Origin: Acidothermus cellulolyticus 11B
GTDB taxonomy: Bacteria > Actinomycetota > Actinomycetes > Acidothermales > Acidothermaceae
NCBI RefSeq assembly: GCF_000015025.1
Contig: NC_008578.1
Span: 2,160,001 to 2,192,000 of the forward strand
Length of the DNA stretch: 32,000 nucleotides
Reading direction: 5' to 3'
Part shown: in pieces, positions 1-32,000 of the stretch
Layout of the letters: each line of letters opens with the position of its first letter
Numbering within the stretch: the stretch's first letter is position 1
Notes under the pieces: generated by a model
What the model was told of the DNA's origin: nothing
What the model saw: the letters and a program-made list of their open reading frames with translations, nothing else
The model's database searches: none
Position numbers and translations under genes: made by a program

Positions 1-831
1 GATTCGCGGGACGACACCCTGGCGCGCGCCGCCGACGCAGCACAGGCGGCCCGGGTGACGCTCGAGGTGGTCCGGCTCGGTGGCAACCGTGGGTATGCGG
101 CGGGCGTCAACGCAGGGACGGCGGCCGCCGGGGACGTTGACGCCGTACTGGTCGCCAATCCCGACGTCCGGTTCACCGACGGCGCGCTCCCGCGGATGCT
201 CGCCCGGCTCCACGCCACGCCTCGGGTCGGCATCGTCGTCCCACGGATCCGATCGGCCGACGGCCGGTTGTCCTTCTCCCTGCGCCGCTCCCCAAGCCTG
301 CTGCGAGCCGCGGCGGAGGCGCTGGTCGGAAATGAGCGCGCTGCGCGGCTGGGAATCGGCGAAATCATCGCTGATGAACGCGCCTACCAGCAGGCGACCG
401 TCGCCGCATGGGCCACCGGATGCGCCATGCTCATCTCCCGGGAATGCCTCAACGCGGTCGGGCCGTGGGACGAGTCCTTCTTCTTGTATTCGGAGGAGAC
501 GGATTTCGCCTTGCGGGCGCACGACAGGGGCTTCCTTCTCCAGCTCGAACCACGCGCGGAAATCGTCCACCTGGGCGGGGAATCCCGCATCTCGCCGCAG
601 CTATGGTCACTCCTTGCCGTCAACCGCGTCCGGCTCTACCGAAAACGGCACGGCGCAGCGGCGACGGCGCTCTTCCGCGGTGTCGTGATCGCGCGGGAAC
701 TCTCCCGAGCGGCCCTGGGCTCGGCGCCGAGCCGGGCCGCATTGCGCGTGCTGCTGACGAACGCTGACCCAGTGCCGGGCTTTCTCGACGGCGAGACCCC
801 CGGCGGTTCCCGCCGCGGAGCACCGGGCTGA
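1..831 (+). CDS. Glycosyltransferase family 2 (rhamnosyltransferase-like), 5'-truncated by the window edge
   Basis: Frame 1 is open from nt 1: DSRDDTLARAADAAQAARV precedes the ORF-track start at 55. GT2 hallmarks are GGNRGYAAGVNAG, ANPDVRF and GCAMLISRECL..GPWDESFFLYSEETDFALRA. Stop TGA at 829-831. Confidence 0.8.
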   Translation, partial: DSRDDTLARAADAAQAARVTLEVVRLGGNRGYAAGVNAGTAAAGDVDAVLVANPDVRFTDGALPRMLARLHATPRVGIVVPRIRSADGRLSFSLRRSPSLLRAAAEALVGNERAARLGIGEIIADERAYQQATVAAWATGCAMLISRECLNAVGPWDESFFLYSEETDFALRAHDRGFLLQLEPRAEIVHLGGESRISPQLWSLLAVNRVRLYRKRHGAAATALFRGVVIARELSRAALGSAPSRAALRVLLTNADPVPGFLDGETPGGSRRGAPG

Positions 832-856
832 TCCGTCGCAGGCCGCGGCGATGCCG

Positions 857-3800
857 CTATCGGGCCGCGGAAATCGGCGCATCGAGCACTGTCTGGACCA
901 GGTCGCGCACCCAGAGCACGAGCGGTGCGTCACGGAGCAGGTCACCGCGTCCGTCCTGCGCCCGCGGGCGGGGAACGAGAATCGCCTGGACGGCGTCCTT
1001 GACGATCGATTTCGGATACAGCCGCTGCAGCCGCACCTTCTGCGAATCCCGCAATTGCACCGGCGCCAGACGAATATACGTGCCCTGCAACGCAACTTCG
1101 GTGACCCCATGCGCCCGCAATGTCCCGCGGAGCTTGGCCACCTCGAGCAGGTTCCGCACCGGCTCCGGCAACGGACCGTACCGGTCGAGGAGCTCCTCCG
1201 CGATCGCGTCGACGTCGGGATCGGACGTCGCTTCCGCCAGCGCCTGATACGTCGCGAGCCGGAGTCGCTCGGCGTCGATGTAATCGTGCGGAATGTGCGC
1301 CTCCACCGGCAGATCGAGCCGGACGTCGACGGGTTCGCGGCTCTGGTCGCCGCGGAAATCGGCCACTGCTTCACCAACCAATCGCATGTACAAATCGAAG
1401 CCGACCTCGGCGATATGGCCGGATTGTTCGCCGCCGAGGAGGTTGCCGGCGCCGCGGATTTCCAGGTCCTTCATCGCAATGGACATTCCAGAACCCAAAT
1501 CGGAATGCTGGGCGATGGTGGCAAGTCGGTCGTGGGCCGTCTCGGTGAGCGGACGGTCGGCGGGATAGCAGAAATACGCGTAACCGCGCTCCCGGCCGCG
1601 CCCGACCCGGCCGCGCAGTTGATAGAGCTGGCCCAGACCAAGGAGGTCAGCCCGTTCGACGATGAGCGTATTCGCATTCGGAATGTCCAGGCCGGACTCG
1701 ATGATGGTGGTGCAGACCAGAACGTCGAACGCCCGCTCCCAGAATCCGATCATCACCTGCTCGAGCGCATCTTCGTTCATCTGGCCGTGGGCGACGGCGA
1801 CGCGGGCTTCCGGGACCAGTTCCCGGACCCGGGCCGCGGCCTGTTCGATGGTTTCCACCCGATTGTGCACGTAGAACACCTGGCCCTCGCGGAGCAATTC
1901 CCGCCGAATCGCTGCAGCGATCTGGTGTTCGTCGAAGGGTCCGACGAATGTCAGGACGGGATGCCGCTCTTCGGGCGGTGTTTGAATGACCGACATTTCG
2001 CGGATTCCGGTGATGGCCATCTCCAGGGTCCGCGGAATGGGGGTCGCGGACATCGTCAGCACGTCGACGTTCGTGCGCAGCCGCTTCAACCGCTCCTTGT
2101 GCTCGACGCCGAAGCGCTGCTCTTCGTCAACGATGACCAGGCCGAGATCCTTGAAGACGACGCCGTCGCTCAACAGACGGTGCGTACCGATGACGACGTC
2201 CACCGTGCCTGCGGCCAAGCCGGCGAGAATCTCCTCCTGCTCCTTGAAGGTGTTGAAACGGCTCACCGGCTTGACGACAACCGGAAAATTCGCGAACCGT
2301 TCACTGAACGTCGCGTAATGCTGCTGCACGAGGAGGGTGGTCGGGCAGAGCACGGCGACCTGCTTGCCGTCCTGAACCGCCTTGAACGCCGCGCGCACCG
2401 CGATTTCGGTCTTGCCGTATCCGACGTCGCCGCAGATCAGCCGATCCATCGGGACCGGCCGCTCCATGTCGGCCTTGACCTCCTCGATGGTGCGCAGCTG
2501 ATCCGGCGTTTCCACGTACGGAAAAGCCTCTTCGAGTTCCCGCTGCCAGGGCGTGTCCGGTCCGAACGCATGGCCGGGCGACGCCATCCGCGCGCTGTAC
2601 AGCTGAATCAATTCGGCTGCGATTTCGCGGACGGCTTTGCGCGCCCGGCCTTTGCGCCGCGCCCAGTCCGCGCCGCCGATGCGGTCCAGCGTCGGTGCCT
2701 CTCCGCCGACGTACCGAGTGACCTGGTCGAGGGAGTCAGTCGGAACCCAGAGCCGGTCCCCCGGTTGACCGCGCCGGGACGGGGCGTACTCGATGACGAG
2801 GTACTCCCGGGTCGCACCGCCGATTTCCCGGGTCGCCATGCCGACGAACCTGCCGACACCATGCTGCTCGTGGACGACGAAATCGCCCGGCCGAAGTTCC
2901 AGCGGGTCGATGGATTTCCGTCGCCGGCTTGGCAGCCTGCCGAGGTTGCGGGCCGCGGCACGGGTGCCGAAAATCTCCGTCTCGGTGAGGACGACGAGCC
3001 CCGCACCGCGCGCGATGAACCCGGCGTCCAGCCCTCCGCAGCTCACCGAAACGAGGTCGTGGTCGGGCGGCTGCGGGATGGTCTCCGTCCATCGGGCCGG
3101 AACGTCCTCACCGGCCAGCACTTCGACGATCCGCTGGGCGGAACCGTGCCCGGCGGTGAGGACGGCGACCCTCAGCCCGTCACCCAGCCAGCCCTTGACA
3201 TCGGCGACGAGTGCCTGCGTGTCCCCGCGGTAGGCCGGCGCTTCGTGCGCGTCCGGGACGATGACGACCTCACCGGTGTCGTCCCGAAATTCCGCGGCGT
3301 CCGCGGTCTGCAGCGGCGAGATGGACCACCAGGCCAGGCCGAGATCTGCGGCGTGGCGGCGAATATCGGCGAACGGCCGTAACGCCGCCGCGGCAAGGTC
3401 GATCGGTGCGTTCCCACCCGCCGCGGCGCCGGCCCAGGCGGCGTGCAGAAACTCCTCGCCGGTCCGGACGACGTCCGCGGCCCGGGCGCGCACCCGCTCG
3501 GGATCGCAGACCACGACCACCGTCTGGGACGGGACTTCGTCAAGCAGGAGGTTCATCTCGTCCGCGAGCAGCGGGGCGAGTGCTTCCATCCCTTCGACGA
3601 CGACACCGTGCGCGACCTTGCCGAGAATGTCAGCGAGCTGCGGATACCGCTGCGCCAACTCGGCCGCGCGGGTGACGACACGGTCGGTCAGGAGCAATTC
3701 CCGGCATGCCGTCGCCCACACCCGATCCGCCGACTCACCGAAACTCCGCTGGTCGCCGGCGCGGAAAGGGCGAATTTCTTCAATACGGTCACCGAAGAAT

Positions 3801-4435
3801 TCCACCCGGAGCGGATGCTCGGCGGTGGGCGGAAAAATGTCGAGGATGCCGCCGCGGACGGCGATCTCCCCTCGTCGTTCGACGAGATCGACGCGGTGGT
3901 AGCCGATCGCCACCAGCCGGGCCACGACATCATTGAGATCGGCCTCATCACCGGGCCGCAGCTCGACCGGCTCGAGATCTCCCAATCCGGCGACCTGCGG
4001 CTGGAGCAGCGCGCGCACCGGCGTAGTAATGACCCGAAGCGTGCCCCCCTGCTCCCGAAGGAGGCGCCGGACGGCGACCCGGCGTCCGACGGTGTCCGCA
4101 CGCGGCGACAACCGCTCGTGCGGCAGGGTCTCCCACGCGGGATATTCGGCGACCGCGCCGGCGGGGAGCAGGGGTTCCAGCGCGGTGGCAAGCTCGGTGG
4201 CTTCCCGCTCGGTCGCCGTGACCGCAAGCACGGGACGTCCAGCGCCGTACGGTGCGTCAGCCGCGATCAGCGCCGTGATGAACGCGCGGAGTGGACGCGG
4301 AACGCCGACCTCGACGTTCGCAATGCCCTTGCGGGCTGCGTCGCGGACACGCGCGAAGCCGTCATCGCCCAGCAGGGCCGTGATCAAGCCACGTAGATCC
4401 ATGCCGAATCCGGTCAGACAAACACCCGGGACCAT
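857..4435 (-). CDS. mfd: Transcription-repair coupling factor (Mfd/TRCF)
   Basis: 1192-aa ORF. CarD-like RNAP-interacting module GDFVVHEQHGVGRFVGM. SF2 helicase Walker A CGDVGYGKTEIAVRAAFKAV. DEEQRFGV box. Helicase C region AHGQMNEDALEQVM..VLVCTTIIESGLDIPNANTLI. Motif VI QLRGRVGRG. The true start may be the ATG at 4402 (MDLRGLITALL), because the ATG at 4433-4435 lies in the loop of a 10-bp hairpin. Confidence 0.95.
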   Translation of the reverse strand: MVPGVCLTGFGMDLRGLITALLGDDGFARVRDAARKGIANVEVGVPRPLRAFITALIAADAPYGAGRPVLAVTATEREATELATALEPLLPAGAVAEYPAWETLPHERLSPRADTVGRRVAVRRLLREQGGTLRVITTPVRALLQPQVAGLGDLEPVELRPGDEADLNDVVARLVAIGYHRVDLVERRGEIAVRGGILDIFPPTAEHPLRVEFFGDRIEEIRPFRAGDQRSFGESADRVWATACRELLLTDRVVTRAAELAQRYPQLADILGKVAHGVVVEGMEALAPLLADEMNLLLDEVPSQTVVVVCDPERVRARAADVVRTGEEFLHAAWAGAAAGGNAPIDLAAAALRPFADIRRHAADLGLAWWSISPLQTADAAEFRDDTGEVVIVPDAHEAPAYRGDTQALVADVKGWLGDGLRVAVLTAGHGSAQRIVEVLAGEDVPARWTETIPQPPDHDLVSVSCGGLDAGFIARGAGLVVLTETEIFGTRAAARNLGRLPSRRRKSIDPLELRPGDFVVHEQHGVGRFVGMATREIGGATREYLVIEYAPSRRGQPGDRLWVPTDSLDQVTRYVGGEAPTLDRIGGADWARRKGRARKAVREIAAELIQLYSARMASPGHAFGPDTPWQRELEEAFPYVETPDQLRTIEEVKADMERPVPMDRLICGDVGYGKTEIAVRAAFKAVQDGKQVAVLCPTTLLVQQHYATFSERFANFPVVVKPVSRFNTFKEQEEILAGLAAGTVDVVIGTHRLLSDGVVFKDLGLVIVDEEQRFGVEHKERLKRLRTNVDVLTMSATPIPRTLEMAITGIREMSVIQTPPEERHPVLTFVGPFDEHQIAAAIRRELLREGQVFYVHNRVETIEQAAARVRELVPEARVAVAHGQMNEDALEQVMIGFWERAFDVLVCTTIIESGLDIPNANTLIVERADLLGLGQLYQLRGRVGRGRERGYAYFCYPADRPLTETAHDRLATIAQHSDLGSGMSIAMKDLEIRGAGNLLGGEQSGHIAEVGFDLYMRLVGEAVADFRGDQSREPVDVRLDLPVEAHIPHDYIDAERLRLATYQALAEATSDPDVDAIAEELLDRYGPLPEPVRNLLEVAKLRGTLRAHGVTEVALQGTYIRLAPVQLRDSQKVRLQRLYPKSIVKDAVQAILVPRPRAQDGRGDLLRDAPLVLWVRDLVQTVLDAPISAAR

Positions 4436-4450
4436 GGCGGTCCCGGGTGT
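4422..4450 (-). terminator. GC-rich hairpin between the LPXTG-protein gene and mfd; possible intrinsic terminator or attenuator
   Basis: Perfect 10-bp inverted repeat ACACCCGGGA (4422-4431) / TCCCGGGTGT (4441-4450) with a 9-nt loop. On the minus-strand RNA the stem is followed by UUUGU. It lies about 80 nt downstream of the stop of the 4530-5066 gene. Confidence 0.35.
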
Positions 4451-4529
4451 CCAAGCCTACGCGCCGCCGCGCTGATCTGCGGAACGCGGGCCGACCGGAC
4501 TTGCTGCCGAGCGGCTCTCCTCGTTCGGC

Positions 4530-5066
4530 TCAGTCGGTCGAATCTGCCGAGGTGTCCGGCGATTCAACGTCCGTAACGGCTCCTTCGGCGGGAACAGCCT
4601 GCTGACGTTGCCGGCTCGCCGCAACAGCGGCTGCACCGGCGGCGACGAGAGCGGCGCCGACGGTCACCGCGGCTGTGATGGGAAGCGCGCTGCCGGTGAA
4701 CGGCAGCTGCGAGGACTCCCCCGCCACGCTGGGCGATGGGGTCTTCGAGAAGCTCTCGCCCAGCACCGAAGGGCTCACCGAGCCAGACGGTGAGGGGGAC
4801 GGCGACGGCGATCCGGACGGCGACGGCGACGACGGCGGAGAGGTCGTCACGGTCACTGGCGGTGTGGTACCGGTCTGCGGTGGCGGCGGCGGCGGTGCGG
4901 CACCGCTGGCCGCTTCGGCCGCATGCGCATTCATAGCGATGACCTGAACGGCGGGCGCTATCCATAACAAGCCGCCGGCGACCGCTCCGCGCTTCAGCGC
5001 GTCCCGCCGGGTCAATCCGGCCGCTGGCTGTGTACCGTCCACCTGTCCTGCCACTCCCTCTCGCAA
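4530..5066 (-). CDS. Small secreted Pro/Ser-rich surface protein with a Tat-type signal and an LPXTG-type sortase anchor
   Basis: The N-terminus LTRRDALKRGAVAGGLLWIAPAVQVIAMNAHA has a twin-arginine motif, an h-region and an AxA site. The core is low-complexity (PPPPPPQTGTTPPVTVTTSPPSSPSPSGSPSPSPSPSGSVSPS). The C-terminus has LPFTG, a ~26-aa hydrophobic stretch and RQRQQ, followed by an unusual extra 22-aa acidic tail. The exact start is uncertain. Confidence 0.65.
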   Translation of the reverse strand: MREGVAGQVDGTQPAAGLTRRDALKRGAVAGGLLWIAPAVQVIAMNAHAAEAASGAAPPPPPPQTGTTPPVTVTTSPPSSPSPSGSPSPSPSPSGSVSPSVLGESFSKTPSPSVAGESSQLPFTGSALPITAAVTVGAALVAAGAAAVAASRQRQQAVPAEGAVTDVESPDTSADSTD

Positions 5067-5279
5067 TGCTCACGGACCCCGCCACCGAAACGATCGCGAG
5101 TCGATGCGCCTACTGTAGCGCGTCCTGCCGATCGCAGATACACGCTCGAGGAAAGATAACCCAAGCGGAGCATTTCTCCAACCAACTCCACACCAATAAA
5201 GCGGACATTTCTCGCAAATCGTTGCGAGGGCCAGGGCGTCTTTCGGTAACGTGAGCTCGTCGCGTGGGAGGAGCCGCCA
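5067..5279. promoter_or_regulatory. Divergent intergenic/promoter region between the LPXTG-protein gene and the PqqD-like operon
   Basis: 213-bp gap between divergently oriented genes, locally AT-richer around 5130-5230. Shine-Dalgarno GGGAGGAG at 5266-5273 lies 6 nt before the ATG at 5280. No -10/-35 boxes were assigned. Confidence 0.4.
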
Positions 5280-5582
5280 ATGCCAGCTGTGCCACGGCGC
5301 GCTGACGGCGTCATCTGGGACGACCTCGACGGGCATATCGTCGTCTTCAACCCTGCGACGAAACACGCCGTCGCCCTCAACGAGACAGCGGCCGCCATCT
5401 GGCTGCTCATCGACGGAATTCGCGACGAGGCGGCCATTGCAGCCGAGCTGTGTGCGCGCTACGACGTTGACGCGTTGGAAGCACACAATGCCGTCGCGAT
5501 GACGATTGCGCAATTCGTCGGCGAAAAGCTGCTCGATGATACTGGGACACCGGACGAGCGCAGCGGGTCCACCGGGGCGTGA
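5280..5582 (+). CDS. PqqD-family protein (RiPP recognition element-like peptide chaperone)
   Basis: 100 aa. VIWDDLDGHIVVFNPATKHAVALNETAAAIWLLIDGIRDEAAIAAELCARYDVDALEAHNAVAMTIAQFVGEKLLDD follows the canonical PqqD/RRE pattern: beta-strands, then LN.ta..iW.l.dG, then three helices ending ..fl..l...gll. Strong SD upstream. Confidence 0.75.
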   Translation: MPAVPRRADGVIWDDLDGHIVVFNPATKHAVALNETAAAIWLLIDGIRDEAAIAAELCARYDVDALEAHNAVAMTIAQFVGEKLLDDTGTPDERSGSTGA

Positions 5583-5588
5583 CACCTG

Positions 5589-6740
5589 ATGGCTGACTCC
5601 CCCGTCCTTATCGCGGCCGCGACCCGAAATCCTTTGCACCCAGGCACGTTCAGCGGCCTGTCTGCACGGCTGTTCGGCGCGCTCGCGGACGAAGGCTTCG
5701 ACATCGTGCCGGTCACGACCCGCGTTCTTCGGCCGCACGACCTGCTGACCGGGGCCGTCAATATCCGTGGATTTCTGAAAGGCCGGTTCCACGGTCGGGA
5801 TGCGCCTCGGGTGAATCCAGCCTGGATGTGGTCGCGGCGCGGTTATCAGCGGTTCTGCCGCCGCTTCGACGCCGTGCTCGCCGGTATGGCCAGCGCACCT
5901 GTCGTACAGGTCGGCACGCACGTCCGGCCGGCCGACCGTCGGTTCCCTCACTTCTGCATTACCGACGCGACGGTCGTCCAGGCATTGCAGGCGGGTGAAT
6001 TCAGCGTGAGCGCAGCAGGTTCACGCATCGCCGATGAGGCCGTCGCGTGGCAGCGCGAAATCTTTGAGTCCTGTGAGCGGATTTTCACGCTCTCCCACTG
6101 GGCGGCGCAGAGCGTCGTCGCGGATTACGGAATCCCGGCCGATCGCGTGGTCGTGTCGGGTGCCGGCGCGAACGTCGACGAGCCACTGCCCCGGCAGGTC
6201 GATACCGAGCATCCCTACGTGCTCTTCGTCGGCGCAGACTGGGCGCAGAAGGGCGGTCCGCTCCTGCTTGAGGCGTTCCGGCGGGTGCGGTCGCAGTTTC
6301 CCGCCGCCCGGCTCGTCATCGTCGGTTGCCGGCCCCGCATCGCCGAACCGGGTGTTGAGGTCGTCGGGCCGCTCCGCCGATCGGTACCGGCGGAGAAACA
6401 ACGGCTGTTTGAGCTTTACGCGCGGGCAAGCTGCTTTTCCATCCTCTCCCGGTTCGAAGCCTTCGGCATTGTTTTCTTGGAAGCGGGTTTCTTCGGCGTG
6501 CCGGTAGTCACGCTGGACGGCGGGGCCCGACCGGAAATCATCGTCGACAACACGACAGGTTTTCTCGTACCACAGCGGAATCCGGACGACATCGCCGACG
6601 GTATTCTCGCGATCCTCACCGACCCCGACCGCGCCGAACGGATGGGGCACGCCGCCCGCCAACGCGTAGGCGACCACTTCACCTGGCCGGTCGTCGCTGC
6701 GAAAATTGCGCCGTACCTGCGAGCCGGGAGGAACGGGTGA
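5589..6740 (+). CDS. Glycosyltransferase family 4 (GT-B, Glycos_transf_1 type)
   Basis: 383 aa. YVLFVGADWAQKGGPLLLEAFRRV, followed by the EX7E-type region RFEAFGIVFLEAGFFGVPVVTLDGGARPEIIVDNTTGFLV. Starts 6 nt after the PqqD-like stop. Confidence 0.85.
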   Translation: MADSPVLIAAATRNPLHPGTFSGLSARLFGALADEGFDIVPVTTRVLRPHDLLTGAVNIRGFLKGRFHGRDAPRVNPAWMWSRRGYQRFCRRFDAVLAGMASAPVVQVGTHVRPADRRFPHFCITDATVVQALQAGEFSVSAAGSRIADEAVAWQREIFESCERIFTLSHWAAQSVVADYGIPADRVVVSGAGANVDEPLPRQVDTEHPYVLFVGADWAQKGGPLLLEAFRRVRSQFPAARLVIVGCRPRIAEPGVEVVGPLRRSVPAEKQRLFELYARASCFSILSRFEAFGIVFLEAGFFGVPVVTLDGGARPEIIVDNTTGFLVPQRNPDDIADGILAILTDPDRAERMGHAARQRVGDHFTWPVVAAKIAPYLRAGRNG

Positions 6741-7489
6741 CCAACGGCCTCGCGCGTGCGTGGCGGCTGCGGACCATGCTTCCGCCCGAGTGGCGAAGCC
6801 GAGCGCGGCACGTCGTCGATGCGTGCGGCAGGCCGATTGGCTCACTCCACGCGGCCTCGGTGACGGGGCTGGTGGGTCTCACCGTGGACGACGGTCCCGA
6901 CCCACACTGGACGCTGCCGCTGCTTGACGTCTTGGCGGCACACGGCTGCCGGGCGACGTTCTTCGTTCTCGCGTATCGCGCGCTTCGTTACCCCGACATT
7001 CTCCGCGCGACCGTTGCAGCCGGCCACGAAATCGCCCTGCACGGCTGGGACCACACCAGACTCACCGCCCTGCCGCCGAGCGAGGTGTTGGCGCGAAGCC
7101 GGCACGCCAAGGCGGTGGTCGAAGACCTCTCCGGTGCCCCGGTGCGCTGGTTCCGGCCGCCGTTCGGGGCACAGTCGCTCCGCAGCTACCTGGCGGTCCG
7201 CCGGCTCGGCATGGAGGTGGTCGTCTGGTCGGCGACGCCGCGGGATTGGGAGGACGGCGAACCCGACGAGGTCGCCGGCCGGGTCCTCGCCGACGTTCGG
7301 GACGGCGACATCCTCCTCACCCACGACGGCGTCGAAGTCCCCGCTGGCGACTCGGCACCGACCTTCGACCGGGCCGCGATGTTCGGTGCATTGCTCGACG
7401 GCCTCGCCAGCCGCGGATTGCGTGCGACCGCATTGGAGAATCTCGTCCGCTCCGGGCCGGCTCGGTACACCGCGTGGTTTCGGCCGTAA
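6737..7489 (+). CDS. Polysaccharide deacetylase (NodB homology / CE4)
   Basis: 250 aa. NodB motifs are LTVDDGPDP (TFDDG-type), GHEIALHGWDH (H-x4-H metal site), RWFRPPFGA (RPPxG) and ILLTHDG. The GTG start overlaps the upstream stop (GTGA at 6737-6740). Confidence 0.85.
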   Translation: MTNGLARAWRLRTMLPPEWRSRARHVVDACGRPIGSLHAASVTGLVGLTVDDGPDPHWTLPLLDVLAAHGCRATFFVLAYRALRYPDILRATVAAGHEIALHGWDHTRLTALPPSEVLARSRHAKAVVEDLSGAPVRWFRPPFGAQSLRSYLAVRRLGMEVVVWSATPRDWEDGEPDEVAGRVLADVRDGDILLTHDGVEVPAGDSAPTFDRAAMFGALLDGLASRGLRATALENLVRSGPARYTAWFRP

Positions 7490-7530
7490 CAGCCCGGATG
7501 GCTGCCGCAACAGCCCGGATGGCTGCCGCA
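7489..7530. repeat. Perfect tandem direct repeat, 2 x 21 bp (ACAGCCCGGATGGCTGCCGCA)
   Basis: Copies at 7489-7509 and 7510-7530 are identical. The repeat begins on the last base of the deacetylase stop codon and lies 120 nt upstream of the HprK-like start. Confidence 0.95.
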
Positions 7531-7604
7531 ATCGTCACGGTCACCGAGGGGCAAGCGACTCCCCTATCATGTGGGCATTGCGCGGAAGAGGGGCGGTGTG
7601 CGCA

Positions 7605-7630
7605 GGGAATCCCGAGAGGGGGAATCCCGA
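7605..7630. repeat. Short direct repeat GGGAATCCCGA x 2 in the 5' region of the HprK-like gene
   Basis: Copies at 7605-7615 and 7620-7630 (15-bp spacing), 20-45 nt upstream of the GTG at 7650. Each copy is near-palindromic (GGGAATCCC). SD-like AAGGGGA at 7639-7645. Confidence 0.8.
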
Positions 7631-7649
7631 AACCAGCTAAGGGGAAACG

Positions 7650-8462
7650 GTGAGCGTCTCACGCGAGAAGAGCAGCGTGCTCAGCCTCGCCGTTCTGGAC
7701 AGCTGCTTTCGGGTCGCCGCCCCCCAAGCGTTCACTGCGATCGTCGCGGATCTCTGGCACGCATTTCCCCGTGCGACGACGGCACGAGTGGAACACGCGC
7801 TTCGTGTCAAGGAAAGCGCGCCGGGTTACCTGGTCGAGCTGGACGGCACCACCGCATCGGCCGCGGATATCCCTGCCGCCGTGGGCTATCTCGGCCTCCT
7901 GGTCAACCGCATATGCCTGTCTGAGGTGACCGTGCCGGCATTCCACGCCGCGGTCCTTGCCGGATCCGCGGGCGCCGTCGTTGTCTTGGGAACCTCCGGA
8001 GCAGGGAAAACAACCCTCGCCGCGGCTGCCGCCCAGCGGGGGTTGCGTTACCTTTCCGACGAGGCATTCGTGCTGGAGGCGAAGAATCGCGCCCGCCCAT
8101 ATCCGCGTCCTCTCAGCCTTTCCCGCTGGGCGGCTGGACTGCTCGGCATCGCAGCGCCGTCACCGTGGCGCGACAGTGAAGAAATCCTCGTTTCTCCCCG
8201 CTCCCTTGGACCGGTCGCCTCGGAGGCGGCGGAGGTTCGTCATCTCGTCGTGCTCGACCGATCGCAGCGCGAGCCCGCGCTTCGCGCCGCCGAGCGGAGT
8301 CTCGCGGTTACTAGCCTGCTCCGGCTGTCGTTCAATCACTTTCGCGCGCCGGAGGGTACCTATCGTGATGTGATCACGCTGGCGCGGGCGTGCGAATGTT
8401 GGCAATTGTCCTATGACGATCCGCGCGACGGCGCCCGGCTCATCGAAGAACTCGTTACCTGA
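7650..8462 (+). CDS. HPr kinase-like (HprK-related) P-loop serine kinase homolog
   Basis: 270 aa. FHAAVLAGSAGAVVVLGTSGAGKTTLAAAAAQRGLRYLSDEAFVLE matches the HprK C-terminal-domain pattern (HA.av...G.a.ll.G.SG.GKSTLa..L...G...lsDe). GTG start preceded by AAGGGGA. Confidence 0.65.
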   Translation: MSVSREKSSVLSLAVLDSCFRVAAPQAFTAIVADLWHAFPRATTARVEHALRVKESAPGYLVELDGTTASAADIPAAVGYLGLLVNRICLSEVTVPAFHAAVLAGSAGAVVVLGTSGAGKTTLAAAAAQRGLRYLSDEAFVLEAKNRARPYPRPLSLSRWAAGLLGIAAPSPWRDSEEILVSPRSLGPVASEAAEVRHLVVLDRSQREPALRAAERSLAVTSLLRLSFNHFRAPEGTYRDVITLARACECWQLSYDDPRDGARLIEELVT

Positions 8463-8491
8463 GAACCATCGCAACTTTCCTTGCGCCTACA

Positions 8492-8551
8492 GAGAAATCG
8501 AAAGGCTCCCGGAGAAATCGGGAGGCGCCGGGAGAAATCGGGAGGCGCCGC
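8492..8551. repeat. Tandem direct repeat, 3 x 20 bp (GAGAAATCGGGAGGCGCCGG-type), last two copies near-identical
   Basis: Copies are 8492-8511 GAGAAATCGAAAGGCTCCCG (diverged), 8512-8531 GAGAAATCGGGAGGCGCCGG and 8532-8551 GAGAAATCGGGAGGCGCCGC. Phased as GGAGAAATCGGGAGGCGCCG, 8511-8530 and 8531-8550 are identical. It lies in the 152-bp gap between the convergent HprK-like and NTP_transf_5 genes. Confidence 0.95.
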
Positions 8552-8614
8552 CTGCGCGTCACGACCATTCACCCTGCGTGGGGCGACCGGCAGAGGCAGC
8601 TCGGATCCTGAGCG

Positions 8615-9760
8615 TCAGCGTTGCGCGAGAACGAACCGGAAGTACCGATCCCGGTCCGCGCTGTCGGCCGGATCCTCGGCAACCGGCTCGAATGCCAGGT
8701 CGCTGCCGCCGTGGCGCCCGCCATGCAGGGCCCATACGGCGGTCCGCCGGACGAACTCCGCCGTGCTCTGCGCTGCACCACGCCGCGCGGCCCGCGCGGT
8801 CAACCGGGCAAGCGAATTCGGTTGCGTTCCCAGCGGAAGCCCGAACCGGTCGACCAGAGCGGTGATGGACCGCCACGACATGCCGCCCAATAGCCCGGCA
8901 ATGACATCCGCAGGTGCCGGGAGACCGACGACACGCTGGGCCCGCGCTAACGCCGTACCCACCGCGGCCGCGAGACCCCACGCTCGCGCCCGCTCACTCA
9001 CCGCCGTCCACTCAATGCCTTGCGATGCGCGGACGATATCGGTGAGCCAGCACAATCGATCCGCGCCACTGAGCGCAGCATGCACACACAGGTGGACGAC
9101 GGTATCGACCGGCGAGAGGGTCCGTACCGGTCTGCCGCCGACATCAACCGACCGCGCATCACGGAAGAGTTGCTCCATGCCGAGCTGGAAATTCCGGCGC
9201 GCCCGGGCGTCACCGACCACATTCCAGTGGAGATCGATAATACTGCCGTTCGGCGCGAGCAGGTGGATCTCGGCAGCCTGAGCGCGCAGCAAGCCCGCCC
9301 AGCTGATGTCGTAGCGCCGGCAACCGGCATCTGCCAACGCTTCGACGGCGGCACAGAAACTGTGCGGTGGGACGACGAGATCCACGTCGAGGTAAGACCG
9401 AAGCTTCGGCTCCGCGTACACCGATTCGGCCAACACGGGTCCCTTGATGACGAGCGCGTCAATTCCGGCCCGCTGCAAGACAGACGTCACGTACTGCAGG
9501 TCGGCTTTCGCGCGCAGATGGTGGGCGAGCGCATCGCAGGCCGCGGCCAGGCAGCGTGCCGCCCCGGGCGTATCGCGATAAGACGTTGCGGACAGAAAAC
9601 GCCACGCGAATCCCGGAATGCGATGCCACACCGCCGCCTCAGCGAAGCGCTGCAGGGCCGGGTCAATTGCGGCTAGACGGTCAAGGATTGCCGGCACGGG
9701 CCGCTCGGCGACACTCGCCGCCAGCGACCGGCTAAGCACGGCGCGGTGTTTCGTCATCAC
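8615..9760 (-). CDS. Nucleotidyltransferase family protein (NTP_transf_5 / 'uncharacterised nucleotidyltransferase' type)
   Basis: 381 aa. RAGIDALVIKGPVLAESVYAEPKLRSYLDVDLVVPPH, followed later by IDLHWNV. This is the characteristic lKG..la..lY.dp.lR...D(i/v)Dl(l/v)v ... (i/l)DlH pattern of this family. Starts 6 nt after the upstream GT4 stop. Confidence 0.65.
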   Translation of the reverse strand: MMTKHRAVLSRSLAASVAERPVPAILDRLAAIDPALQRFAEAAVWHRIPGFAWRFLSATSYRDTPGAARCLAAACDALAHHLRAKADLQYVTSVLQRAGIDALVIKGPVLAESVYAEPKLRSYLDVDLVVPPHSFCAAVEALADAGCRRYDISWAGLLRAQAAEIHLLAPNGSIIDLHWNVVGDARARRNFQLGMEQLFRDARSVDVGGRPVRTLSPVDTVVHLCVHAALSGADRLCWLTDIVRASQGIEWTAVSERARAWGLAAAVGTALARAQRVVGLPAPADVIAGLLGGMSWRSITALVDRFGLPLGTQPNSLARLTARAARRGAAQSTAEFVRRTAVWALHGGRHGGSDLAFEPVAEDPADSADRDRYFRFVLAQR

Positions 9761-9766
9761 GCTGGG

Positions 9767-11212
9767 TCACTCATGAGCGTCGACGTCGGCTTCTCCTGCA
9801 GATGGCGCCGGTGAATCCTCCGGCAACTTGCGCAGCGGCACGTAGAGCGCCAATTCGTGATGACCGCGCAGGTCGACGAGACGATTCCCAAAGGAGTCAA
9901 CCAGGGGTCCCGGTTTCACGGCCCGGCGCCGATCGACCGCTGGCCAGGAGAGCTCCTTCTTCCGGGGCAGCGGCGTGCCGATAAGACGCGTGAACACGCC
10001 CACGTACGCCCGCCGCTGCGGTTCCCAGTCGAGGACGGCGGCGGCGCGGGCTCGGGCGGCAAGGGCCATCCGGACCCGGGACTCCTCGTCGTCCAGCAGC
10101 ATCGCGATGGTCTTCGCAAAGCCTGCGACATCCCCGGGTGTCACGTAAACGGCGGCGTCCCCGGCTGAGACCCTGGTCTCCTTCAGGTCGAAAGCAACGA
10201 CTGGCAGGGCGAATGCCATGTATTCCATGGTCTTGTTCATCGTCGAGACGTCATTGAGCGGATTGAGCGGATCTGGGGAAATCCCGATATCGGCACTCGA
10301 GAGATATTCGCTGATCATTCGTGCGTCGGCGCGGCCGGTGAACGTGACATAGTCGTTGAGCTTGAGCTCATCGGCGAGCGACCGCAGCTCGTCAAAGCAG
10401 TCCCCGAAACCAAGCAGGGCAAGGTGGAGGTCGCTGCGACCCATCTCGTACACGTAGTGTGCAAGTGCCCGGAGTGCGACGTCGACGCCGTCTTGCGGTC
10501 CCATGATTCCCAAGTAGCAGGCGAGGTATCGGCGGCCGCGCCGCAGCTCGGGCCGCCCTTCGATGGGACGCATCCGCGCGGTATCCGGGCCGCTGCGCAC
10601 CACGGTGACCTCATCCGCACGCCGATTGCCGCGGGTGAGCGCCGCCTGTCGGTAGGACTCGTTTGTCGCGATGACGTGGTCCGCTGTCGCGTAGGTCCGG
10701 CGTTCCAGCCAGCACAGCATGGCGTACTGTGCCCGCTTGATGATCCCACGGGGGGTGCCGAAGCGGGAAAGGAAAACCTCCGGATTGAGATCGTGCTGAT
10801 CGTAAACGAATGTGATGCGCCCGCCGGTCGCGAGTTTCCATAATTTTGCGAGAAGCCAGTAGGTGTCCGGCGGGTTGCACGCTTGCAGGACGTCGAATCC
10901 GACCCGCCGTTGCACCCGGATCGAGAGCATGGCGGTTCGCAGCCAGCTGTAGAAGAATTCCCACGCGAAACCAAGAAATCCCCGCGCAGGCGGTGCCGGT
11001 TGATACTTGAAGAGGTGGACGCCGTCCAGCACCGCATAGCTTGGATCGCCGGGTCCCTTCGGGCAGATGACGGACACGTCAAAACCCGCGTCGTACAAAG
11101 CCCGGCACTCCAACCAGACCCGGCGGTCGAGCGGAACCGGAAGGTTCTGCACAACGATGAGCACCCGCTTAGCCGTCGTATCGAGCGGCACGATTTGCCG
11201 CGCGCCCGTCAT
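9767..11212 (-). CDS. Glycosyltransferase family 4 (GT-B)
   Basis: The ORF is open to 11227 (486 aa). The ATG at 11212 (MTGARQIVPL) is preferred because GGAGGGGG lies 5 nt upstream. Motifs are KRVLIVVQNLPVPLDRRVWLECRALYDAGFDVSVICPKG (N-terminal GT4 subfamily signature) and MEYMAFALPVVAFDLKETRVSAGDAAVYV in the C-terminal EX7E region. Confidence 0.85.
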   Translation of the reverse strand: MTGARQIVPLDTTAKRVLIVVQNLPVPLDRRVWLECRALYDAGFDVSVICPKGPGDPSYAVLDGVHLFKYQPAPPARGFLGFAWEFFYSWLRTAMLSIRVQRRVGFDVLQACNPPDTYWLLAKLWKLATGGRITFVYDQHDLNPEVFLSRFGTPRGIIKRAQYAMLCWLERRTYATADHVIATNESYRQAALTRGNRRADEVTVVRSGPDTARMRPIEGRPELRRGRRYLACYLGIMGPQDGVDVALRALAHYVYEMGRSDLHLALLGFGDCFDELRSLADELKLNDYVTFTGRADARMISEYLSSADIGISPDPLNPLNDVSTMNKTMEYMAFALPVVAFDLKETRVSAGDAAVYVTPGDVAGFAKTIAMLLDDEESRVRMALAARARAAAVLDWEPQRRAYVGVFTRLIGTPLPRKKELSWPAVDRRRAVKPGPLVDSFGNRLVDLRGHHELALYVPLRKLPEDSPAPSAGEADVDAHE

Positions 11213-11371
11213 TCTTGCCCCCTCCATGTGTCCACCGGCAGCCCCGTCGCCGGTGCCCCCAGCACTATGGTGTCAGATGCGACTACCCGATGCCGCGGCT
11301 GCGCGGAATGTCGGTTTTCCGCGACCGCGCTGCTCGTGATCTCAGAATTGTTTTACCACGAGCGGTCCGGA

Positions 11372-12427
11372 CTATCCGGCAAGAACGGCAGGGGAGAATG
11401 CCCCGGTTAGTACTTTTTGCGGTTTTCCTCCGCCATCGGCGGGGACGGACCAGAGGTCGGACCCGGCCGACGCACCGCCCTCGGGCATGGCGTACAGCAC
11501 GGTCTGATTGTCGAGCCAGACTGCCTGGTCGTCCACGCTCCGCGTCTCGGCGAGCAGCGTCTCCTGCATCGTCGCCACGTTGAGAACGGCAAGCCGCCAG
11601 GGTGCTCGTGCGTCGGACGAGACCCGCTTCTTGAAGACAAGCCGAGTGCCGTCGGGTGACAGCGACGGGCATTCGACATTGGTGCGCAGGCTCACGACGG
11701 TGCGCCGCGCCATGTCACCCTTCACGAGGTAGGTCTGGCCTCGAGTGCTGAGCGTCGCATAAAAGGTGTTGTCATCAGCGGCGAAGGTGACGCCCCAGAA
11801 ATTCACGTCCACCGAGGAGTACGGCCGACCGTTGAGCACGATCGAGAACGTTTCGAGATTGGCGATGAGATTACCGGTCGTCGTATCGAGAATCGCCGTC
11901 CGAGTGGAGAAACCGGTTGATAGATAGCTGTCGCCGTACACGAAAACGGTCCAGCTGGCGATCCGGCCGTCCGGCGAGAGACGAGCCCGGCTTGGTAGGC
12001 CGGGAAGGGCGATCCGGTGAACTGGCCGTAAATTCTCGTCGTAGACGACGGCGCTGTATGTCGTGACGACTCCCCGTTTGGCGGCAAGGCAGAGCAGCGT
12101 CCGCGCCGCAGCGTAAACCCGGTCACAGGCGATGGTCGTGAAGCGACGCGCCGGACCGGCCGGGGTGTCGCCGCGCAACGGCTCAACGGCGACATAACCG
12201 TAGCCAGGCCCCAACACTGTACTGCGGAAGACGAGCTCCCGACCGTGACCGAAGAGGTCAGCGCCCGAGAGCGTCGCAGAATTCGGCGAGCGGGGTGACG
12301 CGACAGGGTGGCGTACCGCCCGCAGCGAATAGATCAGGCCGATGGCGACGAAAAGCACCAGAGCCGCCGTGACGACGACCCAACGGCTGCGGGACAACCG
12401 AAGGAGACGACCCGGCGAATTCGTCAT
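11372..12427 (-). CDS. Membrane-anchored TolB-like / PD40 beta-propeller protein
   Basis: 351 aa. N-terminal signal anchor RWVVVTAALVLFVAIGLIYSL. Repeated PD40-like SPDG motifs (ARLSPDGRIASWTVF, CPSLSPDGTRLVFKKR). Its ATG overlaps the MFS stop (ATGA at 12424-12427). Confidence 0.7.
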   Translation of the reverse strand: MTNSPGRLLRLSRSRWVVVTAALVLFVAIGLIYSLRAVRHPVASPRSPNSATLSGADLFGHGRELVFRSTVLGPGYGYVAVEPLRGDTPAGPARRFTTIACDRVYAAARTLLCLAAKRGVVTTYSAVVYDENLRPVHRIALPGLPSRARLSPDGRIASWTVFVYGDSYLSTGFSTRTAILDTTTGNLIANLETFSIVLNGRPYSSVDVNFWGVTFAADDNTFYATLSTRGQTYLVKGDMARRTVVSLRTNVECPSLSPDGTRLVFKKRVSSDARAPWRLAVLNVATMQETLLAETRSVDDQAVWLDNQTVLYAMPEGGASAGSDLWSVPADGGGKPQKVLTGAFSPAVLAG

Positions 12428-13692
12428 CGCCGCCTGCCGCCGGCTCGCACGTCAAGCAACCAGGGCGCAGCCAGGGCGAGGACGCCGCCAAGCGCGACTA
12501 CGAAAATCAGCGTCGCCTGAGTCGGACCCCAGGCTGACCACGCGGCGCCGAAAAGTACCGAGGAGACAATCGCCCCTGCCGCCGTACCGGTCTTGAGTAC
12601 AGCCATGCCACTGGCCCGCAACTGGACGGGAATGAAGCCGCTGATGTAAGCCATGAGGACTCCGTCGGTCGCCGCGTAATACGCGCCGTGCAGGACGAGA
12701 ATCAATGCGAAGGTCCACCACCGTACGGCACCGCGGCCGAGCAGCAGATATCCGGCCAGAAGCGGGGTGTAGCCGATGAGGAAAACCCGGGAACGGCCCA
12801 GGCGGTCTGCGAGACGCCCAAGCGGTATGGCAAGCGCCATGTAGACAGCGGAGGTCGCAAGCGGAAGCAGGGGAAACCACGCGATCGGGATGTCGAAACG
12901 CCGCTGCACAAGCAGGTACACGAAGGCGTCGCTCAGCGTAAGGACGCTCAGTGCCACGGCAGCGGCGGTTGCCACGGCCATCCGCCGATCGGCAAGCAGG
13001 GCGACGGCCCGGCGAACAGTCGGTCGCGCCCGCGCGGACGCCGGCACCGCAGGCTCCCGGACCGCGGCGGCGAGCAGGACGACGCCGCAGCCCGCAATGC
13101 AGAAACTCACCACGAAGATCGAATCGTACCGCCCGGGAGCTGCCGCGAGGAGAACGAAGGCGACCAGCGGTCCGATGAACGCACCGAAGGTGTCGAGGGC
13201 GCGATGGACGCCGAAGGCCCGGCCGAGTGCGTGTTCCTGACTCGACAGCGAGATGAGCGCGTCACGCGGCGCCGTCCGCAATCCTTTGCCGGTCCGGTCC
13301 AGGCCAAGGACGGCGGCGATGGCAGGAATGACAGAGCCGACAGCCAGCAGGCCGAGCTTGCACACCGCGGACAGGGCGTAGCCCGTGAGCGCAAGCCCCT
13401 TTCGTCGCTCCCAACGATCAGCTAGGTGACCGGCCGTCAGCTGCACGAGCGATGTCACGCCGTTGTAGAGGCCGTCGAGGAATCCGAAGGTGAGGGGCGT
13501 CGTACCGAGCACAAAGACGAGGTACAGCGGAAGAACGGCGCTCACCATCTCCGACGAAATGTCGGTTATGAGGCTGACAATTCCGAGCATCACCACGTTT
13601 CGGCTGACGCCGATGCGCGGCAGAGGCAGGGCGACCTCGGGGTCACTTGCGGGCGCAGACACCACCGTGCGAGAGCGACTGGTGAGGTACAT
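12424..13692 (-). CDS. MFS transporter
   Basis: Polytopic hydrophobic protein with about 12 predicted TM stretches. The ORF is open to 13842, but that would overlap the divergent gene starting at 13767. The ATG at 13692 (MYLTSRSRTVV...) leaves a 75-80 bp divergent promoter gap. Confidence 0.8.
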   Translation of the reverse strand: MYLTSRSRTVVSAPASDPEVALPLPRIGVSRNVVMLGIVSLITDISSEMVSAVLPLYLVFVLGTTPLTFGFLDGLYNGVTSLVQLTAGHLADRWERRKGLALTGYALSAVCKLGLLAVGSVIPAIAAVLGLDRTGKGLRTAPRDALISLSSQEHALGRAFGVHRALDTFGAFIGPLVAFVLLAAAPGRYDSIFVVSFCIAGCGVVLLAAAVREPAVPASARARPTVRRAVALLADRRMAVATAAAVALSVLTLSDAFVYLLVQRRFDIPIAWFPLLPLATSAVYMALAIPLGRLADRLGRSRVFLIGYTPLLAGYLLLGRGAVRWWTFALILVLHGAYYAATDGVLMAYISGFIPVQLRASGMAVLKTGTAAGAIVSSVLFGAAWSAWGPTQATLIFVVALGGVLALAAPWLLDVRAGGRRR

Positions 13693-13766
13693 GCGGGCGC
13701 CTTCCGCTGAGCAGAGGTGGTACCAGTGTGCACGGCGCCGGCCGGAACGCGTCGGGAGCTTAGGCT

Positions 13767-14666
13767 GTGGCCATGCGACCACCCCGCCGCCTGGCCGTGC
13801 TAGGACGGGTCCGGCGCACCCAAAAGCCGCATACCGTGACAACCGCCCGGTTCTGGCGCCGGATGTCCCGGGTCGTGTGCTATCCCATAACGGTAGCCTG
13901 CCTCAGCGCGCTGGTGCTCGGTGCGGTCACGTACCTCGTCTCGCCGAAGCCCTTCGAGGAACGGGCCATTCTCTTCACCGCCAACCCGCAAGCGCCAAAT
14001 CCCTATGTGAACGTGGGGCGCGGGCAGTATGCGGTCTCCGAGGTGGTCGCGCGGCGTATCTTGGCGGATGCCAGCATCCGCAACATGCAGCGACATGGCC
14101 AGTTGGCAGCTTTCACGCTGGAGATCGAGCAGAATCTCAATGAACCGCTCCTGCACATTACGGTTCGCGGTCGCGATCGGAACGTCGTTGTCGCAACTCT
14201 CCGGACAGTGATCGCCGAAGCCCAGCATGAGTTGGTGCTCGTGCAGAACGAGAGCGGCTCGCCGGCTGCGCAGCGTTTCGAATACACCGTGATTGCGGAG
14301 ACCCCGGTGCCGGAAATCAGCCGGCGGGACGCCATTCAGCGCGCCATCGAGGTATTTCTTGGCGTCTTTCTCGTCAGTTATCTGATTGGTCTCGCAGTGT
14401 CCAGTTATCGCCGCTACCGGGACACGCTTTGCGCGACCGATGAGACAGTCGTCTCCGAGACAGGCGCCGCGAAGGAAGCAGATCCTCGCGGCGACGCGCC
14501 GCAGCCTGTGACATCGCCGACGAATGCCACGACGCTACACAGCGAGACGTCCGGCGATGCCGCGGTGTCGGCTCACGACGGAATTCAGACCAGCTCCACT
14601 GCGGCGGACGACGCACCGGCACCGACGACAGCGAGGGACTCATCACCCGCCGACAGCACCTCATGA
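13767..14666 (+). CDS. Wzz-like (polysaccharide co-polymerase-like) bitopic membrane protein with a disordered C-terminal tail
   Basis: 299 aa. FWRRMSRVV, then TM1 (ITVACLSALVLGAVTYLV), then SPKPFEERAILFT, then a ~150-aa soluble segment, then TM2 (VFLGVFLVSYLIGLAVSSY), then RRYR. This is the PCP/Wzz topology without a kinase domain. The call rests on architecture rather than strong motifs. Start may be GTG 13767 or ATG 13773. Confidence 0.5.
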   Translation: MAMRPPRRLAVLGRVRRTQKPHTVTTARFWRRMSRVVCYPITVACLSALVLGAVTYLVSPKPFEERAILFTANPQAPNPYVNVGRGQYAVSEVVARRILADASIRNMQRHGQLAAFTLEIEQNLNEPLLHITVRGRDRNVVVATLRTVIAEAQHELVLVQNESGSPAAQRFEYTVIAETPVPEISRRDAIQRAIEVFLGVFLVSYLIGLAVSSYRRYRDTLCATDETVVSETGAAKEADPRGDAPQPVTSPTNATTLHSETSGDAAVSAHDGIQTSSTAADDAPAPTTARDSSPADSTS

Positions 14667-16376
14667 CGTGCAGACCAGGGGTGTTCCGTCCGCATCCCAG
14701 ACGTTGTTCGTGAAGCCGATCGTCCGTCCGGGTGACGGGCCGAAGGAGCACGGGCCGTAGCGTGCATTGCGCGCGAATCTATTTCCGGTGAAATTGATGA
14801 CACCCGAGTCGTAGCCGGGATCGGCACCGGCGTAGATGGTGTAGTTGCCGCCGCCGAGAAGGCTGTTGGTGACATTCACGGTACCCATGTTGGAGAGGTC
14901 TGCACCGATGATGAGTGCGCTGTTTGCCACACCGCCGTTCGGTAGGGTCGCGTCAATGGTGCAGTGGGTGATGAGGACGTTGTCGCTCCCCGTTGACTGA
15001 ACGCCGTCGGTGTGATCACCGCTATTGACCGTCAGGTCGTGAAGCCACGAATCCCGCACGGTCACGTTGTCACCGACGTCTATCGCGTCACCGGTTCCAT
15101 GGATATTCAGCGCCGTCGCAGTAAATCCGCTGCCAACCAGACCAGGAACACTGGGATTGAGATGACGGCCGTCGATCTCAACGTGATCGATGATGATGCC
15201 GTGGTAATTCCAGCCGGTGTACAGCGCGTGATAGCCGCCGGTGGCAACAATTTTGACGTTGCGCACGGTGACATTATTGGCGAAGACGTCAAGCTCTCCG
15301 GTGATGAGCAGGTTCTGGACCACCGCTCCATCCTGCGTGATGGTGACCCCGCCGGACGAGGTCAAGGCAACACCCGGTTGCACACCGGTATTTGTGGCGT
15401 CGGGGAAGCCACAGGCGCTCGGACGTGACCAGCAGTTGGACATCGTCGGGGTGCTTGCCGACGGGCTGCTGCTGGGCGACGGCGTGATGAGGTTTGAGGA
15501 CGCCGGCGGTGAGCTGGGCGTGAAGCTTGCGCTCGGAGAGGTAGGCGCGCCGAGGGTGCCGCCAGTCGCCGGAGATGACGGGGACGCCGTTGGAAGCGCG
15601 GAGTTCGTCGGCACTGGTGCGCTGGTCGTCGGCCCGCTCGTCGGTGCAACCGATGGACCGGACCCGGAGCCGGACGAGATCGACGGAGTCGCGGTCGGTG
15701 TCCCGGAACTCCCTGCACCCGAAGCCTTCTGCGTTGTCAGGGACGAGCTCGCGCTCGGCGTCGGCGACGAGGGTGCAGCCGGAGCAAAGATGACATCCAC
15801 GTAGTAGCTCGAGTCGTGCCACGACTGGGTCGGGAATCCTTCAGGCCCGTATCGGTAGACGCCCTTGGTCTCGATGACAATGCCGTCGCCGAGGGTCTTG
15901 CCGTTGGAGAACGCGTACTGCTGCTGCGCGTAGTAACCACTGTTCGTGTGGTAACCGGCGACGTAATTGCGACCCGGTTTGACTGAGACAGGTTTCGCGA
16001 ACGTGACCGTCTGCCAACCTTGCAATGTCTCGTTACTGAATGTCGCCCGAGTCAGCAACGTACCCGAGGAGGTCCACAGAGCGGCGGTGTGCGTTCCCGT
16101 ATTCTGCGCGCTCTTGTAGTAGCGGATGCCGACGACATTTCCGGGCACCGTGACGTGAAAGACAGCGCCCAGCTCGACAGCTTGCGCGTCCTGCTCCGCA
16201 GCCTGGACCGGCTGCGTCGTCGTGCTGAACACGCTCTGCGTCGTCGATGCGAGCTGGGTCGAGCCATTCGCGGCCTGGAGGCCGATCGTCGTTCCTCCAG
16301 CGGCAACAGCAACCGCGATCAGCACGGTAAGGGTAAAAGTACGGCGACGTCCTCTAGCAGGCAGAACGTTATACAC
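14661..16376 (-). CDS. Secreted DUF4082 domain + Pro/Ser/Thr linker + right-handed beta-helix protein (putative glycan-active enzyme)
   Basis: 571 aa. Signal peptide RRRTFTLTVLIAVAVAAGGTTIGLQA. DUF4082 region AVELGAVFHVTVPGNVVGIRYYKSAQNTGTHTAALWTSSGTLLTRATFSNETLQGWQTVTF...SSYYVDVIF. A ~130-aa PST-rich linker. Beta-helix region CGFPDATNTGV...HVEIDGRHLNPSVPGLVGSGFTATALNIHGTGDAIDVGDNVTVRDSWLHDL..GDHTDGVQSTG...GNRF..YGP. Confidence 0.75.
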   Translation of the reverse strand: MYNVLPARGRRRTFTLTVLIAVAVAAGGTTIGLQAANGSTQLASTTQSVFSTTTQPVQAAEQDAQAVELGAVFHVTVPGNVVGIRYYKSAQNTGTHTAALWTSSGTLLTRATFSNETLQGWQTVTFAKPVSVKPGRNYVAGYHTNSGYYAQQQYAFSNGKTLGDGIVIETKGVYRYGPEGFPTQSWHDSSYYVDVIFAPAAPSSPTPSASSSLTTQKASGAGSSGTPTATPSISSGSGSGPSVAPTSGPTTSAPVPTNSALPTASPSSPATGGTLGAPTSPSASFTPSSPPASSNLITPSPSSSPSASTPTMSNCWSRPSACGFPDATNTGVQPGVALTSSGGVTITQDGAVVQNLLITGELDVFANNVTVRNVKIVATGGYHALYTGWNYHGIIIDHVEIDGRHLNPSVPGLVGSGFTATALNIHGTGDAIDVGDNVTVRDSWLHDLTVNSGDHTDGVQSTGSDNVLITHCTIDATLPNGGVANSALIIGADLSNMGTVNVTNSLLGGGNYTIYAGADPGYDSGVINFTGNRFARNARYGPCSFGPSPGRTIGFTNNVWDADGTPLVCTS

Positions 16377-16764
16377 GGTGACTCCATCGGGGGCTCGGTG
16401 TTGTCACCGTTCTGAGTCGGTCGTGCCTCCATTTGGCTTGACGAAGTGAACCCTTTCGGCGTAATGCCCCATTACGCGGTTCTCCGCTGCGGAGGCACGT
16501 GTGAGTCGAACGTCACCCGAATAGCCCAAGCCGGATGAGCGGTGCGTGACACGTGCGGCCTTAGGGCAAATCACCCGACCGGCATGCTCCGATCGCTCCC
16601 GACCGCAGAGGCAAGAGCCGAACACGCCGAACGTCCAAATCGATCGCTGAAAGCTCAGCGCTCGATCCCGTTGCCCACCCGCGCCGTGAAACAGTGATCA
16701 CGACTGCAGCGGATCCGCTGTTGATCTCCGCTTGCGGCGCGCGGGGCAGAGGCTGGTGGCGTGG

Positions 16765-17970
16765 TTATTCACGCAACGGGGCGCCGGACGCGTCCCACAC
16801 GTTCCCCGTGAAGACGATCGCTCCGTCGGGCGACGCGCGGAAGGAATTCGGTCCATACTGAGCGTGATCACCGTAGCGATTATTCGCGATCGTGATGATG
16901 CCGGAGGAATTGCCTGGGTCGGCCCCGGCGTAGACGGTGTAGGTTCCGCCGTCCAGCAGGCAATCACGAAGCTGGGTGTTGGAGAGATCTCCGAGATCCG
17001 CGCCCATGATGACGGCTGAATTCGTTGGGGCACCGGTGGCGTCTATGGTGTCATGGACGATGAGGAGGTTGCTGCCGCCGGCAGTCTGTACGCCATCCGT
17101 GTGGTCGCCGGGTGCCACCCATAGATCGTGAATCCAGGAGTTCTGGACGACCACATTGTCTCCGGCATCGATCCCATCGGCGGTTCCATGAATATTCACC
17201 GCATCAGCGGTGAAACCGGAACCGCTGATGCCCACGACCGATGGAGTCTGCTTCCCGCCGTCGATCTCGACGTGTGAAATGATCACTCCGTGCACATTGC
17301 CCCGCACGATGATCGCTGCATCGTTGTCGACGTCGCGCACCCGGCTGTTTTTGATCACCACATTGGACGCGGTGACGACGATACTGCCGCGGACGTCCAA
17401 CCCCGTGACAACTTGACCAGGAGTCGAAAGGGTCAAAGATCCGGAGACGCGCAGCGCCGTACCGGGTGGCACACCGGTGTTCGTGCCGTCGGGGTATCCG
17501 CAGGCCGAGGGATGCGGTAGGCAGTTGCGCAGCGGGGAGTCTCCGGTGGTCGGGGAACCGATTGGCGAATCGCCATTGCCGGCGGTCGCGCCCGGGGCGC
17601 TCGTCGGCGGCGCCGGCGACAGCGGTGGCCGTGCGTCCCCACGCGTGACCGGCTGCGTGCTTGTCGCTCGGCCGTGAACCAAGGACGGCGACGGGCTCGA
17701 CGGCGCTCCAGCCGTTGAGCCCGCCGAGGATGCCCTGCTCGTGGCCGATGGCGCCGACCACCGATAACCGTGCGGATGGGTGGTGAGGTGCCGCGGAAAC
17801 GGACGCAGGTCGAACCAGCCGCTGTGACGTTCGGCAGCGGAGGTTTGCGGAGCAATCGATGCCGCCGCGCTACCCGAGGCACCGAGGACTAAGACGACGA
17901 ACAGTGCGAGAAGACGTGCGGGGACCTGGCGCGGACGCCGGTGCTTGGCGCGGTAGTGACGACGTGCCAT
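16765..17970 (-). CDS. Secreted right-handed beta-helix protein, paralog 2
   Basis: 401 aa. Signal peptide ARLLALFVVLVLGASGSAAASIA and a PS-rich linker. The NCLPHPSACGYPDGTNTGV...HVEIDGGKQTPSVVGISGSGFTADAVNIHGTADGIDAGDNVVVQNSWIHDL..GDHTDGVQTAG...NNRY..YGP region is collinear with the C-terminal halves of the 14661-16376 and 18306-19268 products. SD GGGGAGG before the ATG. Confidence 0.7.
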   Translation of the reverse strand: MARRHYRAKHRRPRQVPARLLALFVVLVLGASGSAAASIAPQTSAAERHSGWFDLRPFPRHLTTHPHGYRWSAPSATSRASSAGSTAGAPSSPSPSLVHGRATSTQPVTRGDARPPLSPAPPTSAPGATAGNGDSPIGSPTTGDSPLRNCLPHPSACGYPDGTNTGVPPGTALRVSGSLTLSTPGQVVTGLDVRGSIVVTASNVVIKNSRVRDVDNDAAIIVRGNVHGVIISHVEIDGGKQTPSVVGISGSGFTADAVNIHGTADGIDAGDNVVVQNSWIHDLWVAPGDHTDGVQTAGGSNLLIVHDTIDATGAPTNSAVIMGADLGDLSNTQLRDCLLDGGTYTVYAGADPGNSSGIITIANNRYGDHAQYGPNSFRASPDGAIVFTGNVWDASGAPLRE

Positions 17971-18305
17971 GAGGGCCTCCCCGTCTGCTCAGTACGTCGT
18001 TGATCATCCACCCCCAGGCAGCGCGCCCAATGATCGAAACGTTATTTGATCGTTGTGTATTTGTGACGTGCGTTTGCAAGAGCGTACCAACTAGGACAAC
18101 TCGGAGCAAGTTGTGACGTCAAGCCTGGATGCTGATCCAAAAGGGCGTAACGCCTGACACGCAAACAGGTGGGCCGGAGAGACCGGCGCTTTACAGCGCA
18201 GCACAGCAGAGAGCGCAAGGGCGCCCGGTACGCCCAGCCGGACGGCATTTTCCGTGTGGTCAGTACAGCGGAAAACGCAAGGGCGCCTGAGAGCGGAGAC
18301 AGAAC

Positions 18306-19268
18306 CTAACAGCGCAGCGGCGCCCCGGTTGCGTCGTCGACGTTGCCGGACGACTGGATGGTGCGACCCCGGGCGGGTCGCAGGGAACATGGACCGTAAC
18401 GGTAACCCGACCCAAAGCGATTTCCCGAGATTATGATCGACCCCGAGTCGAAGCGGCCTCCCGTGCCGGCGTACACCGTGTAATTCCCGCCTCGCAACAA
18501 ATTGTGTTCGATAATCACCTGGTCAAGAGGTCCCAGATCCGCACCGGTGAGTATCGCAGAATTTGTTGCCGGGCCAAGAGCGTCGATCGTGTTATTGACG
18601 ATGCGCAGACTCCGGCCACCGCTCGACTGGATGCCGTCCGTATGATCACCATCCCATGCTACGAGATCGTGAATCCAGGAATTCTGCACAACCACGTTTG
18701 AACTGGCGTCAATCGCGTCGCCCGTCCCATGAATGTCAGCCGCATCCACGACGAATCCCGATCCAGCGATGCCGACAACCGACGGATTCTGCCGCCCGCC
18801 GTCGATTTCGACATGCACGAGTTCGACGCCAGAGACTCCAGTGTATGGAAGAGAAACCGCAACGGCATTGCCACGCGGGCGGATCAGACAGTCTTCCACG
18901 CGGACACCGGACGCCTTGATGGTTAGCGTTCCGTCAATTTCCAGTGCCGCGAGGCGGGAGCCCGCGGTTGTGATTGTGACGGATCCGACGCGGCGCAGTC
19001 GCGTGCCCGGACGGACTCCCGTCGTTGTCGGACCAGGCATGCCGCAGTAGTCTGCGCGATGCCAGCAATCGTTTGGCGTCCAAGACGGCAACGGCAAGTC
19101 GCTCATTGCGGATACCGCGACGGACTGCGACGGGCCAACCGGCAACGAGCGAGCACCGCTGCATCCAGGCGCAACCGCTACAAGAACAAGTGCGCAACCA
19201 AGGGCACCGGCCCTGCGCGCATGGCGACGCGCCTTCGTTGTTCTCACATTCCACACGCTAACCGTCAA
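18306..19268 (-). CDS. Secreted (possibly lipid-anchored) right-handed beta-helix protein, paralog 3
   Basis: 320 aa. N-terminus RRHARRAGALGCALVLVAVAPGCSG is a signal peptide with a lipobox-like APGC that is not canonical. Beta-helix region CWHRADYCGMPGPTTTGV...HVEIDGGRQNPSVVGIAGSGFVVDAADIHGTGDAIDASSNVVVQNSWIHDL..GDHTDGIQSSG...GNRF..YGP. The ORF-track start is a TTG overlapping the upstream stop (TTGA at 19265-19268). In-frame GTGs a few codons downstream are alternative starts. Confidence 0.7.
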   Translation of the reverse strand: MTVSVWNVRTTKARRHARRAGALGCALVLVAVAPGCSGARSLPVGPSQSVAVSAMSDLPLPSWTPNDCWHRADYCGMPGPTTTGVRPGTRLRRVGSVTITTAGSRLAALEIDGTLTIKASGVRVEDCLIRPRGNAVAVSLPYTGVSGVELVHVEIDGGRQNPSVVGIAGSGFVVDAADIHGTGDAIDASSNVVVQNSWIHDLVAWDGDHTDGIQSSGGRSLRIVNNTIDALGPATNSAILTGADLGPLDQVIIEHNLLRGGNYTVYAGTGGRFDSGSIIISGNRFGSGYRYGPCSLRPARGRTIQSSGNVDDATGAPLRC

Positions 19269-21304
19269 CCACTCAGGGCGACGATGTCATCACGGGAAAT
19301 ACGCGGCGTATCCGGCAGACGGTATGGTCGGTACCGCCTCCGCAGGAAGCCGTCAAGCGTCAGCCATGCCCAGAACACGAGAAACGCCATAACGGCCAGC
19401 GCACGACTTCGATGCGGTACGTCAGCGACAGCACTGACCGGCAAATACTGAGCTTGGACCCGAACAAGCGCGTCTGTCGCCACCGCGTAGCGCTGCTGCC
19501 ATGCGCGCAGCGTCGCATGCGCAGCGTCAACAACGGCGGTCAGCGTCCCGAGCGCCTGCTCGGGCGTGCCGGCCGTCACTCCGATACGCATGAGATTGCC
19601 GGAACCGGTCACGTCGGTCGCCGGCTCAAGACTCCCGTTGCCGACAGCCACCTCGTATTCGCCACGGTGGCCGGATGCGACCAGCGCGCTGCGCTGACTC
19701 TGTGACGTCAGCGATTCGGCAAGCATCGTTGGGAAGTCACCGAGATAGCGGGGGGACGCAAACAGTGTCGTCGCAAGCGTTGCGGTCGGCGGACCACCCG
19801 CCAAGACAAGCGACGCCGTCGCACTGTACCGGACAGGCGCGTGGTGAATCCAGTTAACCCCGCCCAAAAAAGCCAGAAGCGCCAGGATGCCGGCGCCGAT
19901 GCGGGCCGCCACGACGCGAGGGACGAACAGTAAGCGCCTGGCGTACCGAACCTGCCGGTGGCGCGGCCACGGTGAGCGCGGGACGGCGTCCGGTGCATCG
20001 ACGCCGGCAGTCACCGTCATTGGACTTGGCACCAGACGGCTCAGGGCGCCGAGCGCGCCCAGCAGGAGAAAGAGGACAGCCGTGACCATGGGAAACGCGA
20101 AGGCATCGAAGGTAAAGAACGTCACAAGTGCTGCGATCATTGCACTGACCAGTGACAGGGCGACGCTTCGGATTTCCGCGTCGGCGCTGCTGCGGCGTAT
20201 CCGGACTCCGGTCACCGCGCCAAAAAACATGATGCTGAGCAGGGCGGCAAGCCCAAGGAAACCCGCCTCAATCAGCGTTCCCATGTACTGGTTGTCAAGC
20301 GTACGATAGATTTCTGGTATGAACGTAAAGAAACCGCGTCCAATCAGCGGATCTCGCGATATGTAATACCCGGCCGCGGCATAGTCGCCGAGGCGATTCT
20401 GGATGCTCGGATCCTGACCGGCGTGGAGAAAGAACGATCGAATAGTGCCGAGCAACCCAGGAATGGCCAACTTCATTCCGACACCGGCGATCGGCGCGAT
20501 GATGAGCGCGATGACCTTCTGCCGCGCCTGCCAGGAAAAAAACAGAATAATCAGCACGGTGGCCAAGCCCACGATCGCTGAACGCGCCACGGTCATCGGC
20601 ATCGCGACGAGAATAAGGGCGGTACTGATCCGGGCAATCAGCCGCTCCCGCGCTGTGCGGCCGTACATGCTGAAATGAAACGCAACCGGAAGAATCAGTG
20701 TAAGAACGATGCCGAACTCAATGGGGTGGAGCGCTGTCGCCGTTACCCGGCGGAATAGGGATCGCTCGCCTGCCTCACCAAAGGGATGGTTGGCGACAAG
20801 ACCCGGGATGCGTACGATATCGGAAATATTGACCCCGGTGAAGAATTGAAGAATGCCTATCGACGCCACGACGCCGCCCCCGGCGACGAGCCGGAACAAG
20901 AAGCGCTGCAGGGATTCGAGGGAAAGCAGTCCGTCGGCGACGGCGAGAAGCATGCCTGACCACGCCAGGAGTGCAAGGAGTCCACGGTCCGCGGAGCTGA
21001 GCTCCAGTCCGGTAATTGGGCGGAGCATGCCGTGCACGTAGCTCAGCAGCATGACGGCGACAAAGGCGGCCAGCACGAGGTGCGGGATAGTCGGCCGCTG
21101 TCTGGTATGCGCGAGAATGCGCGAAAGCAGCCACCAGATGAGAAAGAGGATCGCGAGAATATCGGCCGGTGTCCCCTGCGCACCAAGCGGCTTTACGATC
21201 AAGGCTGAGGGAACGCCGAGGACGAGAATGATGAGGAGCGTCAGCCACGGCAGAAGATCCTTTCCGTGACGCTCGCCGGTCTGCGTCGCCGTGGCGTCAA
21301 TCAT
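19265..21304 (-). CDS. O-antigen ligase/polymerase-like (Wzy_C-type) polytopic membrane protein fused to a C-terminal Wzz-like module
   Basis: The ORF is open to 21406. The ATG at 21304 (MIDATATQ...) sits 4 nt after the upstream stop and avoids a 98-nt overlap. About 10 or more TM segments. Wzy_C-like motifs are TVARSAIVGLATVLIILFF and LDNQYMGTLIEAGFLGLAALL. The last ~230 aa have a TM (IGAGILALLAFLGGVNWI), then VRYSATASLVLAG, a soluble segment, a TM (ALAVMAFLVFWAWLTLDGF) and RRRYR, which mirrors the two stand-alone Wzz-like proteins. Confidence 0.7.
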   Translation of the reverse strand: MIDATATQTGERHGKDLLPWLTLLIILVLGVPSALIVKPLGAQGTPADILAILFLIWWLLSRILAHTRQRPTIPHLVLAAFVAVMLLSYVHGMLRPITGLELSSADRGLLALLAWSGMLLAVADGLLSLESLQRFLFRLVAGGGVVASIGILQFFTGVNISDIVRIPGLVANHPFGEAGERSLFRRVTATALHPIEFGIVLTLILPVAFHFSMYGRTARERLIARISTALILVAMPMTVARSAIVGLATVLIILFFSWQARQKVIALIIAPIAGVGMKLAIPGLLGTIRSFFLHAGQDPSIQNRLGDYAAAGYYISRDPLIGRGFFTFIPEIYRTLDNQYMGTLIEAGFLGLAALLSIMFFGAVTGVRIRRSSADAEIRSVALSLVSAMIAALVTFFTFDAFAFPMVTAVLFLLLGALGALSRLVPSPMTVTAGVDAPDAVPRSPWPRHRQVRYARRLLFVPRVVAARIGAGILALLAFLGGVNWIHHAPVRYSATASLVLAGGPPTATLATTLFASPRYLGDFPTMLAESLTSQSQRSALVASGHRGEYEVAVGNGSLEPATDVTGSGNLMRIGVTAGTPEQALGTLTAVVDAAHATLRAWQQRYAVATDALVRVQAQYLPVSAVADVPHRSRALAVMAFLVFWAWLTLDGFLRRRYRPYRLPDTPRISRDDIVALSG

Positions 21305-21308
21305 GGCG

Positions 21309-22052
21309 TCAGCCGACGCGAGGGGAGACGCCGGCGCTGACCTCCCCGGAAACGACGCCACCCTCGAAGCCGGGGAGTGTGGGCTCTGCCTCACCGGCGT
21401 GCTCACCTCGATGACGTGCGGACCGGGATCGGCGCTCCAGCCACGCGATGAAGAGCGCTCCTAAGACGATGATCACCGCGCCGACGGCGATCCCGTCCCG
21501 CAGTCTGCTCTTGTTGACCGGATGCGCCGTCGTGTCCTGCGTCAGGAGAGTCGCGCGGATGAGCGTGCCCGAGGGGGCTCCCGCGGCCTGTTGTGCCTGC
21601 TGAAGCTGCCGTTCGAACTCGGCGATCACGAGGCGAAGATCCTTTGCCGCCGCAGCAGGCGTCGGACCGGTCACCGTAACGGCTACGACCGGCGCATTAA
21701 TCGCCGTGATTTCCGTCAGCACATAGGTGCCGACAAAGCCTTGGCTCGCAAGACGCGCGGCAACCTGCTGATCCATCGTCGCAACGGCAATAACCTGACC
21801 GGTCTGCGCCAGGCCGGGCGTCAGCGCCAGGTACGGATTCGCGGCATCACCGCCGACTCCGAGGACCATTGCCGCGGACCGGGCGGTCGGCAGCAGGAGG
21901 ACCTGCCCGGTCATCCGATACGGCGGGGAGACAAGGCGGTAGGTGCCGACCGCACCGACGGCGGCGAGGACGACCACTGCGAGAAGCAAGTACCAACGCC
22001 GCACCATCACGGCGACGACAGATCCGAGCGACAAGGGCAGACTCCTGGACAA
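21309..22052 (-). CDS. Wzz-like (polysaccharide co-polymerase-like) bitopic membrane protein
   Basis: 247 aa. VRRWYLLLAVVVLAAVGAVGTY, then RLVSPPYRMTGQVLLLP, a soluble segment, a TM (IAVGAVIIVLGALFIAWL), then ERRSRSARHR. TTG start in the ORF track, with GGAGAGAG 11-14 nt upstream. The call rests on architecture. Confidence 0.5.
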   Translation of the reverse strand: MSRSLPLSLGSVVAVMVRRWYLLLAVVVLAAVGAVGTYRLVSPPYRMTGQVLLLPTARSAAMVLGVGGDAANPYLALTPGLAQTGQVIAVATMDQQVAARLASQGFVGTYVLTEITAINAPVVAVTVTGPTPAAAAKDLRLVIAEFERQLQQAQQAAGAPSGTLIRATLLTQDTTAHPVNKSRLRDGIAVGAVIIVLGALFIAWLERRSRSARHRGEHAGEAEPTLPGFEGGVVSGEVSAGVSPRVG

Positions 22053-22082
22053 CGAACGACATCTCTCTCCGAGGGTACCCGG

Positions 22083-23312
22083 TCAGGTCGGTAGCCGCGG
22101 GCGAGCACTAGCTGCGCGCTGCGCACGCGTCTGCGCAGCAGTGGCGCAGCAGTTCAACACATCGGCGGCGCGCGCCTCCCAGGAGTGCCGCGCGGCAAAC
22201 GCACGGCGCCGTTCGGTTGCCGATACGTCGCCCCTGCCCGCGAGAACTTCGGAAACGCGCGCAAGAAACTCAGCATGATCCCGCCCGATCGCGACGAATT
22301 CGCGGTCGAACCATCGCACCGGATAGAGATCCGTGCTGACAACCGGAAGGCCGGCCGCTAGATACTCAAGGAGCTTCAAGGGAAAACTCTGTTGATTGAA
22401 GTCCGATGGCGCATACGGCAGAATCCCAACGTCCATGGCGCCAAAATATGCCGGGAGTCGCTCGAACGGCTGGTTCCCCACCCATTGAACGTTCGGGCGA
22501 GCCACCAGGGCGTCGAACCGCTCGTCATGGCTTCCGCGGTGACGGGGCCCGACGAGCAGGAGTGAATAGCCGGCCTCCGCGATCGCGATGAGGAGGTCGT
22601 AATCGACGCGGCCACCGAGACCGCCGGAATATCCGACAATTGGGCGACGCAGGCGAACGTCCTCGGCGGGGGCAATCCGCCCGACCGCGGCAAACGCCTT
22701 CGCGTCGCATCCGTTCGGAATCAATACGGTTTCTTGCTTGAGGGTCCGCCACGTGTCATAGAGACCCGGTGTGGCGGCGATGACGGCGTCGCACTGCTCC
22801 TGCAGTCTCCGCTCGCCCTTTCGAATCCGCTTTGCCGAAACGCCGAAGAGCTCGGCACCGGCGACAAAGTCATCTTGCACCCAGTAGACATGTACGATGC
22901 CCGGCAATTGACGTGGCGCGGGGCCAAGCGGGCTGGTGTGAATCACGTAGGGACCCGCAAGGTGCAGGCGACGGACCGCTTGGCGGATCCACCGGGTGAC
23001 AAGGAGTCGGGTCAGGTGGACTATGCCTGGACGCTCGGGAAAGGGGGTGACGACCGGGGTGAGCCGCGCGAGACTCGGAGACAGAAGACGTAAGCGCGGC
23101 TTGTCAAGAGCGGGTTGCAATTGCGGCTTGCGGCGGACCGTCCAGCGCGACATGGGCGGATCGACGTAGAGCACAAACGTCTTCTCCGCCAACCGCTCCG
23201 CAAGATGGCGATCAGCGAATTTCGTGTCATCCCAATTGTTTGCAGCAAGAAGAACCACCGGACGGGCCGAATCGGGAACGGCAGGTCCGCCCCTCAGGTT
23301 TGGATTGCTCAC
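22083..23312 (-). CDS. Glycosyltransferase, GT-B fold (GT1/GT4, TuaH-like)
   Basis: 409 aa. IVGYSGGLGGRVDYDLLIAIAEAGYSLLLVGP, NVQWVGNQPFERLPAYFGAMDVGILPY and FPLKLLEYLAAGLPVVSTDL resemble teichuronic-acid TuaH-type glycosyltransferases. Starts 2 nt after the permease stop. Confidence 0.8.
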   Translation of the reverse strand: MSNPNLRGGPAVPDSARPVVLLAANNWDDTKFADRHLAERLAEKTFVLYVDPPMSRWTVRRKPQLQPALDKPRLRLLSPSLARLTPVVTPFPERPGIVHLTRLLVTRWIRQAVRRLHLAGPYVIHTSPLGPAPRQLPGIVHVYWVQDDFVAGAELFGVSAKRIRKGERRLQEQCDAVIAATPGLYDTWRTLKQETVLIPNGCDAKAFAAVGRIAPAEDVRLRRPIVGYSGGLGGRVDYDLLIAIAEAGYSLLLVGPRHRGSHDERFDALVARPNVQWVGNQPFERLPAYFGAMDVGILPYAPSDFNQQSFPLKLLEYLAAGLPVVSTDLYPVRWFDREFVAIGRDHAEFLARVSEVLAGRGDVSATERRRAFAARHSWEARAADVLNCCATAAQTRAQRAASARPRLPT

Positions 23313-23314
23313 GG

Positions 23315-24172
23315 CTACGTTCCGAGAATGCCCATAACTTGCGCGCGGTGCAGAGCGCGCTCAAATACCCAGAGCCCGGTGATAATAGACAGGACCGAGG
23401 CAAGCCCGAGAACGACGAAGGGCAGCCAGAGCGGCATGGCCGTGGCACCGGCATGGGGGGTCAGTAGACTACGCGCTCCACTGATCACGTAGGCTTGCGG
23501 CGCCAAGTAACTCGCCCAGCGTATCGCCGGCGGCAAGACTGTGATCGAAAAGAGTGAGCCGCCGACCAATGCGCCCAGCAATCCGTACACCGCCATTACC
23601 GGCGAGCCCCGCTTGAAGAGGATAAGAAAGCTGGCAGCGAACAATCCCAGGCCATTGGACGCGAGGACGCCGAGCAGCAGAAGCACGAAGAACAATGGCA
23701 GCCCGGAGAAGTCAATTCGACCCCCCAAGGCGCAGCCGATGGCGATGGTGATGAGCGTGATCACGATTCCGACGAACGACTTCCACACGTTCATACCAAG
23801 AGGTATCAGCCGCCAGGAGATCGGCTCGATGAGGTACGTCTCCAAGACACCCCGCTCCTGCGCAAACTGGAGTCGCGTCGTCAAGCCGGTAAGGGCCTCC
23901 TGCAGGCCCGCCGCTACCGCCACTCCGATCAAAATGGACATGTACTGGGACCGGGTATGCAAAAAGATCGACTGGAAATAGTACATGAAGGCAGGTACCA
24001 CCAGCGCGAGATACGCCAGCGCATTGCTCGCCGGAAACATGATCTCTTCAATCACGTCCAACCGCAGGTACGCGGCAAAGAGGTCACGGAGTTTCTGACC
24101 CGTCGTACGACGGGACACGGCGCTCCGCCAGGTCGAATCCGCTTCGTACTCAACGAGATTCATCGTTGTCAT
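23315..24172 (-). CDS. ABC-2 type transporter permease
   Basis: About 6 TM segments, and the size and topology fit ABC-2 permeases. The ORF is open to 24220. ATGs at 24172 and 24163 (preceded by GAGGA) are more likely starts. Either start overlaps the ATPase 3' end by 14-23 nt. Confidence 0.7.
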   Translation of the reverse strand: MTTMNLVEYEADSTWRSAVSRRTTGQKLRDLFAAYLRLDVIEEIMFPASNALAYLALVVPAFMYYFQSIFLHTRSQYMSILIGVAVAAGLQEALTGLTTRLQFAQERGVLETYLIEPISWRLIPLGMNVWKSFVGIVITLITIAIGCALGGRIDFSGLPLFFVLLLLGVLASNGLGLFAASFLILFKRGSPVMAVYGLLGALVGGSLFSITVLPPAIRWASYLAPQAYVISGARSLLTPHAGATAMPLWLPFVVLGLASVLSIITGLWVFERALHRAQVMGILGT

Positions 24173-25193
24173 CCTCGTACGCACTCGCAATAACGTCGCG
24201 CAGCGGAGTGGTGACTTCACCGATCCGGTGAACGCGCGGAAGAAGGGACCCGAGAGTCGCTAACACGTCGCCGACCGCAGTCCGGACGGTAAGCCGGACA
24301 TAAACGTCCCTACCGTCACGATCGACCGTGTTGCCGCTCGCCATCAATTGCTTCTCGGCCTGTCGCGCGGTCGACTCGTGGTCGAAACGAATCTCCACGG
24401 TAGGGACGTCGATGCGCTCGCGGAGATCATCCAGGCTGCCGGAGAAGCGAATGCGGCCGCGATCCATGAGCACGGCATTTGAGCGCAATGCATCAATCTC
24501 TTCCAGGCGATGGGAGGAGAGAAGCACGGCCAGGTTCTCCTGCCGGACCAGTTCCGTCACCAGGTCGAGGAGGCTCTTTGCGGCCAGCGGATCAAGCGCG
24601 CCCGTCGGTTCGTCGAGAAGCAGCACCCGCGGCAAGGGTAGCAGCGCGCGCGCGAGCCGCAGGCGTGCCTTCATCCCGGCCGAAAGGCTGGCGGCGATCG
24701 CATCGCGCTGGGCGGCAAGACCAACCATTTCGAGCACCGTGTCGATGCGTCGCGGCAACAACGGAGGTCGGAGCCCCTGAAGCCGTCCGTGAAGCTGCAA
24801 ATTCTCCCGGCAGGTCGCCCGCATGAGGAGGCTCCGTTCCTCCGCGGACATCCAACCGACAAGTTGGCGGATATCGTCAATCGCCCGCAGCGTGTCGAGA
24901 CCCGCGACCGACACGTTGCCCGACGTCGGTGTGGTCAGGCCGACGACAATGCGGAACATCGTCGTTTTGCCCGCGCCGTTCGGACCTACGACGGCGAGTA
25001 TCTCTCCGAAACGGACGTCAAACGTGACTCCGCGCAGCGCTGCGACCGGCTCCCGAATGGGCGTGCGCGAGAACAGGCGCATCCAACGCGGTTGCGGTGC
25101 ATACACTTTGGTCACGTCGCGGAATGAGACAGCCGCCACGTCAAGACGTGCCGCCTGACCAACTCCGTTGGTTCGAACCGCGTACGCGCTCAT
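24150..25193 (-). CDS. ABC transporter ATP-binding protein (DrrA/ABC-2 type, with a C-terminal accessory domain)
   Basis: Walker A VVGPNGAGKTT, signature LSAGMKARL, Walker B LLLDEPTGALD and H-loop SSHRLEE. The ATG at 25191-25193 overlaps the upstream GT2 stop (ATGA at 25190-25193). The ORF is open to 25247. Confidence 0.9.
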   Translation of the reverse strand: MSAYAVRTNGVGQAARLDVAAVSFRDVTKVYAPQPRWMRLFSRTPIREPVAALRGVTFDVRFGEILAVVGPNGAGKTTMFRIVVGLTTPTSGNVSVAGLDTLRAIDDIRQLVGWMSAEERSLLMRATCRENLQLHGRLQGLRPPLLPRRIDTVLEMVGLAAQRDAIAASLSAGMKARLRLARALLPLPRVLLLDEPTGALDPLAAKSLLDLVTELVRQENLAVLLSSHRLEEIDALRSNAVLMDRGRIRFSGSLDDLRERIDVPTVEIRFDHESTARQAEKQLMASGNTVDRDGRDVYVRLTVRTAVGDVLATLGSLLPRVHRIGEVTTPLRDVIASAYEDDNDESR

Positions 25194-26311
25194 AGCCATC
25201 GCTCGAGAGGACGCCCCAGCGCGTGATACCACTTCCGAAGGTGGCACCGGGCAGTCACGTACCCGGCACGCACTGCCGCACGGGCCGAGCGCGAACCGGA
25301 ATCACGCCTCAGGGCGCGGTAGCGTCGCCAATCGGCCAGCGTGGTGTATTCGACGCCCAGACTCATGACAAACGCAAGATACTCGTCAACATCCTCCGGG
25401 AGACCAAAAACAATGATGTCGCAGGCGTGACTGATCGCCACGCTTGCCAGATGACGGCGCGCCGCTCGGTGCCACTCGTCACTTTCGGGCGGTCGCGCCG
25501 ACCAGGCGGCGAAAAAAGACTCAAGCGCCGCCTGCCGCTGCCTGAGATCGGCGATCTTCTGGCCGTACGTCGTCCGCGCCATACTGGCGGAATGCACGCG
25601 ATAATAGGCTTGTGGGGGTCCAACCAATTGGACAATGCTGCCCTGTGTGGCGACCCGCAGCCACATCTCAAAATCTGCACTATGCGGCAGGTGTGCACTG
25701 TATCCACCGACGCGTCGCTGAACCTCCGAGCGGACGACGACCTCCGGCGATGCGATCGGATCCCAGCCGAGGCGGCAGATCTTCTCGATCCACGCGGTGC
25801 CGTCCATCGTTACCGCACGAATCCGTGATCGGCGCTCTCGGTGCACGCAATCGTCCGGGTCCACGTGGCGGCAAATGGCGACCCGTCCGTAGACCATCGC
25901 GATACCGTCGTCGCTTTCCAGAACGTCTACAGCTCGGCTAAGGCTGCCAGGAGCGAGAAAATCGTCGGCGGAAACAAGTGCGAAGTATTTTCCTCGCAAG
26001 ACGCTGATGCCTTCGTTGTACGTTGCGATGTGCCCCAGATTGATAGCGTGTCGCATAAGGCGCACTCGGGGGTCGGAGTTGGCGAGTTGCTCGGCGACCT
26101 CGGCACTGTCATCCGTCGACGCGTCATCGATGACGAGCACATCGACATCTACGCCGTCCTGACTCAGGATGCTTTTCACACAGCGCGGGAGATACCGGCC
26201 GTAGTTGTAGCAGGGGACCAATACCGTCACAGTCGGCAGACCAGTCCGCTGCCGCCGCGTCCCGCTCACGGTGCGGGTGCTTGGACTTCGCACGTCAACG
26301 AGCTTCGCCAT
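25190..26311 (-). CDS. Glycosyltransferase family 2
   Basis: 373 aa. TVTVLVPCYNYGRYLPRCVKSILSQDGVDVDVLVIDDASTDDS is the GT-A N-terminus with a DxD-type DDAS. FALVSADDF follows. Confidence 0.85.
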   Translation of the reverse strand: MAKLVDVRSPSTRTVSGTRRQRTGLPTVTVLVPCYNYGRYLPRCVKSILSQDGVDVDVLVIDDASTDDSAEVAEQLANSDPRVRLMRHAINLGHIATYNEGISVLRGKYFALVSADDFLAPGSLSRAVDVLESDDGIAMVYGRVAICRHVDPDDCVHRERRSRIRAVTMDGTAWIEKICRLGWDPIASPEVVVRSEVQRRVGGYSAHLPHSADFEMWLRVATQGSIVQLVGPPQAYYRVHSASMARTTYGQKIADLRQRQAALESFFAAWSARPPESDEWHRAARRHLASVAISHACDIIVFGLPEDVDEYLAFVMSLGVEYTTLADWRRYRALRRDSGSRSARAAVRAGYVTARCHLRKWYHALGRPLERWL

Positions 26312-26344
26312 CCGAGCGCCGCTACCTCCGTACTCTCCGCAATC

Positions 26345-29300
26345 TCAGTTGGACGTGAAGACGACATCGACCCAGTAGTTGGTCGCATTGTATGAATCGG
26401 TCGGCATGACCCCACCGCTTCCGTAGCGGTAGACGCCGTTGCCCTGCGCTGCCGGGGACGAGAGCGCAACGAGCGGTCCCGAACTGACGCCGTTGCTCGT
26501 GAAATATCCCGGATCGGCTGCGTAATGGCCGTTCGGCGCGTAGTACGAGGCGACATACACCACCCCCGGCTGAACCGGCACCGGCGCACTGAAGTCAGCC
26601 TCCTGCCAGCCGCTCGCCGTCTCGTTGGTGAACGTCACCGTGGCAAGCAGGTTCCCGTCGGCATCCCACAGACTGCCCGTGTGCGTTCCGTCGTTGCCGG
26701 CTCCCTTGTAGAACCGGATGCCCGTGATGAACCCGGCCTGGGTGGTTTCAAAGCGGAGCCCAAGCTCGACGGAACTGCCTTCGTTGACGGACGCTTGGAC
26801 CGGTACGGTGGCGGCTGACCATATGGAGCACGGACACGGCACAGACGGCGGCGGAGGCGGTGACGCCGTGTAAAGCACGTCCACCCAGTAATTCGTCGCG
26901 TTGTACGTGTTCGTCGGGAAGGCATCGACGGGACTGTAGCTGTAGACGCCGTTACCGCCGACATCCGCTGACGCCGGCGCGACGAGCGGACCCGCCGAGC
27001 GTGCGGCCGCGAAGTAATTCGGCGACGCAACGTAGTGGCCGTTTGGCGCGAAATACGAGGCGACGTACGTTTGTCCGGCTGTCACCGCCACCGGGGTGCT
27101 GAACGTAACGGTCTGCCAGCCGGTCGCAGACTCGTTCGCGAAGGTCGCCCGCGCCAGCAGCTGACCGCTTGCCGTCCACAGGCTTCCGCTGTGCACGCCG
27201 GTATTGTTCGTTGATTTGTAGAAGCGAATACCGGTGATGTACCCATCTGCAGTTGGCGTGAATTTCACACCGACCACAACACTGTTCGGGTCGTTCGCCT
27301 CGCCGGCGTTCGGTTGCAGCGCGGTGGACCAGAGCGAGCATGGACAACCGCTTGGATCGCCCGCTGTCGTGAACGACCACGTGTAGGGCGGTATCGAGAG
27401 GCCGGTGAACGGATCCACCGCCGTCACGTTCACGGTGTACGTGGTACCGGCGCTGAATGGCGCGGCCGGTGTCCACGTGGCCGTGTAGGTGGTCGCGTCG
27501 TACGTGAGCGTGCCGGTCAGGGCCATGCCGGTGTCGGTGACCGTCAGTGCCACCGATGACGGGTCGACCGCGCCGCTGAACGTCAGCGACACCGGTGATG
27601 TCGTGGGTGCGCCGGTCGACCCGGCGGCGGGGCTGACCGTTGCAACGGTTGCGCCGCTGGTCGGCGGTGTGAAGACGACGTCCACCCAGTAATTCGTGGC
27701 GTTGTAGCTGCTCGACGGGAATCCGCCGCCCGTGCTGTAACGGAAGACACCGTTGCCGCCGCTGCCGCCCGAGCTCGGCGCCGTCAGCGGGCCGTTCGAA
27801 TACGCGGCGTTGAAGTACCCGCCCGTTGCGGCGTAATGCCCGTTCGGCGCGTAATACGAGGCGACATAGGTTTGCCCGGCCTTTACCGGCACCGGCGACG
27901 AGAAGACGGCGACCTGCCATCCGGTCGCGCTTTCGTTGGTGAAGGTGACGGACGCGAGCAACGTGCCGTCAGCGGACCACAGATGTCCGACGTGCGTCCC
28001 CGTGTTCCCGTTCCCCTTGTAGAACTTGATGGCGGACACGTAGCCATCTCGGCTGGTCGTGAATTTCACGCCGAGTTCCACACTGCTGGCGTCGTCGACA
28101 GCCGCAACTGCCGGCGCCGCTGACTCGCTCCACAAGGCGCATGGGCACGTCGGCGCCGTCCCGGCAGTGGTGAACGACCACGCGTACGGGTTGGAAGGCA
28201 CCCCATCCGCAGCGGCGGTCGCCTGCACGGTGACGTCGACTACCGAGCCAGCGGGCAGCGCGCTGCTGGGCGTGAAGGTCACGGTGGTGCCGTCGGTGCT
28301 CAACGTCACGATGCCCGATACCGGCGCTCCACTCGCGTCAAGCACCACGGTCACGCTCGGCGAGGTGACCGGTTTGTCAAACGTAATGGTGATTTCCGCC
28401 GTCGGGTCCACATTCGTTGCGCCGGCGGCTGGAGTCGTCGCAACAACCTGCGGGGCCAGCTGCGCGTTGGTGAAAATCGGATCCACCCAGTAATTGCTCG
28501 CTTGATAGGACTGGGACGGAAAAGCGTTCGTCGCAGCATACGTGAATACACCGTTCCCCGGGGTCGCGGCGGCGGTGAGCGGACCCACGGTCAGCGTACC
28601 GGTGAAGAAGTTCGGGGTCGCGGTGTAGTGACCTTGCGGTGCCAGGTAGGAGACGACGTACGTCGTCCCGGCACTCACCGCGACCGGCGTCGCGAAATTG
28701 ACCTGTTGCCAACCGGTCGTCGTCTCGTTGGTGAACGTCGCCGCCGCGAGAAGCTGACCGGCCGCGGTCCACAGGCTTCCCACGTGGGTACCGCCGTTCC
28801 CCACGCCCTTGTAGAACTTCACCCCGGTCACATATCCGTTGACCGCCGGCGTGAAGCGAAGGCCCAGATTGACGCTCAACGAGTCGTTAGCCGGGGCTGC
28901 CGACGGCGTACCCGCCGACGGCCAGAACGAGCATGGGCACGGCGCGGCATTTGTCGTGGTGAACGACCACTGGTAGGGCGCGATCGGGAGTCCGCTCGCC
29001 GCGGCGCGTGCATCAAGCGTGACGGTGTACGGCGTGCCGGCGGCGAGGGGCGTGCTTGGCGTGAAGGTCGCGGTGCGGCTGGCGGTGTCATACGACGTCG
29101 TGCCGTTGATGGTCAGACCATTCTGACTTACCTGGAAGACGACCGAACCGGGGTCGACATCGCCGGTGAAGGTTGCGGTGATCGGATTTGTCGTCGCGGC
29201 ACCGGTCGCACCGTTGGCGGGAGTCACCGCCGAGACCGTGACACTGTGGTCCGGCGTGACGAAGACCACGTCAACCCAGTAGTTCGTGTTGTCGTATGAC

Positions 29301-31702
29301 TGGTTCGGGAAAATCGTGCCTGAGCCGTAGGCGAAAACCCCGTTGCCGCCTATCGCGGGGCCGCTCGGTGCAACGAGCGGCTCGCTGGTGACGCCGGACG
29401 TCTCGAAGTAGAACGGTTGCGCGGCGTAGTGACCGTTCGGCGCGTGGTACGAGGCGATATACGTCTGCCCCGCTTTCACCGCGATGGGCGTGGCGAAAGT
29501 GACCTGCTGCCAGCCGGACGTGGTTTCATTAGTGAACGTCGCCGTCGCCAGCAGTTGGCCTGAGCTGCTCCACAAGCTCCCGACATGCGTTCCCGTGTTG
29601 GTCGACAGCTTGTAGAACCGCACGCCGGTCACGTAACCGTCCTCCGTCGGCTGGAATTTGACCCCGACCTCGACGGACGACGGGTCGCTTTCGGAATAGT
29701 CCGGCGATCCCGCACCCTCGCCGCTGGACGCCGTTATCTGCGGGGGTGGCGGCGGCGCCGACGATGTTGGCCAGATCGTGCACGGGCAGCCGCGGGGCGC
29801 GACGGTGACGATTTCTGTCACCGGCGAGGACGTATTCACCGAGTCATCGGTTGCCCGAACCGCGAGCGTCACCTGCCCCGATGTCGTCGGCGTCCACGTG
29901 TACTGCCAGGACGTCGTTCCTGTCGCGGGGTGCCACGTTTGCCCGCCGTCCACCGACACCTCGACCCCGGCGACCACTCCACCAACGTCACTTGCCGTTC
30001 CGGAAATCGTCACGGGGCTGGCGACCGTCAGGGTGCTCGACGACGTCGGCGACGAAATCGTCACCGTCGGCGGCGTGGTGTCCGTGGATGGCGACGCCGG
30101 CACCAGTCCGCTCATCAGCGTCTGAGGTTGTACGCCCATGTCCGCGAAAAGGTTCACTGTGGCCTGCTGCATGCGCGGGTCGGCAGGCGACGTCGTACCA
30201 TCGTGATCGTCGTCAAGTCCCCACGCCCACTGCACCGTGCCGGCGCCGAAAACGAGCGCCCCGCTCGGTGCCCGATACAAGGTGAGACTGTGGGTGACCG
30301 TGCCCTGCGCCACGGTGTTTCCGTAGTCAATCATTTTCTGTGGGACGGACTCGACGGTTGATGACAAGTCGATGAGGCCGGCGGGTCGGAAGCCGTTGTC
30401 GACATCGGAGTCGAATTCGTATCCGAGGGTGTTGGGCGCCAAGGTCGCGGTCTGACCGGGACCAAGGCTGGCCACCGACGTGTTCCGCCAGATGCGATCC
30501 CTGCTGTACGGGTACGGCACCTGAATGGCGAAGCCGCCGGTATTCGACATGTACATGGTGCCGCTCAACGCATTTTCCGGGTGATACCCGTCACCTTGCG
30601 GATTGATCGGTGGGCCAAAACGCGGGTCCCGCCAGGTGGCGGTGGTCGTCGTCGGTTCCAACGGGTCGATGGGCCCGTTCGCCCAGGTCTCCTTGTAACT
30701 GACCAGCGTGCGGTACGGCGTGTTCGAGCCGTCAACGCTGGGTTCCCACCGAGTCTTCCAATAAATTTCGTTGCCGCTGAAGAAGGCGAGATTGACGCCG
30801 GCGTCGCGGGCCGCTTCGACGTTCGCACGCTGTTCGCCCGACCAGTACTCGTCATGTCCGACCGATAAGAAGATGCGATGGTTGAGGAGCAGGCTGCCGT
30901 TGCGCGCAGTGTCAACGCCGGAAATGTAACTGACGTCGTATCCATTCCGCTCCAGGAAGCGGATCATCGGATATTCGTTGCTGAACAAGTAATCACGGCC
31001 GTCGTTGTCGCCCCGCGTCGAGAACGGCCGATTGTAGCTGATCTTGTATGCCCGGCCGTTGCTCCCGGTGTAGAAGTCCGCACCGCCGTAGGTGTTGTAC
31101 GCCTCCCAGGTGGTGTCCGACGTCTGGAAGACGATGTCGGAGTGGCTCGAGTCGTCGCGGACGACAAAGGGAATCTGACTCTGCCCGCCGGTGTCGGTCC
31201 GGGTGAGAACCGCCAGGTACACCCCGGAGACGGCCGTGGTTGGTACCGTCCAGGAGGCCGAGACGGCCCAGTCTCCGCAGTCGACCAACTGGGTGGCCGG
31301 ATCGGTGATGCAGGCCGGCTGATTCTGCGGCAAGGCCGCCGACGGCGTGATGCTCGCAATCTTGCGCGCTCCGTCGCCGCCATACCAGCCCAGGCGGTAA
31401 ATGTCGATCGTGTATGCGGACGCGTCGGTCGAAATTTTGAAGTACTCGGTCTGGCCGATGTTCACGCTCATGTCGGTGGCGAAACCCTGGATGGTCGGAT
31501 CGCCGACGCCGGTCACGTCCCAGACGCTCTCCGGGGTCCCCGGTTTGGAGTTCTCGCAGACGATCGGGTTGCTCCCCGGTCCGCACGGCGATGTCGCGGC
31601 GGAAGCCGCCGGCTGTGCAGCGAGCAGTCCTCCTGCTGCCAAAGCAGCCGCCGCGAACACCCGCGCCACGTGCAGCGACCTCGTCGTTATCCGCGCCATC
31701 AT
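26345..31702 (-). CDS. Giant secreted multidomain protein: signal peptide, N,N-dimethylformamidase-beta-like domain, Ig-like domain, then 5 x DUF4082 interleaved with 3 Big_5/SbsA-type Ig-like domains
   Basis: 1785 aa. Signal peptide MMARITTRSLHVARVFAAAALAAGGLLAAQPAASA. The N-terminal ~500 aa carry IVCENSKPGTPESVWDV and FLSVGHDEYWSGEQRANVEAARDAGVNLAFFSGNEIYWKTRWE, which I recognise as DMFase large-subunit-like motifs (moderate certainty). Five modules start at CPC[TSA][ILF]W and end at NYWVD. Each contains [LV]G[VL][KR]F.....G[YF][IV][TS][GA][IV][RK]FYK...N.GTH.G.LW...G.LLA..TF.NE...GWQ. The ATG overlaps the DegT stop (ATGA at 31699-31702). Confidence 0.85.
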   Translation of the reverse strand: MMARITTRSLHVARVFAAAALAAGGLLAAQPAASAATSPCGPGSNPIVCENSKPGTPESVWDVTGVGDPTIQGFATDMSVNIGQTEYFKISTDASAYTIDIYRLGWYGGDGARKIASITPSAALPQNQPACITDPATQLVDCGDWAVSASWTVPTTAVSGVYLAVLTRTDTGGQSQIPFVVRDDSSHSDIVFQTSDTTWEAYNTYGGADFYTGSNGRAYKISYNRPFSTRGDNDGRDYLFSNEYPMIRFLERNGYDVSYISGVDTARNGSLLLNHRIFLSVGHDEYWSGEQRANVEAARDAGVNLAFFSGNEIYWKTRWEPSVDGSNTPYRTLVSYKETWANGPIDPLEPTTTTATWRDPRFGPPINPQGDGYHPENALSGTMYMSNTGGFAIQVPYPYSRDRIWRNTSVASLGPGQTATLAPNTLGYEFDSDVDNGFRPAGLIDLSSTVESVPQKMIDYGNTVAQGTVTHSLTLYRAPSGALVFGAGTVQWAWGLDDDHDGTTSPADPRMQQATVNLFADMGVQPQTLMSGLVPASPSTDTTPPTVTISSPTSSSTLTVASPVTISGTASDVGGVVAGVEVSVDGGQTWHPATGTTSWQYTWTPTTSGQVTLAVRATDDSVNTSSPVTEIVTVAPRGCPCTIWPTSSAPPPPPQITASSGEGAGSPDYSESDPSSVEVGVKFQPTEDGYVTGVRFYKLSTNTGTHVGSLWSSSGQLLATATFTNETTSGWQQVTFATPIAVKAGQTYIASYHAPNGHYAAQPFYFETSGVTSEPLVAPSGPAIGGNGVFAYGSGTIFPNQSYDNTNYWVDVVFVTPDHSVTVSAVTPANGATGAATTNPITATFTGDVDPGSVVFQVSQNGLTINGTTSYDTASRTATFTPSTPLAAGTPYTVTLDARAAASGLPIAPYQWSFTTTNAAPCPCSFWPSAGTPSAAPANDSLSVNLGLRFTPAVNGYVTGVKFYKGVGNGGTHVGSLWTAAGQLLAAATFTNETTTGWQQVNFATPVAVSAGTTYVVSYLAPQGHYTATPNFFTGTLTVGPLTAAATPGNGVFTYAATNAFPSQSYQASNYWVDPIFTNAQLAPQVVATTPAAGATNVDPTAEITITFDKPVTSPSVTVVLDASGAPVSGIVTLSTDGTTVTFTPSSALPAGSVVDVTVQATAAADGVPSNPYAWSFTTAGTAPTCPCALWSESAAPAVAAVDDASSVELGVKFTTSRDGYVSAIKFYKGNGNTGTHVGHLWSADGTLLASVTFTNESATGWQVAVFSSPVPVKAGQTYVASYYAPNGHYAATGGYFNAAYSNGPLTAPSSGGSGGNGVFRYSTGGGFPSSSYNATNYWVDVVFTPPTSGATVATVSPAAGSTGAPTTSPVSLTFSGAVDPSSVALTVTDTGMALTGTLTYDATTYTATWTPAAPFSAGTTYTVNVTAVDPFTGLSIPPYTWSFTTAGDPSGCPCSLWSTALQPNAGEANDPNSVVVGVKFTPTADGYITGIRFYKSTNNTGVHSGSLWTASGQLLARATFANESATGWQTVTFSTPVAVTAGQTYVASYFAPNGHYVASPNYFAAARSAGPLVAPASADVGGNGVYSYSPVDAFPTNTYNATNYWVDVLYTASPPPPPSVPCPCSIWSAATVPVQASVNEGSSVELGLRFETTQAGFITGIRFYKGAGNDGTHTGSLWDADGNLLATVTFTNETASGWQEADFSAPVPVQPGVVYVASYYAPNGHYAADPGYFTSNGVSSGPLVALSSPAAQGNGVYRYGSGGVMPTDSYNATNYWVDVVFTSN
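26348..29788 (-). repeat. Intragenic array of five DUF4082-coding modules (~480-530 nt each)
   Basis: Approximate module spans, from the first CPC cysteine codon to the NYWVD end, are 29788-29260, 28939-28468, 28147-27668, 27346-26870 and 26836-26348. Start-to-start spacings are 849, 792, 801 and 510 nt. The first three gaps hold Ig-like domains, and the fourth is only a poly-Pro linker (SPPPPPSVP). DNA-level similarity is partial, but identical stretches occur, for example the 19-mer CGTCCACCCAGTAATTCGT at 26878 and 27679. Confidence 0.85.
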
Positions 31703-32000
31703 CGAACCGCTCCTGTCTCGTGAGCCAACGGCGAGCCATCGCCGGGTGATGTCTCACCGACGGTCAACGCCTCGCGAAGAGTGTCGATGACCACGTCACA
31801 CTGCGACGTCGTCATGCCCGGAAAGATCGGAAGGGAGAGAATCTGCGTCGCCGCCCGCTCCGCGACAGGAAAGTCACCCGCACGATAGCCCAATCCCACA
31901 TACCCGGGTTGCAGGTGCACTGGTATCGGGTAATGCACCGCGGCACCGATACCGGCTCGGTTCAACGCCGCAAGGACGGAGTCACGGCGCGGAATTCGGA
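31699..32000 (-). CDS. DegT/DnrJ/EryC1/StrS-family sugar aminotransferase, C-terminal part (5' end outside the window)
   Basis: The frame is open to the window edge (…RIPRRDSVLAALNRAGIGAAVHYPIPVHLQPGYVGLGYRAGDFPVAERAATQILSLPIFPGMT). HYP.P.H.QP.Y and LSLP..P.(l/m)t are typical C-terminal motifs of this PLP-enzyme family. Confidence 0.8.
   Translation of the reverse strand, partial: RIPRRDSVLAALNRAGIGAAVHYPIPVHLQPGYVGLGYRAGDFPVAERAATQILSLPIFPGMTTSQCDVVIDTLREALTVGETSPGDGSPLAHETGAVR

What the first reader, a model, noticed from the sequence alone, without database searches (positions are those of the whole stretch)
5280..9760. Orphan PqqD/RRE + HPr-kinase-like + NTP_transf_5 trio wired to GT4s and a CE4 deacetylase, with no RiPP cyclase, protease or clear precursor
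Seen in sequence: a 100-aa PqqD-family (RRE-like) gene is coupled to a GT4 (6-nt gap) and a NodB/CE4 deacetylase (GTGA overlap). An HprK-like P-loop kinase homolog follows after a repeat-rich spacer. Convergent on the other strand are an NTP_transf_5-type nucleotidyltransferase and another GT4, 6 nt apart. Established knowledge: PqqD domains are peptide-binding RiPP recognition elements. HPr-kinase homologs and nucleotidyltransferases of this type accompany PqqD-like B1 proteins in phosphorylated lasso-peptide clusters of the paeninodin type. As I recall, NCBIfam/TIGRFAMs also define 'HprK-related kinase A/B' and a 'PqqD family protein, HPr-rel-A system' as a conserved cassette of unknown function. 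Inference: this window has no asparagine-synthetase-like lasso cyclase, no transglutaminase-like B2 protease and no convincing precursor, and the partners are sugar-active enzymes. That points to a peptide- or protein-guided glycosylation, phosphorylation or nucleotidylylation step inside a cell-envelope glycan pathway, or to a glycosylated RiPP-like product. It does not look like a lasso peptide. I do not know of a biochemical function for this arrangement.
Basis: partly seen in the sequence, partly recalled or inferred. Interest (0 to 1): 0.75.

Follow-up and report, generated by a model that had tools for sequence, protein, structure and literature searches.

The report
Leader-guided kinase cassette with overlooked substrate
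An Acidothermus gene cluster pairs a peptide-binding PqqD protein, an HPr-kinase-like enzyme, a nucleotidyltransferase and sugar enzymes with a previously overlooked neighbouring gene for an exported surface protein. That protein's conserved twin-arginine leader is probably the handle by which it is modified, which points to an undescribed way of decorating secreted proteins.

Summary
The window is Acidothermus cellulolyticus 11B (Acel_1915 to Acel_1920). It holds no lasso cyclase or B2 protease, and close relatives almost never have a cyclase.

The claim of "no clear precursor" fails. It encodes a Tat-type leader, a Pro/Ser/Thr-rich stalk and an LPFTG motif with a membrane anchor.

The same leader heads otherwise unrelated small proteins next to PqqD plus HprK-like pairs. 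I found it in 10 of 11 well-flanked window-like loci. Leader identity has a median of 39%, against 17% for the rest of the protein. Bona fide NCBIfam "HPr-rel-A" loci in Sphingomonadales also carry a Tat-leader protein directly upstream.

Best reading (inferred, not shown): the PqqD domain binds this leader and recruits the kinase. NTP_transf_5, the GT4s and CE4 then build a phospho-glycan before Tat export.

This is a new variant of a cassette that is defined bioinformatically but has no known function. Its likely substrates are now identified.

The parts
4530..5066 (-). Candidate substrate ('LEAD' protein, 178 aa; start codon uncertain: TTG 5066, GTG 5054 or 5042, TTG 5015). It has a Tat-type leader (TRRDALKRGAVAGGLLWIAPAVQVIAMNAHA), a Pro/Ser/Thr-rich stalk, then LPFTG, a hydrophobic helix, RQRQQ and an acidic tail.
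   Evidence: Translation. NCBIfam TAT_signal_seq scores 18.3 bits against a cutoff of 16.7. The leader HMM scores E 2.3e-18. The same leader occurs next to PqqD/HprK-like genes in other loci. No Pfam family matches the mature part. This is the only such motif in the window.
5067..5279 (.). Divergent intergenic region between the substrate gene and the PqqD operon.
   Evidence: Sequence. No consensus sigma-70 site was found. The divergent LEAD/PqqD layout recurs in L005, L086, L088, L138, L160, L198 and others.
5280..5582 (+). PqqD-family / RRE-like peptide-binding protein (Acel_1915).
   Evidence: Pfam PqqD at 59.7 bits. Best PDB sequence match is the lasso RRE TbiB1, 5v1u, at E 0.017. TIGR04353 scores 25.8 bits, below its 35-bit cutoff.
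5589..6740 (+). GT4 glycosyltransferase a (also passes the Pfam GT4-conflict cutoff).
   Evidence: An orthologue is present in L088, at a different position in the cluster.
6737..7489 (+). CE4 / NodB-type de-N-acetylase.
   Evidence: CE4 also occurs in L001, L088, L210 and L017.
7483..7531 (.). 21-bp x 2.3 tandem repeat in the CE4-to-kinase spacer.
7650..8462 (+). HprK/PEPCK-fold P-loop kinase (Acel_1918), in a sister clade of NCBIfam HprK-related kinase A.
   Evidence: TIGR04352 at E 3.7e-18, 65.6 bits. Model pLDDT 95.8. Foldseek matches to PEPCK at E 5.5e-7 and to HprK/P at 2e-4. Invariant residues H99, S116, G119, K120, T122, D137 and E138.
8492..8550 (.). 20-bp x 3 tandem repeat between the convergent kinase and NTP_transf_5 genes.
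8615..9760 (-). NTP_transf_5 nucleotidyltransferase-fold enzyme (Acel_1919), same family as PsmN.
   Evidence: Pfam at 135 bits. Invariant K106, G107, D125, D127 and H178. PsmN D134/D136 are catalytic in PMC6993621.
9767..11227 (-). GT4 glycosyltransferase b, 6 nt from NTP_transf_5.
   Evidence: Its orthologue lies convergent to the kinase gene, directly or after NTP_transf_5, in L001, L086, L088, L116, L141 and L197.

Best explanation
This is a leader-guided protein-modification cassette. Its substrate is the neighbouring exported protein at 4530-5066(-).

Proposed sequence of events:
1. The PqqD/RRE protein binds the conserved Tat-type N-terminal leader of the still-cytoplasmic precursor. 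The leader consensus is [ST]RR-x2-LK-x-GA-x2-GG-x2-W-x2-P-VVQ...AxA.
2. PqqD presents the precursor to the HprK-like kinase, which phosphorylates Ser/Thr. A candidate site is the Ser that often follows the AxA site, or sites in the Ser/Pro-rich stalk.
3. The PsmN-like NTP_transf_5 adds a sugar to the phosphate. The two GT4s extend the glycan and CE4 de-N-acetylates it.
4. The modified protein leaves through Tat and is held on the surface by its LPFTG motif and membrane anchor.

Shown here: the gene families, the conserved gene linkage and the conservation of the leader. Inferred: the binding, the chemistry, the order of steps and the export route.
For: 1. Linkage. A leader-bearing ORF lies within 3 kb of the kinase gene in 10/11 window-like loci with at least 1 kb on both flanks, and in 18/23 with one flank. 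The figures are 1/25 and 1/39 for the two more distant kinase tiers. The orientation varies. Loci without mfd nearby also have it: L005, L017, L160, L166 and the P0259 contig.

2. Only the leader is conserved. RR and P23 are present in 59/59 sequences and W20 in 56/59. Paralogues within one locus share 37-97% leader identity against 14-74% for the rest. Across loci the medians are 39% and 17%, and the leader is more conserved than the rest in all 1264 pairs. The mature parts range from PT-rich LPXTG proteins to Cys-rich and Gly-rich proteins and 50-80 aa peptides.

3. PqqD and the kinase are coupled. PqqD lies immediately upstream in 23/27 loci. The two are fused in Motilibacter proteins P0198 and P0099.

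4. Generality. True TIGR04352/TIGR04353 loci (L010: 232.7 and 54.2 bits) carry a roughly 130-aa Tat-leader protein directly upstream in 19 Sphingomonadales loci. A Chloroflexi locus, L068, has one downstream.

5. Chemistry precedent. HprK homologues phosphorylate a Ser of lasso precursors. PsmN (NTP_transf_5) is required for hexose on that phosphate (PMC8498205; PMC6993621). The catalytic DxD is conserved here.

6. Sugar genes. LEAD, PqqD, kinase, NTP_transf_5, two GT4s and CE4 recur as a set with different gene order in L088 compared with the window. A GT4 lies within 5 kb in 4/4 well-flanked window-like loci.
Against: - There is no biochemical evidence for any step.
- The Ser after AxA is present in only 31/59 leaders, with Pro in 16/59, so no universal phospho-site has been identified.
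- NTP_transf_5 is present in only 3/6 well-flanked window-like loci, and CE4 in 2/4.
- The window sits inside a larger glycan locus with Wzy, an ABC-2 exporter, GT2 and GT4. These genes could account for the sugar enzymes on their own.
- One leader peptide, in L211, has no kinase gene within 8 kb.
- The leader could simply be a lineage-specific Tat signal.
- The leader HMM was trained on these same loci. The controls are about 80 other-tier loci and the rest of the window, not whole genomes.
Confidence: 0.5

Rival explanations
1. There are two independent modules. PqqD and the kinase act on the Tat-leader protein, for example by phosphorylation only. NTP_transf_5, the GT4s and CE4 belong to the surrounding cell-wall polysaccharide pathway and never touch the protein.
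For: The window carries a full glycan locus downstream: Wzy_C, ABC-2 permease and ATPase, GT2 and GT4. NTP_transf_5 (3/6) and CE4 (2/4) are not universal in window-like loci. L005 has a Polysacc_synt_2 gene and a sulfotransferase instead.
Against: NTP_transf_5 is almost invariably adjacent to the kinase in the Sphingomonadales-type cassette (23/24 loci), where no GT4 or glycan locus is nearby (0/19). A GT4b orthologue abuts the kinase gene in L086, L116, L141 and L197. The same seven-gene set reappears in a different order in L088.
Confidence: 0.25
2. This is an export-control system. PqqD acts like a Tat proofreading chaperone (functionally like TorD, DmsD or NapD) and the kinase gates export or signal-peptide cleavage. 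There is no stable modification of the mature protein.
For: The only conserved part of the neighbouring proteins is a Tat-type signal that passes TIGR01409. The semi-conserved Ser sits right after the AxA cleavage site. One leader gene lies next to tatA.
Against: This does not explain the tight coupling to NTP_transf_5 (23/24 loci) or to the GT4s. In every characterised system, PqqD/RRE domains recruit modifying enzymes (PMC12710340).
Confidence: 0.12
3. The kinase and NTP_transf_5 act on a non-protein substrate, such as a sugar, a lipid-linked glycan or a small molecule. The Tat-leader proteins are merely co-regulated surface or secreted partners.
For: The PEPCK/HprK fold also phosphorylates small molecules. 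A weak FomB-kinase hit appears. NTP_transf_5 chemistry is undefined in vitro.
Against: PqqD-kinase fusions and the invariably adjacent PqqD argue for a peptide ligand. The leader is conserved while the mature domains diverge to random-level identity, which is the signature of a recognition tag.
Confidence: 0.08
4. This is a cryptic or degenerate phosphorylated lasso-peptide cluster whose cyclase and protease lie elsewhere.
For: The PqqD, HprK-like and NTP_transf_5 families are the same as in the paeninodin and pseudomycoidin clusters, for example L064.
Against: The 32 kb holds no Asn_synthase or transglutaminase. AsnS-like genes occur in 0/4 (1/35) window-like loci against 23/35 lasso-type loci. 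The kinase clade is clearly separate (250 bits against under 85 bits on the clade HMM).
Confidence: 0.02

Closest known systems
NCBIfam/TIGRFAMs 'HPr-rel-A system' (TIGR04352 HprK-related kinase A plus TIGR04353 PqqD family peptide chaperone), as in Sphingomonas kyeonggiensis L010
   Same: A PqqD gene lies next to an HprK-like kinase, with NTP_transf_5 and no lasso genes. As found here, a Tat-leader protein gene is also adjacent.
   Different: The window's proteins score far below the curated cutoffs (65.6 vs 200 bits; 25.8 vs 35 bits). In the window the genes are interrupted by GT4 and CE4, NTP_transf_5 is convergent, and the substrates are hypervariable rather than one orthologous 130-aa protein. 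The system has no published function.
Phosphorylated and phospho-glycosylated lasso peptides (paeninodin PadeK; pseudomycoidin PsmK/PsmN)
   Same: The same three protein families are present. The kinase phosphorylates a precursor Ser, and the NTP_transf_5 protein is needed for hexose on the phosphate.
   Different: There is no cyclase or B2 protease. The likely substrate is a 50-350 aa Tat-signal protein, not a roughly 40-aa lasso precursor. PqqD pairs with the kinase (fusions) rather than with a protease.
Bufferins (MNIO enzyme plus DUF2063 RRE-like partner acting on DUF2282 precursors with Sec signal peptides)
   Same: A RiPP-like modification of exported precursors whose N-terminus is an export signal, with an RRE-type partner (PMC12710340; PMC11626156).
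   Different: The enzymes are different and the signal is Sec, not Tat. In that system the signal peptide is reported not to carry a specific RRE motif. Here the signal itself is the conserved element.
Cytoplasmic GT4 glycosylation of Ser-rich LPXTG adhesins (SdgA/SdgB; GtfA/GtfB)
   Same: GT4 enzymes act beside a Ser/Pro-rich, LPXTG-type surface protein. There are weak SdgA/SdgB hits of about 23-24 bits for GT4a and 15 bits for GT4b.
   Different: Those systems have no RRE, kinase or NTP_transf_5, and they export via Sec or accessory Sec. The similarity is conceptual only.
SynChlorMet cassette ScmC/ScmD
   Same: This is another HprK-like plus PqqD-like pair in a peptide-maturation cassette. 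The window PqqD hits ScmD (TIGR04248) and the L010 kinase hits ScmC (TIGR04249), both weakly.
   Different: That cassette is built around radical-SAM maturases, which are absent here.

Membership tests
HPr-rel-A system (NCBIfam) | Kinase reaches the TIGR04352 HprK_rel_A curated cutoff (200 bits) | tested here: not met
   65.6 bits, E 3.7e-18. The Sphingomonas control L010 scores 232.7 bits.
HPr-rel-A system (NCBIfam) | PqqD reaches the TIGR04353 PqqD_rel_X cutoff (35 bits) | tested here: not met
   25.8 bits. The control L010 scores 54.2 bits.
HPr-rel-A system (NCBIfam) | PqqD, HprK-like kinase and NTP_transf_5 clustered without lasso genes | tested here: met
   All three lie within 4.5 kb in the window. 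No AsnS-like gene is present. Relatives are covered.
Lasso peptide gene cluster | Asparagine-synthetase-like macrolactam cyclase (C protein) | tested here: not met
   No Asn_synthase hit in any window ORF scanned, and none with the AsnS HMM.
Lasso peptide gene cluster | Transglutaminase-like B2 leader peptidase | tested here: not met
   No such Pfam hit among the window ORFs. I built no dedicated HMM for it.
Lasso peptide gene cluster | Short precursor with a leader and a core that forms a macrolactam | tested here: not met
   The only candidate is a 178-aa Tat-signal, LPXTG-type protein.
PqqD / RiPP recognition element | Pfam PF05402 above its gathering score | tested here: met
   59.7 bits vs 23.4.
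PqqD / RiPP recognition element | Three-strand sheet plus three-helix winged-helix fold that binds a leader | tested here: inconclusive
   The single-sequence model shows strands followed by helices, but pLDDT is only 57.7. Binding cannot be tested with these tools.
HprK/P - PEPCK-like P-loop kinases | Fold and the His plus P-loop plus acidic-pair motifs | tested here: met
   Model pLDDT 95.8. Foldseek matches to PEPCK at E 5.5e-7 and to HprK/P at 2e-4 to 1e-3. H99, GxGK[ST]T and D137/E138 are invariant. The Pfam Hpr_kinase_C model itself gave no hit.
NTP_transf_5 (PsmN-like) | Pfam PF14907 above cutoff, with the catalytic DxD | tested here: met
   135 bits vs 31.2. D125 and D127 are invariant. 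PsmN D134A/D136A is inactive.
Tat-exported protein | Twin-arginine signal (S/T-R-R-x-x-L-K, hydrophobic region, AxA) | tested here: met
   TIGR01409 scores 18.3 bits vs a 16.7 cutoff. The motif is visible in the sequence. Actual Tat dependence cannot be tested here.
Sortase (LPXTG) substrate | LPXTG, a hydrophobic span and a basic tail at the C-terminus | tested here: inconclusive
   By eye, LPFTG is followed by a hydrophobic span of about 24 residues (SALPITAAVTVGAALVAAGAAAVAAS) and then RQRQQ. A 22-aa acidic extension follows, and no NCBIfam LPXTG-anchor model hit was reported.

The most novel reading that the evidence does not exclude
A widespread, undescribed post-translational pathway in which a twin-arginine signal peptide also serves as a RiPP-style leader. 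A PqqD/RRE protein reads the Tat leader of diverse small secreted or surface proteins and recruits an HprK-like kinase and a PsmN-like transferase. In actinobacteria GT4s and CE4 join in. Together they install a phosphate-linked glycan in the cytoplasm before Tat export. This would define a new class of RRE-dependent modified proteins across Actinomycetota, Sphingomonadales and Chloroflexota.
Probability: 0.4. Interest if true: 0.85.

Novelty: new variant of a known kind. Interest (0 to 1): 0.72.

Why it matters
The HprK-like family is large. A profile search finds 2,489 50%-identity clusters at E<=1e-30 and 17,298 at E<=1e-10. NCBIfam names part of it, but no function or substrate has been published.

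Identifying a conserved, leader-tagged substrate family turns an "orphan RRE" into a directly testable system of one binding assay, one kinase assay and one mass spectrum.

If the model holds, three things follow:
- RRE-guided chemistry extends from short RiPPs to full-length exported proteins.
- Tat signal peptides gain a second role.
- It would add a bacterial route to phosphoglycosylated surface proteins, in a thermophilic cellulolytic actinobacterium of biotechnological interest.

Tried and rejected
1. Lasso cluster: rejected. There is no cyclase or B2 protease in the window or in relatives.
2. Anti-phage defence system, prompted by the GT4-conflict Pfam hit: no PADLOC hit for any of the 7 proteins.
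3. Metagenome scan with alignment A2 through the search for related loci failed for lack of a conserved stretch. I replaced it with a hand-designed degenerate DNA pattern.
There is no PDB sequence relative.
5. The single-sequence PqqD model was low confidence (pLDDT 57.7), so I ran no fold search on it.
6. The promoter and terminator scan was at chance level.
7. Exact look-up of the substrate ORF under six start codons found nothing. It may be unannotated or annotated differently in public records.
8. Blast clustering of small ORFs in the Sphingomonas loci was mostly alternative-frame noise. I replaced it with a seeded HMM.
9. A first paralogue-identity calculation used a wrong leader anchor and was redone with HMM coordinates.
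10. Literature searches for HprK-related kinase, NTP_transf_5, PqqD plus twin-arginine, and the Acel locus tags found nothing relevant.
11. The idea that the small gene is linked to mfd rather than to the cassette is rejected. The gene also occurs in loci without mfd.

Full report
**Observation**

The window is from Acidothermus cellulolyticus 11B. Exact protein look-ups return Mfd as ABK53685, the PqqD protein as Acel_1915, the HprK-like protein as Acel_1918 and the nucleotidyltransferase as Acel_1919.

- PqqD, 5280-5582(+): Pfam 59.7 bits against a cutoff of 23.4.
- GT4, 5589-6740(+).
- CE4/NodB deacetylase, 6737-7489(+).
- P-loop protein, 7650-8462(+): its best named match is NCBIfam TIGR04352 "HprK-related kinase A" at E 3.7e-18 and 65.6 bits, below the 200-bit cutoff.
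- NTP_transf_5, 8615-9760(-): 135 bits.
- Second GT4, 9767-11227(-).

The two 6-nt gaps and the GTGA overlap are exact. The spacer before the kinase gene holds a 21-bp tandem repeat, and a 20-bp x 3 repeat follows the gene.

An AlphaFold model of the kinase built on 50 homologues has pLDDT 95.8. Its best PDB matches are ATP-dependent PEP carboxykinases (E 5.5e-7) and HprK/P (E 2e-4 to 1e-3). The "HPr-kinase-like" label therefore holds at the fold level, even though Pfam Hpr_kinase_C gives no hit.

The rest of the window is Mfd upstream and a cell-envelope glycan locus downstream. That locus includes an MFS transporter, DUF4082 proteins, Wzy_C, an ABC-2 exporter, GT2 and GT4. No asparagine-synthase-like cyclase or transglutaminase is present.

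Between mfd and the PqqD gene, divergent from PqqD, lies a 178-aa ORF at 4530-5066(-). Its product has these parts:
- A twin-arginine signal, TRRDALKRGAVAGGLLWIAPAVQVIAMNAHA, which passes NCBIfam TAT_signal_seq at 18.3 bits against 16.7.
- A Pro/Ser/Thr-rich stalk.
- LPFTG, then a hydrophobic helix, RQRQQ and an acidic tail.

Contigs carrying homologues of the kinase show the same small divergent gene. The mature parts of these proteins differ completely, yet the N-terminal 40 residues are nearly the same.

**Comparative test**

The kinase family is large. A profile search of 1.84 billion representative proteins gives 2,489 hits at E<=1e-30. Where sources name the closest members, they come from Actinomycetota (Acidimicrobiales/Acidimicrobiia, Mycobacteriales, Acidothermaceae, Motilibacter).

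I collected 80 genome loci and about 120 metagenome loci. The metagenome loci came from a degenerate DNA pattern for the kinase motif GK[ST]T-x11-YxSDE-x13-YP[RK]P. I annotated all loci with in-house HMMs.

Sorting loci by kinase-HMM score separates four tiers:

| Tier (kinase HMM score) | PqqD directly upstream | Leader ORF within 3 kb | NTP_transf_5 | GT4 | CE4 | AsnS-like |
|---|---|---|---|---|---|---|
| Window-like (>=235 bits) | 23/27 | 10/11 (both flanks >=1 kb) | 3/6 | 4/4 | 2/4 | 0/4 (1/35 overall) |
| Intermediate (130-235 bits) | 35/50 | 5/15 | 8/12 | 2/7 | 0/7 | 0/7 |
| Sphingomonadales type (85-130 bits) | 22/28 | 1/25 | 23/24 | 0/19 | 0/19 | 0/19 |
| Lasso kinases (<85 bits) | 15/44 | 1/39 | 14/38 | 1/35 | 0/35 | 23/35 |

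In the Sphingomonadales tier the three core genes are colinear in the order PqqD, kinase, NTP_transf_5. An example of the lasso tier is Paenibacillus L064, with cyclase, kinase, PqqD, NTP_transf_5 and an ABC transporter.

**The leader**

Across 59 non-identical leader proteins, RR and a Pro 17 residues after the second Arg are invariant. A Trp three residues before that Pro is present in 56/59. The consensus is [ST]RR-x-x-LK-R-GA-x-x-GG-x-x-LW-x-x-PVVQ-x-x-GM-x-x-A-x-A-[QE]-x-x-S. The final Ser is present in 31/59.

Several loci carry two or three tandem paralogues: L166, L168, L160, L113, L109, L017 and L139. Within a locus the leaders are 37-97% identical, against 14-74% for the remainder. 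Across loci the medians are 39% and 17%, and the leader is the more conserved part in all 1264 pairs.

Mature parts include PT-rich LPXTG-type proteins (window, L086, L088, L141, L197, L113, L109), Cys-rich domains, Gly-rich proteins and 50-80 aa peptides. None matches Pfam or NCBIfam.

A 72-aa member (P0259) sits divergent from PqqD and a 261-aa gene at the kinase position (no Pfam hit), with NTP_transf_5 and a GT4 further along the same contig. Another, in L210, lies beside a kinase gene, PqqD, CE4 and GT4. One, in L211, has no kinase within 8 kb but lies near tatA.

No other ORF in the window has the motif. The window's other secreted proteins have ordinary signals.

**Generality**

In loci whose genes do pass the NCBIfam cutoffs (L010: TIGR04352 at 232.7 bits, TIGR04353 at 54.2 bits), a conserved gene of about 130 aa lies directly upstream of PqqD. 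It begins ...SRRALMLGAASASAIVSIRPALAQTNAS.... I found it in 19 Sphingomonadales loci and in no other tier. Here too the Pro falls 17 residues after the second Arg of the RR pair.

A Chloroflexi locus, L068, has a Tat-like protein with ...PALAQTS directly downstream of the kinase.

PqqD and the kinase are fused in two Motilibacter proteins.

**Mechanism (inferred)**

PqqD domains are leader-binding RREs that deliver substrates to partner enzymes (PMC12710340). HprK homologues phosphorylate a Ser of lasso precursors. The NTP_transf_5 protein PsmN is required to place one or two hexoses on that phosphate, and its D134/D136 are essential (PMC8498205; PMC6993621). The equivalent D125/D127 are invariant in the window's enzyme family.

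I therefore propose that Acel_1915 binds the Tat-type leader and Acel_1918 phosphorylates the precursor. Acel_1919 with its tightly linked GT4 (6-nt gap), the second GT4 and CE4 then build a phosphate-linked, partly de-N-acetylated glycan. The product would be exported by Tat, which tolerates folded or modified cargo (established knowledge), and anchored through LPFTG and its transmembrane segment.

Sugar-gene involvement is supported in three ways. The same seven genes recur in shuffled order in L088. A GT4b orthologue lies directly beside the kinase gene in L086, L116, L141 and L197. CE4 occurs in L001, L210 and L017.

The model is weakened by the variable presence of NTP_transf_5 and CE4, and by the large glycan locus next door.

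I put the full model at about 0.5. The narrower claim, that the leader protein is functionally tied to PqqD and the kinase, I put at about 0.9.

**Known or new**

The pairing of PqqD with an HprK-related kinase is already captured by the NCBIfam models. The enzymology has a lasso-peptide precedent.

I found no paper on the cassette, on the Acel genes, or on a link between PqqD proteins and twin-arginine leaders. Neither NCBIfam 20.0 nor Pfam has a model for the leader proteins. PADLOC has no hit.

The window's cassette fails the curated cutoffs of the named families, so I do not file it as a member. It is a sister clade with added GT4 and CE4 genes and a hypervariable, leader-tagged substrate family. 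That makes it a new variant of a known kind.

**Limits**

- All functional steps are inferred.
- The leader HMM was trained on the loci analysed. The controls are the other-tier loci and the rest of the window, not whole genomes.
- Many metagenome contigs are short.
- ORFs were taken stop-to-stop, so start codons, including that of the substrate gene, are uncertain.
- The substrate ORF was not found in the protein collection under six tested starts.

Noticed in passing
window 7483-7531 and 8492-8550: Two unrelated short tandem repeats (21 bp x 2.3 and 20 bp x 3) flank the HprK-like gene. The first overlaps the CE4 stop codon. Neither unit occurs elsewhere in the window.
   Followed up: partly
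window 14661-16376(-) and 26345-31702(-): There are two DUF4082 proteins in the adjoining glycan locus. One is a 1785-aa protein with five DUF4082 repeats, a DMFA2_C domain, Big_5 and CopC-like domains. Both have ordinary signal peptides, not the conserved leader.
   Followed up: no
window 11372-13842(-): A beta-propeller-like gene (weak PD40/TolB hits) and an MFS transporter overlap by 4 nt. A similar pair (MFS plus a Tricorn_N-like gene) lies near mfd and the PqqD-kinase pair on a 113-kb metagenome contig. The pair may belong to the system.
   Followed up: no
window 5589-6740(+): The first GT4 passes the Pfam cutoff of PF20706 'GT4 in conflict systems' (39.8 bits vs 26), as does its orthologue in L088. 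PADLOC gave no hit for any gene of the cluster.
   Followed up: partly
L017 5692-10599: An Actinomycetota MAG has two HprK-like genes facing each other across two leader-protein genes (a 99-aa Cys-rich one and a 189-aa one), with GT4 and CE4 nearby.
   Followed up: partly
P0198, P0099 (Motilibacter aurantiacus / M. deserti): These are natural PqqD-HprK-like fusion proteins of 345 and 338 aa. NCBI annotates them only as PqqD family proteins.
   Followed up: partly
L211 8001-10655: A 54-aa gene with the leader motif is followed by a 583-aa unknown protein, a PKD-like protein and a TatA/B/E gene. No HprK-like gene lies within 8 kb.
   Followed up: partly
L010 8992-9444 and 18 other Sphingomonadales loci: A conserved Tat-leader protein of about 130 aa, ending ...SGFTCFASLQMPRG with two conserved Cys, lies directly upstream of every bona fide TIGR04353/TIGR04352 pair examined. 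It has no Pfam or NCBIfam model.
   Followed up: yes
window 4530-5066(-): The substrate ORF was not found in the 15-billion-protein collection under any of six start codons, although its neighbours were. An opposite-strand ORF (4606-4947, GC3 0.78) overlaps it. Public annotation of this gene may be missing or on another start or strand.
   Followed up: partly
L005 1672-8071: A PqqD-kinase pair with a Cys-rich leader protein sits beside a Polysacc_synt_2 dehydratase, a sulfotransferase and sigma-70 (r4)/GerE-type regulator genes. This suggests that other tailoring chemistries accompany the core in some lineages.
   Followed up: no

Follow-up and report, generated by a model that had tools for sequence, protein, structure and literature searches.

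What is the function of a 1785-aa protein that joins a domain related to dimethylformamidase (DMFase) to a long array of Ig-like and DUF4082 domains, and whose gene lies in the middle of a polysaccharide operon? This question is raised by a locus of Acidothermus cellulolyticus 11B, analysed here as a stretch of 32,000 nucleotides (the window, to which all coordinates refer; Table 1). The initial annotation of this DNA had proposed an extracellular enzyme that processes or scaffolds a glycan, with DUF4082 as a binding module for the polymer made by the locus. We favour, at a probability of about 0.4, a more specific reading: an exported metal-dependent amidohydrolase, tethered by its DUF4082 modules, that would remove N-acyl groups from the diamino-sugar polymer of the operon.

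The architecture of the protein is that of the initial annotation, which had also noted the signal peptide and had suggested a profile scan. Pfam matched the DMFase-type domain DMFA2_C (PF20254) at aa 98-499 (E 1.2e-106; 357.7 bits, gathering score 27; profile positions 1-371 of 374), a Big_7 Ig-like domain at aa 545-615, five DUF4082 modules (PF13313; E 3.7e-273), each closed by NYWVD, and three Big_5 domains. The Big_5 domains fill the first three gaps between modules, and a poly-proline stretch (TASPPPPPSVP) fills the fourth. At the DNA level, this arrangement appears as five repeat copies spaced by 510, 801, 792 and 801 nt, in agreement with the periodicity of about 800 nt described earlier. 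The copies are only 64-70% identical; the repeat is the outcome of old duplications and not an assembly artefact. Tandem Repeats Finder detected nothing, because of this divergence and a period of more than 500 nt.

The N-terminus resembles a signal peptide, and we infer from it that the protein is exported. By a simple heuristic, a comparable basic-then-hydrophobic N-terminus is present in 76 of 96 full-length homologues. The 14 cysteines of the protein all occur in pairs, an observation that was counted in favour of export. The translation has no sorting or anchor motif at the C-terminus, where the protein ends with DUF4082 module 5. A GGAG motif lies 8 nt 5′ of the ATG.

Table 1. Features of the 1785-aa gene and its neighbours in the window.
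Feature	Position	Strand	Basis
Whole CDS, 1785 aa + stop	26345..31702	(-)	ORF list, translation
Signal peptide, aa 1-35 (MMARITTRSLHVARVFAAAALAAGGLLAAQPAASA, then A), Sec-type, without twin-arginine motif	31598..31702	(-)	Read from sequence
Catalytic region, aa 36-540: N-terminal beta-sandwich + alpha/beta/alpha DMFA2_C	30083..31597	(-)	Pfam, AlphaFold2, Foldseek, hhalign
Span of five predicted active-site residues	30770..31099	(-)	Alignment to DMFase
Predicted active-site Y202	31097-31099	(-)	Aligns with DMFase Y399
Predicted active-site Y211	31070-31072	(-)	Aligns with DMFase Y440
Predicted active-site H283	30854-30856	(-)	Aligns with DMFase H519
Predicted active-site E285	30848-30850	(-)	Aligns with DMFase E521
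Predicted active-site N311	30770-30772	(-)	Aligns with DMFase N547
Big_7 Ig-like domain, aa 545-615	29858..30070	(-)	Pfam E 9.9e-11
DUF4082 module 1 + CPC cap, aa 639-815	29258..29788	(-)	Pfam E 1.7e-57, alignment, motifs
Big_5 spacer 1, ~aa 820-916	28955..29245	(-)	Pfam E 9.2e-18
DUF4082 module 2 + CPC cap, aa 922-1078	28469..28939	(-)	Pfam E 1.6e-55
Big_5 spacer 2, aa 1083-1179	28166..28456	(-)	Pfam E 1.5e-18
DUF4082 module 3 + CPC cap, aa 1186-1345	27668..28147	(-)	Pfam E 2.9e-58
Big_5 spacer 3, ~aa 1350-1446	27365..27655	(-)	Pfam E 2.5e-14
DUF4082 module 4 + CPC cap, aa 1453-1612	26867..27346	(-)	Pfam E 1.2e-55
Poly-Pro linker (ASPPPPPSVP), aa 1613-1622	26837..26866	(-)	Translation
DUF4082 module 5 + CPC cap, aa 1623-1785	26348..26836	(-)	Pfam E 9.3e-58, translation
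DegT_DnrJ_EryC1 (PseC-like) sugar aminotransferase, 3′ end	31699..32000	(-)	Pfam E 4.9e-15
Downstream co-directional genes, maximal ORFs	22083..26311	(-)	Pfam
GT2	25190-26311	(-)	Pfam
Wzt-like ABC ATPase	24150-25247	(-)	Pfam
ABC-2 permease	23315-24220	(-)	Pfam
GT4	22083-23312	(-)	Pfam
Three tandem paralogous beta-helix proteins	14661..19268	(-)	BLASTP 53% and 47% identity
Beta-helix paralogue	18306-19268	(-)	BLASTP
Beta-helix paralogue	16765-17970	(-)	BLASTP
Beta-helix paralogue	14661-16376	(-)	BLASTP, Pfam

Structure modelling of the N-terminal domain and of a single DUF4082 module, also suggested at the outset, gave a DMFase/acylase fold and a beta-sandwich, respectively. The catalytic region begins with a beta-sandwich that is the counterpart of DMFase domain I, and contains two conserved cysteine pairs (C40/C49 and C131/C142). 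Its AlphaFold2 model has a pLDDT of 86 and a pTM of 0.90. Only two enzymes are strong Foldseek matches to the catalytic domain, and both are amide hydrolases, namely N-acetyl-(R)-beta-phenylalanine acylase (8i5a, E 1.6e-16, TMq 0.56) and DMFase (6lvd, E 1.4e-14; 6lvb, E 4.1e-14; rmsd 4.7-5.0 over ~460 columns). The same two enzymes were found by a profile search of PDB sequences (acylase, E 1e-10; DMFase large subunit, E 6e-6), and hhalign of the family profile against the DMFase large subunit gave a probability of 90.8% over 338 columns. As the only strong structural relatives hydrolyse amides, the predicted chemistry is amide hydrolysis rather than glycan cleavage or scaffolding. The CE4-type domain Polysacc_deac_1 (NodB, with an Asp-His-His metal triad) has no Pfam match in the 1785-aa protein. 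Weak sulfite-oxidase, Mo-co_dimer and SoxC matches were discarded as hints of function; each of them maps to the Big_7 Ig domain.

The DMFase core has a ThuA-like/glutamine-amidotransferase-like alpha/beta/alpha arrangement, in which two tyrosines and one glutamate bind Fe, a histidine is essential and an asparagine holds water; the mutants Y440A, E521A and H519A are inactive (PMC7686228). Two DMFase active-site motifs are present in the window protein, GHDEYW at aa 282-287, reported by the initial annotation, and FFSGNEIYW at aa 307-315. Y202, Y211, H283, E285 and N311 align with the five described active-site residues of DMFase, and 202-203 of 203 homologues, drawn from at least six phyla, have the same residue at each of these positions. 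On this alignment, the N-terminal domain is predicted to keep the full active-site set, which goes beyond mere DMFase likeness.

This conservation bears on two other readings. The first is that the protein carries out a different reaction on the glycan, such as glycosidic or phosphodiester cleavage, a lyase reaction or transfer, and is a glycanase or processing enzyme as originally suggested. A glycan operon and CBM-like repeats are indeed typical of carbohydrate-active enzymes, and the ThuA-like/glutamine-amidotransferase-like scaffold serves varied chemistry (PMC7686228). We regard this reading as decidedly unlikely, since the exact DMFase residue set is retained down to the water-holding asparagine, no glycoside hydrolase, lyase or esterase is found among the Pfam, NCBIfam, PDB-sequence and Foldseek matches to the catalytic domain, and the three beta-helix paralogues at the locus are better glycanase candidates. 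Of the earlier proposal, an exported-type protein in a polysaccharide operon is retained, but its chemistry looks like that of an amidase. The second reading is a non-catalytic, S-layer-like surface adhesin or scaffold, with the DMFase-like domain as a structural or binding head. The long Ig-like/beta-sandwich array is reminiscent of adhesins and S-layer proteins, the Foldseek matches of the Big_7 domain are Ig and fibronectin-III-like modules (TM up to 0.86), S-layer/adhesin Ig modules among them, and the DMFase small subunit is missing. This reading is very improbable, however, as the five invariant positions and a catalytic domain that is 55-68% identical across phyla argue for enzymatic constraint, and the C-terminus lacks an anchor.

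With the large (beta) subunit of DMFase (Paracoccus/Methylobacterium DmfA2, PDB 6LVB, EC 3.5.1.56), the window protein shares domain I (Ig-like) and domain III (alpha/beta/alpha), at a sequence identity of only ~17-26%. The pentraxin domain II of DMFase (residues 74-337) is absent here: the hhalign match begins at DMFase CDS residue 342, opposite aa 139, and only ~150 residues precede the catalytic domain. The small (alpha) subunit, which is required for DMFase activity, has no homologue in the window or in 84 related loci, where tblastn gave no hit better than E 1.8 (the DMFase reference for this search and for hhalign was from plasmid pLVM1). Unlike DMFase, the window protein begins with a signal peptide, its cysteines occur in pairs and Ig and DUF4082 modules add a further 1,150 residues; its gene lies in a polysaccharide operon, whereas that of DMFase lies in a methylotrophy/xenobiotic cluster. 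Because of this context of export and a glycan operon, DMF is unlikely to be the substrate. The best match, by structure and by sequence profile, is the N-acetyl-(R)-beta-phenylalanine acylase (PDB 8HUY, 8I5A), which shares QAY and H-x-E-Y motifs with the window protein. Judging by its deposited name, this enzyme hydrolyses an N-acetyl amide, which is also the chemistry that we propose. Nevertheless, the named substrate is small, the chains of ~772-776 residues contain neither DUF4082 nor Big_5, and the catalytic residues are assigned by alignment only.

The substrate is also suggested by the genes around the protein. As first described, the gene lies between a DegT aminotransferase, whose TGA stop overlaps its ATG (ATGA), and a GT2/ABC exporter. 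On locus L001, where the DegT gene is complete and more of the upstream region is covered, DegT, GFO, SDR, acetyltransferase and DegT genes and then the 1785-aa gene follow one another with overlaps of 4 nt; a gap of 33 nt separates the latter from GT2, and overlaps of 4 nt and 14 nt then connect GT2, ABC ATPase and permease. NCBIfam identifies the neighbours as amino-sugar enzymes, and the operon codes for a UDP-GlcNAc 3-dehydrogenase-like enzyme, two PseC/ArnB-like aminotransferases and two NeuD/PglB-type N-acetyltransferases. The window and L001 together contain, in co-directional order, a Wzm/Wzt-type ABC-2 exporter, glycosyltransferases, an initiating phosphoglycosyl transferase and sugar-nucleotide genes (Pfam, NCBIfam). 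The locus is an ABC-transporter-dependent surface-polysaccharide gene cluster.

This synteny is conserved. The family comprises ~10,000 clusters at 50% identity in at least six phyla. At 35 of 79 related loci, three or more of the five amino-sugar genes of this operon recur no farther than 10 kb away, mostly in the same orientation and with median identities of 52-67%, and 70 of the 79 have some polysaccharide-type neighbour. The same amino-sugar genes adjoin homologues in Actinomycetota, Acetobacteraceae, Planctomycetota and Acidobacteriota. None of the five genes is found within 10 kb at 30 of the 79 loci, and one cyanobacterial locus has glycosyltransferases only. A split homologue (locus L086) sits beside MFS and Tricorn_N-like genes; its flanks contain no called glycosyltransferase or sugar-modifying gene other than a cut aminotransferase (weak DegT match) at the end of the locus.

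These exceptions leave room for an exported DMFase-type amidohydrolase that acts on something other than the polymer of the operon, for instance the amide bonds of peptidoglycan, an acyl group on a lipid or protein, or an N-acyl compound from the environment, with the DUF4082 and Ig modules serving only for retention in the cell wall. The conserved DMFase active site and fold suit such an enzyme as well as they suit a polymer amidase; the 30 loci without the amino-sugar genes and the surroundings of the split homologue point in its direction, and the identity of the catalytic domain across phyla hints at a substrate that varies less than strain-specific polysaccharides do. Against it stand the position of the gene, which 4-nt overlaps place amid a sugar-nucleotide/export operon, and the recurrence of the amino-sugar neighbours in the four groups named above. 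We consider this alternative unlikely, although it deserves to be taken seriously.

On the favoured reading, the DUF4082 modules would hold the enzyme at the polymer. Scanned singly, each of the five reaches 187-196 bits (cut-off 28.4). CPC stands at aa 639, 922, 1186, 1453 and 1623 and NYWVD at aa 807, 1070, 1337, 1604 and 1775, and module 1 has a 16-residue insertion 3′ of its CPC cap (C-terminal side). Relatives have between one and six modules, so that five is near the maximum but not without parallel. The AlphaFold2 model of module 3 is an all-beta sandwich of moderate confidence (pLDDT 71.6, pTM 0.75). Its loose Foldseek matches include CBM35 (2w3j, 2w46) and CBM6 (8j3x), both with TMq of ~0.34-0.37, and PHR domains, which are better at 0.43-0.53 (0.47-0.53 for 3gbw and 3no8). 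Phage capsid/baseplate proteins were also matched, and TMq among the matches named was low throughout, at 0.34-0.57. By sequence, the DUF4082 profile found no solved relative in the PDB, but only chance matches to WD-repeat designer proteins. Weak CopC matches, found together with Ig-like ones when the whole protein was searched against PDB sequences with phmmer, reflect fold similarity of Big_5 and not copper binding; CopC scores 21-30 bits (cut-off 23.3) and Big_5 54-68 bits on the same segments.

DUF4082 also recurs on beta-helix proteins in the same loci. In the window, the beta-helix paralogue at 14661-16376 carries the sixth DUF4082 of the initial annotation (aa 54-193, E 3.3e-48, 163.7 bits) and a long Ser/Pro/Thr linker, and has a weak Beta_helix match. 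Its first cysteine is no earlier than aa 315, and the module is CPC-less as described. A Sphaerisporangium homologue (L023) has the same order of DUF4082 and C-terminal domain, with Beta_helix at E 1.7e-11. The beta-helix paralogues have no relatives among PDB sequences, and a homologue search with the CPC-less sixth module returned five proteins only. Like CBMs, DUF4082 is repeated and is fused to different proteins, including a beta-helix protein of the locus; its partner here, however, is not a recognised carbohydrate-active enzyme. Given a modelled beta-sandwich near CBM35/CBM6, the recurrence on beta-helix proteins and the link to polysaccharide loci (35 and 70 of 79), it is reasonable to regard DUF4082 as a putative binding module, and the suggestion that it binds the polymer of the locus is plausible to that extent. 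A literature search for functional work on DUF4082 or DMFA2_C returned nothing useful.

The CPC motif does open all five modules of this protein, but it lies 7-9 residues N-terminal of the start of the Pfam model and is not invariant across DUF4082 generally. It is present in homologues of Actinomycetota, Chloroflexia and Acidobacteria, whereas no module of the alphaproteobacterial, planctomycete and cyanobacterial homologues has it, nor do the stand-alone DUF4082/beta-helix proteins. Among homologues the two cysteines are gained or lost together, which fits the cysteine pair, disulfide or metal site proposed earlier; the motif cannot, however, be essential to DUF4082 function.

From these data, the polymer-amidase reading can be outlined as follows. 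The protein would be exported by the Sec pathway, with signal-peptide cleavage at about A35/A36, and its N-terminal region would adopt the fold that domains I and III have in the large subunit of DMFase. By homology, Y202, Y211 and E285 would form a mononuclear 2-Tyr-1-carboxylate metal site, with H283 as the essential base in the second shell and N311 keeping the catalytic water in place. Most likely, the enzyme would strip N-acetyl (or other N-acyl) groups from the polymer once the ABC transporter has exported it, because both characterised relatives hydrolyse small N-acyl amides and the operon makes N-acetylated diamino sugars. The Ig-like spacers and the five DUF4082 modules may act as a multivalent tether and reach-extender that keeps the enzyme on the cell-surface polymer, and the two cysteines of each CPC cap probably form a local disulfide (or metal clip), which in some lineages would make the junction between Ig domain and DUF4082 more rigid. 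Several points were counted against this reading: the DMFase small subunit and pentraxin domain II are missing here, and both characterised relatives act on cytoplasmic small molecules rather than polymers. The 30 loci without amino-sugar genes, the cyanobacterial locus with glycosyltransferases only, the moderate confidence of the DUF4082 model, its loose fold matches (TM 0.45-0.57) and a CE4 homologue in the window were entered on the same side.

The CE4 polysaccharide de-N-acetylases (PgaB, IcaB, PelA, Agd3) are extracytoplasmic, metal-dependent enzymes, encoded in biosynthetic operons, that partly de-N-acetylate an exported amino-sugar polymer. De-N-acetylation in CE4-dependent systems controls charge, adhesion, biofilm formation and immune evasion. 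The role proposed for the window protein is alike, but the fold is unrelated, and the likeness is one of possible working and not of family membership. The CE4 polysaccharide deacetylase homologue of the window, at 6737-7489, apparently has no signal peptide, and contains the only Polysacc_deac_1 domain in the window.

Thousands of putatively exported proteins with links to amino-sugar polysaccharide loci retain the complete DMFase residue set, which gives the DMFase fold a probable natural role and origin. If the amidase reading is true, these proteins represent a new enzyme family for the post-export tailoring of polysaccharides, and DUF4082 gains a function. In the widest interpretation, which we put forward tentatively and with some doubt, the ~10,000 clusters could form a very large and so far unstudied class, made up of exported 2-Tyr-1-carboxylate metallo-amidases that edit N-acylated amino-sugar polysaccharides extracellularly. 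They might then be both the natural stock of the xenobiotic-degrading DMFase and a second, non-CE4 route to polysaccharide de-N-acetylation, with DUF4082 as a new family of carbohydrate-binding modules and the CPC cap as a lineage-specific redox/disulfide hinge. The hypothesis is cheap to test, as A. cellulolyticus is a cultivable thermophile whose proteins, according to the literature, express well.

Elsewhere in the window, an 843-aa ORF at 851-3382(+), antisense to mfd, has no Pfam match and was treated as a spurious high-GC ORF. Finally, the identical 1785-aa product, with the same gene call, is present on 16 contigs of Logan assemblies of public runs (SRR110778xx), which are separate short-read assemblies; the five places among the matches listed each stem from a different run.

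The large minus-strand gene of the window is best read, with a probability of about 0.4, as encoding an exported, metal-dependent amidohydrolase, which arrays of DUF4082 and Ig-like domains would hold on the amino-sugar polymer of its own operon, and which would remove N-acyl groups, most simply N-acetyl, from this polymer after export. Its proposed function would be analogous to that of the CE4 enzymes PgaB, IcaB and Agd3, to which it is unrelated in fold. The initial annotation, which had placed a possible glycan-processing enzyme in a glycan operon, is supported in part: that setting holds, and an amidase is now favoured over a glycanase. The analysis establishes the domain architecture, homology of fold, retention of the catalytic residues, extent of the family and shared gene order; export, the identity of the metal, the substrate, binding by DUF4082 and the redox state of its cysteines are inferred. 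A mechanism of the DMFase (N,N-dimethylformamidase)/acylase type would thereby appear in a new variant, and the hypothesis is specific and cheaply testable.

All elements of the architecture originally noted are confirmed, including the ORF, domains, motifs, ATGA overlap, DNA periodicity and sixth DUF4082 domain, and Pfam profiles matched DMFA2_C, five copies of DUF4082 and three of Big_5 (see table). The first ATG of the gene shares ATGA with the TGA of the upstream gene, a DegT/DnrJ/EryC1 aminotransferase by Pfam, and is preceded at 8 nt by GGAG. Piece by piece, each DUF4082 module matches individually (E 1e-55 to 3e-58), each of the first three inter-module gaps is a Big_5 domain (E 2.5e-14 to 1.5e-18), and the fourth gap translates as a poly-Pro linker. 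The Cys-Pro-Cys (CPC) opening, described as invariant in the five modules, and their NYWVD closing both occur five times; the only cysteines outside CPC motifs are C40, C49, C131 and C142. The five DUF4082 units are spaced by 510, 801, 792 and 801 nt and are merely 64–70% identical in DNA, and therefore the repeats are old and mis-assembly is unlikely. An identical protein also occurs in Logan assemblies of public sequencing runs (SRR110778xx accessions), where 16 contigs carry it; each of the five places listed belongs to a different run.

Features of the large protein and of the window
Feature	Position	Detail
Large gene	26345-31702 (-)	1785 residues (ORF list and translation)
DMFA2_C	aa 98-499	Pfam, E 1.2e-106
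Big_7	aa 545-615	Pfam
DUF4082, five stretches		Pfam whole-protein scan, E 3.7e-273
Big_5, three stretches		Pfam whole-protein scan
CPC, exactly five	aa 639, 922, 1186, 1453, 1623	
NYWVD, five	aa 807, 1070, 1337, 1604, 1775	
Three tandem beta-helix genes	14661-19268 (-)	
Beta-helix gene with sixth DUF4082	14661-16376 (-)	No CPC; E 3.3e-48
Wzy_C (O-antigen ligase/polymerase-like) gene	19265-21406 (-)	Large membrane protein
Small two-segment membrane protein	21309-22052 (-)	247 aa; no Pfam match
Maximal ORFs exceeding L001 gene calls	22083-25247 and 18306-21406 (-)	
MFS transporter, then PD40/Tricorn_N-like gene	11372-13842 (-)	Second protein 351 aa
CE4 polysaccharide deacetylase homologue	6737-7489 (+)	E 1.4e-29
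843-aa ORF antisense to mfd (857-4435, -)	851-3382 (+)	No Pfam match

The catalytic assignment draws on structure and sequence. An AlphaFold2 model of aa 36-640, built from a 41-sequence homologue alignment, is confident (pLDDT 86, pTM 0.90), and in Foldseek searches of the PDB its catalytic part has strong matches of just two kinds, namely N-acetyl-(R)-beta-phenylalanine acylase (E 1.6e-16, TMq 0.56) and the DMFase large subunit (E 1.4e-14 and 4.1e-14, rmsd 4.7-5.0, ~460 columns); the remaining matches all land on the Big_7 Ig domain. The acylase (E 1e-10) and DMFase (E 6e-6) are recovered by sequence profiles too. DMFase carries a mononuclear Fe(III) with ligands Y399, Y440 and E521, H519 is essential, N547 holds a buried water, and the mutants Y440A, E521A and H519A are inactive (PMC7686228). 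When its large subunit (from Methylobacterium plasmid pLVM1, numbering checked) was aligned with our family profile by hhalign (probability 90.8%, 338 columns), Y399, Y440, H519, E521 and N547 were paired with Y202, Y211, H283, E285 and N311, respectively. Because the last three pairs fall within them, GHDEYW and FFSGNEIYW, the two motifs already flagged in the initial annotation, correspond to the H-x-E motif and the Asn motif, respectively, of the DMFase active site. All five residues are invariant in 202-203 of 203 homologues; besides the window protein, this set comprises 120 from databases and 82 encoded at genome loci in six or more phyla. That the protein, for all its Ig-like and DUF4082 domains, is a non-catalytic adhesin appears highly improbable. 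Unlike DMFase, it has a signal peptide and paired cysteines and lacks pentraxin domain II (hhalign), and the DMFase small subunit has no homologue in the window or in 84 other related loci. With the residue set kept, a different chemistry at the DMFase-type site is a quite unlikely alternative.

The gene lies within a long co-directional string, as seen in the window and on L001, a longer contig with the identical gene and further upstream genes. The order on L001 is a WbaP/EPS-type phosphoglycosyl transferase, a PseC/ArnB-like aminotransferase, a UDP-GlcNAc 3-dehydrogenase-like GFO oxidoreductase, a GalE/LegB-like SDR, a NeuD/PglB/VioB N-acetyltransferase, a second aminotransferase, the large gene, a GT2, a Wzt-like ABC ATPase, an ABC-2 permease, a GT4, a small protein with two membrane-spanning segments, a Wzy_C protein and three beta-helix proteins. 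From the first aminotransferase through the large gene, neighbours on L001 overlap by 4 nt or stand 2 nt apart; a 33-nt gap before the GT2 is followed by 4-nt and 14-nt overlaps. These genes make up one operon-like unit for a polymer that depends on an ABC transporter and is rich in N-acetylated amino sugars.

In a tblastn survey of neighbour proteins from the window and L001, within 10 kb in 79 loci, homologues were found of the SDR in 45 loci (median identity 67%), of the first and second aminotransferases in 40 each (61% and 55%), of the GFO dehydrogenase in 39 (63%) and of the NeuD-type acetyltransferase in 30 (52%). At least three of these five genes occur in 35/79 loci, mostly on the same strand in 26 of those 35, and some polysaccharide-type neighbour occurs in 70/79. 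For comparison, a random 20-kb stretch would be expected to hold a DegT-family gene in only a few per cent of cases. The association crosses phyla (e.g. Neoroseomonas, Pirellulales and Acidobacteriaceae) and is frequent, not universal. An amidase acting on a substrate other than the operon polymer is an unlikely alternative.

As to how a polymer-directed amidohydrolase would be tethered, DUF4082 module 3, modelled by AlphaFold2 from the six modules of the window, is an all-beta sandwich of moderate quality (pLDDT 71.6, pTM 0.75). Foldseek matched it to PHR domains, phage capsid/baseplate beta-sandwiches, CBM35 and CBM6 (TMq 0.45-0.57 for the best six), and no sequence-level relative of DUF4082 was found among solved structures. 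A binding role would fit this model, which does not prove it. The 306 modules of related loci give C-P-C-[ST]-[LIV]-[FW]-x5-P as the junction consensus, with CPC 7-9 residues before the Pfam model start. Nearly every module keeps [ST]-[LIV]-[FW] and the Pro; the two cysteines occur in 180 and 182 of them and elsewhere are missing together. In homologues from Actinomycetota, Chloroflexia and Acidobacteria, most or all modules carry CPC; all modules of alphaproteobacterial, planctomycete and cyanobacterial ones lack it, as do stand-alone DUF4082/beta-helix proteins. The joint loss of the cysteines fits the disulfide or metal site suggested initially. CPC is lineage-specific, not general to DUF4082, and cannot be required for core DUF4082 function. 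Since no module has any other cysteine, the pair must act alone, its possible roles being a metal clip, a local disulfide under strain, and an inter-module or intermolecular link.

As a sequence, the protein joins a large family that is already catalogued and still uncharacterised. The head domain alone matches >5,195 proteins in a word-indexed database; the best 120 listed are all 59-67% identical and bear generic names alone. When 1.84 billion cluster representatives were searched exhaustively with HMMER, 10,228 clusters matched at E <= 1e-3 and, at the stricter E <= 1e-30, 3,416; many of the proteins are 1-3 thousand residues long, and the heads listed share 51-68% identity with the query. 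The relatives come from Actinomycetota, Alphaproteobacteria, Planctomycetota, Acidobacteriota, Chloroflexota and Cyanobacteriota. Literature searches found no functional studies of DUF4082, DMFA2_C or an architecture of this kind. The usual architecture is DMFA2_C + Big_7 + DUF4082 (~800 aa), or this plus Big_5 + DUF4082 (~1,060 aa). DUF4082 number 1 to 6 per relative (mode 3-4, best 79 loci), so that five is high, yet not unique. A simple heuristic finds a signal-peptide-like N-terminus in 76/96 full-length homologues. In some database proteins of 2,300-2,800 residues (e.g. P0257, P0264 and P0348) the head lies 1,300-2,200 residues from the N-terminus, and therefore the family domain order is not fixed. 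Some genomes have two DMFA2_C/DUF4082 genes (loci L010 and L021 of Saccharothrix obliqua; L029; L072); in Saccharothrix, one copy lies inside an amino-sugar cluster and the other is without such neighbours, and the two stand side by side both in a planctomycete and in a Bradyrhizobium.

With 53% and 47% identity over ~270 aa, the three beta-helix proteins are paralogues of one another; the last alone begins with a DUF4082 domain and has a linker of ~110 residues rich in Ser, Pro and Thr. A Sphaerisporangium homologue on related locus L023 shares its domain order and has a clear Beta_helix Pfam match (E 1.7e-11). Of 79 related loci, 18-21 have homologues of the trio near their DMFA2_C gene. As candidate glycanases, the three proteins are preferable to the large one.

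Several further observations concern the window. The CE4 homologue, with no evident signal peptide, lies on the opposite strand among GT4 genes, and is relevant as a conventional deacetylase in the neighbourhood. The Wzy_C protein stands beside a Wzm/Wzt ABC exporter, so that the locus mixes features of two export/assembly routes; it could be a ligase attaching the polymer. The 247-aa protein has one hydrophobic segment near either end and a ~150-residue loop between, a topology recalling Wzz-type chain-length regulators. Maximal ORFs exceed the L001 calls, among others for the ABC ATPase (365/347 aa), permease (301/282), Wzy_C (713/679) and a beta-helix protein (320/244); the genes probably begin further downstream than the first start codon in frame, which would give the 4-nt and 14-nt overlaps of ATPase and permease. 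Across 18001-24000, GC falls to 0.60 in several 1-kb bins vs ~0.65 elsewhere, and the membrane-protein genes show a strongly positive AT skew, as is typical of variable surface-polysaccharide regions; horizontal acquisition may be responsible. The ORF antisense to mfd is almost certainly a spurious high-GC frame. The Mfd protein itself shares 79% identity with one from a metagenome-assembled genome of an Acidothermus sp. and 72-74% with proteins of Acidothermaceae. Finally, the MFS and PD40/Tricorn_N-like pair adjoins DUF4082 genes in the window and, at 15138-17467 of the unrelated contig L086, a split set of DMFA2_C/DUF4082 genes, and the 351-aa protein has homologues in 7/79 loci.
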